From contig VRMN01000011.1 in the NCBI GenBank assembly GCA_008690995.1, positions 248,001 to 312,000 on the forward strand: a stretch of 64,000 nt of DNA. The letters run 5' to 3'. The notes beneath the pieces were generated by a model, which was not told where the DNA came from, searched no databases, and saw nothing but the letters and a program-made list of their open reading frames with translations. A program made the translations under genes and the position numbers. Source of the stretch: Porphyridium purpureum (lineage: Eukaryota). Below are positions 1-64,000 of this stretch, one piece after another. Within the stretch, counting starts at the first letter, position 1. Every line of letters starts with the position of its first letter.

Positions 1-1272
1 GTGGCGCGGCGGCTCGGTTTGAATGTTGCTGCGATTGGGCATGTTGGAAACGATACACTTGGACAGATACTGACGTCACAACTTCATGAGCATGGCATCA
101 ATGCCAAGCATCTGGTCGTCTCGCCTACCCAGTCGACTGCGGCGTGCGCGATCATAACGGATGAGGATGGAAATCATACATTTATTGCTTCCAACGAGCG
201 CCCGACCGCGATTTACTCGGATCTGACGGCAATCGATCCACGTACCCAAGAGCATCACGTACCTTCTGAGTTCAGAAGCGCCTTGCAGGCGGCCCGTGCG
301 TTGCTGATCGATGGCTATGCACTTGATGATCTCACGTTTCCGTTGCTCGCAGGTTGCGTCCAAATCGCAAAGCAAAATGGTGCCCTGCTGATTTTCGATC
401 CTCAGGCGACCACGCGCCATTTGGCACAGACCAACCGCCCTCTCTTGGACTACATGTGCTCTAATGCCAGCATTTTGTCCCTCACCATGGAAGAGGCAGA
501 AGATCTGGTCCTCTACGCAGGCGAGGTGGTCTCACGAACACCGTCGGCACGCGCACCAACAATTGCGCGCGCACGTGATCTGTGCTCCCTTTTGTCAGGC
601 AAGTTTCCATCGACGCAGTACATTCTCATCAAATGCGGCGCGGAAGGTTCTTGCGGACTGCAATGCTCAGCGAAGCCCGCGGCGGCTGAACACGCCGTTT
701 TCGTGCACGGGATCGAGCTCGGTGACCGTTTCGTGGACTCGACCGGCGCAGGCGACAGCTTCGTAGCTGCATTCATAGCGGGCCTGCTCCACAACGGACT
801 TGCACCTCTGGAAAATTTGCTGGCCCTCGCGAACGCTGCAGGTGCGGCGACATGTACGGCACGCGGCGCAGGGCCCAACTGCGCGACTTTCGAAGCAGTT
901 GCGGCCTTTCTTCCGGAGAAACTCTCTGAGTCTTTAAACGCCCAGCCCAAAGACCAATACCAAAACCAACCTCACTGCGTGCTGCACGTGACTCTGGAGT
1001 GTCCGGACGCCGTGGAGTCTGCATTTCTCAAGTTGGCCAACGAGCTGGCCGTCCACTCGCGCAAAGAGGTCGGATGCATTTCGTACTCGTTCGCTCGAAG
1101 TTGCGACAACCCGCGCCACTTCATGGTCGTCGAGCGGTTTGCGAGCGTTGAGGCTCTCGACGTCCACTCGAATTCAGAACATTTCAAGCGCATTGTGCCG
1201 CGTTTTGAGGAGCTGGGTGTGCGCACGCTTTCGGCACAAAAAGGCGTCGTCGTCTTAGAAGCGGAAAAATAA
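1..1272 (+). CDS. PfkB/ribokinase-family carbohydrate kinase fused to a C-terminal ABM (dimeric alpha-beta barrel) domain; 5' end lies outside the window
   Basis: ARRLG..AAIGHVGND.LG N-terminal PfkB pattern and DSTGAGDSF signature; C-terminal SRKEVGCISYSF...FMVVERFASVEALDVHSNSEHF is ABM-like. Confidence 0.8.
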   Translation: MARRLGLNVAAIGHVGNDTLGQILTSQLHEHGINAKHLVVSPTQSTAACAIITDEDGNHTFIASNERPTAIYSDLTAIDPRTQEHHVPSEFRSALQAARALLIDGYALDDLTFPLLAGCVQIAKQNGALLIFDPQATTRHLAQTNRPLLDYMCSNASILSLTMEEAEDLVLYAGEVVSRTPSARAPTIARARDLCSLLSGKFPSTQYILIKCGAEGSCGLQCSAKPAAAEHAVFVHGIELGDRFVDSTGAGDSFVAAFIAGLLHNGLAPLENLLALANAAGAATCTARGAGPNCATFEAVAAFLPEKLSESLNAQPKDQYQNQPHCVLHVTLECPDAVESAFLKLANELAVHSRKEVGCISYSFARSCDNPRHFMVVERFASVEALDVHSNSEHFKRIVPRFEELGVRTLSAQKGVVVLEAEK

Positions 1273-1358
1273 ATGCAGGCAAGTTTTACATTGGGAGACG
1301 ATAGTTGGACAGTCAGTTCCGAAGTTCTCTGTGCGGGAGGGAGACACACAAAAGTAGC

Positions 1359-2420
1359 ATGGCTCCCACAGGGTTAGGATCGAACTCCGGAAGTACGGAG
1401 TCATTGTCTTTGGCGCACAGTCTCTTGGCACCCGAGGAGGGCTACGGCTCCGATTCCGGTTCTGCCTCTGGCTCTGGCTCCGGCTCCGGGGTTAAAGTCG
1501 CCCCAGGGGCTGCGGCAGTCGACGAAACCCCTTTGAACGTTCAAGCGTACCGTCGCATTCGAGTCGTACGAGTCGGTGCGCGCGCGGATGCGAACACGGC
1601 GAAATGGTGTCTATATTTATGCGAAGGGGGCGATCAGCTTTCGATTCTGGTGGCGAATCTGCCGATTGTAGTTTCGGAGGCAGCAATCAAGGTGGCACTC
1701 CAGCACTATGTGCCTGTTGCGTCGGTCTCTATTGTACCGGCCCGCGGTGAGGTCAATGAAGTTGCGACTACACAGTCGGCTCTGGTGCGATTTGACAGCA
1801 CCTCGGCGTGCAAAAAGTTGTTTACACTGGGCAACGTTGACCATCTGGCGCGCCTCCTGGATGACAACGAGCGTCTAGGTAGCGCTCGTTCTGGCAACCT
1901 TGATGACGATACAGGTGAAGAAAATAGAGAATCTGCCGCTGCAGCACAGGGCGTCGGAGTCTTGGCACCTTGGCTTCAAGTAAGTGCTCGTGGACCCGAG
2001 AATTGGCTGCTCACAAGAGTCGAGAAAAAGCCGGACCTGCAGTGGTCTCCAGATCAACTAAAATTCTGGGCCGACAGGCAGGCGGCATCGTACGACGATC
2101 GAATGGAACAGCAGCGTCTGGCAAGGGAGCGCCAGCGCGGTGTGGTCGACGCGGACGGCTTCATCATGGTGATGGATCGCAGCAAGTCCAAGAAAAGTGC
2201 TGCGTCTGAAGCGGCACGGATTGCAGGTCAGACACAGCCGACAGCAGAGTCTTTCGAAAAGCGAAAGAAACCGAGCCGCGCTAAGTTGGCGGCGGCAGAT
2301 GATTTCTATGGCCTGAAACACAAGACCGGAAAACGGCGCAGGTTGGCCGACTTGCAAGATGAGTTCAAGCGGGATGCTGAAAAAGTAAACATAGCGAAGC
2401 AGACACGCCAGCGGCGATAA
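1359..2420 (+). CDS. RRP7: Ribosomal RNA-processing protein 7 (Rrp7)-like
   Basis: RRM-like N-terminal part (ILVANLP), VVDADGFIMV motif, DFY...LADLQDEFKRDAEKV C-terminus; first ATG at 1359. Confidence 0.7.
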   Translation: MAPTGLGSNSGSTESLSLAHSLLAPEEGYGSDSGSASGSGSGSGVKVAPGAAAVDETPLNVQAYRRIRVVRVGARADANTAKWCLYLCEGGDQLSILVANLPIVVSEAAIKVALQHYVPVASVSIVPARGEVNEVATTQSALVRFDSTSACKKLFTLGNVDHLARLLDDNERLGSARSGNLDDDTGEENRESAAAAQGVGVLAPWLQVSARGPENWLLTRVEKKPDLQWSPDQLKFWADRQAASYDDRMEQQRLARERQRGVVDADGFIMVMDRSKSKKSAASEAARIAGQTQPTAESFEKRKKPSRAKLAAADDFYGLKHKTGKRRRLADLQDEFKRDAEKVNIAKQTRQRR

Positions 2421-2599
2421 TCAGGCTTTCTTTTTGACGATGCCGAGCGTACGAAACTGTGACTTCACTGAACTATTTAGTATCGAGATGATCCTGCCGT
2501 TTCAAGCGGGTCTTTGAATAAGTTTACTGCGGGGGGTGGCCCCTCGGTCCAGAGTCACAGGAACGCTCCTGCTGCGTGGGCCCGCAAATTTGCGAAACG

Positions 2600-4786
2600 T
2601 TACGAAGGCTTTCGGCTCTGCTTAACGGCCTGCCGTTGACGAAATACGTCAATACTTGGGGCATTTGCTCGCGAAGACCACTCTCGGTCCGTCGCATTTT
2701 CCCCGGCTATTTTAGAAGGAGCTTCTTTTTTGACCTTCTTAATCTCTGACTCCTCACCATCCTCATCGTCTTCGTCTCGGTCGCTCTTTCGTTTACGCTT
2801 CGCAGCCTGAGACGAAATAATACCTCGCTTGATCATTTCCTGGCCCGTAGGTGTGTCGGCAAGGGTATCCGGAACGGAGCGGAGCAGTTCCAGCATCACC
2901 TCCAAATCTGGAGCTGCCTTGCTCAGCGCACTTGCTGGGACTGCGGCAGACATACGCTTCAACGCTTCGTCAAAGTCCAGCTCTTCAGGCTCAACGGCCG
3001 CTGCGGTCTTGCCGCCTTCTCTTCCTCGGCCAGATTTGGCTCCGCCTGGTAAGGCCCCTCCTTGAACGGGCCTCGCCACGGCCACATTCTCACTTCGGCG
3101 TAGTAGGATCTCTGCCTTTTCGTCTTCTGTGACGGGTTCCAGATCAAAAACGGTGCATTGCTTCAAAGCCATATCTACAGGGGAGGGAAGGTACATCGAC
3201 AGGTCTTTCTCTTCTGCTGCCGCCTCCTTTGCCTCTTTCGTGGCCGACCCAATTTTGGACGTCCGAGAGGGCCTCTCGTCGTTAGAGCCCATTAGTACAC
3301 TCACCATGCGGCGTTGTGCGTTGACCCTAGAGTCCAAGTCGCCAAAATGGGTTTCAAACTCGATATACTTTTGCCATAAGTCTATCACGGACCTGTCCTT
3401 GCGCGGAAGGGACTCTAGTACCCGTTGGAAAAAGCTGCCTAGCTTTTCCGAGTTGTTGCACCGCCACAAAAAGTCAGTGTACTGAAGCAGAAACGGCACA
3501 CACTGACTAAATCGCTTCATTCCTAGCTCGAAGATATTTTCCGCGACCTGGTGCTGCTTATTGCGGTGAACTTCAATCCACGCAGCCTCCGCATATGCCT
3601 CCCATCCGACCTCGGCGCGTCGAGCATCCAAAAATACTTTTCTGGCCGCCTCTATGCCGTCGTTGCGGCGGACAAACTGCATGTACTTCGCAAACAGCAG
3701 AGTGCGATTCATCCGGCCACGCTGAATCGCTCTCTCCAGGCTCTCTGAGTACAGAGCACGCGTGACGTTGCTTCTGCCAATGAGCTCATAATAATCCCCG
3801 GCAAATACGGTTATAAGCTCCGAGTATGGCAGTGCGTACAGCGCACGCTTGAGAAGTGTCGCAACACGCTCATTATTTCCGACGTCGATCTCGTACTGCA
3901 CCGCATCCACCCACATGTCCGGGTATCGATACAAGACAGCAAGCGCTTGCTCATAGGCATAGCTGACGCGGGAGTTGAGGTCCTTGGGGTCGAGGCCAGA
4001 AAGGTTTGAGCGTTCTCCCGCAATGTACTTGCGCCAAAGACCCGCCTGTTCCTCTTCGTCAGTATGGCCTCTAGGAGGAGCAGCCAGCGTATTGAGAAGT
4101 AGTCCATCACGTCGATTATGCCGTGCACGAACCTCTGCCCTAGCTTCGTAGTACTTTGGTTGCAACTGCGCAATCAGGCCACGGGCCAACTCTTTGTTTG
4201 CAGACATGTTTTCAAAGGTCTGATAAGCCTTCCAAATTTCTTCCAGGCTATGAATAGGGGCCTGAACTGCACGTTGATACACTCTCCGGAGCGTATCACG
4301 TTTGGCCTGCTCCTCAGCCTGGTTTGACGTAGGTGTGTTTTCGATAAACGCAATATAGTCTGCCCAGATCGGGCGTGCGGCCATGTCGATGCCGATATGG
4401 GCAAGCGCCTCTTCAAAAGCACGGATAATCTGCGTGGGCTCATTCACCAGATCCTTAATGAATGTGACGTAATAGCGCCACAAATCGATGGACGTCGACG
4501 CAAACTCTACGCCGCGCCGCATGATGCTGACGGCAAGATCCTTCTGGTTGGCCTTGACCGCATGCTCACCGTACTGCCGCCACTGGCGCCCCGCGGTGGG
4601 GTACTGCCTGAGAAAGATTTCGTACGCGTCGACGACCGACTGCGACCACGGCTGGCCCATGACCGCGTTGAGCTTTGTGACCCACGCATCGCCATCCCAC
4701 TCGTCCTCGGGCGGCACCAGCGGCAGGGCCGGCTCCTGCGCTCTACCGCCGCCCCCGTTCTCCTTGGACTTCCTTCTGGACCCCAT
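2600..4786 (-). CDS. CSTF77: Cleavage stimulation factor 77 kDa subunit (Suf/Rna14), HAT repeats
   Basis: YEIFLRQYPTAGRQW, SIDLWRYY, LRRVYQRAV..P, AENIFELGMKRF HAT/Suf motifs; likely ATG at 4786 (MGSRRK); the ORF-track extension to 5164 is non-ATG. Confidence 0.88.
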   Translation of the reverse strand: MGSRRKSKENGGGGRAQEPALPLVPPEDEWDGDAWVTKLNAVMGQPWSQSVVDAYEIFLRQYPTAGRQWRQYGEHAVKANQKDLAVSIMRRGVEFASTSIDLWRYYVTFIKDLVNEPTQIIRAFEEALAHIGIDMAARPIWADYIAFIENTPTSNQAEEQAKRDTLRRVYQRAVQAPIHSLEEIWKAYQTFENMSANKELARGLIAQLQPKYYEARAEVRARHNRRDGLLLNTLAAPPRGHTDEEEQAGLWRKYIAGERSNLSGLDPKDLNSRVSYAYEQALAVLYRYPDMWVDAVQYEIDVGNNERVATLLKRALYALPYSELITVFAGDYYELIGRSNVTRALYSESLERAIQRGRMNRTLLFAKYMQFVRRNDGIEAARKVFLDARRAEVGWEAYAEAAWIEVHRNKQHQVAENIFELGMKRFSQCVPFLLQYTDFLWRCNNSEKLGSFFQRVLESLPRKDRSVIDLWQKYIEFETHFGDLDSRVNAQRRMVSVLMGSNDERPSRTSKIGSATKEAKEAAAEEKDLSMYLPSPVDMALKQCTVFDLEPVTEDEKAEILLRRSENVAVARPVQGGALPGGAKSGRGREGGKTAAAVEPEELDFDEALKRMSAAVPASALSKAAPDLEVMLELLRSVPDTLADTPTGQEMIKRGIISSQAAKRKRKSDRDEDDEDGEESEIKKVKKEAPSKIAGENATDREWSSRANAPSIDVFRQRQAVKQSRKPS

Positions 4787-6623
4787 CGTTCCCTTCGCTC
4801 CTCGAACGCTCAAGCCCGGCTTGCCCCAGTCTGGCCTCTCCGCATAGATCGCGGTTGCTGCGAAGGCCGTCGGTGTACTCAAGCGGAAGCGAACGCGCTC
4901 TGGGGAAGTAGGGCGATTTGTTGACGCCAGAAAGTGTCGGAATGCAGCGCGCGCCGAATGAAGTGCGTCTCGGAGTGAGATGTGAGCGACGCGAACCCAT
5001 GCGAGGGACGAAGCTGACGAGAGACTTTCCGGCGAAACCTGTGGCAAAGCCGGCAGCGGCACGGCGCACACGCGCGCTGACAACTGCACGACAGGTGCTC
5101 CGCCGGCGGCTCCAACGCTCAGCAAAGGGAGCAGTCGCAACGGCGCAGATCGCGGCGGGTGCAAAGTCCTTAGTGCTCGAGGTGGCGACAGGCAGCACGA
5201 TTGACTGTGCTTTCTTCGGTGGAGGTTCCCCGTCTGCTGCAGGCGAGGAGAACATGAGAATGCCCGTAGAAATGCGGCACCACTGCACTACCTGACCGCC
5301 GGTGCGCGGGAAAAGGCCAACGGGGAGGCTTGTAACTTTGCGTCGCCAGAGTTCTCCAAGTGCCTCGGAGAAAGGATGCGTCGGCGTGCGAGCGGCATTC
5401 GACGTGCTAACCGAGTGCCAGCAAAATGCAAACGGGAATGTCACGGACACGCAGCACTCGCCTCTTGTGCTTCGAGCGAGCCTTCATTTGTTTATCGCCG
5501 AAGAATGAGATCTGCGTTCCTCAGTCAGCCAAGTTGCGCGAGTACAATGAGTCTGCTTTGGTTCTTTCAGTGCAGACGGAGTCAACGCGCGACTGCCGGC
5601 CAGGATGAATCACAGACTTTGTAAAACGGTATGATCCCCATCCAGCCCTGACCGGGAATCATGCTTGCAATTGGCAGCAGCGCATCACCCAGGATTTTGT
5701 GGTATCTAGAATGGGATGGTGCGCGCCCTGCTGACAGAGTACGTGATACAGCCGTGCGGCTCGCTCAGCGATGAAAGTGAGCATCCTCGGTGTCTTAGTG
5801 TGAGGGCCGGACAGACAGGCAGGCTGTATGTGGCAGTCCGAAAAGAATTCGACTAAGCACTGGAGCACAGACCTGAACAAAGAAAGAAAATCATACATAT
5901 TTCGTCGAGCGCGCGACTCTGACAGTCCGAGTTATGCGAAGAAGGTCCCGCGGCTTGGCAAGGCGAGTCACACGAAGCGGAAGACGGCAGCCACCAAGAC
6001 ATTGCCCGCCGCGCGAAATGAGCCATTCTGTGCTTTCAGCGCACAGCGCGCCAGGGAGATGACGTCGCCGTGGTGTATAACAGTGCTGTCGACGAACAGC
6101 AAGACGCATTAAAGCATTTATTCCAGCCACCGGCGTGCCTTTGTACCGGCAGTGTGCTCCTGTGCGACACCGAGATGCATAACGGTCTCGCTCATTTCAC
6201 GCGGCCTCGAATTCAGTCTCGTTTGAGAGCATCTCGCCCTCGACGAGCAGCGAGAGCGTAGCGCCGTGCGCGTCGAGCACGAGGAATAAGTTGGCGGTGC
6301 AGGTTCGAACCGCGCGCAATGACAGGTCCGATTCGCCGGTCGCGGCCCGCTTCGCCATTTGCTTTCTCCGAGACTTGCTTATCTTTCGAAAATACTCAAT
6401 GCACGGTGCGTACTCACGCGCGAGCGCCACGGCGCCAGCCCGACTGCTCATGCCGTTCGTCCCGCTGCCAGCGCTCTCTCCACCTCTGTTGCGCATCGCA
6501 CTGTACTTGCGGCCCTCGAGCGGTACACCCGCGGTTCCCCGCCCGCCTGCAGCAGCGCGGGCGGCGCAGTAAGCGGCGTAGCTCGGAGAGCGACGCGTGC
6601 AGTCGATACGCGCACGCACAGCC

Positions 6624-8747
6624 ATGCTCGTCATGTACGTAGGGAGCGCTACCTGGTCCGACGGCAGGCAGCTCCATCGCGTGCCCCACGTGGCCAAGTG
6701 TCCGTTGCGGACAGCCTCGCGGCAGCTCGCGCCGCTTCGCGTCGTGCGTACGTGCGTGCACGCGTCCGGCTCGGACGCGCACAGCAGCAGTGTCCCGGCA
6801 AATGCGACCGATAGTGAAGCGGGCGCTGATATGAGCGCCACGGCATCTGCGCGAGTAGCGCTCTTCCGGTTGGAAGATGTAGACGATGAAAATCTTCTCA
6901 ACTCAGATGATGATCTCGACATGGATCTTCTCATGGATGAGGTCGATGCGAACATCAGAAATGCGGAAATGAGGGATCGTGCGGTGAGTCCTGCAGACCG
7001 CCGTAGTCACGCAGACGCCAAAGAAGCCGTCCTTGAGGGTGCGTTGGGTCAAGCGGACGAGGCCAACGCCGAGCCGCAGTGGGACCGCCTGGGCCCTATG
7101 CAAGGCGAGAGCACCTCGACACTGGACCCGGACACCGAGTTGCTGCTGCGCTCGCTAAGTCGTGTTCCGCCAAACCCAGATGAGTTTCCTGCCTATTTTG
7201 AGGTAGTGGAGAAAGCAGTTGAATCCCGCGGGTTTGAAGTCGAGGCCGGTTCGAAACTGCTGCGCCAGCTGACCACTTTCAAGCGCGCCTCTCCTGACCA
7301 CCGGAGAGCAATGCAATCCTTCATGCAGAAATCACGCTTTTGGTCTGCTTGGGTTCGGCGCATGGTCCCTCTGCTGCCAAGAGCAGACCCGATGTCCCTG
7401 GCCTTGATTTTGAACTCCATATCCCACTTGGAAATTCGGGCGCCGCCTGAGCTGATGGAGAATTGGTACAAAGGCGCGACTGATTTGCGCCCGTTTGAAA
7501 TCAAGCCTCTGAGTATGTGTCTGTTGTCACTCGCAAAGCTGGGCCAGCGCCCCAGTGACGAATGGATGGCAACATTTTATCGTGAATTTGTTCGCAAGCG
7601 CGCAGAAATGAGCCCCCGGGCTCTTGGGAACACGATTTGGGCTCTCGCGTCCATGCGCATGAGACCGCCTTCCTTTTTCTTTGACGCTTTCGATGACGCA
7701 TTCGAGAAGAATATCGATCGTATGGACGCGCAAACGCTTTCGAATGCAGCTTGGGCTTACGGCACCCTGCAGCAGCGACCATCCATCGAGTTCCTACGCG
7801 CGTGGTACTCCAGCTTCAGCACAGGCTACGAAATGATGACAGGAAACGCTCTAGCAAACAGCTTATGGGGATTTGCTAAGCTTGACATCATGCCTTCGGA
7901 TGCGTTTATGAGCCGCTGGTTCGAGCGCTTTCAAACGACTGCGTTCCAGTTTAGTGCAATCTCGTTGAATCGAGCGTTGTGGTCGTTCGGAAAGCTCCGA
8001 CTGCAACCAAGTGACGCGTTTCTGACCACGTGGCTTATTGAGTTTGAAAAGAAGGCACCCAATTTTCTTGGGGCTCATCTGTCTCAATCTGTGTGGGCGC
8101 TTGCGCGCCTCGGAATCCGCCCTCGACAGCGTTTTGTCGAGGTGTGGACTGAGCAGTACTTGCGTGCTGTGCAAAAGGAAGGCGGTGCTCTGTCACACTC
8201 AACGTGGAGCAACGCCATTTGGGCTCACGCCAAGTTGATGATCATCCCTTCGCCCAATTTCTTGAAAGCGTTCTACGTTGCGTACTCGGAACAACGTGGC
8301 AGGCACAGCTGGCCGCAGTTGTGCCAGGTACTGTGGTCGTTTGGCAAGCTGAACATCCCGCCGCGAGAGGATTTCCTCTTTGACTGGGAGGACGACTTTC
8401 TTCCGCTGCTTGAAAAGGCGGATGGGCAAGCGTTGTCCAACGTGATATGGACGTTCGCGCGCTTAGATATTGTGCCGAGCGGACGCTTTCTTCGCGCATG
8501 GATGGACACGTTTGAAGGTTCTGTGGACCGTCTGATGGGACAAGAGTGTGCCAATATCTTGTGGGCATGGGCGAAGCTGGACATCTATCCCGGCGACCGC
8601 GCGTGCGACCGCTGGTACCAGCAGTACAAGCTTGCGTGGAAGATGCGCGACAAGTACCCATTCTACCCGGTCCCGGCGCAGAATCTGCGGCGATTCGGCA
8701 TGGAAGCCCTCGCGGACGGCAATCCAAACACAGGCGAGATCATGTAA
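6624..8747 (+). CDS. Octotricopeptide-repeat (OPR)-like helical repeat protein, probably an organellar RNA-binding protein
   Basis: About 11 tandem ~38-aa repeats of type xxxLSNxxWAxAKLxxxP; Arg/Ala-rich N-terminal targeting-like peptide. Confidence 0.75.
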   Translation: MLVMYVGSATWSDGRQLHRVPHVAKCPLRTASRQLAPLRVVRTCVHASGSDAHSSSVPANATDSEAGADMSATASARVALFRLEDVDDENLLNSDDDLDMDLLMDEVDANIRNAEMRDRAVSPADRRSHADAKEAVLEGALGQADEANAEPQWDRLGPMQGESTSTLDPDTELLLRSLSRVPPNPDEFPAYFEVVEKAVESRGFEVEAGSKLLRQLTTFKRASPDHRRAMQSFMQKSRFWSAWVRRMVPLLPRADPMSLALILNSISHLEIRAPPELMENWYKGATDLRPFEIKPLSMCLLSLAKLGQRPSDEWMATFYREFVRKRAEMSPRALGNTIWALASMRMRPPSFFFDAFDDAFEKNIDRMDAQTLSNAAWAYGTLQQRPSIEFLRAWYSSFSTGYEMMTGNALANSLWGFAKLDIMPSDAFMSRWFERFQTTAFQFSAISLNRALWSFGKLRLQPSDAFLTTWLIEFEKKAPNFLGAHLSQSVWALARLGIRPRQRFVEVWTEQYLRAVQKEGGALSHSTWSNAIWAHAKLMIIPSPNFLKAFYVAYSEQRGRHSWPQLCQVLWSFGKLNIPPREDFLFDWEDDFLPLLEKADGQALSNVIWTFARLDIVPSGRFLRAWMDTFEGSVDRLMGQECANILWAWAKLDIYPGDRACDRWYQQYKLAWKMRDKYPFYPVPAQNLRRFGMEALADGNPNTGEIM

Positions 8748-8989
8748 ACCTTATCGTGAATACGCGCGCGCCCTGTCCCTTGTCAGCAGTGCCGCCCTTT
8801 GGCTCCTGGCCCGAGCTGCACGCGCTGCAGCGTCCGAGTGTAAGCCTCATGTACTGTACCCCTGCCGCCAAACGGCGCATCTCGCTGCGTTCCACGCCCA
8901 CCTGGCACACACGGTTGTGCGCCTAGCGGCAGGCTGGGGCGCGACGGGTTCGGACGCCGCGTTCCCACGCCCCCGGGTATGCTGCGTGC

Positions 8990-11104
8990 ATGCGTTCCGG
9001 CTCCTGCTCGACGCGCGCGACGCTGATGGAGGACAAAGACGCTATTGATGTTTTGTGGACGCCGGAACGCGCGAACGTCGATGTGAGCGCGCTCCATGTC
9101 ACAAGGTTTATCGCGTTCGTCAACGAGCGCTACGACGCAAGGCTTCCCGCCGCTGAGTTTGAGCCCTTGCATGGCTGGTCCGTCGCACACCATGTCAAAT
9201 TTTGGGACGCGCTCTGGCACTTCCTGGGTATTCTGCATGAGAATCCGTACGAGACAGCGCTGCGCCTTGACCGCGATCGGACGAGGCAGGGACGGCCTGC
9301 CCTGGTCGATGTCGATTGGTTTCCCGGTGCGACCTTGAATGTCACTCAAAATCTTCTTCGGTGCGCAGTGACACATCCTGGTCGCATCGCACTTTCTTTC
9401 ACTTCGGAAAATGCAGCGATACCCTCATCAAGCTGGACATTCGCTGAATTGGAGTCCAAGGTGCATATACTTGCCTCGTACATGAAAGAAAGGTGCTCCG
9501 TCTCCACCGGGACACGAGTGGCCGCCATCATGCCGAACTGTGGAGAATGCGTCGTTGCTGCGCTCGCCACTTTTGCTCTAGGTGCTTGCTGGAGTGCATG
9601 CTCCCCGGACATGGGCGAGGCCAGCGTCCTGGATCGAGTCGGTCAGGTCAAACCAGTGGTTTTAATCATGGTGGACTGTGTGTCGTATAAGCGCAAAGTC
9701 TTTGACTGCAACCCTTTATTGGAGAAATTCGTTACTTCGTGTGACTCGGTTCGGCACGTCATACGACTCAATTGGTCATCGCTTTTGATGGCCTCGGATG
9801 GCATGTGTACTCCGCTCACAGAATTACAGAAAGCCCGTGCATCATCATCCGAGGAAATGGCGTTTCATGACTTTCATGAAATATTAGAAGGTGGCGGTCC
9901 GTCAGAGTTTGCGTACGCCCATATTTCGTTTGAGGATCCAATGTACATAATGTTTTCAAGTGGTACAACAGGCGTGCCTAAATGCCTTGTACAAGGTCCG
10001 GGTGTTTTTCTGAATCACCTTAAAGATCTCATGCTGCATGTGGATCTGCAACCTTGTCATCGCATGCTTTTCTACACGAACACTGGGTGGATGATGTGGA
10101 ACTGGATGCTGTCAAGCCTTGCCGTAGGTTCAGAACTCGTTCTTTACGATGGAGCAGCGCTGGTGCCAGACAATGTTTCTGTTCTTCTCCGTGTGGCCGC
10201 CCAGTCAAAAGTAACCCACTTGGGTGTCAGTCCGGCATACCTCGCAGCCCTTCAATCTGCTCAAGTCGAGCGCGACCAGGGGCTACGCTGGCCGGAACTT
10301 GAAATGCTGCTAGTCACTGGCTCGCGGTCTTACAAATCACATTTTGTCTATGCCCAGACTCTCTTTGGGTCTCACGTTCCGTACGTTAGTATTTCAGGAG
10401 GCACAGATATCAACGGGACTTTTGCGAGCGCTTCGAAGCTGAAGCCTGTCGTGAGTGGGGAGCTGCAGGCGCTCTCATTGGGGCTCGACGTTCGAGTATT
10501 TGATAGCAGTGGAACGAGTCTGGTTGACACTGAGGGCGAGCTCGTGTGCCTGACTCCTTCTCCAAGCATGCCTTTGTACTTGCTGAACGATGATGCCAAT
10601 TGTCGCAGGTATCGGGACACGTATTTTGGTTTGTTTGGAGATTCATGCTGGTTTCACGGGGACACAGCAGTCCTGACGGATCGGAAGACGCTTGTCATCT
10701 TGGGCCGCTCAGACGCTGTGTTAAATCCCGGCGGTGTGCGACTGGGCTCGGCGGACTGGTACAGAGTTCTTGCGAATGTCGAAGAGATCGAGGATTGTCT
10801 TGTAACAGCCCAGCCATGGAAAGATGATGAACGAGTGATCTTGTGCGTTGTTTTGAGGAATGGAAAATGCAGTATATCACAGGAACTCGTGTCGAAGATG
10901 AACAAGCTTCTTCGTGAAAAGCTCTCGCCGCGTCACGTCCCAGCAGTTACCGTTGCTGTCCGGGAAATTCCATACACACATTCGGGTAAAAAGGTCGAAG
11001 TCGCCGTGAAGCGATATTTGAGCGGACGGACAGTGCCGAACTTGGCGTCAATTAGAAATCCAGAGTCCCTTGACCAGATCAAGTCGGCTGTTCTTGGTGC
11101 GTAA
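8990..11104 (+). CDS. AACS: Acetoacetyl-CoA synthetase (AMP-forming)
   Basis: YIMFSSGTTGVPK AMP-binding motif, GWMMWNW, SISGGTDI, GRSDAVLNPGGVRLG, SPRHVP, SGKKVEVAVK. Confidence 0.9.
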   Translation: MRSGSCSTRATLMEDKDAIDVLWTPERANVDVSALHVTRFIAFVNERYDARLPAAEFEPLHGWSVAHHVKFWDALWHFLGILHENPYETALRLDRDRTRQGRPALVDVDWFPGATLNVTQNLLRCAVTHPGRIALSFTSENAAIPSSSWTFAELESKVHILASYMKERCSVSTGTRVAAIMPNCGECVVAALATFALGACWSACSPDMGEASVLDRVGQVKPVVLIMVDCVSYKRKVFDCNPLLEKFVTSCDSVRHVIRLNWSSLLMASDGMCTPLTELQKARASSSEEMAFHDFHEILEGGGPSEFAYAHISFEDPMYIMFSSGTTGVPKCLVQGPGVFLNHLKDLMLHVDLQPCHRMLFYTNTGWMMWNWMLSSLAVGSELVLYDGAALVPDNVSVLLRVAAQSKVTHLGVSPAYLAALQSAQVERDQGLRWPELEMLLVTGSRSYKSHFVYAQTLFGSHVPYVSISGGTDINGTFASASKLKPVVSGELQALSLGLDVRVFDSSGTSLVDTEGELVCLTPSPSMPLYLLNDDANCRRYRDTYFGLFGDSCWFHGDTAVLTDRKTLVILGRSDAVLNPGGVRLGSADWYRVLANVEEIEDCLVTAQPWKDDERVILCVVLRNGKCSISQELVSKMNKLLREKLSPRHVPAVTVAVREIPYTHSGKKVEVAVKRYLSGRTVPNLASIRNPESLDQIKSAVLGA

Positions 11105-11115
11105 ATGTTTCTGCT

Positions 11116-12348
11116 TTAATTCGTCCAGTTTTCCCCCGGCTTCGGCTTAAACCCAGAATACTCTGCCACGACGCCAAACGTCCGGTTCAAGAAGGATACC
11201 TCTTCAAAGCCGGTGTTGCGCATCATATCAGCGAAAACCTTCTGCGATGGAAAGCGTCTGATGCTCTCGACGAGGTACTGATACGAGGCTTCGTCAGAAG
11301 CCACAATTCCGCCGATTTTTGGGATGATATTGAACGAATAAAGATCATACGCTTGAGCAACGACGGGATTATCGACTTTTCCGAATTCGAGCATCATGAA
11401 GCGGCCTCCCGGGCGCAGAACCCGGAACGCTTCCTGCAACGCTTTCTGCACGTCGGTCACGTTTCGCATACCGAAGGAAATGCAATAAATGTCCACCGAA
11501 TCGCTCTCGATTGGCAGCTTTTCGGCGTCGCCTTGGAAGAAGGACACTTCACTGCTCGTGTACCCACGCGTGTTGGCGCGCTCCCGCCCGACTTTCAACA
11601 TTTCATCGTTTATGTCGCACACCATGACTGGTGTGGTGTAGGACGTGGACGACATGTCTCTTAGAACTGCTGCGCGTCTTCGCTCCTCGATAATGCGGAA
11701 CGCAATGTCACCTGTGCCACCCGCGACATCCAGAACAGAGAGACCTTTGCTCTGCGCACACATATTTTTCACGAAAAGATCCTTCCATACGCGGTGAATA
11801 CCACCAGACATAAGATCATTCATCACGTCGTAGGATGGCGCAACGCTGGAGAATACTTGGCCGACAAGAGAGCTCTAAACATGGAGAGATCAGTACGACC
11901 CATTGTAGCCCCGTCAGCGCAGCTCGACGCGACAAATCGTGACGGAAAAGAAGAACAGATACCAATGAAAGGGATCAAGTCAGTCATCGCATTCTGGAAG
12001 ACTTTGACCTGCCGGAATACTGAATACAAGGTAGAAGCGCGGGAATCATTCCAAGAAAACCCTCACTGCCAGTGGCCGCAAGGGAACATAAAAATGAAGA
12101 CAGTAGGATGATCATTTGCTGCTACGTACCTTTAACTCCTTGCGAATAGTGCGAAAGCCGAAATGCGTCTGCGTAGATCCCTTCTCTTTCTCTCCTTCCG
12201 AGTCGGAGTCTTGACTGGATACCGACGCATCTGGAGTGTTCAACGACGCCGAAACTGCCGACTGAGACACATTCCTCGCCGCGCGCGCTCCACTCTGCCA
12301 CAGCCGCGCTGCGCGCGATCGCTCGACGAGCAGGCTGCGGCCCCGCAT
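11116..12348 (-). CDS. COQ5: UbiE/COQ5 C-methyltransferase, two exons (12348-12130, 11874-11116)
   Basis: Spliced THFGFRTIRKELK|SSLVGQVFSSVAPSYDVMNDLMSGGIHRVWK; LDVAGGTGD, SYQYLVESIRRFP; mitochondrial-type N-terminus. Confidence 0.9.
11875..12129 (-). other. Spliceosomal intron in COQ5 (255 bp, phase 0)
   Basis: AAG|GTACGT donor, ACTGAT branch-like motif, TTTAG| acceptor; removal restores the conserved COQ5 reading frame. Confidence 0.85.
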
Positions 12349-12523
12349 TTCTTCGCACGCTGCCACCCGGCCGCACACCGTGGAATCGAGTCGGTGGTCG
12401 GTGGTTGAGCAGCCGTAGCTCTTTCACACTCGAGACGAAATTGCTTTACTGCGTCGAGCTTGGAGTAGTAAGGCAAGCGTGACCAGTTTGACATCAATGC
12501 GTCGAGGACCACCGCACAGCACG

Positions 12524-13375
12524 ATGGTCAGAGGCTCAGGAGGAGGCAAGAAACTCCGCGAAGGCGCGCGGAGAGGCAGAAAAGGTGACGATGCAGCGGC
12601 CACCGCACTTGCACCGGCGGCGACAAAGAAGAAGGGCAAGAAGCGAAGCGTGCTACGCGCGGACGAGAAGAAGCGCGCTCTGATCAGCCGTGAGGTGCAG
12701 AAAAAAGAGGCGGCCGCGCACAAGCCAGGCGACAATGTGGAAGGGTTTGCGTTGCGGGGAAATGTCCCGAGAAATGGAAATGGAAAGCACAGCGAAAAGA
12801 AGGGAACCCCGTCCTTCTCGCTGGGCTCAATGCGGGACGGTCTTTTGCAGGCCGAAGACCGGATGGGGCAAGATCAGTCCCGAATGGAGCGAAAGGATCA
12901 GCTGCGTCCGCCCAAAGGCAATAGTATGCGCTCACGGCGTGCGATTATTGCTTCACAGGCCGAAAAGGTGAAGCTCATTGTTCAGCACTCAGCTTTCCGG
13001 AAGGACCCGTTGGCCGCGCTGCGGGAGCACTTAAAGAATACGATACCGGGAGCCGCCCACACTGCCGATATTCCGCCGACACCCAGAAAGGTTGAAGCGA
13101 CTGCGACTGCGGATACTGTGAAAGCCGCAAAGTCGACTTTAATGCAATCCGTCAGGAGCTCAGGACCCGCAGGGCCTGCGCGTCAAGACGGTGAGTTGAG
13201 CATGGAAGTAGACTCGGAGGCGTTTGCACGCGCCGTACGGACACTTCGCACGGAAAATGCTTTCAAAGGGGAGCGAAAAACGCGCCAGATGCTCCGTCGA
13301 AAGGGGGTTGCCGTTCTGCAACCGTCCATAGCAAAACGCGGTGTCATCGGCATCCCGCGTCCCAAGATCAAGTAG
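12524..13375 (+). CDS. SLX9: Ribosome biogenesis protein Slx9/FAM207A-like
   Basis: Very basic protein with HSAFRKDPLAALREHLKNT motif; start codon uncertain. Confidence 0.6.
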   Translation: MVRGSGGGKKLREGARRGRKGDDAAATALAPAATKKKGKKRSVLRADEKKRALISREVQKKEAAAHKPGDNVEGFALRGNVPRNGNGKHSEKKGTPSFSLGSMRDGLLQAEDRMGQDQSRMERKDQLRPPKGNSMRSRRAIIASQAEKVKLIVQHSAFRKDPLAALREHLKNTIPGAAHTADIPPTPRKVEATATADTVKAAKSTLMQSVRSSGPAGPARQDGELSMEVDSEAFARAVRTLRTENAFKGERKTRQMLRRKGVAVLQPSIAKRGVIGIPRPKIK

Positions 13376-13485
13376 GATGAGTACACAGAGGACGTTTGTG
13401 ACATGGATAAACGTAAAGGCAATCTTTATCAAGTTCAGGCGTGTCATGCATAAATACATCACGATTCCCTTCTTCGACTCGCGAA

Positions 13486-14118
13486 TTAGAACTCGTACTT
13501 TTGGGGGTCATACTCGGCGAAGCGGCCAAGTTTTCTGCGGAGCTCTGTGACGCAGCGCGCCCCACTGCAAGCAAAATGAGCCAATAGACCTGGCTTTCCT
13601 TCGTGCATAACAAGAATTTGAAAAGTCGGCAAGACTTTCACATCAAGCTCGCGACAGAAGGCCTTGTTTTCAGATACATCCATCAAGTAGAAGTCCGCGA
13701 CCTCCGCAAACTCATGAGCCATCTGAGGAAGCTCCGGAATAGCAACTTGGCACGCTTTGCAGTCCGGTGCATGAAACATCACGACTGCGATCCTTTCAGT
13801 CGACTCAGCCACGCGCTGTTGAAATTCGAGCGGAGTCCCAATGTGGCGCACGGGACCGGAGCCATGTGGTAGGACTGGCGCGTTCTTCTGCACCAATTGG
13901 GTACCTTTGCCGAGCACCGTGACGAAAAGAGACCACGGAGAAACAATGCTCTCCCTCGCCGACATCGACAAGTGCACTGCAGGTGGCGTCGTCGAGCAGC
14001 GCTGCCTGGTCTGACGCGCGCCAGGACGCAATGTGCTCGGTGATGTCGTGGCCTGGCGATCAAGCCTTCGAGAGGAGCGCGCACATTTTGCGTGACCCAA
14101 GCCAAGTGCGAATGCCAT
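13486..14118 (-). CDS. Thioredoxin-like protein, probably plastid-targeted, with atypical active site
   Basis: VVMFHAPDCKAC (CxxC without the preceding Trp) and VLPTF cis-Pro motif; MAF-type transit peptide. Confidence 0.75.
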   Translation of the reverse strand: MAFALGLGHAKCARSSRRLDRQATTSPSTLRPGARQTRQRCSTTPPAVHLSMSARESIVSPWSLFVTVLGKGTQLVQKNAPVLPHGSGPVRHIGTPLEFQQRVAESTERIAVVMFHAPDCKACQVAIPELPQMAHEFAEVADFYLMDVSENKAFCRELDVKVLPTFQILVMHEGKPGLLAHFACSGARCVTELRRKLGRFAEYDPQKYEF

Positions 14119-14707
14119 GCTCCCGGCTGCAACACACGTGCGTCATGCGCGTGGATGATGTACGCGTAAATCTACGGCACGATCCCGCGCAACGTTCCGC
14201 GCGGATGTTCGATGGCGTCGGCCGCCTTGTGTATGCTTAGAATCGGCGCAAGCCAGGCTGCTTATGTAGCCACAGAGCCACCCACGCCGTCACGCGGGAA
14301 GAGCGAGCCGCCTCGAGCCGGAGCGCAGCCGAGAAACTCGCGAGGCTGTCGGGCAAGCGCGCTCCACCTGTGGCGGGCGCGGAAATCCACGCGACGGGCA
14401 GAGGGTACGCAGCGCGAAAGGAGAAACGCGTGGAAATGAGGCGCCGGTGCCAGGAGCGAAAATGTACAGCTGGAGTACAGTGATAGTGGTACAGTGTCGG
14501 TTGGGCAGGCGCGTGGCGTGAAGGGCGGGCGCGCGCAGCTGGTGGGCGCGCGGGGCGAGCGATCGCGGCGGTGACGAAAGGGCCCTGGTGCGGCGCGGCA
14601 GGGGCGGGCGGGGTTGGGGAGAGGTTCAAGCGCACGTCGACGAGTGTCTGAGAGCGCGGCTGTGCATTTGCGTTTCGTGCTTCGTGGCGCGGGGAGAGTC
14701 CAGATCC

Positions 14708-15631
14708 ATGGCGGACGAGAAGAGCTCGTTGCTCGCGACGGCGCCCGGAGCGGCGGCATCGGCGACTTCGGCGGCAGCTGATGAGGAGTCCGCACCGCGG
14801 AGGGGCGGCTTGCAGGCGTGGGTATTTGATCTCGTCGAGGGCGACATCGACTCTTGGTTTGAGTACTCGATTCTCGCGCTGATTGCAGTCAACGTGCTCA
14901 TGTTTATCTGCGGAACGATCGTCGTAGGCGGATTTTCTCCAGACGGCGAGCCGCCGCTTTCGGCGGAGGCAGCATTCACGCTGGACGAAAAGTACGACAC
15001 TTTCTTTGAGGCTTTTGAGCTCTTCTCGGTGTGTGTCTTTACGATCGAGTATGTTTTGCGGCTCTGGAGCTGCACGGCTGATCCAAAGTATGGCTCCAAA
15101 GGCCCATTCCGAGGGCGCTTTGCGTACATGACATCATTCTTCTGCATCGTGGATCTGCTTGCTATCGCTCCATACTGGCTGAATGTCCTGGGTGTCGTCG
15201 GAGAGGTGGATTTCTCCACGGCCTTTCGAATTTTCCGTCTGATCCGGCTTCTGAAAGCTGAGAAGTACGTCAATGCATTCTCCCTCTTGGATGACGTGTT
15301 GGCGGAGAATTCGACTTTGCTGATTGCAACGCTATACTATGCAGTGCTCATGCTTGTCGTGTGCTCGACTGCCTTGTATCTGACCGAGCGTTTCAACCCA
15401 GACAATGCAAAGTATTTCCAGAGCATTCCCGACGCGATGTTCCCGACAACACTGATGTTGACGGGCGAGTACCCGCTCGTAGACTTCACCGTGGCAGGTC
15501 GATGGATTGCGGCGTTTATTGCCGTCATCGCCGTCGCCTTTTTCGCTGTTCCCACAGGTGTGCTGGGATCCGGCTTTGTGAAGGCTGTCGAGCGTGCGAA
15601 GGGCCTGGAATTCTCGGTGGACACAGATTGA
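14708..15631 (+). CDS. 6TM voltage-gated ion channel-like protein (Ion_trans family)
   Basis: FTIEYVLR, IVDLLAIAP, S4 FRIFRLIRLLK, FQSIPDAM pore helix, AVPTGVLGSGF S6; filter is TGEYP, not TVGYG. Confidence 0.8.
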   Translation: MADEKSSLLATAPGAAASATSAAADEESAPRRGGLQAWVFDLVEGDIDSWFEYSILALIAVNVLMFICGTIVVGGFSPDGEPPLSAEAAFTLDEKYDTFFEAFELFSVCVFTIEYVLRLWSCTADPKYGSKGPFRGRFAYMTSFFCIVDLLAIAPYWLNVLGVVGEVDFSTAFRIFRLIRLLKAEKYVNAFSLLDDVLAENSTLLIATLYYAVLMLVVCSTALYLTERFNPDNAKYFQSIPDAMFPTTLMLTGEYPLVDFTVAGRWIAAFIAVIAVAFFAVPTGVLGSGFVKAVERAKGLEFSVDTD

Positions 15632-16101
15632 GACTCGTGCCTTGAATGTGGATGTCTCATAACAACGTGCATAATCCCGAAGGGCGGCGGTTTGCGGAAG
15701 ACGTGTTGTTGTTGTTCTTCTTTTCTTTTTCGATCCTCTAGTGTGCTATCCTTGCCGATCCTGTCGGCCCTTGCGCACTCATTTCTCACGCGGGCCCGTG
15801 CCTGCCGGAAGCATTAAAACATCAGGTGCATGCGGCCAAGAGCCGTGCGCCTGTTCACGCGGCCCAGCCATGTGCGCCGCCAGAACTGCCCGCTGCACCC
15901 ACAAGCTGAACTGTACCGAAGAGGTTCACTAGTGGCACCGTTCGCCTCGCAAGGCCCAGTTGGAACCCCCCCGTGTTTGGTGAAAGTGGCGGGCGTCTAG
16001 GGCATCCCGGCGGGCAAAGGGGTTTCAGTTCGGCGCCTACAGCGGGTCGCAGGCAAGTTTGTACGTGCGGGAATCTTGAGGGAAGCGATCGCACACTCCG
16101 C

Positions 16102-16983
16102 ATGGCCTTGCTTGGTTTCGTGGGCGCCGGTGCGCTCCACGCCGCGCCAGCGCAGCGCCAGCCGCAGCGAACTGACCGGTTTCGGCAAAATCGTGGAGCG
16201 GCGCCTGTTCACTGTGCGCGGCTGCGCCTCGTTACCTACGCAGAACGACCGGAAGTGGGTGCGTCCCGCGACAGCGAATCCGTCGTGGGCGCAGATGGAG
16301 CAGACATCGCTCGACACGCGGCGGCAGAAGACAGACGCCCCGGACAGCGTCGGTCCATGTCGTGGGCGCGCGACCTTCGTGTCCAGATATTCTCCATGCT
16401 CGTCGCCGTCGGTACGGTTCTTCTTCCTGGAAGTGTCATGCTTCCCGCCAGGCGTGTGAGCGCGGCGTCAGCGGCCTCGCAAATCTTTGTCGTCGCGAAA
16501 AAGGACAAGGGCTCGTCCAAGAAATCGACTCCCTCGTCCCCGGCGGCTGCATCAGAGAAAGACGGAAAGCGCACGTTGGATCCCAAAACGGAAAACATGC
16601 TTGGGTACGGAGCGGCGGGTATAGCCTTCTCGGCGTTTGCGCTGCGAATGTTTCAGGTGAACCAAAACGAGAAGCGTCTCGAGAATGAGCGGATCGAAGC
16701 TGAAATCGAGCGATTAGAGAAACTCAAGCAGGAATTTCTGGATGTCGACGAGGAGTCCGATGAGGAGGAGACTGCAAATGAAATGATGGAGTCTCTGCGA
16801 AAACGGCTAGGCCAAGTTGGAGGTTCGGAGGGACATTCTGGAGCGGGAGGCTCCGAAGAATCAGAGAGCGAGTCGGAAGCTGAGAAGGACGAGCGTGACA
16901 TGCTGAAGCGAATGTGGGATGCGAGCGGTGCAGACTCTGGTGGAGCTTCAGATGATAAGAAGAAGCCGAAGAACCCCAAGTAG
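16102..16983 (+). CDS. Hypothetical plastid/thylakoid membrane protein with an acidic coiled-coil C-terminus
   Basis: Transit-peptide-like N-terminus, two hydrophobic segments, charged tail. Confidence 0.6.
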   Translation: MALLGFVGAGALHAAPAQRQPQRTDRFRQNRGAAPVHCARLRLVTYAERPEVGASRDSESVVGADGADIARHAAAEDRRPGQRRSMSWARDLRVQIFSMLVAVGTVLLPGSVMLPARRVSAASAASQIFVVAKKDKGSSKKSTPSSPAAASEKDGKRTLDPKTENMLGYGAAGIAFSAFALRMFQVNQNEKRLENERIEAEIERLEKLKQEFLDVDEESDEEETANEMMESLRKRLGQVGGSEGHSGAGGSEESESESEAEKDERDMLKRMWDASGADSGGASDDKKKPKNPK

Positions 16984-17073
16984 GACATGACCGTGAGACC
17001 GAATTAAAAAGTGAACGCAGGAACTTGAAATGATGAAGGCAGCAGCTCGCGCGCGATCAGGAAAAGAAAAATT

Positions 17074-18213
17074 TCACTTTTTGGCCTTTCCTTTGCCACC
17101 CCTGGCGCTAAAATTGACTTTCTTAGGAGCGGCCTTCTTGATCGTCTTGCTCGGCTGAGGCTTGAAGAAAGAATCTAGGCGCATCTGCCCGGCCTTACCT
17201 TTCGACGCACGGATTTTCTCCACACCATTTCGAACATTCTTCTCGCTGAATTGGTTTTCCACGCACATAAACTGTACGAGCTCGTCTTCTTGTGGCGGTT
17301 TCCACTCCAAATCGATCTCGTCGGACGGGGTAACCTCGGGTGAGATAAACAGCCCGCGAACCGCATCAATAGGAAATTCTTCAGGAATCTGATACTTCTT
17401 GTCTTTCTCCAACAAAGCGACAATGCTTTCAAGCGTCTTGTGTTCCTGCACTAGCTTCAGCGCTTTGTTCGGACCAATGCCCTTGATGGAGTTTACGTAG
17501 TCACACCCACACAAGATGCACAGGTCGCGGAATTGATCCATTGTAAGATGTAACTCATCCAACGCGGCGTCAAGCGAGATCTCCACCGGTCGAATCTTAT
17601 TTTTCTCGGCTGTGGTCGAGGCACCGGCCCACAATTGGCGGATTAAGCGCGGCGTGCCGAACGTAAGTGCGTCCATATCTTCCGACGCGGTGGCATACAC
17701 TTTGCCCGATTTTGTGAGCTCTACGCACTGTGCTTCGGCCTCGCACGGTGCTTCTACCACCGGTACACCCATGAGTCGAAGCAGCGTCTTGCACTGCTCT
17801 AGCATCGATTTGGAGACAGTATTGACGCGCCTATTGTACTTTTCATAATTGTCCTGGTCCCCTTCTTCTTCGGCCTTTTTCGCGAGATCTGCGGCGGCCT
17901 GCTTCGCCTGAGTGCGCTTCTGTAGCTCCCCGCTCTTCATGGCAGGGGGCTTCCCATCGAAGACATACACCGGCTTGATACCCATTTCGATCAGACGAAT
18001 GGTGCGATAGAACAGCCCGATGAGATGAGAGGTTACCTCCCCATCCTTATTTGTCATGCTGTCGCCAGCGCTGCGCACGGTCACGAGAAACTGATAGATG
18101 CTCATGGATGCGTCAATTGCAATCTTTCTACCGAAGAACGTCTTCAATTCATGCTCTGTCATACATCCAGGCGCTTGGTCGCCCAGAAGCTTGGAGAGCC
18201 CCTTGATCCCCAT
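17074..18213 (-). CDS. FEN1: Flap endonuclease 1
   Basis: MGIKGL, IAIDASMSIYQFL, EAPCEAEAQC, SEDMDALTFG, GCDY..GIGP, PIP box QMRLDSFF. Confidence 0.97.
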   Translation of the reverse strand: MGIKGLSKLLGDQAPGCMTEHELKTFFGRKIAIDASMSIYQFLVTVRSAGDSMTNKDGEVTSHLIGLFYRTIRLIEMGIKPVYVFDGKPPAMKSGELQKRTQAKQAAADLAKKAEEEGDQDNYEKYNRRVNTVSKSMLEQCKTLLRLMGVPVVEAPCEAEAQCVELTKSGKVYATASEDMDALTFGTPRLIRQLWAGASTTAEKNKIRPVEISLDAALDELHLTMDQFRDLCILCGCDYVNSIKGIGPNKALKLVQEHKTLESIVALLEKDKKYQIPEEFPIDAVRGLFISPEVTPSDEIDLEWKPPQEDELVQFMCVENQFSEKNVRNGVEKIRASKGKAGQMRLDSFFKPQPSKTIKKAAPKKVNFSARGGKGKAKK

Positions 18214-18716
18214 GCCACTGGAGCTCGGCCCTGCCCCGCTCCGCTCAGTTCCAGCCCTTTTGAGAGAGCGAGGCCGACGGCAGCGGGAGACGATGTCGGC
18301 AAGTCCAGCGGCCTACCTCGCCGTGCAGCAGCTGCGCGGCGGCGTCTCCGCGTGCCGGTGACCGACCGTCTCCGCGACGCCCGAGCAGCCGCGCCCAGAC
18401 TTCCTGGCGCGAAAAATCGGACTGTCCAGCGCCCCGGAGCGCGGGATGCCAAAGCAATGCGTCACTTCCCGGGCTGTACCTTCGGGTTGTACACCCCCAC
18501 GCCGTCGCCGTACGCGGGCTTGAGCGTCGCATTGCATTCGACCTTATTTTGACGGCTTGTTTTCGTCCGGGAGACGCGAAGGTGGGGAGAGGGACTGCGG
18601 GTGGGACGTCTGAACTGCAGCGGAGAGCAGGCGCCTGGATCGAGAGGAGGAAATCGATTTGCCACAGCTCCGGCAGCGCCACGCAGCCTGATTTGTTTCA
18701 CGACTTGATACCCAGC

Positions 18717-19103
18717 ATGTCGGACGCTCTCGTTTGGCAGCTCGTTCGCAAGAACAATTGCTTCATGAAGAAGCGCGGGAAGTTTACGTTCAGCGCGGAG
18801 CGTGCGAACGCAGCCAAGCAGCATACCTTTCAGGCTAGCGGACTCGCCAACCAGAAGGCCGTCGGCGTGGAGCTCGACGCGAACAAGAATGTTGTGATGA
18901 TCGTGAAGAGTAAGAAGGAGTCGAATGCGCGAAAGCCGAAAAGCATGTTCATGACCATCGGCATGAAGAAGGGCTCGAGGTCTGCCATTGCAACGGCTGA
19001 TAAGTATCTCGGAAAATACCGACCGGACCTGAAGCCTGCGGTCTTGTCCCGTATTTCTGCGTTCTACAGGGGTAAGAACAAGGCAGTGAAGAGCAGCAAG
19101 TAA
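18717..19103 (+). CDS. RPL28: 60S ribosomal protein eL28
   Basis: MSDALVWQLVRKNNCFMKK...FSAE...SGLAN.KAVGV...YRPDL. Confidence 0.92.
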   Translation: MSDALVWQLVRKNNCFMKKRGKFTFSAERANAAKQHTFQASGLANQKAVGVELDANKNVVMIVKSKKESNARKPKSMFMTIGMKKGSRSAIATADKYLGKYRPDLKPAVLSRISAFYRGKNKAVKSSK

Positions 19104-19575
19104 AGAATCGCCGCGCGCGAGTCGTTCCTTATGCATTCGTGTTCCTTTCCTTCGTTTGCATTTAAATGAGATTGCAGAAACTGTCCACAACCTTGAGTGT
19201 GAGAGATGGATATTCTCCCAGTGCCTTGTACGGACAGCCGTCCGAACGAACGCGGGCGAAAAGTGCCTGAGAACAAGCGAGTTCCGACGCGCCTTTGTGT
19301 AGCAAGCAGTATTTCGCACTTCTGCATCTGGCGGCCGGGCTGAGTCGCATCCATCAACGATCCAGAGGCCGTCGCGCTTCGGTACGTCGTTGTCACGGAA
19401 GCCCGCTGGCACCAGCCAACTGCCGCTCCCCGTGCTTTAACAAGCGCAGCGACCCTTGAAATAACCACCCCATTTGAAACCCTAAACATAACCCCTGTTA
19501 TCTGGTGGAAAGAGATTGTTCGCTGGTAATCTCCGTTCGCGGCATGTGGGCCAGCGTGATTGAGGTCCTCACATC

Positions 19576-20721
19576 ATGCATCGCATCACCTACGTGCCGG
19601 TCTCACATTGCGCGCCCGCTGCGCGGGCGCTGCCTACACAGTCGGAGCGATGCTGTGACTTTTCTTCCAAGCGCGTGTCTGGGACTGCAGCGCGCACGCG
19701 CATTGTCCTGCGCCGCACGGCGTCCAGCGCGGCCAGCGGCGACCTGAGTCCCGAGCAGCGAGAACAGACAGTAGCATCTTCAGAAAGCACGCCGGTACCG
19801 AGCGAGCCGGAAATTCAGCGCAAGCGTGACAAACTAGCCAGCATCTACAAATTTACGCGTCCGCATACGATTCGAGGAACAATTTTAGGCGCCTTTGCTG
19901 GCTGTGTTCGCGCGCTTATGGACTCAAAGGCTCCCATTCGCATGGAGCTCGTCCCTCGCGCACTTTTGGGGGTAGTCGCGCTACTCACTGCAAATGCTTT
20001 CATTGTGGGTATCAATCAAATCTACGATGTGTCGATTGATCGGGTGAACAAGCCCTTCCTGCCCATGGCCGCGGGCAAAATGTCCGCGCGTACGGCATGG
20101 GTGTTCATCATATCATGTCTAGTGCTCGGTCTGGTCATTGTGCGTAGTACCTTCTCACCGCTGATTTTCGGATTGTATGTATTTGGACTGGTGGTCGGCT
20201 TTCTCTATTCGGTGCCGCCGTTTCGCTTGAAGCGCTATCCTGTGGCCGCTGCGCTCTCCATTTCGTGCGCAAGGGGTTTCCTGCTGAACTTTGGAGTGTA
20301 TCATGCCACGCGTGCGGCACTAAATGTCCCGTTTGTGTGGTCTCCTCAGATCACTTTCCTGGCGTGCTTTATGATCGTGTTCTCGCTTGTGATCGCACTT
20401 GCGAAGGACATTCCGGACATTGCGGGTGACAAGATGTACAAAGTGAACACATTCGCGACCAGGCTAGGAGCGGAAAAGATGTCCAACTTGGTGACTGCCG
20501 TTCTGTTAGGCAACTATGTGTTTGCTCTCGTATTTGCGTTCCTCGCCCGCGCCGGCTCCATTCGTAAGCCCGTCATGGCGCTTGGTCACCTTGCCCTTGC
20601 GATCTGGCTCGGCAACATCCGACAAGAGCTAGACGCCTCAGACAGTGAGAGTATCAAGCGCTTTTATAAGAACATCTGGAACTTGTTCTACTCAGAGTAC
20701 GCCCTGTTCTTGTTGATTTGA
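19576..20721 (+). CDS. HST: Homogentisate solanesyltransferase (UbiA prenyltransferase, plastoquinone synthesis)
   Basis: FTRPHTIRGT, GINQIYDVSIDRVNKP, KDIPDIAGD, FYKNIWNLFYSEY. Confidence 0.88.
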   Translation: MHRITYVPVSHCAPAARALPTQSERCCDFSSKRVSGTAARTRIVLRRTASSAASGDLSPEQREQTVASSESTPVPSEPEIQRKRDKLASIYKFTRPHTIRGTILGAFAGCVRALMDSKAPIRMELVPRALLGVVALLTANAFIVGINQIYDVSIDRVNKPFLPMAAGKMSARTAWVFIISCLVLGLVIVRSTFSPLIFGLYVFGLVVGFLYSVPPFRLKRYPVAAALSISCARGFLLNFGVYHATRAALNVPFVWSPQITFLACFMIVFSLVIALAKDIPDIAGDKMYKVNTFATRLGAEKMSNLVTAVLLGNYVFALVFAFLARAGSIRKPVMALGHLALAIWLGNIRQELDASDSESIKRFYKNIWNLFYSEYALFLLI

Positions 20722-20924
20722 CCGATGTGTCCCAAGCTGAATAGGCAATGTGGGTCGAACTGCTTGCCATGCTTTGGGCACTGTATGGGAGTATCAATTA
20801 AATTGGATTCACTCGCGCGCAATGCAGAAATAGGGATCTCCAATTCCGTTCCGTTCGGTGCCATGATACCGACTCGTCAATGCATTTCGTTTGGAATTCA
20901 GAGCCAAGGCGCAAAGGTGGGCTT

Positions 20925-23900
20925 CTACTCTTCAATCTCGACCAGCAAATCCTCGTTCTGGACGAGGTCACCCAGTTCCACAAGCACGCGCTTCACCGTG
21001 CCATTGACAGGAGCTGACACGATTGTTTCCATTTTCATGGCGGATAGCATGAGAAGCTGTTCTCCCTTTCGCACAACAACGCCGGGTTTGACCTTAACTT
21101 CAACCACCGTTCCTGGCATACTCGCACCCACTTGGCCGGGTACCGCAGGATTTGCGCGCTCTGCTGCTGCGGTGCGCACTGCACCAGTCCCCGTCTGCGC
21201 ACCAGCTTTCACATCTAGCACTTTCACCAAGCGAGGTACACCGTTGAGTTCAAAGAACACGTCACGGTATCCTTTGTTGTCCAGTTCTGGTGAAACACTT
21301 ATCAGCTTTGTGATCAGGGTCTTACCTTCTTCAATTGGGAAATGATACTCCTCGCCAATCGTCATCGGAGCCAGGAACGCCTCCGTAGGCAAGTAGCCAA
21401 TCTCATCCGAATACTTCTCACGGAATCGCATGTACTCGTCAAAGACCTGCGGATACAGCGCCGCCGAAATGACGTCGCGATGCACCAGTTTGATTCCATG
21501 CTGCAGCAACAGGTTACGGTACTTATCCTCGAGATTCTTGTGGGCAGAAACGAAATCATACGGCGTCAGCTCGGCTCCGGGACGGCCTTCAATTGGTTCC
21601 AAGTTTGCCCGCATCAGCACCTGAGTGCGTAACGGTTCCGGAAAGCCACCTTCTGGTTGGCCAAGCTGGCCCTGCAGAAAGTCAACGACAGACTTGGGCA
21701 AATTCAGCTCCTCCACTCTTTGAACGATGTCGTCACCTGTAAGCTTGTTCGTTACCATAAATTGTGCGAGGTCTCCGACAACTTTCGACGACGGCGTCAC
21801 TTTCACAATGTCACCCAAGACTTTGTTTGCCTGCGCATACGCCGCTTTCACATCTTTCCACTGCTTCGCCAGGCCTAGTGACTGTGACTGAAACATGAGA
21901 TTCGTGTATTGTCCACCAGGCATTTCATGCACAAACACATCAGCCGAAGAGGAACGAGCGCCTTGCTCGAAAGGTGCGTAATGACCCCGCATGGTATCCC
22001 AGTAATCTGACAATTCCGTGAGCTTACTAACATTCAACGGAAGGATCGGAACACCCCCAACATCAATCGGCGCATCGGAGCGCCCTTCGATCTGATTCAA
22101 AGAAGAAACAATGGCACCTAACGAGGGCTGGGATGTGGTTCCACTCATCGAGTCCAGCGCACCATGAACAACATCTGCTCCAGCTTTAGCAGCGGCAAGC
22201 ATTGACGACACTCCAATACCGCCGGTGTCATGTGTGTGCACGTGAATGGGCACGTTTGGATACTCCTTCCTCAACGCACCAATCAGCAGCTCCGCACCCG
22301 CCGGTTTTAGGAGCCCAGCCATGTCCTTAATGCCCAGAACATGCGTTTCACCTTGCTTGACAATCTTTTCGGCAAGTCGCATGTAATAGTCGAGATTATA
22401 TTTCGAGCTGGTCATAACATCGCCCGTGTAGCACATTTCTCCTTGCACTACACCCCCAGCCTTATGTACAGCTTCCATTCCGACCAAAAGATTGTCGGCG
22501 TAGTTCAACGAGTCGAATACACGGAAAACATCCATACCAGTCGCGACCGCTTCTTTGCAAAACTCGAACACCACATTATCGGGATACGATGTATAACCTA
22601 CTGCGTTTGCGCCGCGCAAGAGGCACTGAAAAGGAATGTTCGGAACGAGCTCGCGTAAAGTTTCAAGACGCCTCCAAGGACACTCACGAAGAAAGCGCAG
22701 AGACACATCAAACGTGGCCCCTCCCCAATTCTCCAGCGCATACATGCCTGCCGAAGCCCGCGCTGTCGCCGGTGCAATCATGGCCATATCGATGGTTCGC
22801 ATGCGAGTAGCGAGCAGAGACTGGTGTGCATCTCGCCATGTCGTGTCACCCACAAGCGTGTAGGGAAATTCACGCACCTTCTTGGCGAACCCAGAGGGAC
22901 CTTCTTTCTCCAGGACCTGCTTCCAACCCGGCGCTGGACGAGTCATTGCATCGAATATCGGCATCACTGGCTTCAATCGAGAAGGATTTTTGATTGGATC
23001 AGGACCCGGCATTGGATGACCATTCACGCGAACCTCGGCCAAGTAACGCATCAGCTTGTTCGCACGGTCCTTCTGAGGTGGGAAGTGAAACAGCTCAGGG
23101 TGTACATCGATGAAGTCTGTGGCCATCTTCTGCTCCAGAAATACAGGATGGGTGAGAACCTTGCGGAGAAACGGAATGTTTGTGTGCACGCCGCGCACAC
23201 GGAACTCTGCCAATGCTCGAACTAGCTTTTCCGCCGCAAAGTGAAAGCTTTCAGCATGCGCAGTCGCCTTGATCAAGAGCGAGTCGAAATGAGGCGTGAT
23301 GACCGCACCGGCAAAACCAGCCGCCGAATCCAGGCGAATACCCATTCCCTCGCCCGGACGGAAGGCATCAATGCGACCATAATCTGGAGCGAAATTATTG
23401 CGAGGATTTTCTGTTGTCACGCGACATTGAATCGCATGACCTCTGGGTTCAAGATTTTCCTGACGAATGCCCAGTTCAGCAAGTGTGTATCCGTCTGCAA
23501 TTTTGATTTGCGTCTGCACAATGTCCACGCCCGTGATTTCCTCTGTGACAGTGTGCTCCACTTGCACGCGCGGATTCACTTCAATGAAGTAGTGACGTCC
23601 ACTTTGGTCGACCAAGAATTCGACCGTGCCCGCATTCATGTACCCGGATGCTTTCGTGAGACGCACAGCGTCTGCCCACAGCTTTTCGCGGAGCGCGAGC
23701 GAAATTCCCGAGGCCGGGGCGATTTCGACCACTTTTTGGTGGCGACGTTGGACGGAACAATCGCGTTCGAACAAATGGACCACCTCGCCACTTTTGTCAG
23801 CAAAAATCTGAATTTCAATGTGACGCGGGCGATCGACGTAACGCTCGATAAAAATTGTTCCGTCTCCAAAGGCCTTGTAAGCTTCGGTTTGAGCCATTTC

Positions 23901-24611
23901 CACGGCCTCGGCAAACTCTGATTCTCGCCGGACGATCCGCATCCCTCGACCGCCGCCCCCATGCGCAGCCTTGATAATAATTGGAAAGCCTATCCCGCCG
24001 GGACCTTGAACAAAGTCCTTGGCTGCTTGGAGTGATGAAACCGGTCCGTCCGAGCCGGGCACGACGGGCACGTCGGCTGCAATGGCTAGCTTTCTGGCCT
24101 CCGTCTTGTCACCAAAGAGGCGAAGGATACCAGAAGGAGGCCCTACAAATCGAATACCTTCCTCCTCACAGCGCCTCGCAAAGGTGCTGTTCTCTGACAA
24201 GAGACCATACCCCGGATGGATCGCGTCGACGCCATGCAGCTTGGCGATCTGCACGATCTTATCGTACGCCAAGTACGAACCGACTGGCGTCAAATTTTCA
24301 CCGTCGATCATGTAGCTCTCATCACATTTGTACCGGTGCAGAGAGTGACGGTCGGCGTCTGCGTACACACCCACAGTGCGAAGCCCGAGTTCATGGCCAG
24401 CGCGGAAGACGCGGATTGCGATTTCGCCGCGATTGCAGCACATGAGCTTTTCGATGTTTCGCAAAGGGGTAAGTTTGCCCTGACGCAAGCCCCCCGTGGC
24501 CATGTGGCGAGAGCTCGGCATTGCCATCGCGCCGCTCCGCAGGTGCTCACGCGCCAAGCGGTGCGCAAGTACCGCAGTGGTGGCATGAGATGAAGCTCGG
24601 AGCGCGCCCAT
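20925..24611 (-). CDS. PYC: Pyruvate carboxylase
   Basis: Biotin carboxylase (NRGEIA, ERDCSVQRRHQK), carboxyltransferase (DTTWRDAHQSLLATR, WGGATFD), biotin-attachment AMKM. Confidence 0.97.
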   Translation of the reverse strand: MGALRASSHATTAVLAHRLAREHLRSGAMAMPSSRHMATGGLRQGKLTPLRNIEKLMCCNRGEIAIRVFRAGHELGLRTVGVYADADRHSLHRYKCDESYMIDGENLTPVGSYLAYDKIVQIAKLHGVDAIHPGYGLLSENSTFARRCEEEGIRFVGPPSGILRLFGDKTEARKLAIAADVPVVPGSDGPVSSLQAAKDFVQGPGGIGFPIIIKAAHGGGGRGMRIVRRESEFAEAVEMAQTEAYKAFGDGTIFIERYVDRPRHIEIQIFADKSGEVVHLFERDCSVQRRHQKVVEIAPASGISLALREKLWADAVRLTKASGYMNAGTVEFLVDQSGRHYFIEVNPRVQVEHTVTEEITGVDIVQTQIKIADGYTLAELGIRQENLEPRGHAIQCRVTTENPRNNFAPDYGRIDAFRPGEGMGIRLDSAAGFAGAVITPHFDSLLIKATAHAESFHFAAEKLVRALAEFRVRGVHTNIPFLRKVLTHPVFLEQKMATDFIDVHPELFHFPPQKDRANKLMRYLAEVRVNGHPMPGPDPIKNPSRLKPVMPIFDAMTRPAPGWKQVLEKEGPSGFAKKVREFPYTLVGDTTWRDAHQSLLATRMRTIDMAMIAPATARASAGMYALENWGGATFDVSLRFLRECPWRRLETLRELVPNIPFQCLLRGANAVGYTSYPDNVVFEFCKEAVATGMDVFRVFDSLNYADNLLVGMEAVHKAGGVVQGEMCYTGDVMTSSKYNLDYYMRLAEKIVKQGETHVLGIKDMAGLLKPAGAELLIGALRKEYPNVPIHVHTHDTGGIGVSSMLAAAKAGADVVHGALDSMSGTTSQPSLGAIVSSLNQIEGRSDAPIDVGGVPILPLNVSKLTELSDYWDTMRGHYAPFEQGARSSSADVFVHEMPGGQYTNLMFQSQSLGLAKQWKDVKAAYAQANKVLGDIVKVTPSSKVVGDLAQFMVTNKLTGDDIVQRVEELNLPKSVVDFLQGQLGQPEGGFPEPLRTQVLMRANLEPIEGRPGAELTPYDFVSAHKNLEDKYRNLLLQHGIKLVHRDVISAALYPQVFDEYMRFREKYSDEIGYLPTEAFLAPMTIGEEYHFPIEEGKTLITKLISVSPELDNKGYRDVFFELNGVPRLVKVLDVKAGAQTGTGAVRTAAAERANPAVPGQVGASMPGTVVEVKVKPGVVVRKGEQLLMLSAMKMETIVSAPVNGTVKRVLVELGDLVQNEDLLVEIEE

Positions 24612-25222
24612 GCTGGGCGTCCGCGCTTACTTGCAGCGACGGGTTCAAATGGAGCGGTCTACGCACGAGCACTGCAGCGGCGAGTCGACCCCGCGCGCTG
24701 GACTGTCGCTCGAGTGCCGGCTCACCACCTGTTTCGTCGCGGCTGCCGTGCAGAATCTTCCATGCAGCCCGGTCCAGTCGGGTCTGCTCGGCCGCGCGCA
24801 AGTCGGCACACCGGTTTGCAGAGGCCAGCGTCGTGGCACACTCACCAGCGGGCGTGTTTTCCAAGCGGCACGGCATGCTGCGCCACACTGCGCGCCTCCC
24901 GCAGAAACCGGCGCGAATCGACACACCGGTCTCGGGCGCACTCGCTCGAATCTGGCGCGGTACAGCGCCAGGGCGGTACAGCTGCGGTGCTGTACCGCGT
25001 CGCTTCCGCATCTCCGCGCACGCTCGGCACGCGATCTGGCGGCCTACGAAACTGGCGCGCCCTGCTATGCTCCCGGCAGCCCACCTGCTCACGCGCGACT
25101 CGGCCAGCCAGCGATAAGGGCTGTGCGAGGAGCGGGCGGATAGCAGACGGGCGGGGTGTGCGAGCTGAGGCCTGTGGCTCGAGCGTGGACTGAAGAGGAG
25201 CAAGCGCAGCGCGGGAAGCAGG

Positions 25223-26104
25223 ATGGAGGCTTTTGTTCCTGGCGTCGGCCCGCTGCTCGGCGCGCCGGCCGCGCCGCTCGCGGCCGTGGACGTGCGCTGC
25301 AGGCACGCGAGCGTTGCGCGCCGCGCGCGCGTCGCGGTTCGCATGGCCGACGACGGATTCGCGGACCTGCAGCCCGGCGACCCGGGCTACAAGCCAAAGG
25401 CCAAGGAGATGGTCAAAGTGTCAGAGCTCGGTGTCTCGCCGTTCAGTGATGACGCCAACTCTGTGACCAGGCTGGGTGAAGGGAGGCTCGACGAGATCGC
25501 CAAGGACATTATGGAGGGCAAGAAAACGGGCGCCGAGATCAAGGCGGACCTGAAGAAGCAGGCGCCGGCAAAGCCAGCGGCACCGGCGAAGAAACCGGAG
25601 AAGAAGTCTGGTCTTGCAAGTGCCAAGGATGCAGCAGGTTCGGCCATGGGTGCCGTGCAGCGTGCTGTTGGCTCTGGAAAGCGCGGTCTGGACTTGCTGC
25701 GCGAAGACTTTCTGCAGACCGGGCCGGAGCGCGCCGGCGTTGGGCGTCAGGATAAGACAGTTGATGCGCCCCCGCAGTTTGGCGAGCCCGGCTACGTCAC
25801 CCCGGCCTACCAGCGGGTGAAAGTGTCTTCGCTCGGCATCTCTGTGTTTGAAGACGATGCAAATGCTGTCACGAAGGTGGGTGGTATCAAAGCAGTCATG
25901 GAAGTGGCGGAGAAGGTTGCTTCCGGGGAGCTGAAAACGGAGGAGTTTGAGGAGGGCCTCAAGGCGGGCTTGTCCCTCGACTTGGCATTGGAGAAAATGG
26001 AAGAGGAGGCGGCCGCCGGCGACCTCCTACCAGATTACTTGAAACCTCTTCCTGAAGATACGCCGCGAAAGGGCATGACGTGGAAGAACTATGTTGGTCG
26101 ATAA
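25223..26104 (+). CDS. Uncharacterised plastid-targeted protein with an internal duplication
   Basis: MEAFV..RVAVRM transit peptide; two copies of GxPGY...VKVSxLGxSxFxDDANxVT. Confidence 0.7.
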   Translation: MEAFVPGVGPLLGAPAAPLAAVDVRCRHASVARRARVAVRMADDGFADLQPGDPGYKPKAKEMVKVSELGVSPFSDDANSVTRLGEGRLDEIAKDIMEGKKTGAEIKADLKKQAPAKPAAPAKKPEKKSGLASAKDAAGSAMGAVQRAVGSGKRGLDLLREDFLQTGPERAGVGRQDKTVDAPPQFGEPGYVTPAYQRVKVSSLGISVFEDDANAVTKVGGIKAVMEVAEKVASGELKTEEFEEGLKAGLSLDLALEKMEEEAAAGDLLPDYLKPLPEDTPRKGMTWKNYVGR

Positions 26105-26338
26105 GCTGGAAAGAGGTCTAGCTTGATACGAAATCGAGCAGCCCTGTCTGAATGGTTTAGCTCCATCTGTTCCTCAATCTCAGACGCACCGGAAAGCACA
26201 CTGGAAGGATATCCGCCAAAGTAAAAGTTTTCTGCAAAAGCTTCATGTACACGATTTTCTTATTGTCATTAGTCAGGATCAAATCACGCCCAAGGAGAAC
26301 GTCGCGATCCCCAAAGATGTCAGTAGGCTGCGGACGAC

Positions 26339-27637
26339 TTACTCACCATACGTAGAACCCGCTTTGTCGTATGCGATAGAAATCAGAGCTTTCCCGTTCG
26401 CCACTATGAAGCGCAGGAGAATACCAACGTGGTCCAGAATCTCGTTCGAAATAGGCTGCGGAATCTGCATCTGGTTCAAAATAACAGGCATGCGGAACAG
26501 CATTCGGATGAGGTGCTCCACTCCATAAATGTGAGCGGCAATGAATGGCTTCTGACTGTGCTCCAAACTTGCTTTGAAGGAGTTGTACTGCTCGCGCTCG
26601 AAGCGATACAGCAGCATGTTGCCCAAACAAGCATTGAAACAGTCCATGAGACCATGTGCTACCTGCATTGTTGACACTTTATAGGTGCCGTCTTGGTCCG
26701 CACTGGTCGCCATCCATGCATTCAAAATTCCAGTGACGCAAGGTTCACGCGGAAGCCGTACAAGCTTGTGCTGTTTGGTAACGTACTCCCAGTCATCAAT
26801 CAAGAGATCATTGAGTATGCCTGGGAAGTTCAGCACGGTGGGGCTTCGCGGTGCTCCATGCTCAGATGCCGATGGACGCAGCGTCATGTCGCTCCCGTCT
26901 ACGCCGCATGCATTCTCCGTCTGCACTCCCGACATGGCATTTCCGATTTTCATCTCCGTTGCGCAATCTTTTGATGCAGTTTCTGCTGCCAATGGCTGAT
27001 CGTTTCGACCCATCTCATCCGTATTGTCATCTCGTTTACTCGCGACGACATCGGCAGATGCAATGGGAGTTGGCGGCTTCTCCGTGGCTGCGTCCGACTT
27101 GCCGACCGCTGCCGTCGCAGACGGAGTTGGTGGCGTGTCCTTGCTTGCGCCTGGTCCCCCAACAGCCGCAGCCTCCGTGGGGCTCTTGGACTCTTCTATG
27201 CCTGTGTCCGGTTTCTTGATCGCTCCTGTCGTGGAAGAGCTTGGTACCTTTTCCTTGTTTGAGTCCAGTGCGCTGGTATTTTCCGTCTCCAGGGGACTTG
27301 ACGGCTCTCCACTCTCTGCGCCCATGATGTTGGCCGTGTCCGTCGCATCGGCGTTCTGTGACAAGTTTTCGCTTTTGCCCTGATGTGCGGAGTTCGCTGC
27401 CGCGGGCTGGTCGCTCTCAACGCTTGTCCTACTCGTCTCACCCGTCGCTGCTACAGCAGCTGCTTCCGCCGCCGCAGCCGCTTTGGCGGCGCGCACCGAC
27501 TTTGCGATGGCCGACAAGCTAACGCGCGGCCCGCGCGCCGATGGCCTTGACTTTGCGGGCTGCGACGGAATGCGGCGCGGCGACATCTTTGCGGCGTCGC
27601 CCGCATCTCGCGCCCGCTCCTTTGTGCGTGTCCGCAT
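26339..27637 (-). CDS. MRG-domain chromatin protein (Eaf3/MRG15 family), no evident chromodomain; start uncertain (27586, 27637 or 27727)
   Basis: LIDDWEYVTK..KLVRLP, FN.CLG.MLLYRFEREQY, IYGVEHLIR. Confidence 0.82.
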   Translation of the reverse strand: MRTRTKERARDAGDAAKMSPRRIPSQPAKSRPSARGPRVSLSAIAKSVRAAKAAAAAEAAAVAATGETSRTSVESDQPAAANSAHQGKSENLSQNADATDTANIMGAESGEPSSPLETENTSALDSNKEKVPSSSTTGAIKKPDTGIEESKSPTEAAAVGGPGASKDTPPTPSATAAVGKSDAATEKPPTPIASADVVASKRDDNTDEMGRNDQPLAAETASKDCATEMKIGNAMSGVQTENACGVDGSDMTLRPSASEHGAPRSPTVLNFPGILNDLLIDDWEYVTKQHKLVRLPREPCVTGILNAWMATSADQDGTYKVSTMQVAHGLMDCFNACLGNMLLYRFEREQYNSFKASLEHSQKPFIAAHIYGVEHLIRMLFRMPVILNQMQIPQPISNEILDHVGILLRFIVANGKALISIAYDKAGSTYGE

Positions 27638-27874
27638 GAAAGCCAAAGCCGCCCCTCGCGCCGACGTGCTCCGCTGTTGTCGAGTGTGACTCGAGCAAGA
27701 ATGTGCCGGCTCGAGTTTCGCGGCCATACTTGGAGCGCGTTCGCCCGCACAAGTACAGTCATGAGGTGCACTCGAAACGCCCGAGGTACTGTGCGCAAGC
27801 GAGCAAGGACGAGTGGGTGTGGGCAGGCGCGTGCGGAGTCGACGCAGAGCGACCACGCCACGCGCCCGACAGAT

Positions 27875-27934
27875 CACGGCACGACACGGCACGGCACGGC
27901 ACGGCACGGCACGGCACGGCACGGCACGGCACGA
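27875..27934. repeat. (CACGG)n pentanucleotide microsatellite, ~12 units
   Basis: Read directly from the sequence. Confidence 0.95.
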
Positions 27935-28584
27935 CCGACCATCCTTGCGAGCGATCTCACCTCTTCTCGGGAGGTAGACCCTCATCTTAAACAGCCGAGT
28001 GCCACGAGACGTCTCGGGTGACTCACAGGTGCGTTCGCGAGTTATCGATCTTCGACCCTCGTACAGCTCCCCTCGACGCAACACGGAGTTCCGGGCAAGC
28101 GGGCAGCGCGATAGCGTGGAATGTCTGGTATCGCACGTAAACGCGCGCCAGCGCCAACCGAGCAAGAGACAGGGAGGGCTTGATGACCAAACTGGAAGTA
28201 TTGTGGGAATCTCTCTGAGCTTTCGTGGCATTGATCGATCGCTTCCTAGGCACTCATGTGCCAGAGCTGAACGCCCTCTCTCACAGGTTTGAAACGCGCA
28301 GCTCAATGCCCGGAACAGGTGGATACGCTGAGGACTGTTATGCCGATACAAAGGTGCCGCGCACCTTCCGTGGATAGGTGCTCCTTGTGGCACAATACTT
28401 TGGTCCCATTCGTCTTCTGGCAGTCGGCAGTCTTACTAACGGATGGAATCTTCTCGCGTTTAGAGAAATCTATACTTCTTTCTTCTGCGCCTCTTCTTTG
28501 GCTTCGGTTTTCCTCCACACGTGCAGTCTGATATCGTGGATATTTGTGACACATCTACCCTGCGGCAGTCAAGCAGGGGCGAAA

Positions 28585-28827
28585 ATGGCTCCCGTTCGCA
28601 AGGTTCTCTCAAGAATGGCCTTGAACAAGGTTCGTTTCGTGACGTCCAACGGAGCAACATTCACCTACTGGCTTCCATGGATAGCCGATGATCCTAATAC
28701 CGTTGTTTGGAAGTTTTTGGACGAGGACCGTTTCAATGCTCCAGAAGTTACAAACAAAAAGAGCTCGCTTACAGACAAAGGCAAGGTCGAGCAGTTCCAG
28801 AAGCGCTACGGATACGGCGACTCCTAG
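28585..28827 (+). CDS. bL31-like (probably mitochondrial) ribosomal protein
   Basis: VTSNGATF...LDED..N...GKVEQFQKRYG resembles the bL31 pattern. Confidence 0.6.
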   Translation: MAPVRKVLSRMALNKVRFVTSNGATFTYWLPWIADDPNTVVWKFLDEDRFNAPEVTNKKSSLTDKGKVEQFQKRYGYGDS

Positions 28828-29079
28828 CAAATGTTCCGAATTGTATGGCGGCGATCAGGCTCAATAGATGAAGTTTACTAGAAAGCGTAGGAACGTCTGC
28901 CAGCACTCCGACGGAAGCATGATAATTGTGAGACACTAGCTCCGGGAAGACTCGGACGACTTCTTGGCGGACCAAGCGCACAGTCAGATGCTAGAGCGAG
29001 TTCAGAGACAGGCCAACTTGCGGCAAGATATTGAATAGAGATCATTTTTGAATCTGCACACTTGAAAAGAATCGCATGC

Positions 29080-30066
29080 TCATTTGATGTGATGTTCTCT
29101 TGTGAGCGCCGTGACATTTGTACTTCGCTCCACTTCGTTCAGCAAACGCTGGTAAGTTTCATGCGTCAACTGCACCTGCTCTTCATTAAGCACCTGACTT
29201 ACGATCACACCGTCAATTACGTAGAGGATTCTGTCGGCGTAACACTCCAGGTCCGGATTATGCGTGACCATAACAAACGTTGTCTTCCGCTCGATATTGA
29301 TTCTATACAAAATGTTCATGATTTCGACCGTAGCGTGTGAATCCAGCGATCCCGTGGGCTCGTCGAGTAACATGAGCTGGGGTTCATTCGCCAGCGCACG
29401 AGCAATGGCCACACGTTGCTGCTCACCACCGGACATTTCGCTCGGCAGATGATGGGCACGGTCTGCCAGGCCCACGGAGGCCAGCAAGTCGAGAGCCCGC
29501 GTACGACGAGCCTTCGCATCAAGCACATTCAGCATGAGCATCGGCAGTTCCACGTTTTCCAGAGCGCTAAATGCAGAAAGCAGGTTGAAAGTCTGGAAGA
29601 CAAATCCGATCTGACTCAGACGCATACTCGCGAGTTGCTTATCTGTTGTCTTGTTTGATATTGGCTGTCCCAGCAGGGTCAGTGATCCTCGAGAGGGCCG
29701 ATCCAGTGCGCCCAAAATATTCAGCAATGTTGTTTTGCCTCCGCCTGAAGGACCGCGGACAATCACAAATTCGCCCGCCCGAATAGGATAAAGCTCAGAT
29801 GTTCGCGCCAGGGTTAGTTCTCGAAGAGCCATGACTGGCTCATCAGCGTCGCTCCCCGCAGCGGCTTCGAAATAACGCATGACCCCGCTGGTCTCCACAA
29901 CCGCGCCCCCGAGCCGCTTCTTGATTGGCGGCTCGAAAGCAAACTCGTCCTCCGCTGTGTCAACGCCATAAGCGATAGAGTCGAGATGTTCGAGCTCAGT
30001 CGCATGGGCTACATGGTCGCTGCTTGTGTCATTAGCGCCGGAATGTCGCTGCAGCACATTTCCCAT
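29080..30066 (-). CDS. Stand-alone ABC ATPase of LolD/MacB/FtsE type
   Basis: [54 protein letters not shown]; start 30066 or 30138. Confidence 0.88.
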
Positions 30067-30167
30067 GACAACCGTGGCCAGCGCGCAAATGTCTGGCTTT
30101 GCAATCGCCCCGTCGCTACGCCGATGCGAGCAATGCAATTGAGTGTGACAGGAACGAGCGTGTTTTA

Positions 30168-31262
30168 CTAAGGACTAGGACTTGGACGTGATGCGTCGCA
30201 ACTCATGTGCAGGGTCAGAATAAGTATATCCCGCACTTTCGCCGTTTCTGCCTTCAAGTGGAACTCCCGAAGCGCAGGCGTGCGCTCGTCCGGCCCCATC
30301 AGCGTGAGAGTGAACGAGCACGAGTCAAATGCGCTTGCCCGGCAGCGGACTTTTTGCACCTCGCTCTTGTCCAAGACCATCCATGTCGAGTAACGGTTCG
30401 CCGTTGCCAGACTGGGTGCCAAATAGCAATTGTCTCCTTGGGCTTCAAGCACCTGCAGCTGTTGCGCTTCAATGACGATGCAAGATGCTTTACCTGAGCT
30501 CCGATTTGACGCGTAAAATGCGGCTTTGGTACCACCCGCACCCTGAAGTGTCGCAATCTCCTGCGCCAGCTCTGCCTGAACTCCGACGCGGGACCGTGAA
30601 ACCACAGCCGCTGACAGCTTTGTATTGTTATCTTGCAGCAAGACCGCCCCAATTCGCCAGCCAACGTCGTCGGCGTGGAGCGTAAGAGGAATACCGCAGC
30701 CAACGAGCTCAAACTCTGCTGACGCAACAGGGGCCTCGGGGTCACGCACTCGAATCCACCACACACCGGCATTCGCGACTGAGCCCGGAGCCGAGGTCTC
30801 ACTGTCGGTGAACGCTTCATCAGCGGGAGGTGACATTTTGGCTGAGTCTAGGCCGGGACCAAAGCGCACTTGAAGCGACTCGGCGCACAACATGGCACCC
30901 TCAAATGACCCATCGTTTGGAGTAGCTTTGGCCAGCGCCTCGCAGCAATCACGAAATAAGGCATTGCGCTCCGGGTGGCCTGGTGCTGTGAGCTGACGCT
31001 CCACCAAGCTGAGTGTTGCGTACAAAAAATCCTCCAGAGCGAAAAGCGCAACGTGCATGAGCGCCTTGCCTTCCTCTGAACGCTTTGCACGCAGAGGAAC
31101 GCGCTCCGTGACGCTGTACAAAGCCGGAAACGCGGCTCGGGCGCTGGCGTGGAGCTGGAAGATGTTTTCGCTCGCATAGATCTGTGCGAGGCTCGCAGCC
31201 GCTGCGTGCGCCTCTGGCGCGGAGCGGCGCGGCTGTTGCGATCGATGATGCGTTCGAATCAT
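30168..31262 (-). CDS. Hypothetical protein, possibly Ig-like plus PH-like C-terminal domains
   Basis: Long ORF; LTLHADDVG motif and terminal helix LKAETAKVRDILILTL; domain call is weak. Confidence 0.5.
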   Translation of the reverse strand: MIRTHHRSQQPRRSAPEAHAAAASLAQIYASENIFQLHASARAAFPALYSVTERVPLRAKRSEEGKALMHVALFALEDFLYATLSLVERQLTAPGHPERNALFRDCCEALAKATPNDGSFEGAMLCAESLQVRFGPGLDSAKMSPPADEAFTDSETSAPGSVANAGVWWIRVRDPEAPVASAEFELVGCGIPLTLHADDVGWRIGAVLLQDNNTKLSAAVVSRSRVGVQAELAQEIATLQGAGGTKAAFYASNRSSGKASCIVIEAQQLQVLEAQGDNCYLAPSLATANRYSTWMVLDKSEVQKVRCRASAFDSCSFTLTLMGPDERTPALREFHLKAETAKVRDILILTLHMSCDASRPSPSP

Positions 31263-31591
31263 GCGGTCGCCGTGCCGTCGAGCACGCGTGCGCGCAGGCA
31301 CGCTCGGGCGTCGCGGAGATCTCTTCCGCGCGCAGACTGCTCGGCTCCGCTCGACCCGCTTGTCGATGAGACTCACCTCTGCGCAATCCCGCTGGGTCAC
31401 TCTCTCCTGCCTGACCTTGATGATTCCTTTTTGTACGTTGTGTACAGTGAGTGGGTACACGCGCGGCAGTTCGCTTGAACGCCCGAGCACGGTCTTGCCT
31501 GCGCGCGCGCGTCCGCGACAGCGGCTCCGTGAATCTGGGTGCGAACAGGCGCGAGAGCGAACCGGGAGACTGTCTCCCAGGTTCTGCTGCG

Positions 31592-32566
31592 ATGGACAGC
31601 CGCGCCTTCGTGGAGGCCCCTGCGCATTTCCAGGCGGCGGTCATGCCACCTTCGGCCGCGCAGTCATCGGCGCGCGGTCGTCGTTCATGGCTTCTGTTTG
31701 AGATTGTTTTGCTGGTTGCTGTAGCACTGCTGTTCTGTCCCGGCGAGGCCAGGAGCGGAAAATGGAATAGTCAGATGGTATCTCAACTCCAGCACAAACA
31801 GGAGCAAAGCGTCTCCCTCATGCCGCTCCGACGCCGCTCGGGAGCTGACATTCTCCAGGAAGACTATGCTTCTCGCATCATTGTCAGCGAGCTGAATCGG
31901 TTTGTGTTTTGTCCGGTGCCTAAGGTGGCGAACTCTAACTGGAAGTATGTCATCCGCCAACTTGAAGGCTTTTCGGATTACGCAAATTTAACCCTTGGAC
32001 ATCGTGTGGACCTCAACGGCCTGCGATACTTGAGTGACTATTCCCCAGACGACGCCGAGCGTATTCTTTTCGGGAGCGAGTTTTTCAAGTTTGCTTTTGT
32101 GCGTGATCCGTACACGAGGCTCGTGTCGGCGTACTTGGACAAGTTTCAAAACAAAGACGCGAGCTCTGAAGAGTACCGGCTGTTTATGGCACAAATATAT
32201 AGTTGGAAGTATGTACGCGATCGAGACATCGCGAAGGAACCGAGACCGTCGTTTCGTGCGTTTGTAGATGAGCTTCTGAAGCAAAAGCCAACTCGCATGA
32301 ATCTGCATTGGATGCCGCAGTCATACATCTGTGGCTTTGGCGATGTTCCGTACGACTTCATCGGGCGTTTTGAGAATCTTGTCAGTGATGCGTCGTCGGC
32401 TTTGAGGTTCATGGGAAAGGGCGACGTCCATTTCCCTTCGCAAGAGGAAATTGGTTTTCTGCCGTCAGGCGCCACAAACACCACTGCCGAATACTATACA
32501 TTGGAACTGATGCTCAAGGTCAAGATTATGTACGAGGTGGACTTTGTACTATTAGGCTACGAATAA
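31592..32566 (+). CDS. Carbohydrate sulfotransferase (Sulfotransfer_2/CHST family), type II membrane protein
   Basis: N-terminal TM segment; 5'-PSB PKVANSNWK; 3'-PB FVRDPYTRLVSAY; HWMPQ..IC, YDFIGRFENL. Confidence 0.9.
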   Translation: MDSRAFVEAPAHFQAAVMPPSAAQSSARGRRSWLLFEIVLLVAVALLFCPGEARSGKWNSQMVSQLQHKQEQSVSLMPLRRRSGADILQEDYASRIIVSELNRFVFCPVPKVANSNWKYVIRQLEGFSDYANLTLGHRVDLNGLRYLSDYSPDDAERILFGSEFFKFAFVRDPYTRLVSAYLDKFQNKDASSEEYRLFMAQIYSWKYVRDRDIAKEPRPSFRAFVDELLKQKPTRMNLHWMPQSYICGFGDVPYDFIGRFENLVSDASSALRFMGKGDVHFPSQEEIGFLPSGATNTTAEYYTLELMLKVKIMYEVDFVLLGYE

Positions 32567-32925
32567 ATATCATTTGCTGTAAAGGCCGAACCCCAAAGCG
32601 ATACGGGACCTTCGATGCGGTTTCACCACCACTTTCAGAGCGCGCACATCGTCGATGCTCGTCGTGTCCGCGGACTCTTCCTTGGACAGGTTTCTGGGCG
32701 AAAATAATGATCAAAGCTTCAGTCTGTGAAGCTTTACCTTTGCTCTCTGAACGCGCTACGTGACGGTGTTTCGTTGGGGCAGAGGGCTCAGGGACTCTGG
32801 CGTGCAGCAGCGAGGCGTCTCTCTTCTCTGTGCGGAAGCCTCCGACTCACCGCGCTAGCGTGCTGGGCACCCTGCTGAAACGGCGTTGAACGCAATGACG
32901 TTGGGGTCATTGTTCAATTTGGCCC

Positions 32926-35900
32926 ATGGAGAGCAAACACTGCTTCGATGCGTCGCAATCAAGCGACGCATCCTACTCGTGGACTCAGGTCGCCACGTTT
33001 GACATGAACACAATTGCACTTGCGTGCAGTGGAAGCGATCACGTGCGGAGCGATCTTTTCAGATTCTGGCCGTGGACAGACGCAGTCATTGCGCACGTGG
33101 AAGAATTGGTCTCAGATGCACACAACGACATGACCAAGTCTGCGCTGACTTTTGCAGGCCATCCAAGCGACCTGGACTGGAAATCTCAGCAGGCAGCGCT
33201 CGTAGGTCAGCCGCCTCAAGCATTGGTATTCATTGCAAAAGCAGATGATGTACGCAAGCTTGCATGCCTGGTACCGGCAGTACCCAGATTCGATCAGGAG
33301 GAGAGGTACGTGTGGTCCTCCTGTGTGCCCTTGACTCCAATTGTATCAAAAGAATTGCTAGACGCCTGCTCTAACCCACTCGAAAACCTGCGACAAGCGA
33401 GTTGCGTATTTTCGTTGCGGTTGTCAGAGTCCGATTTTCTTGTTGTTGTTGGATACGAATGCGGCTCGCTTGCATTTTACAAAGAAGGGCTTTGCGTGGC
33501 CATTGCCCCAAATAGTGTGGGAAGACCGGTGTTGCGCCTTGAATGTGAACCAGGGACTTGCATGTCATCTCGCTCTTTGGTTGTCCTCTGGAAAGCACAC
33601 AAAACCATTGGACGCCTTCATGTTTTGCAGATTGCCCATTCAATCAGCAACAAAGACAAACGTCAATACGGATACGAAGCGTACCGACCTGCCATTCTCA
33701 AATCTTCACAGTGGACATTTGTCCAGATCGATTATTCTGGGGAGCTCACGAGTATGCGCGCCCTGAGTGATAGCCGCCGTGCTCTCGGCGGCCGATTTTC
33801 TGTGGAGCCTGATGAAGAAAGCATTTGTCAAAAATCTTTATCGTTCGAGGAAGGGCGGCCAGCCGTTGTCCCGTCTCGGCTGCAGCTCCTCGTATCAGGT
33901 AGTGCCCCTTCATTCGCCCTTTTCGAAGTTGACGCGGGTGAGAGCCAACGAGAAAACATGAGCAGGCGTTCAACACCCACTGCCTTGATGAAGTCAATGT
34001 GGCATTCAATTCGACAAAGTCCTGGCGGTGCGGGAAGCAGCATGGAGGTCCGATCGCTCCCTGTGAAAAGCTCATTTCACGACAACAAGGACCGGTGCTT
34101 CACATTTTTGGATATGAGCGCCACCACTCTGAGCGAAGATTGCATGCAGCCGTGTTTCTTTGTGGGCGTCGATTCCGGGGGACGAATCTTTGTAGGAGAT
34201 GTCGAGGATTGCTGTATTCTTTCGATCCTGAAAGGCTATCGAAGCAGCGAGGTCCAGTGGATGAGAAGTGGAGCAAGGCCGCGACCCGGCGCTCTGAGCC
34301 ATGAGAATGACTTACTCATGGTCCATCATCCTTCCAGAGGTTGGCTTGAAATATGGCAACCTGTTCGGGGCATCATGTCTGCTCGTTTTGAGCTTACTGG
34401 GCGCCGCACTGATTTTGTGCAGCTTGTCCCATCCGACGCTTCAAATTTTCTGCTCGATTCTAGTGGGGCCCTTTGGGAAGTAACCATCGGCTCCGTTGCG
34501 ACTGAATCTGAGCGAACAACATTTGTTCGAAACGAAGCCAAGACTTCGACCGTGCATCCTATAGCCAGCTGCCAATCACTAGAAGCTGTACTGCAAAGTT
34601 TGAGTTTAGAGAAGGGAAAGGTTGGCGAGTTGCGCATGGGCTCTGATTGGGTGCATCTGGGCGTCGTCAGTTGCGTGCGGCTGGCATTGGACATCCGATA
34701 CGTACATCACAGGCTCGCGATATCTCCTGTCATAAGCCTCTTGACAAAACAGCGGGATCTTGCTCTCCTTTTTGAATTGATGCGCGACTATTCCAGTCGG
34801 TTTGGGCGAGTTTCGTTGAAAGGCATAACAGAGTCTGGACTTGGTGCAGGCCAGTCAGAAGTTATACGGCTTCTCGGATCCATGAGGAGCTCCGAGGTGA
34901 CAAAAAGTGTACGCACGACACTTGATGTTGCATTGGCGCGTTTCGATGCACTAAGTCACTGGAACCTGTACTGTGTCTGGCGAACGTTTCTGGGGTGCGT
35001 TGAGCTTCGAGCCAAGCAAGAAGCGCGCGGGATGCTCGCGTATCTGTACTTTGGAAATCTGTTTTTGTGCGATGACTCACTTGCTCATCCTGATTCCGTC
35101 GAGAAATGGACGAGGCACGCGAATGCTATTATGAGGCTAAGCGGCCTAACGCTGCACGATCTTGCAGATCTTTTTCTGTGCTTTTGGCTTACTTTCTCCT
35201 TGCAAGAATTGTTGGAGCTCGTCTTCCTGCGCCATGGAATGCAGAAACTTGCTCTCATGTGGTCCATCTTTGGAGAAAGCATGTTGCTCGCTTTGAGGGA
35301 CGTGACGGACCGAAGCACAAGCTATAGTGATGTGTCGAGGCTTATGTTCCTTGCGAACGTATGGTTTTCTAGTGGTAGCCATGCAGAAGGGCACGAGAAT
35401 GAATTGTGGACAGCTCAAGTTGAATCCTTGTTCATGTTGTGTCGGGGCTTTCACATTGCGGCTCAGTACTTCAGCGATTTTCCTGTGGATCGGGAGTTTA
35501 CCTATTGCTCGCGTCAGAGAGGGATGAGTAGCATTCGACCGTTCTTGGACCCAGACGAACACGCACTCTGTATTTTGCTTGAGCTTAGAAGATACCACGA
35601 TGCAGCCCTTCTCGTTTTTCGGATAGGGAATCGAGCGGCAGTTTTTGATGGTTCGCAAGTGGTCACGATCCTTTCTGTACATATTGGAGCCCGACTGAAG
35701 AGTTTGTCAGCAGATGAACAAGGGCTTGTGCAGAAGACGTTGGGAAAGGCTGCGTGGAGATGGATTATGGAATCCGGCAATGACTTGCTGGCGTCTGAAG
35801 TAGACGACGGCGATTTTGGCTTGTATCTTGCAGAATGTCGTCTCCTTGTTTCGTGGCTTAACGAAAATGTACCCGACGCTTCGGAGGTAGCTGTCCGAAG

Positions 35901-35946
35901 CTTGTTTCTTGTGGATGCACTCGATGCGTTGGGTGCAGTGTCTTGA
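32926..35946 (+). CDS. RAB3GAP2: Rab3 GTPase-activating protein non-catalytic subunit-like
   Basis: DSGGRIFV.D......LKGYRSSEVQW and HPSRGWLEIW match the RAB3GAP2 N-terminal domain. Confidence 0.68.
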   Translation: MESKHCFDASQSSDASYSWTQVATFDMNTIALACSGSDHVRSDLFRFWPWTDAVIAHVEELVSDAHNDMTKSALTFAGHPSDLDWKSQQAALVGQPPQALVFIAKADDVRKLACLVPAVPRFDQEERYVWSSCVPLTPIVSKELLDACSNPLENLRQASCVFSLRLSESDFLVVVGYECGSLAFYKEGLCVAIAPNSVGRPVLRLECEPGTCMSSRSLVVLWKAHKTIGRLHVLQIAHSISNKDKRQYGYEAYRPAILKSSQWTFVQIDYSGELTSMRALSDSRRALGGRFSVEPDEESICQKSLSFEEGRPAVVPSRLQLLVSGSAPSFALFEVDAGESQRENMSRRSTPTALMKSMWHSIRQSPGGAGSSMEVRSLPVKSSFHDNKDRCFTFLDMSATTLSEDCMQPCFFVGVDSGGRIFVGDVEDCCILSILKGYRSSEVQWMRSGARPRPGALSHENDLLMVHHPSRGWLEIWQPVRGIMSARFELTGRRTDFVQLVPSDASNFLLDSSGALWEVTIGSVATESERTTFVRNEAKTSTVHPIASCQSLEAVLQSLSLEKGKVGELRMGSDWVHLGVVSCVRLALDIRYVHHRLAISPVISLLTKQRDLALLFELMRDYSSRFGRVSLKGITESGLGAGQSEVIRLLGSMRSSEVTKSVRTTLDVALARFDALSHWNLYCVWRTFLGCVELRAKQEARGMLAYLYFGNLFLCDDSLAHPDSVEKWTRHANAIMRLSGLTLHDLADLFLCFWLTFSLQELLELVFLRHGMQKLALMWSIFGESMLLALRDVTDRSTSYSDVSRLMFLANVWFSSGSHAEGHENELWTAQVESLFMLCRGFHIAAQYFSDFPVDREFTYCSRQRGMSSIRPFLDPDEHALCILLELRRYHDAALLVFRIGNRAAVFDGSQVVTILSVHIGARLKSLSADEQGLVQKTLGKAAWRWIMESGNDLLASEVDDGDFGLYLAECRLLVSWLNENVPDASEVAVRSLFLVDALDALGAVS

Positions 35947-36411
35947 TACTGTGCCGTTACTCGCGTGCTTTCCTTGTCTCAGTCCGTTGCGGAAGGTGTC
36001 GCGTGAAGCACAGAACACGATGGCCCGAGGGCTGGGTGAAGATGTTTGTGTCACCTTCGTCCCAATTGAGTGTAACGACTGCTTGAACCCGTCCAACTGC
36101 CGCAGGCGAAGGGCAAGTGAAAGAGTGCGAGCCAGCAGATGTCTTCAGTGAAGAGACCATGTACAGCTCTTTTGAAACTTATCCATTGCGCACCTCGTTT
36201 ATTTCATTTCTCCCACATTTTGCCTTTGCACACAAACTATTCAGTATTTCACCAACCTGGATCACTGCTGCATGAAAGTCGTGGAGCAGTCCCACAGGCG
36301 CAGCTTCTTTCGATTTTCTTTCGCGTGCTACATGCCCAGGCCTTGTCATCCAAGAAGGCAAAAATGAAGTCACAAAAGGATCCCGTATCAACTGACCGAT
36401 CCATGACAACA

Positions 36412-37629
36412 TCACTTCCCAATCTTGTTGGGGCTGATCTTGACCTTATCGAGGGTCACACTCACAGTTCTTGAGCTATCCGATCCAGTATCGTTCAGAG
36501 AAATATACGGGGCCATGTTCACGGTAGTTCCAGGGTAGTACTTCATCCATTTTCCAGTCGGAGCATTTCCGCCCGCCTTGTACTTCTGGCAGTCCGCAAG
36601 CATCTGCGCAGCAGCCGCCATATCCGGTGCAATATACTTGGATGTAACCGACACATAGCTGTGTTCATCACTGCCAACATTTGTCACAGAAATTTGGGGC
36701 GCCTTGTTCACCTTGTCATAGCTGCACAACGACGTGTATGTTGAGATTGGCGCATGATCAAACTTGCCAATCTTCTCGCCGATCGGACTGGCCGATCGTC
36801 CCTCAGAAGCCTCCTTTTCCACCTTCGCCCAGTAGTAGGCTGTTCCAAACGCAAGAGTTTCCGAAGTGATCGGCGACGGAAGCCCGCGCATCACATCAAT
36901 AGCATCCGTTGGAAGGTCTGCGGCAACTGTCGCAATCATGTTGAGATTCGATTTCGCCTTGTCCGACGTTGCGCCCCCAGGATTCGCCTTCACCATGCGG
37001 TTGAATCTCTCCGAGCTCAGGTACGTGCCGCGATAGACCACGTACGGAACCACGTGGTCTCCGAAGAGCGCTTTATACTCGTCGCTGTCGATGTATGAGT
37101 CGATTTCAGCCTCCAGTCCGCTGGTCGCGAGAATTTGGATGTGAGTACTGACCTCCTCCTGGGTCGGCGCACGGCCCAGGAAGTGCTTGAAGTTCAGCAG
37201 CACAAAGTTGTACGATGACTTGGCCTCCATGAAACGCGTGCGATAAGACGCCGACTTCCCTACGGCGCGAACAAACTCGCGAACAGTGAGATTGCCGCCC
37301 TTGAGCTGAGAAAAGGCGACGTCAATGTCCGGAGCCTCGCCCTCCATCACGTATGCATTACCCATCACCTGGCGCCGCACCTGCTCGTAAATTGTCGCCC
37401 AATCTGCGTCCATGCGAGAGACTCGAGCTGGACGCAGGGAATCAACGGACGAGTACGATGGCGGCTTTGCGATTGGGTAAGGCTGCACCTTGCGCACGGC
37501 GTTCGACGGAACCGCAAGATTTGTCTCCGCGGTGCCGGGAAGCGTCAGCGCGGCGCGCAAGGCGGTCTGCTTCGATGGGCGCGCATGGGCGAGCTGCGCG
37601 CCCGCAAACGACGAGATGAACGCAGCCAT
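36412..37629 (-). CDS. Nuclear-encoded phycobilisome (rod) linker polypeptide
   Basis: MAAFI transit peptide; RQVMGNAYVM, TVREFVRAVGKS..Y, NFKHFLGRAP, IDSYIDSDEY..LFGDHVVPY (PBS linker domain). Confidence 0.93.
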   Translation of the reverse strand: MAAFISSFAGAQLAHARPSKQTALRAALTLPGTAETNLAVPSNAVRKVQPYPIAKPPSYSSVDSLRPARVSRMDADWATIYEQVRRQVMGNAYVMEGEAPDIDVAFSQLKGGNLTVREFVRAVGKSASYRTRFMEAKSSYNFVLLNFKHFLGRAPTQEEVSTHIQILATSGLEAEIDSYIDSDEYKALFGDHVVPYVVYRGTYLSSERFNRMVKANPGGATSDKAKSNLNMIATVAADLPTDAIDVMRGLPSPITSETLAFGTAYYWAKVEKEASEGRSASPIGEKIGKFDHAPISTYTSLCSYDKVNKAPQISVTNVGSDEHSYVSVTSKYIAPDMAAAAQMLADCQKYKAGGNAPTGKWMKYYPGTTVNMAPYISLNDTGSDSSRTVSVTLDKVKISPNKIGK

Positions 37630-40600
37630 GGCGACGATATCGACTTGGATTGCGCACGGATGCTGGGCCACACTCCTCCGGCACGAACGCAACCTTCCGC
37701 AAGCCCAATCCTTCAGAGGTCGCGGTCTGCACCATCCTAAATGCCGCACGCACAAGCCGCAAGCTGTACCGCGCCGCAGCTCGAGCGGCAGCGCGCGTGC
37801 GCGTGATCTCGGCGCGGCACGCAGCTGCAGCGCAATGCGCATCGCTATGCCATCTCCGCGCCGCACGCTAGGGTTCCCTGCGCGCGCCGCGGTTCAGCGC
37901 GCAGGTACAGCGGCGCGCCCGCGTATGTTTGTCCCGAGGCGGCTGCTGCGCGGCACGAAAGCTGCGGTCCGACGACGTGCGCAGCCGCCGCACAACCAGG
38001 CGTCCCGCGGAGGCGGCACTCGTCCCGTCCGCGCCGCCGCCCGCCATGGGTATGTCTTGTCGCCATCTTCACCGGTGAGTCTGCCGCAGTCTCGAGCGAA
38101 CACCACATGGCGCGCGTGGGACGACAAGTGCAGTGGGTGCAAACGCCATCCCACGCTTCATCGATTCATGGAGGGGCGCTCGTTTCTGCAGGCTCAGAAC
38201 AAATGCTCACGTCGTGAATAGTCCGTGCCTTATGCAAGACGTGTGCAAAAGCCCTGACCCGGCGCAGTGTGACGGGATGCAACTATGATTGTCGAGTACC
38301 GCGAATGAATCAGCCTCCATGTGACCGCAAACCGCTCCCGTGGACGCCAGTCCAGCACCTTCGAACAGTATCGTATCGAAATTGGCGTCTGTGCTCACAC
38401 GGATCATCTCTATATTGCGACGGCTGGAGGGGCCCATGACCTTCGTCGCACGGCATGCTATGCGGGAAAGCAACATGCTCGTTGCTCAAGGACGTCGACA
38501 GCGAAAGACTAGCGCTCACGTTTGACTCGAACAAGGCTACACCTTGTGTATCGAGTGGTGCAATTTGCAGTCCGGGAAGACGCAACCTCTTCGCGTCCTA
38601 GCATGCAGGTTTTGCCACTGATACTCCCTCGGCGTTTGAGCTCGAGCTTTCGGAACTAGTCGTCAAGAGAGGTTGCGTTAACACCCTAATGAGGATGCTG
38701 GACATGCTTTAAGGGCTATACGCATAGATTCGGACGTTGTCCCCTGGCCCAGACCAGAGCAACGAGATTGCTTCGATCTTTGCAGTGCACGCTTTGTTCC
38801 CTTTGTACACCACTAAACATATTTGCTTGGAGACTGATGCAAGCTCTTCACCGTCCCCTCGGCAAAATGCCTGGAAACGTGCTAAATACCAGCCACCCTG
38901 GCGGGTCGGGATCAAATTCCGTGTGCGAAGGAAAACAGCTTGAAGCTAAGACAAATGGGACCCCTGCACATGAATTCCTGTCCACGGCTTTGCTTTTGAA
39001 AAGAAAGGGACCTCTACGTTGGACCATCTCAAATGTGCTATTAATGGAGTTACCATTGCTGTTCTGATTCGAGCAGTGCTTGCTGCTGGACCCATGGGAG
39101 TTTGAACGCGACCCTTGCTTGAGGTGATTCGCCTTGTCGGCTTGGTTTGAAACCTTGGGGTTGTATCGCAAAAGAGGGTTTTGCGTGCAAACAGACGCAG
39201 CGCGACGCACCTGGCCCTGTTTCGAATGGGTTGGGAGCAGAGTACAAAAAGCAGAATGGCGAGTCGTTTGACAGGCTTCAGCTTAACGTTTCTTCGTAGA
39301 GATGTGAAGTAAAACAATCGGAATTTGTTCAAGAAATTGAGTTTTCGCCTTGAGAGGATTGAGTTCCTGAAGGCACGTGCGCAACCCGCACTTGCACCTC
39401 TCAGAAGAAAAGGCTACAACAATGGGTCGTCGTGTTGCGTGCACAAAGAGCAATTTTTGATCAGCAATTTAACTCTGGGTGCACTGTTTAGTGCATAGTA
39501 AAGACCTTCTCGTCGGCTGAGCAGCCGACCTTTCCAACGTTCTGTGCGAAAAGGTCTGACGGTGCTGCAAAAGCGAAAACCAGACCTTTCCATCGGCATC
39601 AGATTCAAGCTATGATAGCCACCAAAAATGCATTCTGGTCTCGCAGGCCATGATTCTGCCGCTGGGGAAGGACCAGAACATGAGATATTGCTTACGAACC
39701 TTTTCAACACAGCCATTCAGAAGCCCATCTCCGTGCACAAAGCCGATGGTCATAAAACAGCCCTTCATCTCACTGTTTGCTCAAGTGGCAGTGACAAGCT
39801 GATTGCATGCATGCCGCGGAAGAATCTTACGCGTAGCAGCATCTCTGTTGCGCACAAGCGGCCAATAAATCTACTGAAGCGTGTGCAAGCTCGAGAGAAT
39901 TGTAACGCTCGAAAGTAATATAAGGAACAAAAGGAACTAGTGGGCTGAAGCTGTTTGTCTTGGGCGAGAAAACAGGAAAATTCGAGATATAAAATGCGCG
40001 CGTTTAGCATCACAACAAATCTGGGTAGTGCTCCAAAGACTGAATGAAAGGTTTGTCGTTTTTCTTGCGACGAATCCTTCAGGCCGTTTACGCTCGTCGA
40101 ATACTCCAATGCAAAGGGTGAGTGCAAAACAATCTGGAACTGGTGCTTTGCACCTTTCTCATCGCTCTCGCTCATCACTGAAGGCGCAATGCCATCCTTT
40201 CACTGTAAAGGTCCTGTTTTCACACCAAGAGAATCAAAGCTTAAACTTTTCGACATCCAGATAAAATTTCCGACACAAGGACACATGTGAAGTTTCTGAA
40301 GCACCAGACTGGATCCGGGTTTGCAAGGAAACCGAACTCCTATTTAAAGCTGAAAATGAAAATATATTACTTTTTACTCTCAACCTCGGAGGAATTGAAA
40401 ATAGATGTCAGTTTGACGCGGCGCATTCCTAAGTTGGCAGATATTCATTGACAAACATTTTGAAAGGCATACAAGGCCACAATCGATTTGATTTCAAAGA
40501 TTCATATGAATGATACTTGTTTTTTAGGTAATTTAGATATTGCAGGTTCAAGGAGCAAACTGCTTGCAAAAGATAAGAATCCAACATTCATACAGGGAAT

Positions 40601-41066
40601 AGGTGCGAATAAAATATAAATTCCGAGAACCAACGTTATCGTAATCCGTAATTTTTTTCCTTCATACTTTCGTCGCCTTGAATGAGATCCTGCTTTCAAA
40701 ATAGAGCAAGAGAATAATGATCAATGCTCGCCGGGATGATCAAACTGAATTCCGAAAAAACAATCACCATTTGCGCCTGAGGAAAACAAATGCTGACCGA
40801 ACCATCATCATGGCCAAAAAAAAATACTACATTGAAGTTTTACTAATAAACGGTTTGCGCTGAAATTCTAGGAAACGAAGCTTGGACTCACAAGAGAAAT
40901 CGCGAATACATTTTTTAGTTTACTTTATCCATGTCAGTGATTCAGTTTAGCATTCGCCGTCTTGGTCAAAAAGGAAAATGAAAATCAATCTTGCCTGGTA
41001 GATACTAGAGCAGCCGTATCAAAAAACGCTTTTTTTAGTTCCTTCGAAGATTACGTCGAACCGGAC

Positions 41067-41086
41067 TTTTTTTTTTTTTTTTTTTT
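41067..41086. repeat. T20 homopolymer
   Basis: Read directly from the sequence. Confidence 0.9.
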
Positions 41087-42345
41087 CGTTATGTTTTTGC
41101 GCGTGACTATATTTTTGCCTGGAATTTTTCCTCTGTTCAGCCTTGGGATGTCATTGGAAATCAAGATTTTCTCCTACAATAGTAGCTAGTCAGCTGATTG
41201 CATCCCTGCGCAATTCAAATGACTCTGTGAAAGGAGTTCGTCGCTCAACTCTTTGAATCTATTCCGGACTGGTCTCCTTAGGGTTATAAATCTGAACACG
41301 ACGAGGTTATTTGAAGGAGCCTGACCCATCATTGTGGAATTTTATTATAATTCGGTTTCTGTTCCCGATCGGATCCAGATGATGCAGTTATCATCATGAA
41401 GTTTACGGATACAAATTCAACGAACGAAAGTGAAAATCATTCCGAATTCACCACGAGCGATCTTGTTGACACGCGCACAATCCAACGTGTAATGTAGCAA
41501 TCGCAGATGAAAAGAATTTTTCGGATCATGATCTTCGCGCATGTCCGACTAAAGCATGGCAAAATGATCTTTCCGCACCATGAAGATTTTGTGTTCGTGT
41601 TCAAAATTTAGAAACTTATGATTCCTGCTTCTTCGCTTCTCGCGTAATGAAACATGGTGAAAATGACCTGATTGAGATTTCGAATAGTTTCTGGCAGACA
41701 TGTGCATTATTGCGGACCTGTGCAATCGCTTTACTGAACAGACTTGTGAAAGGCAGGGGATCTTATCTTGTCCTGTTTGAGGCGAAGTCTTCTTACACAA
41801 GCTATTTTTTCTTCACTTACTTTCAGCACATCGTCCACGGGATGGTTCAGCGAACTGCTCAAAAGCTCTTGGGGATTTCGTTGCTCACGCTTAGTTACCA
41901 ATGAAAGCCAGATTCCAAAATGTATTCTTTTATCCCTAAAATAGGCTTGAAAAGTATCCCTCAAATGTCGCAGTCCAAAATTGCGAGAATTTAGTTTATA
42001 AAATGATATAAAATCTGGATCGACAAAACGTTCAGGCACGCGATTTGTGGAAAGATTCTGCGTGAAAGAAGTGGTAAAAAGCTTGCCGACAGTGGAGAAA
42101 TCAGAAGTCTAGGACAGATTTGTCAAGAATAGCTCCGATATGGTTTGTTAAGGTCTTTTCCTCATGCCATTGATGCAGCATATAATCTTCGCAGAGGGTT
42201 GGTAGCCTAATCCACATTTAAACCTTGTTGGGAATATCGAGAATCGGAAGATAAGTCTTCCTTTTATTTCGGACCTGGCCAAAACTGTTGAGAATCAAGG
42301 CCTGATGAAAGCACGATTGCCTATATGAAGAGCTTAGCGATGGCC

Positions 42346-42670
42346 TATTAAAAGGTCTGATGTATCGGGGAGTCTTTGTGACTTGTCACTAACGCAGTTG
42401 CGTGTCCCCTTCGTCGCCCTTGCAACTAACCTTACCTTCGTCATCCGGGGACTCCGAGCCTCGGCCATCGCTAAGCTCTTCATATAGGCAATCGTAGTGC
42501 TTTCACTAGTGAGATTGCCAACTGTACCTCCAGGGCAAAAACCCTTATTTACTATAAGTTGGAGAAATACAGAAAGTTGGAGAAATACAGAAAGTTGGAG
42601 CTGAAACATTCCCCATGGTATTACTACTTTACCTGGGGAGGGAATCTACCGAAACCCTGGATTCATAACA
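42346..42670 (-). repeat. 3' LTR of inner A copy (325 bp, TG...TA)
   Basis: Direct repeat of 46992-47316; preceded on the minus strand by the short purine tract GTGGGAG. Confidence 0.93.
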
Positions 42671-42709
42671 CTCCCACGCAGCGACAACTTTTCGTCATGC
42701 CTTCCACCT

Positions 42710-45700
42710 CTATCTCGAATTTTCAAGACAAGCAACACCCAATAAGGTTTTGCATTTCAAAAACATTTCTCGAGGAACCACTTTGGTTAGGAAATCTGCT
42801 GCCTGATCTGATGTGCGAATGTAAATAGCCTTGACTATTCCCCGTTGCTGACATTCGCGAGCATAGTGCTTTCTCACGTCAATGTGCTTCGACCTTTCGT
42901 GCACAATCGGGTTCTCACTCAGTTTCAGTGCAGCATCATTGTCACAAAACATTGGAATCGATTTCGACTTGAATCCTAGGAATTCCATGAGATATTGAAA
43001 CCACTGGGCTTCTTTACATGCATCCGAGAGAGCCATGTACTCTGCTTCGGTTGTGGACAGCGCCACAGTTGGTTGTAGCCTGGATTTCCAGGAGACAACT
43101 GATCCATTGATCGTGAAAGCATATCCGGTGGTTGACCTTCGCGTTCGAAGATCACTAGCATAGTCTGAATCAACGTAACCAATTAGGTCGGAGTTGCCAT
43201 TTGAGCTAAATTGGAGACCATAATTTATGGTTCCTTTAAGATATCGCAGCACTCCCTTTGCCGCATTCCAATGGGATTCATTGGCATTTGCCATTGATCG
43301 TGCAAGCACTCCCACGGCGAAGGAAATATCCGGACGCGTGCAAGTGCACAAATACATTAGTGCTCCCACGAGTTCCATGTAAGGCATCTTGCATGGTTCT
43401 GCAGTAGCAGTATACCACTTCGTATCCTTTTCCATGGGAAGCTTCCTTGGATTCGCCGATTCCATTCCGAACCTTTCCAGGATGGTTTGGACATACAAGC
43501 TTTGATTAAGTCTGATAATGCCATTCCTTTGATCATAATCAAGAGTGTAGCCGGCAAATTTTTGCTTGACCACTTGCCCAAGATCCCTGACTTCAAACTT
43601 GCCTTGCAAATGCAGAAGCACTTCATTTGAAGTAACTTCGTCTTCACCTATGAAGACCAAGTCATCGACGTAAATCATGATATACGGACCATTTGGACCC
43701 TTAGAAAACAGACAAGGATCTGCCGTACTTTCGGAAAAATTGATTTCTTTAAGTGCTTGCACAAGAACTTGATTCCAAGCTCGAGATGCCTGCTTCAATC
43801 CATAGATTGCTTTACGCAGTTTCAGGACTTTTCCTCCTTCATGTACGAATCCAGGAGGCTGTTCCATGAAAATTTCTTCATGAAGTTCTCCATTGAGAAA
43901 CGCAGTCACCACATCGAAAAGTCGAATTTTCAACTTTCTTGCAGCTGCTACTGCCAGGACCGTTCGAATAGTGTTGTGTCGCACAACAGGGCTGAACACT
44001 TCGTCGTAGTCCAAACCAGGTTTCTGAGTGAAACCTTTTGCGACAAGTCGACACTTGAACCGATCAATTTGTCCGTTGACATTATATTTGATCTTAAAAA
44101 CCCATTTGCATCTGACAGGAATTCGGTCCTGTGGACGATCGACGAGCTCCCACGTGCAGTTGCCAGTGAGAGATTCCAATTCTCTATTCAGAGCTTCCAG
44201 CCATTGCTCAGAGAAGTCACCCTTTAGTGCTTCTTCGACTGACCGAGGTTCAGAAACGGTGGAAATTATTCCAACGAATTGATTTGCGACATATCCACTG
44301 TCTTGACTTTCGTCATCCTCAGTATTCCCAAAGTTTCCATTTGGAGCTTTTTGGAACCCTAAATCTTTCGAATTATTCTGAACTTTTTCCAGAAACGTTT
44401 CTCCGATTTCATTTGAAATAGAATATTCCTGACTGCGATCATCCATTTGTCGAGTGGAATCTGTTTCAAAATTTTTTGACGCGATTTGAGACTTTTCATC
44501 AAACGACTTCGAGAAATCTTTTGGAAACAACTCTTCGACAATTTTATCGAAGTTGGAAAAATATTCCGAATCGTGGATTTCATGTTCATGAACATCTATT
44601 CCAACGACAGACTCATCGAAAGTGACATTTCGACTTTCAACGACCGTGCCATCCGATAGAAGAATGCGATAAACGGAATGGACATTTCCATAACCGACCA
44701 AGCATCCAATTGCAGATCTTGTTTCTAGTTTTCCTCGCAATTGCTTAGGAATATGAACAAACGCTCTCGATCCGTAGATTCTGAGATTGCTGAGATCTGG
44801 CCTTTGCCTGAATGCAATTTCTATCGGCGTTTTCCCGCGATTATTTGAAATGCGATTTCGCAAATAATTCGCAGTCAACAAAGCATTACTCCAATTTTCC
44901 AAAGGTAGATTACTATCAAACAATAAGCTTCGAACCTTTTCGAGTAATGTCCGATTCATGCGTTCAGCCATACCATTAAGTTCTGGCGTGTAAGCAGAGG
45001 TATTTTCCCAAGTAATTCCAGAGTCTTGGAGATGCCTTTGCACATAAAGGCTTGCGAATTCGCCACCTTTGTCGGACCGAACTCTTTTTGCCTTTGCACC
45101 AAGAGTCGTTTCGAGATATTTAAGTGTGCGCAGTAACATTTCACCCGCTTCACTTTTTCGCTCGAGCAAGTGGACGACACTCAAACTTGAGCATTCGTCG
45201 ACGACAACTAGAAAATATCGATGGTCGTCAAAACTCGAAGGAGTGAGTGGTCCGCATACATCAGTATGAAGGACTTCTCCCGGAACCGCCGAAATGGAAT
45301 TCAATTTCCGCTTCTTAAAGGGAGTTCGTGTTCCCTTTGCCTTTTGGCAAATCACACAATGGTATTCATCCGGAACTTTTAAGTCCGCGGGAATTCCCTG
45401 TACACAATTTTGCGTATTTTTCAGACCAGCAAGTCCAGGATGACCAAGTCGACGGTGAAATAGCTCAAACTTATTTGAAGCTGTGATTGCATTTATTCTA
45501 GCGGCGGATAGTTTGATCATTAAATCACCATCCCCAACCGCTAGGACGGGCCCATCTGACCCAAAATGCAAAACAGATGAACTATCATCGTGTTTGAAGA
45601 CACAGCCCTTTCTCGCTGCGACCTTTGTCGAAAGGAGATTTATGGGTGTGCTTTCGATCAACAAAACATTTTCAAGACGCAAGTCATTAAACTTGTCTTG

Positions 45701-46987
45701 AATAATTGTTTTGAGCATGACATCACCCATCAATGAAACTTCAACATGTTCCCCGTTGGCAACAGTAACAAGTGATTCATCAGAAGGTCTTTCATTCATT
45801 AGAATAGACCTATCCCAAGTGATATGTCTGTCCGATCCAGAATCGAACATCCATTTGTGCGACTTGTGCTTGTGGGGCACAACAGAGACACAGATGGCAT
45901 AGATGGAAGTGGTGGCTTTATTGATTGGTGCAGGGGTCGCTGGGGGGCTAATCATGCGGATATCCAGAGAAGGGCCTTTTGGCACCACGCCCCTTCCCGC
46001 AACGCTATTCGCGTAGGCCTCCCACGACATCCAACCTGGCTCAATGGCTGCCTTTGCCGCCGGAGCCGGTGGTTTCGTCACCTTGGTTTTTACCTGAACC
46101 ACATTCACCCGCGCATTCGGCTTTCCGATGCCGCGTTTCACTGCCTCCGGGTCTGCTGCGCCACTCGCACCAGCAGCCTTGTCGCGCAAGTCATTCTTGC
46201 GCTTAAAGCAACGCTTCGTCTCGTGCCCAACCTTGTGGCAGTAGCCACACTTCAGGTTCTCCTTGACGAGTGCCGTCTTCACGACACCCGCTGAGCGATC
46301 ACGCTGCTGTTGCTGCGGACGCTGGGACACCGCCATTGCGATGGGCGGGGGCTCATCTGCCAACGTGCGCTCGAGCGCTTTTCCGGCCTCCAGCTGGAGC
46401 AGTTGCAGCCGAGCTGCGGAGACCGTGGGCGCCGAATGCAGCAGGTAGTCCTTCGACCCCTGAAACTCTTTGCGGAGCCCGATCACCAGATAACGCACGA
46501 CATGGTCCTCGGGAACTTGCTCACCGATCGAGACAAGCTTGTCCCACAGACCGATTCCGCGATCCAAGTACTCGGCCATTGCCTCGTTCTTGTTCTGGAC
46601 AATGCGCTCCAGCGCCATGCGAAACGCGAACTTCTGCGCCGACAGTTGATCGTGCGCATAATTCGCCACCGCGGACCAACCGTCCGCCGACGACTTATCG
46701 CGGACGAGACGGTCGTACCTGTTCTCCAAGACCCCGGACAGAAAGAACTGTCCCGCCAGGTCCGCATCGTCCCACTCTTCTGCCGTCATCCCGGTAGTTG
46801 CACGCGACGACGACGATGGGCGAACGACCATCCCCGCAACGACGGGCCACAGCTTCACCACACGCAACGCGAGCTTCGTGCGGCGTGCCCAAATGTCGTA
46901 ATTCTCGCCATTGAACTTTTCCACGCCGTTCGCAAGCGCGGACAGCTTCGACGCATCAAACGTAAACGCCATCGCGTCTAGGCTCAT
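42710..46987 (-). CDS. Copia Gag-Pol polyprotein (gag, CCHC, PR, IN, RT, RNaseH), inner copy
   Basis: CGYCHKVGHETKRC, WMFDSGS, HRRLGH..C..C, RSDKGGEF..NGMAER, YGLKQA, YVDD, RPDI, RSKHIDVR, ADFLTK. Confidence 0.96.
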   Translation of the reverse strand: MSLDAMAFTFDASKLSALANGVEKFNGENYDIWARRTKLALRVVKLWPVVAGMVVRPSSSSRATTGMTAEEWDDADLAGQFFLSGVLENRYDRLVRDKSSADGWSAVANYAHDQLSAQKFAFRMALERIVQNKNEAMAEYLDRGIGLWDKLVSIGEQVPEDHVVRYLVIGLRKEFQGSKDYLLHSAPTVSAARLQLLQLEAGKALERTLADEPPPIAMAVSQRPQQQQRDRSAGVVKTALVKENLKCGYCHKVGHETKRCFKRKNDLRDKAAGASGAADPEAVKRGIGKPNARVNVVQVKTKVTKPPAPAAKAAIEPGWMSWEAYANSVAGRGVVPKGPSLDIRMISPPATPAPINKATTSIYAICVSVVPHKHKSHKWMFDSGSDRHITWDRSILMNERPSDESLVTVANGEHVEVSLMGDVMLKTIIQDKFNDLRLENVLLIESTPINLLSTKVAARKGCVFKHDDSSSVLHFGSDGPVLAVGDGDLMIKLSAARINAITASNKFELFHRRLGHPGLAGLKNTQNCVQGIPADLKVPDEYHCVICQKAKGTRTPFKKRKLNSISAVPGEVLHTDVCGPLTPSSFDDHRYFLVVVDECSSLSVVHLLERKSEAGEMLLRTLKYLETTLGAKAKRVRSDKGGEFASLYVQRHLQDSGITWENTSAYTPELNGMAERMNRTLLEKVRSLLFDSNLPLENWSNALLTANYLRNRISNNRGKTPIEIAFRQRPDLSNLRIYGSRAFVHIPKQLRGKLETRSAIGCLVGYGNVHSVYRILLSDGTVVESRNVTFDESVVGIDVHEHEIHDSEYFSNFDKIVEELFPKDFSKSFDEKSQIASKNFETDSTRQMDDRSQEYSISNEIGETFLEKVQNNSKDLGFQKAPNGNFGNTEDDESQDSGYVANQFVGIISTVSEPRSVEEALKGDFSEQWLEALNRELESLTGNCTWELVDRPQDRIPVRCKWVFKIKYNVNGQIDRFKCRLVAKGFTQKPGLDYDEVFSPVVRHNTIRTVLAVAAARKLKIRLFDVVTAFLNGELHEEIFMEQPPGFVHEGGKVLKLRKAIYGLKQASRAWNQVLVQALKEINFSESTADPCLFSKGPNGPYIMIYVDDLVFIGEDEVTSNEVLLHLQGKFEVRDLGQVVKQKFAGYTLDYDQRNGIIRLNQSLYVQTILERFGMESANPRKLPMEKDTKWYTATAEPCKMPYMELVGALMYLCTCTRPDISFAVGVLARSMANANESHWNAAKGVLRYLKGTINYGLQFSSNGNSDLIGYVDSDYASDLRTRRSTTGYAFTINGSVVSWKSRLQPTVALSTTEAEYMALSDACKEAQWFQYLMEFLGFKSKSIPMFCDNDAALKLSENPIVHERSKHIDVRKHYARECQQRGIVKAIYIRTSDQAADFLTKVVPREMFLKCKTLLGVACLENSR

Positions 46988-46991
46988 AACC

Positions 46992-47316
46992 TATTAAAAG
47001 GTCTGATGTATCGGGGAGTCTTTGTGACTTGTCACTAACGCAGTTGCGTGTCCCCTTCGTCGCCCTTGCAACTAACCTTACCTTCGTCATCCGGGGACTC
47101 CGAGCCTCGGCCATCGCTAAGCTCTTCATATAGGCAATCGTAGTGCTTTCACTAGTGAGATTGCCAACTGTACCTCCAGGGCAAAAACCCTTATTTACTA
47201 TAAGTTGGAGAAATACAGAAAGTTGGAGAAATACAGAAAGTTGGAGCTGAAACATTCCCCATGGTATTACTACTTTACCTGGGGAGGGAATCTACCGAAA
47301 CCCTGGATTCATAACA
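46992..47316 (-). repeat. 5' LTR of inner A copy (325 bp)
   Basis: Followed on the minus strand by PBS GGTTATGAGCCTAG. Confidence 0.93.
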
Positions 47317-47438
47317 TGGCCGAGGCTCGGAGTCCCCGGATGACGAAGGTAAGGTTAGTTGCAAGGGCGACGAAGGGGACACGCAACTGCGTTAGTGACA
47401 AGTCACAAAGACTCCCCGATACATCAGACCTTTTAATA

Positions 47439-47452
47439 GGTTATGAGCCCAG
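47439..47452 (+). promoter_or_regulatory. Half-tRNA(iMet) primer-binding site (Hemivirus/Drosophila copia type)
   Basis: GGTTATGAGCCCAG is complementary to the anticodon arm CUGGGCUCAUAACC of tRNA-iMet. Confidence 0.8.
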
Positions 47453-50400
47453 ACGCGATGGCGTTTACGTTTGATGCGTCGAAGCTGTCCGCGCTTGCGA
47501 ACGGCGTGGAAAAGTTCAATGGCGAGAATTACGACATTTGGGCACGCCGCACGAAGCTCGCGTTGCGTGTGGTGAAGCTGTGGCCCGTCGTTGCGGGGAT
47601 GGTCGTTCGCCCATCGTCGTCGTCGCGTGCAACTACCGGGATGACGGCAGAAGAGTGGGACGATGCGGACCTGGCGGGACAGTTCTTTCTGTCCGGGGTC
47701 TTGGAGAACAGGTACGACCGTCTCGTCCGCGATAAGTCGTCGGCGGACGGTTGGTCCGCGGTGGCGAATTATGCGCACGATCAACTGTCGGCGCAGAAGT
47801 TCGCGTTTCGCATGGCGCTGGAGCGCATTGTCCAGAACAAGAACGAGGCAATGGCCGAGTACTTGGATCGCGGAATCGGTCTGTGGGACAAGCTTGTCTC
47901 GATCGGTGAGCAAGTTCCCGAGGACCATGTCGTGCGTTATCTGGTGATCGGGCTCCGCAAAGAGTTTCAGGGGTCGAAGGACTACCTGCTGCATTCGGCG
48001 CCCACGGTCTCCGCAGCTCGGCTGCAACTGCTCCAGCTGGAGGCCGGAAAAGCGCTCGAGCGCACGTTGGCAGATGAGCCCCCGCCCATCGCAATGGCGG
48101 TGTCCCAGCGTCCGCAGCAACAGCAGCGTGATCGCTCAGCGGGTGTCGTGAAGACGGCACTCGTCAAGGAGAACCTGAAGTGTGGCTACTGCCACAAGGT
48201 TGGGCACGAGACGAAGCGTTGCTTTAAGCGCAAGAATGACTTGCGCGACAAGGCTGCTGGTGCGAGTGGCGCAGCAGACCCGGAGGCAGTGAAACGCGGC
48301 ATCGGAAAGCCGAATGCGCGGGTGAATGTGGTTCAGGTAAAAACCAAGGTGACGAAACCACCGGCTCCGGCGGCAAAGGCAGCCATTGAGCCAGGTTGGA
48401 TGTCGTGGGAGGCCTACGCGAATAGCGTTGCGGGAAGGGGCGTGGTGCCAAAAGGCCCTTCTCTGGATATCCGCATGATTAGCCCCCCAGCGACCCCTGC
48501 ACCAATCAATAAAGCCACCACTTCCATCTATGCCATCTGTGTCTCTGTTGTGCCCCACAAGCACAAGTCGCACAAATGGATGTTCGATTCTGGATCGGAC
48601 AGACATATCACTTGGGATAGGTCTATTCTAATGAATGAAAGACCTTCTGATGAATCACTTGTTACTGTTGCCAACGGGGAACATGTTGAAGTTTCATTGA
48701 TGGGTGATGTCATGCTCAAAACAATTATTCAAGACAAGTTTAATGACTTGCGTCTTGAAAATGTTTTGTTGATCGAAAGCACACCCATAAATCTCCTTTC
48801 GACAAAGGTCGCAGCGAGAAAGGGCTGTGTCTTCAAACACGATGATAGTTCATCTGTTTTGCATTTTGGGTCAGATGGGCCCGTCCTAGCGGTTGGGGAT
48901 GGTGATTTAATGATCAAACTATCCGCCGCTAGAATAAATGCAATCACAGCTTCAAATAAGTTTGAGCTATTTCACCGTCGACTTGGTCATCCTGGACTTG
49001 CTGGTCTGAAAAATACGCAAAATTGTGTACAGGGAATTCCCGCGGACTTAAAAGTTCCGGATGAATACCATTGTGTGATTTGCCAAAAGGCAAAGGGAAC
49101 ACGAACTCCCTTTAAGAAGCGGAAATTGAATTCCATTTCGGCGGTTCCGGGAGAAGTCCTTCATACTGATGTATGCGGACCACTCACTCCTTCGAGTTTT
49201 GACGACCATCGATATTTTCTAGTTGTCGTCGACGAATGCTCAAGTTTGAGTGTCGTCCACTTGCTCGAGCGAAAAAGTGAAGCGGGTGAAATGTTACTGC
49301 GCACACTTAAATATCTCGAAACGACTCTTGGTGCAAAGGCAAAAAGAGTTCGGTCCGACAAAGGTGGCGAATTCGCAAGCCTTTATGTGCAAAGGCATCT
49401 CGAAGACTCTGGAATTACTTGGGAAAATACCTCTGCTTACACGCCAGAACTTAATGGTATGGCTGAACGCATGAATCGGACATTACTCGAAAAGGTTCGA
49501 AGCTTATTGTTTGATAGTAATCTACCTTTGGAAAATTGGAGTAATGCTTTGTTGACTGCGAATTATTTGCGAAATCGCATTTCAAATAATCGCGGGAAAA
49601 CGCCGATAGAAATTGCATTCAGGCAAAGGCCAGATCTCAGCAATCTCAGAATCTACGGATCGAGAGCGTTTGTTCATATTCCTAAGCAATTGCGAGGAAA
49701 ACTAGAAACAAGATCTGCAATTGGATGCTTGGTCGGTTATGGAAATGTCCATTCCGTTTATCGCATTCTTCTATCGGATGGCACGGTCGTTGAAAGTCGA
49801 AATGTCACTTTCGATGAGTCTGTCGTTGGAATAGATGTTCATGAACATGAAATCCACGATTCGGAATATTTTTCCAACTTCGATAAAATTGTCGAAGAGT
49901 TGTTTCCAAAAGATTTCTCGAAGTCGTTTGATGAAAAGTCTCAAATCGCGTCAAAAAATTTTGAAACAGATTCCACTCGACAAATGGATGATCGCAGTCA
50001 GGAATATTCTATTTCAAATGAAATCGGAGAAACGTTTCTGGAAAAAGTTCAGAATAATTCGAAAGATTTAGGGTTCCAAAAGGCTCCAAATGGAAACTTT
50101 GGGAATACTGAGGATGACGAAAGTCAAGACAGTGGATATGTCGCAAATCAATTCGTTGGAATAATTTCCACCGTTTCTGAACCTCGGTCAGTCGAAGAAG
50201 CACTAAAGGGTGACTTCTCTGAGCAATGGCTGGAAGCTCTGAATAGAGAATTGGAATCTCTCACTGGCAAATGCACGTGGGAGCTCGTCGATCGTCCACA
50301 GGACCGAATTCCTGTCAGATGCAAATGGGTTTTTAAGATCAAATATAATGTCAACGGACAAATTGATCGGTTCAAGTGTCGACTTGTCGCAAAAGGTTTC

Positions 50401-51720
50401 ACTCAGAAACCTGGTTTGGACTACGACGAAGTGTTCAGCCCTGTTGTGCGACACAACACTATTCGAACGGTCCTGGCAGTAGCAGCTGCAAGAAAGTTGA
50501 AAATTCGACTTTTCGATGTGGTGACTGCGTTTCTCAATGGAGAACTTCATGAAGAAATTTTCATGGAACAGCCTCCTGGATTCGTACATGAAGGAGGAAA
50601 AGTCCTGAAACTGCGTAAAGCAATCTATGGATTGAAGCAGGCATCTCGAGCTTGGAATCAAGTTCTTGTGCAAGCACTTAAAGAAATCAATTTTTCCGAA
50701 AGTACGGCAGATCCTTGTCTGTTTTCTAAGGGTCCAAATGGTCCGTATATCATGATTTACGTCGATGACTTGGTCTTCATAGGTGAAGACGAAGTTACTT
50801 CAAATGAAGTGCTTCTGCATTTGCAAGGCAAGTTTGAAGTCAGGGATCTTGGGCAAGTGGTCAAGCAAAAATTTGCCGGCTACACTCTTGATTATGATCA
50901 AAGGAATGGCATTATCAGACTTAATCAAAGCTTGTATGTCCAAACCATCCTGGAAAGGTTCGGAATGGAATCGGCGAATCCAAGGAAGCTTCCCATGGAA
51001 AAGGATACGAAGTGGTATACTGCTACTGCAGAACCATGCAAGATGCCTTACATGGAACTCGTGGGAGCACTAATGTATTTGTGCACTTGCACGCGTCCGG
51101 ATATTTCCTTCGCCGTGGGAGTGCTTGCACGATCAATGGCAAATGCCAATGAATCCCATTGGAATGCGGCAAAGGGAGTGCTGCGATATCTTAAAGGAAC
51201 CATAAATTATGGTCTCCAATTTAGCTCAAATGGCAACTCCGACCTAATTGGTTACGTTGATTCAGACTATGCTAGTGATCTTCGAACGCGAAGGTCAACC
51301 ACCGGATATGCTTTCACGATCAATGGATCAGTTGTCTCCTGGAAATCCAGGCTACAACCAACTGTGGCGCTGTCCACAACCGAAGCAGAGTACATGGCTC
51401 TCTCGGATGCATGTAAAGAAGCCCAGTGGTTTCAATATCTCATGGAATTCCTAGGATTCAAGTCGAAATCGATTCCAATGTTTTGTGACAATGATGCTGC
51501 ACTGAAACTGAGTGAGAACCCGATTGTGCACGAAAGGTCGAAGCACATTGACGTGAGAAAGCACTATGCTCGCGAATGTCAGCAACGGGGAATAGTCAAG
51601 GCTATTTACATTCGCACATCAGATCAGGCAGCAGATTTCCTAACCAAAGTGGTTCCTCGAGAAATGTTTTTGAAATGCAAAACCTTATTGGGTGTTGCTT
51701 GTCTTGAAAATTCGAGATAG
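47443..51720 (+). CDS. Copia Gag-Pol polyprotein, outer copy
   Basis: Same motifs as the inner copy; three amino-acid differences spotted (L/P, Q/E, N/K). Confidence 0.96.
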   Translation: MSPDAMAFTFDASKLSALANGVEKFNGENYDIWARRTKLALRVVKLWPVVAGMVVRPSSSSRATTGMTAEEWDDADLAGQFFLSGVLENRYDRLVRDKSSADGWSAVANYAHDQLSAQKFAFRMALERIVQNKNEAMAEYLDRGIGLWDKLVSIGEQVPEDHVVRYLVIGLRKEFQGSKDYLLHSAPTVSAARLQLLQLEAGKALERTLADEPPPIAMAVSQRPQQQQRDRSAGVVKTALVKENLKCGYCHKVGHETKRCFKRKNDLRDKAAGASGAADPEAVKRGIGKPNARVNVVQVKTKVTKPPAPAAKAAIEPGWMSWEAYANSVAGRGVVPKGPSLDIRMISPPATPAPINKATTSIYAICVSVVPHKHKSHKWMFDSGSDRHITWDRSILMNERPSDESLVTVANGEHVEVSLMGDVMLKTIIQDKFNDLRLENVLLIESTPINLLSTKVAARKGCVFKHDDSSSVLHFGSDGPVLAVGDGDLMIKLSAARINAITASNKFELFHRRLGHPGLAGLKNTQNCVQGIPADLKVPDEYHCVICQKAKGTRTPFKKRKLNSISAVPGEVLHTDVCGPLTPSSFDDHRYFLVVVDECSSLSVVHLLERKSEAGEMLLRTLKYLETTLGAKAKRVRSDKGGEFASLYVQRHLEDSGITWENTSAYTPELNGMAERMNRTLLEKVRSLLFDSNLPLENWSNALLTANYLRNRISNNRGKTPIEIAFRQRPDLSNLRIYGSRAFVHIPKQLRGKLETRSAIGCLVGYGNVHSVYRILLSDGTVVESRNVTFDESVVGIDVHEHEIHDSEYFSNFDKIVEELFPKDFSKSFDEKSQIASKNFETDSTRQMDDRSQEYSISNEIGETFLEKVQNNSKDLGFQKAPNGNFGNTEDDESQDSGYVANQFVGIISTVSEPRSVEEALKGDFSEQWLEALNRELESLTGKCTWELVDRPQDRIPVRCKWVFKIKYNVNGQIDRFKCRLVAKGFTQKPGLDYDEVFSPVVRHNTIRTVLAVAAARKLKIRLFDVVTAFLNGELHEEIFMEQPPGFVHEGGKVLKLRKAIYGLKQASRAWNQVLVQALKEINFSESTADPCLFSKGPNGPYIMIYVDDLVFIGEDEVTSNEVLLHLQGKFEVRDLGQVVKQKFAGYTLDYDQRNGIIRLNQSLYVQTILERFGMESANPRKLPMEKDTKWYTATAEPCKMPYMELVGALMYLCTCTRPDISFAVGVLARSMANANESHWNAAKGVLRYLKGTINYGLQFSSNGNSDLIGYVDSDYASDLRTRRSTTGYAFTINGSVVSWKSRLQPTVALSTTEAEYMALSDACKEAQWFQYLMEFLGFKSKSIPMFCDNDAALKLSENPIVHERSKHIDVRKHYARECQQRGIVKAIYIRTSDQAADFLTKVVPREMFLKCKTLLGVACLENSR

Positions 51721-51759
51721 AGGTGGAAGGCATGACGAAAAGTTGTCGCTGCGTGGGAG

Positions 51760-52084
51760 TGTTATGAATCCAGGGTTTCGGTAGATTCCCTCCCCAGGTA
51801 AAGTAGTAATACCATGGGGAATGTTTCAGCTCCAACTTTCTGTATTTCTCCAACTTTCTGTATTTCTCCAACTTATAGTAAATAAGGGTTTTTGCCCTGG
51901 AGGTACAGTTGGCAATCTCACTAGTGAAAGCACTACGATTGCCTATATGAAGAGCTTAGCGATGGCCGAGGCTCGGAGTCCCCGGATGACGAAGGTAAGG
52001 TTAGTTGCAAGGGCGACGAAGGGGACACGCAACTGCGTTAGTGACAAGTCACAAAGACTCCCCGATACATCAGACCTTTTAATA
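51760..52084 (+). repeat. 3' LTR of outer A copy (325 bp), with an 18-bp tandem repeat at 51830-51874
   Basis: TGTTATGAATCC...TTTTAATA; CTCCAACTTTCTGTATTT x2.5. Confidence 0.93.
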
Positions 52085-52701
52085 AAAACAGCAGTATTTT
52101 CATTCTTTATTCGCGAAGAGGCTCGATTTCACTGCCCTTCGCCTGGGCATCACAGAAAATTGTTTCATGTGAATCTTTTATTCAAGTTCTTGCTTGTTTT
52201 TAGGCCTTGCATTTTATTGTCTCTTTATTTTCATATCATGGAGCGCTGAAATTGTGTTTGTTGGTTTGATAGGCCCGCATAGACGAGTTTGTTGCTTTTA
52301 TCAGTTCAATCATACGGACGGACCTTCATGAAAAAGTGCAGGCGGCATGTTTTCCTTCCATCGGTACTCTTACGTTTTGCCTTGCAGCTCATATGGACAA
52401 GAGGCCTTCTTGCTTTGATCAAATTGTTCATGAAATACGACCACAACTTTCAGTGGGACAATCCTACTCATTATCTACTGGGGAGGCTTTTGTTTTGCAA
52501 TGTAGATTGTTGCGCTGCTTTCATGTCTTTTCTTGTGTACGCCTTGTCGTATGAATCTTTCCGTTAATTTCTATAAATTCGCCTTCGCTTTGGAAAAAAC
52601 CCTCTTCTTGCTCACACCCCTGGCATTTCTTCGGAACTATGCATGACTTAATGGATTAAAAAGTTAGATGTTCTGCTGAAACTCAGAAACCATGTTGACT
52701 C

Positions 52702-55700
52702 TGTCGCTACCGAGGTATGTGGGTACAGTTGCCTGCGAGATAAGATAGCGGCCGGTCTGGCAAACCTGTGGCGACAGTGGTAGAGAGAGAGAGAGAGAGT
52801 GGACAGAGAGTAGTAAAGAGGACTTATAGTTCCCAGCCCATGGTAGCGGGTGAGAGCCCCCCAAAGCTGACTACTCGTCCACACGGAAGATAGCAACAAC
52901 ATTGAATTCAATCCGTTGCGTGGATTGTCTTCGGGGAGAAGGAAGGAATATTCCTATCACAAGGAGAAAACAAAGAGAACTTTCGCCCTCTGGGCAGGCC
53001 TGTGTAGGCACAGGATGTCTCAGTTAAGCGGATCGGTTCTATCCACCCGCGTGCTAGAGGCACGCGAGTTGACGGAAGAGTACAAAGCACAAATGGCAGA
53101 CAAGGACACGGCGGAGATCTTGGAGTCCCTTCAGGTTATGTTCACCGGCGAGATCATCAAGAATCTGGGGCCTGTCGGCCAGTTCTCATTCTACAGGTGG
53201 CTTGTAGACAAAGGAGTCACGATTCCTGAGAAAGACCATGGTGGGAACATAATCCCTGTTCTTTTCCGCCTTTTACCATTGTTGTCAGTCAGCCAGCGGG
53301 ATCCGGGATCCACTTCTAATGTGCAGGCTACAGTCGAGGTGGGGAGTATGGAAATCCAATCTGACAACGACAGGTCCGACGTGCCATACACTGATGGTAC
53401 ATCTCAAGGAGCGCGCGTTGCTATGAGCAAAAGCGAGGAAACCTTCATGAGACGCTACAGTGCATTCACCAAGGCATATCAGAGTGTAGATTCAAAGTTC
53501 TACGGTACCGACGAGGAAAATTTCGCCGCATGGCGAATGCAACTCGTAAATCATTTAGCTCTACACAATCTGGATGATCAGTACACTGCACAGGTGATCC
53601 AAGCCTGTCTCGCAGGCGATGCTCTTACGTTTTATCTTGGGACGTATGTTGACGAAGATTTGACAAAGTTCACCATAGCAGATGTTCTGGTGGGCTTAAG
53701 GGACCACTTTTACACCATCGAGAAGCTTGAACGCCTGCAGGAGCAGTGGGAAAAGGCAAACTTCGCGGAATTCCAGGCTAACAATTCCAATATCTCTGAA
53801 GTGGAAAATTTTAAGTCTTTGACCCAAAGACTCAAAAGAATCCAGCCAAATTTGAAAAAACCATACAGATCCCATGAAATGCTACGTGACAAGTATAAGC
53901 AAATCATGTTCAGACATCCTGTATACGAGCGCCTCGTCATGACCCCGCTGCCAACATCGGCTGACGCACTATGCAGCAAAATTGAAGCCTTGCTTCTGCA
54001 TATGCAACCCAGTACAGTCTCGCCAAAGCCGCAGCTTGCTTTCACTGCGCAGCAGACGTCAAGGGCACCTATGGCTCAGCCAAATCACTCGGTGACTCTG
54101 TATCAAGAGCGATACAGGCGTTCGCATGCAAAACCGCAGGCTAATCGGGCAAGATCTACTCCTCGACCGATTAGCATCGCATCCGCCAGCAATCCTCGTA
54201 CGGCACACGGCACACAGCTTCTTTGCGACATTTGCCAATCCGAAAAACATTTTCGGCGGTTCTGCCCCGACAAGGAAGCCAAAAGGAAATTTTATACTGC
54301 GAATTCAAACTACATGGTGGCAGATTTTCTAGGCTCCGACTCTTCTTCGGGTGCAGACGCAAGCGACAGCACCGACGATGTCACCCACACAGACCTCGTT
54401 TGGCTTTCGCCAAGTCTTGTTCTTTTTCAACATGACACCGCTTTTGTTATTGTCGACAGCGGCGCTAGCGGTGGAAACTTAGTGGGTGAACGATTCTGTC
54501 AAGCCCGACAAACCGTCCAAGTTACAGCCCCGCCAAGACGCGTAAAAATGGGCACAAGTGTCTTCGACACTCGCGGTCAAGCCAAAATTGTCATGCTAGA
54601 CATAGGTGGAGCAAAGCTCGAATTCTTTGCTGATGTCATACAACTTGACATCCCACCACTTCTTGGATGGCGCGAGCAAAAGGCGCGACACATGACACTG
54701 GACGCGGGCGCCGGCATATTAACGGCCCTTGCCGACAGCGAACAGCTCAACTTTAGGGTCCACACAATTGCTGGACTCCCTTGCATTTTACTTCCAAATC
54801 CAGAAAATCCAGATTCGATCAAAGAGCAACGTGATGATATAGTCCTGTTCACTGCTACAGAATTGCGCAGATTACACGTGCACTTTGGGCACGCACATCT
54901 CGACAAAATCCGCGATCTGTTGCAGCGCAGTGGTCAACGTCTGACTTCTGCCGAAATTCGCTGGTATGCAGATATCGTACAGAAGTGCAAAGCTTGCCAA
55001 TTCTACGCGGATGTACCACGGCGCCCCATTGTGGCCATGCCAGTCAACCCTTTCTTCAACCGCGATATCGCCATAGACACTGTATACTTCGACGGCCTCG
55101 CTGTGCTACACATTGTGTGCAAAGGAACCAAATATGCCAGGAATCCTGTTTTACGACGCACGGATGCGGTAACCGTCATCAGTACGTTCTATACTTCTTG
55201 GATCACCATCTTTGGCATTCCGGCCACATTATCCATGGACCGCGGTACTGAGTTTCTGAATGCAACTTTACTCGAATTCTGTGATGGACTCGGCATTGTG
55301 ATGCGTCCAGCGGCGACTGCAGCAGCCTGGTCGATAGGTGTCGTGGAACGACACCATAAGCCCCTGAAAACTGTGTACTTTCGCTTGAAAACAACATTCC
55401 CAGACCGCGATTGCGAATTATTGCTCGCACAAGCAGAATTTGCACTGAATGCCACGCTTGGCAACCGCGACACATGTCCATTTTTACTGGTCTTCGGTCA
55501 ATTACCCGTGTTCCCGCTTGGCACAGTCCAGGACCAACACAAAATGACCACAGACCGCCATATGGCTATGGAAGTCGCGCGTAGAACGACCGAAGGTATC
55601 ATTGCTACCAGGCGCATTCGCGAGGCAACGCACACAAGCGTTTCAGAAAGCGCACCAGCTTTGCTGAGCCGTGGAGACCGGGTGCTGTTCTGGCGCCCAA

Positions 55701-57977
55701 GTGAGAGAGCTTGGGTCGGACCCGCGACCGTGGTCCATGTACACGGAGATGCGAAAACGGTAAAAGTTGAATACAAAACGCGGAACTACCACCCAGCTCT
55801 CCACCAAGTCAAATTGTTCGTCGCGGATCAAGTGCTATGGGCCGACGAGACTGAGACTTTCTCCAAAATTCTGCAAGTATCAGAACATTCACTCAGAAGA
55901 AAATGTGACTTTACGATATCGCGCGCCAAAGAAATCGATGGATGGCATGCAAAGGGCGTAGTGGAAGCCATTCGCACGACAGAGCGCGCGAATCTAGACA
56001 CGCGGTGGGTGGACTCCATCAAACTTTCAGATGGAAAAGAGTTCCCGAAATCACGTCTCGCCTTGCGAGAGTTTGCAAAATTGCAACCACATGGTTCCAT
56101 GCTTCGAGACTCACCTACGACATCACGATGGACTGTGCGCGTTCTGCTCTCAGTAGCACTTAATCAATCATGGTCCATATCATCCTCGGACGTCGAACAA
56201 GCCTTTCTTCAGAGCCAGCCTCTGAAACGTCGCGTTTTGGTGCAACCTCCAAAAGAAGCTGGTCTACCATCTGGTGTCCTCTGGCTTCTGAAGAAAGCCG
56301 CCTACGGTCTGGTGGATGCTGCGTACATCTGGTACGAGTCTCTCCGCGACGTGCTCGTCAACAAAATGCAAATGAAAGAGTCCATGGTAGACCCGTGCTT
56401 ATTTGTTGCGAACGAGGGTGCATGCACAACCCAAGTCGACGATATCTTAACCGTGGGCACGCCCCAATTTCTCGAAGCTCAAAAAGAAATTCGCAAGTAT
56501 CTACAGCTCCATCGAGAAAAACGTGAGAAGTTCATTTTCAACGGAGCCCAGCTCACAGTCAAGGAGAACTGTGTCAGTATTGATTTACAAGCGTATATCG
56601 AGAAATCTCGCATTGTGGCAGTGAGAATCACCACTTATAGTGACTTCCAGCGCTTCCGCGGCCAACTGCTATGGCTTGCTGCCAATTCGAGACCAGACTT
56701 AGCGTATCCTGCTGCACAACTCTCGCAAATCTCACAAGACATGTTCGACCATAAGGTGTACAAAGAGTTAGTAGCCCAAGCGCGGGGTGCAGTCTGCACA
56801 ATGCCATATTTGCACTTCAACCGCCTTCACGGCACCGTGGCAATTCAAGTATTTGCGGACGCCAGTTTCGCAAACAATGTTGACTTGAGCAGCCAGCTCG
56901 GCTTTATCATCTGTCTCGCGGACAGCCAAGGCCATTATAATATTGTGCACTGGCGCTCGGGAAAATCCCGCCGTGTTGTCAAATCGACTCTCGCAGCCGA
57001 GACGCTCGCAGTCATCGACGCATTCGACCACGCCGGTGCAGTGAAGCATATGCTCCAGGAACTAGGAATTCCCAGCCCGGAAGTTATTCTTTACACGGAC
57101 AATCGATCCGTATTTGACGCCATGTCCAAGCGCACGGCCTGCACCGAGAAAGCCGTACAGATATCTGTCGCCATCCTGCGACAAGCATTGCAAGAAGCAG
57201 CGCTCACCAAAATCGGACTTCTGTTGTCTGCTGACAATCCAGCCGATGCATTGACCAAAGCGCGCGGCAACTCTGAGCTAGACTCGCTCCTGCGTGCTGA
57301 AGTCTATCACCCTAAGGTTGTGGAATGGTTTGAAGTGAAAAAGTAAAGTACACTGCACTTTATGGGTGTTCACTTACACACCAATATAGATTCTGACGGA
57401 AATTGAACTGTTCCGTGGGTCTGAAGGAAGGTGAACAGGAAGCAACAGTTTTCGTCGATTACGCTGTCTGTCGTCGTGTCCCACGCGGTGGTTACGTGTT
57501 ACAAGCCAAATGCGCTTCGCCCACAAGCTTGTGCGGGCATGAAGGGCAACGCGTGAGGGTTTGATGTTTTATTCTTTTTCTTTGTTTGTTTGAGTCTGTT
57601 GAATTCAGCAATTTTCGAGTGCGTGTTTTTGTCCTGAGAAGGTTTTTCCGCCGTGCTGATTTGAATTTGTTTCTTCTATTCTAAGTACTCCATTTCGTTG
57701 TCCAAGACTCACGTTGATGTAACAATTCCGTGTCGCCTCGGTTGATGCGCTCATGCCACAAAAGGAAAAGGGTTGTGTGTCGCTACCGAGGTATGTGGGT
57801 ACAGTTGCCTGCGAGATAAGATAGCGGCCGGTCTGGCAAACCTGTGGCGACAGTGGTAGAGAGAGAGAGAGAGAGTGGACAGAGAGTAGTCAAGAGGACT
57901 TATAGTTCCCGGCCCATGGTAGCGGGTGAGAGCCCCCCAAAGCTGACTACTCGTCCACACGGAAGATAGCAACAACA
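52702..57977 (+). mobile_element. GalEa-like Copia LTR retrotransposon (element B), complete
   Basis: 200-bp TG...CA LTRs (52702-52901, 57778-57977; two mismatches seen; internal (AG)9); TSD GACTC at 52697-52701 and 57978-57982; PPT AAAAGGAAAAGGG at 57760-57772. Confidence 0.92.
53015..57346 (+). CDS. Single Gag-Pol polyprotein of element B (PR-IN-RT-RH order)
   Basis: CDICQSEKHFRRFC, VDSGAS, LHVHFGH..CKAC, MDRGTEF..VERHH, YGLVDA, QVDD, ADASFAN..SQLG, WRSGKSRRVVKSTLAAE, NPADALTK. Confidence 0.92.
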   Translation: MSQLSGSVLSTRVLEARELTEEYKAQMADKDTAEILESLQVMFTGEIIKNLGPVGQFSFYRWLVDKGVTIPEKDHGGNIIPVLFRLLPLLSVSQRDPGSTSNVQATVEVGSMEIQSDNDRSDVPYTDGTSQGARVAMSKSEETFMRRYSAFTKAYQSVDSKFYGTDEENFAAWRMQLVNHLALHNLDDQYTAQVIQACLAGDALTFYLGTYVDEDLTKFTIADVLVGLRDHFYTIEKLERLQEQWEKANFAEFQANNSNISEVENFKSLTQRLKRIQPNLKKPYRSHEMLRDKYKQIMFRHPVYERLVMTPLPTSADALCSKIEALLLHMQPSTVSPKPQLAFTAQQTSRAPMAQPNHSVTLYQERYRRSHAKPQANRARSTPRPISIASASNPRTAHGTQLLCDICQSEKHFRRFCPDKEAKRKFYTANSNYMVADFLGSDSSSGADASDSTDDVTHTDLVWLSPSLVLFQHDTAFVIVDSGASGGNLVGERFCQARQTVQVTAPPRRVKMGTSVFDTRGQAKIVMLDIGGAKLEFFADVIQLDIPPLLGWREQKARHMTLDAGAGILTALADSEQLNFRVHTIAGLPCILLPNPENPDSIKEQRDDIVLFTATELRRLHVHFGHAHLDKIRDLLQRSGQRLTSAEIRWYADIVQKCKACQFYADVPRRPIVAMPVNPFFNRDIAIDTVYFDGLAVLHIVCKGTKYARNPVLRRTDAVTVISTFYTSWITIFGIPATLSMDRGTEFLNATLLEFCDGLGIVMRPAATAAAWSIGVVERHHKPLKTVYFRLKTTFPDRDCELLLAQAEFALNATLGNRDTCPFLLVFGQLPVFPLGTVQDQHKMTTDRHMAMEVARRTTEGIIATRRIREATHTSVSESAPALLSRGDRVLFWRPSERAWVGPATVVHVHGDAKTVKVEYKTRNYHPALHQVKLFVADQVLWADETETFSKILQVSEHSLRRKCDFTISRAKEIDGWHAKGVVEAIRTTERANLDTRWVDSIKLSDGKEFPKSRLALREFAKLQPHGSMLRDSPTTSRWTVRVLLSVALNQSWSISSSDVEQAFLQSQPLKRRVLVQPPKEAGLPSGVLWLLKKAAYGLVDAAYIWYESLRDVLVNKMQMKESMVDPCLFVANEGACTTQVDDILTVGTPQFLEAQKEIRKYLQLHREKREKFIFNGAQLTVKENCVSIDLQAYIEKSRIVAVRITTYSDFQRFRGQLLWLAANSRPDLAYPAAQLSQISQDMFDHKVYKELVAQARGAVCTMPYLHFNRLHGTVAIQVFADASFANNVDLSSQLGFIICLADSQGHYNIVHWRSGKSRRVVKSTLAAETLAVIDAFDHAGAVKHMLQELGIPSPEVILYTDNRSVFDAMSKRTACTEKAVQISVAILRQALQEAALTKIGLLLSADNPADALTKARGNSELDSLLRAEVYHPKVVEWFEVKK

Positions 57978-58144
57978 GACTCACAGGGATCCATTCCGGT
58001 ATTTCGGGGAGAAAGTTTTTGGAGCCAATATTTAGAGGTTGAAACTGAAAGAGGTGTGCACAGAGTGTCGAAACAGGCTTGGGAGTGTTGCGATGGGTGT
58101 GTTTCGTGCGTACAGTTTTGTTTGAATAGGAATGGGAAAAAGCG

Positions 58145-58937
58145 TGGAATTTTAGGGTTCCGCCCCGAGAGACGCCGTAGGGTTTTGAGTACAAAACCCT
58201 AGAAAGTTCTATGATGAAAGATTGTTCGAGAAGCGTGATGATCTCGGACCTGCGAAATGTTTGTCATTGTCGTTTTGTGTGGCCTTGTGCAAAGGTCAAA
58301 GGCCGGCCGAAGCTTCTGGATTCGTTCTTGACGCGCCCTCCCGGCCATTTTCCGGATACGTGGCCGGCTGTGGTTGCGAGTTGTGGAACGAATCAAAACC
58401 TGTGGTGGAAATTCGTCCTGTTGGAGAAATTTGTTCTCCCGTCCTTGCTGGAAAGAGCAAGGACGAAGGGTATAAAAGGACGAAGGGGCAAGCTGGTTCC
58501 CAGGAATTTCCAGGTCAAGGTAGAAGAAGAGGTAAGGGCAAATAGAATAAAAAGAGAATTGGTTAGTTGGATTGAGGCAGTCGTTGGAAGACTTGGGTTG
58601 GATTTGCGGGAGAGGCACGCTAGCGTGTTGTGCGAGCGGATATCGGTCTGGAGTGTTTTTAAAAAGGCAGCTGGGGTTTAAAAGTACCTTCCATCACCCT
58701 TCACTTGTCAAGACCGGTCCACTCCCTCTCGTAGTCCCCTATAAGTTGAATTTTCTGTCCTCTCTTCCTTTCTAGCCACTTTTCTCTGATTGTCCTGCTT
58801 GTCCTTCCGTTCGTTTCGGTGTGTCGGTTCGTCATCGGTTTGTCAGTTTCCGGGGTGTGGTGGTTTCCAGTTCCTGTTATCGGTGAAGCGGTCCGGTTTT
58901 GTTGATTCGGTTACAAAGCGGAGAGGGAGAAATTCCA
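58145..58937 (+). repeat. 5' LTR of element C
   Basis: 8-bp terminal inverted repeat; TATAAAAG at 58471; direct repeat of 63109-63901. Confidence 0.93.
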
Positions 58938-58939
58938 AG

Positions 58940-58957
58940 TGGTATCATCGCCCGGTT
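58940..58957 (+). promoter_or_regulatory. Primer-binding site, probably for the 3' end of tRNA-iMet
   Basis: TGGTATCATCGCCCGGTT, two nt after the LTR end. Confidence 0.8.
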
Positions 58958-58968
58958 GTTTGGAGAGA

Positions 58969-59916
58969 ATGGAAAGCCATGAAATGGAAATGAATGTCCC
59001 GCAGGAGAATGCGGCATGGATTGAGGCAGCTAATCAGCTGCATGCGCGCATTGCGGGACAGGAGATGATGATGGCACAAGTGCAGGAAGCGAATCGTAAC
59101 CTCCATGAAATGATGCAAGTTTTGTTGCGCCAGCAGACCGTGGCGTCTGGGTCTGGTGACAACGATCGTGCCATGGCCGCGTTAATTGGGCGCAGTTTGA
59201 GAAAGTTTGATGGTCAGCGTGACAAGCTCGTTGTCAATGAATGGCTGATGCGAATGAAGAGCGACCTGGATATCTGCATGCCCGCAGGTGCTTTGGACTC
59301 GCAGAAAGTGATTGTTGCAAGTCGCTTTTTCGAGAGGGACGCAGCGCTGCTTTGGGCAGCTCGTCCGGAGGAGCAGAGAAAGGGCCTTGCAGAGGCCGGA
59401 TGGGATGCGTTCGCAAACTTCGTGCGCACAGCGTTTGAGCCGCCGCAGGCGCATTTGACAGCGCGCACCAATCTGTATCAGTTGAAGCAAGGGAAAATGA
59501 CGGTCGCAGAATTTGAGCAGAATCTCAGGATGACAGCGTTGTCAGTTGAAGATGTGACAGATGCAGAACTGAACACCATCTTCACGCTGGGCTTGAAGGA
59601 GAAACTGCGTATTGAGGTGGCCCGTCAGGACACAAGGACCTTGGAAGAATCACTGAAAGTTGCGTTGGCAGCTGAGCAGGTTGCAAAGTTCGGAGGAGAT
59701 ATGAGTCAAGTGATCAAGAACTCGTCATCGACTCATAGCAGGGCGTTCTCGTCGCATTCTGGTAGCGCACCAATGGATTTGGGAGCCATGGACAAGCGGA
59801 AGTCTGGCAAGACCAAAGTGAAGTGTTACCATTGTGGAGAACGTGGACACATTAAGCCCAAATGCCCTAAATTGAAGGAGCGCTTGGCAGGTGGTCCGCC
59901 AGAGCCGGAAAACTAA
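58969..59916 (+). CDS. Gag of element C (Ty3/Gypsy Retrotrans_gag-like, CCHC knuckle)
   Basis: KFDGQRD..VNEWL, LKQGKMTVAEF, FTLGLK..LR, APMDLG, CYHCGERGHIKPKC. Confidence 0.88.
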   Translation: MESHEMEMNVPQENAAWIEAANQLHARIAGQEMMMAQVQEANRNLHEMMQVLLRQQTVASGSGDNDRAMAALIGRSLRKFDGQRDKLVVNEWLMRMKSDLDICMPAGALDSQKVIVASRFFERDAALLWAARPEEQRKGLAEAGWDAFANFVRTAFEPPQAHLTARTNLYQLKQGKMTVAEFEQNLRMTALSVEDVTDAELNTIFTLGLKEKLRIEVARQDTRTLEESLKVALAAEQVAKFGGDMSQVIKNSSSTHSRAFSSHSGSAPMDLGAMDKRKSGKTKVKCYHCGERGHIKPKCPKLKERLAGGPPEPEN

Positions 59917-59968
59917 GACCTCGAGAGCCAAGACAGGAGGAGATCTCGAGGGGAATGGAGCCTCCTGT
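59907..59968 (+). promoter_or_regulatory. Predicted -1 programmed ribosomal frameshift signal (slippery heptamer plus H-type pseudoknot)
   Basis: G_GAA_AAC just before the gag TAA; stem 1 CCTCGAGA/TCTCGAGG, stem 2 ACAGGAGG/CCTCCTGT; -1 frame open into pol. Confidence 0.8.
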
Positions 59969-62900
59969 AATGGGTGTTGTGGAAGGTGTTGCGCACGAGG
60001 GTGCGAGGTCAAGGCTCTTCTACAAACATGGGAAAGTGAGTGGTTCAAAAATCGACTTCTTGATTGACAGTGGAGCGTCGCATAATTTCCTGGGGTCCCG
60101 ATTCTTGGACGCAAGCGTAAAGTCCAGTTGCGATGAATGCATGGTCGAGCTTGCGGGAGGACAGAGAATGAAGGTGCACGGCCCCATTGTGCTTGCGGTG
60201 GACCTCGGTTTCTGGATAGGGAACGTCGAGTTTTATATCGGTCCCATTCGTATGGATGCCATCTTAGGGTGGAAATGGCTCAAGATGGTGAATCCTAAGA
60301 TTGATTGGCAGAAGGGACTGATGGAAACGAGGCCCGAGGGGAAGGAAATATGCACGTTGGAAAATGTTGAAGAAGTGGTTCCCGAGCTTGACGGGAAAAA
60401 TCAGAGCGTGGCTGCTTCGGAACACGAGTTGACTCACATGCCTATGCAAAGAGACTGTGAGACGTGTGTCGTGGCGAAGATAAAGCGACGCCCGGCCCGA
60501 AGGCTGGAGAAAGATGTCAGTGCATTGTCATTCAATGATGAAGTCGGAATTGACTTGGTGGAGCCTGGGCGAAATGTGAAGTCGGTAGATGGTTCAAAGT
60601 TTATTTTGACGCATATCGACAGAGCCACAGGATGGGTGACATTGGCGGGGCTACGTGCGAAAACCCACACGGCGGTTGCGGACGCTTGGAAAAGTGTGCA
60701 AGCCGGGAGAGGATGGCCGAAGGTTTTGCGAACGGATGATGGGAATGAGTTCAAGGGAGATGTGGGGAGACTGGTGCGTGAACACCTCATAAAGCACGAG
60801 GTGGGGATTCCGTACAGGCCAAACAGTCATGCTGAACAGGAGCGGTTTCACCACACGCTGAATCAGGGAATCCGTGCGAATCTTGTGCAGGCCGGACTCG
60901 GGAAGCGTTGGTTCATGCACGCCGCGCAGCATTTTGCGTTCATGACGAATAGACTTCACGTGGGCAGGAAGTCTGGAAAGACGCCGTTTGAATTACGACG
61001 TGGTGAAAAATGGTCGCCGAGAAATCTTAGTTTGCCATTCGGGTGCAAGGTGGTCTACAAAGATGATCAGCCTGACAATAAGTATGCACCGCGAGGAAAA
61101 GTTGGCATTCTCGTCGGCGTTGGAGAGCATCCGATGGCAATTTTGGTGCTTCCTCGGGATGACTGGACGAGTGAGACCCCAAAAGTAATTCGCACTCAGG
61201 ATTTTAAGGCATTTACCCATGAGTTCCCTTTAAAGGGAATTGAACGAGAGATGGTGAGCCTGAGCCAGCAGGAAGAGTTGCCAGAAGTGGACGAACCATC
61301 CGCGGTTGAAGCGGTGCAGGACTTGGATCGTCGTATCGATGCTCTCAGAGCTCGAGAAGCGGAGCTTGAGAAAGAGATCGAGGCATTGAAAGTGAGAGTG
61401 GTTGACGAGGAACGGGCAGCAGGCACGGGTGGTCCAGTGACGATCCCACAGTTGAACTTAACGACTTTGCTGAAAACTGGAGCGGCGTTAGCGTCTGAGC
61501 AAGGACGAGCCGCGATGGAAAAAGAAGTCAAATCCATGCTGAGATTTGGGGTATGGGATGAGAATCCCTTGACGCTGGAGGAGGCCCGGAGGCAACCTGG
61601 TGCTCGTTTCGTACGCACACATTTCATTTTCGGTCTGAAATTTGCTGAGATGCCGGAAGAATTTCGCAAGGTGAAGTGCCGCTTGGTGGCCGGGGGAAAC
61701 AGGATATGGGGGTCCGATGGAGCTGCGACGAATGACATTTTTGATTATGAGACGCCTGCTGGTTTGTCAGCTATCCGAATGATAATAGCTGTGGCTGCAA
61801 TTCTGGGCCTTCAGATTGTTAGTTTCGACATCAGCTCGGCATACCTCCATGCGGACCTGTCTGGGCCACCTACGTTTGCATACTTACCGCGTGAAATTTG
61901 TGATTCAAAAGACACAGTAGTCAGGCTGAGAAAGGCGCTGTATGGCTTGCCCAGGAGCGGCTCGGATTTCTCACAAGATGCTCGGAGGAGATTGCAAAAG
62001 TTCCAGTGGAAGCTCGTGCATGGTGAAAAGAATGTGTACGTCCGGAGAAATGCTGCAAGTTCGTCAGTTGCGTTGTTGGCTCTGTACGTGGATGATGGTC
62101 TATTAGCCTGTCGAGAGGAGGAACGCCCAGGAATCATCGAAGAATTGAAACAAGAGTTTCTCATAGAAAAAGCACCAGAACTATTGACGGAAGGAGGATC
62201 CTTGAGATTCCTGGGGACGAGCATTTCCCTCAAAAATGGGAGCGTGAGTTTGGCGAATCAAGAGTATCAAGATGTGGTCATTCGGGAATTTGAGCAGGAT
62301 ATTAGACGCGTATTGCGTGCCGTGAAGTCACCATCTGAGAAGCTAGATGGCGAGGAAGTTCTGAATTATCAAGTCATCTGGAAGACTTTGAAAGTAAGAG
62401 AACACGTCGGGAGGCTGATGTGGCTCGCCAGAACGGTTCGACCTGATATTGCGTATGCAGTCGGTATGATTGCCCGGTACGTTGACAAGTGGAATGTGGC
62501 AGCAGAAAGGCTGCTCGTACGAGTCGTGCAGTATTTGAAAACACCTCGGGAAGCATTGGAGTATCACGTGTTGGGGAATCTCAAGGAAGGCATCAGAATG
62601 GTGAACATTCTTGGATACACGGATGCTGACTTTGCTGGTTGTCCAGAGAGTCGTGTGTCGACTTCTGGAAGAGCAACGTACTTAGTTGCTGGAGATTACA
62701 AGTACCTAGTGGATTGGTCTTCAAGAAAGCAGCGTTTCGTGAGCTCGTCGACTTCAGAGTCGGAGCTGGCCGCCCTAGAGGAAACTGTGCAACTCTCGTT
62801 GTTTCCTGCATTGTCTTTCTTGCGAAGTATACGTGACGGAGAGTTCTCGGTGATTTTGATGTGTGACAATCAAGCTGTGATGCGAGCAATAGAGATGGGG

Positions 62901-63119
62901 TACTCGCCAAAGTTGCATCATATGGCGATAACCCGAGCAACAGATTTGGCCTGGTTGCATCAGGTGTGCGAAAAGCAGAAACTTGTGAAACTGGCATTTG
63001 TGAAGACGGACGAAAATGTGGCGGACTTAATGACCAAGGCCTTATTTCCGGAGGGCCACATTAAGTGCTGGGAGAAGTTACGCGTCCCTCAGACCGGAAG
63101 GAGGAGCGTGGAATTTTAG
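59913..63119 (+). CDS. Pol of element C (PR-IN-RT-RNaseH), in the -1 frame relative to gag; stop codon lies inside the 3' LTR
   Basis: FLIDSGASHNF..ILGWKWL....PKIDW; HELTHMP...C..C; RTDDGNEF..ER; LYGLPRSG, YVDD, RPDIAYAV, YTDADFAG, WSSRKQ, NVADLMTK. Confidence 0.9.
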   Translation, partial: LRPREPRQEEISRGMEPPVMGVVEGVAHEGARSRLFYKHGKVSGSKIDFLIDSGASHNFLGSRFLDASVKSSCDECMVELAGGQRMKVHGPIVLAVDLGFWIGNVEFYIGPIRMDAILGWKWLKMVNPKIDWQKGLMETRPEGKEICTLENVEEVVPELDGKNQSVAASEHELTHMPMQRDCETCVVAKIKRRPARRLEKDVSALSFNDEVGIDLVEPGRNVKSVDGSKFILTHIDRATGWVTLAGLRAKTHTAVADAWKSVQAGRGWPKVLRTDDGNEFKGDVGRLVREHLIKHEVGIPYRPNSHAEQERFHHTLNQGIRANLVQAGLGKRWFMHAAQHFAFMTNRLHVGRKSGKTPFELRRGEKWSPRNLSLPFGCKVVYKDDQPDNKYAPRGKVGILVGVGEHPMAILVLPRDDWTSETPKVIRTQDFKAFTHEFPLKGIEREMVSLSQQEELPEVDEPSAVEAVQDLDRRIDALRAREAELEKEIEALKVRVVDEERAAGTGGPVTIPQLNLTTLLKTGAALASEQGRAAMEKEVKSMLRFGVWDENPLTLEEARRQPGARFVRTHFIFGLKFAEMPEEFRKVKCRLVAGGNRIWGSDGAATNDIFDYETPAGLSAIRMIIAVAAILGLQIVSFDISSAYLHADLSGPPTFAYLPREICDSKDTVVRLRKALYGLPRSGSDFSQDARRRLQKFQWKLVHGEKNVYVRRNAASSSVALLALYVDDGLLACREEERPGIIEELKQEFLIEKAPELLTEGGSLRFLGTSISLKNGSVSLANQEYQDVVIREFEQDIRRVLRAVKSPSEKLDGEEVLNYQVIWKTLKVREHVGRLMWLARTVRPDIAYAVGMIARYVDKWNVAAERLLVRVVQYLKTPREALEYHVLGNLKEGIRMVNILGYTDADFAGCPESRVSTSGRATYLVAGDYKYLVDWSSRKQRFVSSSTSESELAALEETVQLSLFPALSFLRSIRDGEFSVILMCDNQAVMRAIEMGYSPKLHHMAITRATDLAWLHQVCEKQKLVKLAFVKTDENVADLMTKALFPEGHIKCWEKLRVPQTGRRSVEF

Positions 63120-63901
63120 GGTTCCGCCCCGAGAGACGCCGTAGGGTTTTGAGTACAAAACCCTAGAAAGTTCTATGATGAAAGATTGTTCGAGAAGCGT
63201 GATGATCTCGGACCTGCGAAATGTTTGTCATTGTCGTTTTGTGTGGCCTTGTGCAAAGGTCAAAGGCCGGCCGAAGCTTCTGGATTCGTTCTTGACGCGC
63301 CCTCCCGGCCATTTTCCGGATACGTGGCCGGCTGTGGTTGCGAGTTGTGGAACGAATCAAAACCTGTGGTGGAAATTCGTCCTGTTGGAGAAATTTGTTC
63401 TCCCGTCCTTGCTGGAAAGAGCAAGGACGAAGGGTATAAAAGGACGAAGGGGCAAGCTGGTTCCCAGGAATTTCCAGGTCAAGGTAGAAGAAGAGGTAAG
63501 GGCAAACAGAATAAAAAGAGAATTGGTTAGTTGGATTGAGGCAGTCGTTGGAAGACTTGGGTTGGATTTGCGGGAGAGGCACGCTAGCGTGTTGTGCGAG
63601 CGGATATCGGTCTGGAGTGTTTTTAAAAAGGCAGCTGGGGTTTAAAAGTACCTTCCATCACCCTTCACTTGTCAAGACCGGTCCACTCCCTCTCGTAGTC
63701 CCCTATAAGTTGAATTTTCTGTCCTCTCTTCCTTTCTAGCCACTTTTCTCTGATTGTCCTGCTTGTCCTTCCGTTCGTTTCGGTGTGTCGGTTCGTCATC
63801 GGTTTGTCAGTTTCCGGGGTGTGGTGGTTTCCAGTTCCTGTTATCGGTGAAGCGGTCCGGTTTTGTTGATTCGGTTACAAAGCGGAGAGGGAGAAATTCC
63901 A
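63109..63901 (+). repeat. 3' LTR of element C
   Basis: Follows PPT GGAAGGAGGAG; direct repeat of the 5' LTR. Confidence 0.93.
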
Positions 63902-64000
63902 AGAAAAGGCATCCAAAGTCTTGATTTCCATTGAAATCATCCTTAAGTACAGTCGGCTTTTCAGGGGCGTCATCACTACGCAGAGGAAGCGACCCTGGAA

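Follow-up and report, generated by a model that had tools for sequence, protein, structure and literature searches.

An intact, transcribed, multi-copy LTR retrotransposon of Porphyridium purpureum joins a Ty3/Gypsy-type Gag and protease (PR) to a Ty1/Copia-type integrase (IN), reverse transcriptase (RT) and RNase H (RH), an architecture that was probably gained when a deep-lineage Copia ancestor captured a Gypsy gag-protease block by recombination. The element lies in a 64,000-nucleotide stretch of contig VRMN01000011.1 (assembly GCA_008690995.1, positions 248,001 to 312,000, forward strand), which we call the window. A preliminary description made from the DNA letters had proposed a Gypsy/Copia chimera with its modules joined near 60320-60420. 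Per-domain Pfam and profile tests split as it had predicted. The boundary lies where it had been placed: the protease match stops at ~60330 and the zinc finger of the integrase begins at 60417. The PR-IN join is old, being common to at least five families, and did not arise recently in the present copy. As to direction, comparisons of sequences favour capture over retention. The parts of the element are as follows.

58138 to 58142, plus strand: left copy of the target site duplication (TSD), AAAAG, from the empty-site joint and from empty-site contigs in runs X9 and X13
58143 to 58939, plus strand: 5' LTR of 797 nt with CG...AG ends and TG...CA two bases inside, from mixed flanks at 58143 and 58939
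Parts of the 5' LTR, plus strand: U3 to ~58543, R at ~58544-58571 and U5 after it, from RNA ends and poly(A) reads
58940 to 58957, plus strand: primer binding site (PBS), starting TGGTATCA, directly abutting the LTR, from sequence
58969 to 59916, plus strand: gag, 315 aa, with a long N-terminal helix, a Ty3/PEG10-type capsid, PMDLG and one CCHC knuckle
59907 to 59913, plus strand: predicted -1 slippery heptamer G_GAA_AAC immediately 5' of the gag stop, from sequence and frames, its function being putative
59919 to 59968, plus strand: predicted H-type pseudoknot, from stem-folding z-scores
59871 to 63119, plus strand: pol open frame, 1082 aa, PR-IN-RT-RH, with its stop within the 3' LTR
60030 to 60330, plus strand: Gypsy-type aspartic protease (DSG ... 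ILG), from Pfam and profile comparisons
60417 to 61250, plus strand: Copia-type integrase of the deep-lineage type, with a short HHCC finger, D,D(35)E and an SH3-like part
61452 to 62480, plus strand: Copia reverse transcriptase (RVT_2, YVDD), from Pfam and trees
62613 to 63056, plus strand: Copia RNase H, from motifs and trees
63096 to 63106, plus strand: polypurine tract (PPT) of 11 purines abutting the 3' LTR, from sequence, also present in the sister family
63107 to 63903, plus strand: 3' LTR, 797 nt
63904 to 63908, plus strand: right TSD copy, AAAAG, from empty-site reads

The Gag, protease, IN and RT/RNase H motifs listed in the preliminary description were all found in the translations, and gag and pol are, as it had said, separate, frameshifted open frames, with pol overlapping gag in the -1 frame. 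Direct repeats at 58141-58939 and 63105-63903 have, as it had said, a single mismatch, which lies at 58543 (T) / 63507 (C). Within the LTR, 856 RNA molecules end at 58544, and poly(A) follows 58571 in 85 reads. The PBS pattern has one exact occurrence in the window, its remaining matches being at chance level; its partner is presumably the initiator-Met tRNA, a host gene that is not in the window. Pol ends only within the 3' LTR (63109-63119), whose first bases are thus coding as well.

The element belongs to a cluster of four retrotransposons in the window. An intact GalEa-like Copia element on the plus strand (52702-57977) has a single frame of 1491 codons, 200-nt LTRs that are 99% alike and an LLG-type protease. 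Two classical Copia copies, 99.9% identical, stand head to head on the minus (42344-47316) and plus (47316-52084) strands in a 4769-nt inverted repeat, and the second keeps just 123 nt of its 5' LTR. In the sequence of this pair (42344-52084), no usual tRNA 3'-end PBS follows the LTR.

To assign the domains, we compared them with Pfam families and with profiles built from the polyproteins of 5 Gypsy, 12 deep-lineage Copia and 14 classical Copia elements. In Pfam, Gag matched Retrotrans_gag (2e-9), Ty3_capsid (1.5e-8) and zf-CCHC, all above cut-off, and at E<=1 gave no match to Retrotran_gag_2, the mark of a Copia-type Gag. Pol matched RVT_2 (E 1.6e-18) and, weakly, SH3; Pfam found in it no RVT_1, no Pol_BBD (E<=1) and no chromodomain. 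The protease reached Asp_protease_2 and gag-asp_proteas below cut-off only, with no Pfam family above it, and its motif is ILG, not LLS. Among proteases, LLS versus ILG separates Copia from the others with 'very few exceptions', according to the available part of PMC2774666.

On the profiles, whose scores are biased in the direction found because the references were retrieved with the element itself (Pol was the query for the Copia rows, and this element or its sister was the query for four of the five Gypsy ones), the protease matched Gypsy at 97.2% (E 5e-11), deep Copia at 4.7% and classical Copia at 19.9%, and the integrase matched Gypsy at 4.1%, deep Copia at 100% (E 2e-45) and classical Copia at 99.7% (E 5e-26). 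On the same profiles Gag matched Gypsy at 95.8%, deep Copia at 5.5% and classical Copia at 94.3%, the last match being confined to residues 141-307, the C-terminal half and knuckle. The preliminary description had taken both the capsid and the protease features for Gypsy hallmarks. Pfam for Gag and the profile for the protease uphold this reading, and the C-terminal match to classical Copia suggests that Gag alone is less diagnostic of Gypsy than had been assumed.

Three lines of evidence on Gag are independent of the retrieval bias: Pfam, Atlas and Foldseek. In Atlas, all 10 of the 10 best named matches fell in one family or clan, the rows being Retrotrans_gag, Ty3_capsid, PEG10, PNMA and CCHC clusters. 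Foldseek on the Gag model (mean pLDDT 65) gave dArc, Ty3 and PEG10 as its top matches, with the Copia capsid at rank 45; VIA separated the candidates poorly, with PEG10 at Z 13.5 and the Copia capsid third at Z 11.4. The best PDB sequence match of Gag was the Copia VLP protein (E 3e-4); since it covers linker and knuckle only, we do not count it in favour of a Copia capsid. Matches to Gag or Gag-PR from outside Porphyridium were all RVT_1/Gypsy-RNaseH proteins (1 of 3 and 2 of 4), the rest coming from Porphyridium. By bit score, Gag stands nearer to another Porphyridium family (100 bits) than to a Gypsy match (65), whereas the protease stands nearer to Gypsy matches (47 and 45 bits) than to the Porphyridium families (22 and 27). 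No Gypsy donor of the Gag-PR block was identified among the sequences compared.

The integrase stands upstream of RT-RNaseH, and RT and RNase H group with Copia. RVT_2, the Copia integrase profiles and the RT-RH trees thus agree with the integrase-before-RT order and Copia-type enzymes of the preliminary description. With Ty3/Gypsy the element shares the Ty3-type Gag and ILG protease and not an RVT_1 RT or a Gypsy integrase. Classed by its enzymes, it is a Copia variant that departs from Copia in Gag, protease and termini.

Could the Gypsy look be profile noise, or convergence in a fast-evolving Gag and protease? The protease stays below Pfam cut-offs, some LLS-type proteases (P0100, P0115 and P0139) also weakly match Asp_protease_2 or gag-asp_proteas, and Gag overlaps the Copia profile. 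However, the protease is full-length on the Gypsy profile, spanning 96 columns compared with 37-45 for Copia, Gag passes the thresholds of two Gypsy families in at least four families of Porphyridium, and gag and pol are split by a -1 site in Gypsy style. We therefore regard noise or convergence as very improbable.

The gag-pol overlap carries a predicted frameshift signal. Gag ends ...PEN-stop on G_GAA_AAC, and the sister Gag likewise ends ...EN. An ideal slippery heptamer reads XXXYYYZ, from which G_GAA_AAC deviates at one position. The predicted pseudoknot begins 5 nt past the heptamer and has two compatible stems of 8 bp each (stem 1, 59919-26/59944-51; stem 2, 59933-40/59961-68). Each stem alone gives z -2.6 and the whole region z -3.15; one 51-nt sub-window gives just -0.76. 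PEG10 uses a -1 slip with a pseudoknot, and the -1 signal would have come along with the Gypsy block.

The element is real, active and lineage-wide, and it transposes as a unit, as the preliminary description had suggested. Its Pol cluster contains at least 12 full-length Pol proteins with distinct sequences, found among the 15 listed of 16 members. Over residues 40-460, Pol is 100% identical to a protein that its source labels as P. purpureum. Full-length Pol copies (1054 or 1181 aa), counted from protein clusters and reads and judged by size, with the sequence checked for P0003, occur under at least 17 accessions and on 7 P. purpureum scaffolds. The element stretch is present in 20 of the 24 listed sequencing runs (7 studies), 7 of which were examined by read placement. 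Two independent DNA contigs, of 4963 and 4227 nt, cross the PR-IN junction. Stranded reads gave a sense RNA depth of 358-479 across 59740-60809 and an antisense depth below 11, with sense assigned from the usual library orientation, in agreement with poly(A) reads. An empty site occurs in runs X24, X8, X9 and X13, so the insertion is polymorphic and recent; together with the open frames and sense RNA, this bears out the earlier view of an intact, recently active element. The LTR mismatch need not be a change after insertion, because both letters segregate among copies (700 of 1396 reads).

These data also bear on whether we are dealing with a nested insertion, a dead recombinant or an assembly artefact, as a position within a cluster of four retrotransposons might suggest. 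A single open frame runs through the junction, which is crossed by independent short-read contigs and RNA, the copies are spread over 7 scaffolds, and one LTR pair is accompanied by a TSD and an empty allele. The chance that the junction arose in any of these ways is negligible.

Over R-U5 (58550-58939), RNA depth is ~20x that of the internal region, and 2345 reads run from the LTR end into mixed flanks. Transcription into host DNA is likely driven from 3' or solo LTRs. Some minor RNA joints leave out the PBS (58886-58958; 7-25 reads) or most of pol (59971-62574; 14 reads); their ends are not GT-AG, and they may come from deleted copies.

The termini lie outside the positions first assigned. 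The preliminary description had placed the ends at the TG...CA dinucleotides, 58145 and 63901, which give no TSD. In reads of other samples the empty-site joint skips 5766 nt and leaves 5 shared letters. Mixed flanks precede 58143 (72 reads, agreement 0.38) and follow 58939 (2345 reads, agreement 0.36); 528 more reads diverge at 58940, as expected because some flanks begin with the next element letter. Single contigs in runs X8, X10, X13 and X19 break at the same two ends, 58143 and 58939. This end evidence comprises the best 13 of 103 and 11 of 69 loose-end rows, so that rare other ends are possible. From the empty-site joint, mixed flanks and contig breaks, we conclude that the element spans 58143-63903, with 797-nt LTRs, CG...AG ends and the TSD AAAAG. 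Reading the TSD as GAAAA or AAAA was ruled out by reads, and two 4-bp readings that this site alone allows were excluded by the flanks of other copies.

A perfect 8-bp inverted repeat, with a TG start and a CA end, lies exactly two bases inside the LTR termini, and the PBS and PPT adjoin the outer CG...AG ends. In the sister family, known from reads short of the integrated ends, the same PPT is followed by CA-TGGA. Retroviral and Ty3 integrases clip two-base cDNA extensions, and the layout of the element is that of a cDNA with such extensions. Ty1 integrase joins blunt ends, as stated in the part of PMC2939329 available. Because the CG...AG ends abut the PBS and PPT while TG...CA lies two bases inside, the integrase probably joins the full cDNA ends without a two-base clip. 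The 5-bp TSD fits the 4-6 bp of Copia, and CG...AG stands in place of Copia's TG...CA. Programs that search for LTRs would overlook the family or set its borders wrongly, since its ends lie outside TG...CA, and termini two bases outside that dinucleotide offer a natural test of why dinucleotide and clipping stay conserved.

To place the element among its relatives, we searched its Pol against 1.84 billion representatives with phmmer, which listed at least 150 relatives; 34 of these and 17 further proteins were scanned with Pfam, and 20 clusters were looked up. Four other Porphyridium families carry a Ty3-type Gag and ILG-like protease on RVT_2: P0004, with 65% Pol identity to the element, and P0067, P0069 and P0221/P0075, with 30-32%. 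Gag is above cut-off for two Gypsy Pfam families in at least four Porphyridium families. In 14 further IN-RT-RH relatives, whose protease motifs were labelled by eye, an LLS-like protease was clear in 11, loose in 2 and absent in 1, and ILG was found in 0 of 14. Element-like loci numbered 0 among 87 stretches in viral_contigs and 0 among 488 and 0 among 24 in metagenome_contigs; Gypsy references sought in viral_contigs yielded 0 of 1 and 1 of 80. One viral-collection contig (L001, 3012-10709) holds a Gypsy-type pol with segments that are methyltransferase-like by motif, inside pol and after the chromodomain. Between integrase and RT, P0004, P0070 and P0231 have a Myb-like domain (Pfam E 9e-5, 3e-5 and 0.014), and the window element has a coiled-coil-like stretch in the same place.

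A 73-row RT-RH tree made with a quick method split the deep lineage from 23 classical Copia rows at 100 and placed the five Gypsy-type Porphyridium families within one clade (94), itself nested in a clade (98, SH-aLRT) with P0074, P0076 and P0090. P0233 and P0234, cluster members of these neighbours, have LLS-like proteases. A second tree, of 29 rows with three Gypsy rows as its root, left out 3 rows that lacked an anchor. It united the five families and the LLS group in one clade (100/99), and the GalEa-like window neighbour, on a long branch, fell outside the RT-RH clade of the element. The RT-RH trees hold no named CoDi sequence, and GalEa is represented in them by one row, this neighbour, labelled by motif likeness. 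In approximately unbiased (AU) tests, neither a root on the Gypsy-type families' branch, whether with Gypsy (p=0.28) or with both Gypsy and GalEa (p=0.068), nor a monophyletic LLS group (p=0.33) was rejected.

The alternative is that an old Copia lineage retained an ancestral Gypsy-like Gag and ILG protease, and that other Copia elements evolved Retrotran_gag_2 and LLS. The AU result for the root (p=0.28) is compatible with this, as are the 'very few exceptions' to LLS allowed in the accessible text of PMC2774666; an LLG-type protease is found in the GalEa-like neighbour too, and for that reason ILG may be an old feature of Copia. However, the best trees place the families inside an LLS-bearing lineage (98 SH-aLRT with P0074; 100/99), and retention would call for LLS to have arisen several times independently, or for the root to be misplaced. 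A clear second swap in the same clade also stands against it, and we consider retention unlikely. Capture is the reading that we prefer: the RT-RH of the five families nests among LLS-protease elements, including the near neighbours P0074, P0233 and P0234, so their Gag-PR state is taken to be derived.

The second swap involves P0078, P0080 and P0087, which share the 94 clade; Retrotran_gag_2 and Pol_BBD occur in the longer members of their clusters, P0229, P0231 and P0230. The 5' half of P0230 scores 244 bits against the classical Copia of the window and 73 against this element; its 3' half scores 111 and 256. As gene models, P0229, P0230 and P0231 appear to form a mosaic of another kind, in which a classical Copia Gag-PR-IN precedes a deep-lineage RT-RNaseH and the crossover follows the integrase; the reciprocal scores of P0230 point to module swapping in this clade. 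One RT-RH lineage therefore carries three front ends in P. purpureum, which makes capture the simpler reading. A wider proposition, which we hold to be evenly balanced between true and false, is that Porphyridium harbours a lineage, active and so far undescribed, whose single deep Copia RT-RNaseH core bears three front ends (the original one; a gag-protease from Gypsy with the -1 signal; a classical Copia gag-protease-integrase), and that the present family integrates by unclipped ends, leaving CG...AG around an internal TG...CA. Capsid and enzymes could then be exchanged even between the two sides of the deepest LTR split. If so, the lineage would be invisible to pipelines that require TG...CA or discard mixed domains.

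In the replication cycle that we envisage, the LTR promoter gives full-length RNA, as observed. Gag would be made from the first frame and Gag-Pol through a predicted, pseudoknot-assisted -1 slip at G_GAA_AAC. The Gypsy-type capsid would package the RNA, and the Gypsy-type protease would free the Copia enzymes. RT would prime at the PBS and PPT, which abut the LTR ends, and integrase would then join the CG...AG cDNA ends, presumably unclipped, into a cut with a 5-bp stagger, matching the ends and TSD seen.

Copia and Gypsy are treated as separate gene pools. With a mosaic that is transcribed, polymorphic and present in several element families of an alga that can be cultured, packaging and maturation across superfamilies become testable. 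The literature searched, which lies outside subscription journals, Repbase and GyDB, yielded no description of a Copia lineage with a Gypsy Gag-PR or of such CG...AG ends; the available portions of PMC2806351 and PMC2836005 contain nothing on a Gypsy-Gag-PR/Copia layout. In the excerpted text of PMC6317226, REXdb dropped elements with chimeric signs as likely mispredictions, and recombination is discussed among Copia lineages only.

With classical Ty1/Copia (Pseudoviridae, branch-2), the element shares the GAG-PR-IN-RT-RH order, RVT_2, the RNase H motifs and a 5-bp TSD. It differs in its Ty3_capsid/Retrotrans_gag Gag, ILG protease, -1 split of gag and pol and CG...AG ends, and its IN-RT-RH falls in a separate deep clade (100 support). 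With the deep Copia lineage (P0074, P0085, P0086, P0093, P0100 and P0233, all metagenome or transcriptome proteins) it shares the HHCC finger, IN-RT-RH (IN E 2e-45) and tree position, whereas those members have an LLS-like protease and a Gag without a Gypsy Pfam match. This lineage may resemble dinoflagellate Copia elements. With Ty3/Gypsy (Metaviridae) of the chromovirus/PEG10 type, the element has in common the capsid family, PMDLG, a single knuckle, DSG...ILG...P.IDW and a predicted -1 slip with a pseudoknot; unlike them, it lacks RVT_1 and a chromodomain match, and its integrase lies 5' of RT and is not Gypsy-type.

PyRE10G of Porphyra yezoensis, reportedly described by Peddigari et al. 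in 2008 (PMID 18071621), is by title a red-algal Copia element with a Gypsy-like integrase domain, and at that level an earlier instance of mixed domains. The part of PMC3587641 available places it in GalEa, and Porphyridium is known to have GalEa elements (PMC3587641 and PMC5445492, both in part). On this partial account the Gypsy-like domain of PyRE10G is the integrase, whereas here the integrase is Copia-type and the RT-RH stands apart from that of the GalEa-like neighbour. Other non-canonical LTR ends appear in the available text on Troyka, with CG...CG ends and a 3-bp TSD (PMC12440569), and on TGTT/AACA elements (PMC5659011). Unlike these, as so described, our element keeps the TG...CA inverted repeat two bases inside, a 5-bp TSD and Copia order, and so does not fit Troyka, with its Gypsy domain order, CG...CG ends and 3-bp TSD. 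The Gmr1 clade, in the portion of PMC2774666 available, resembles the element in combining a Gypsy trait with Copia order; its enzymes are of Gypsy type, those of the element of Copia type.
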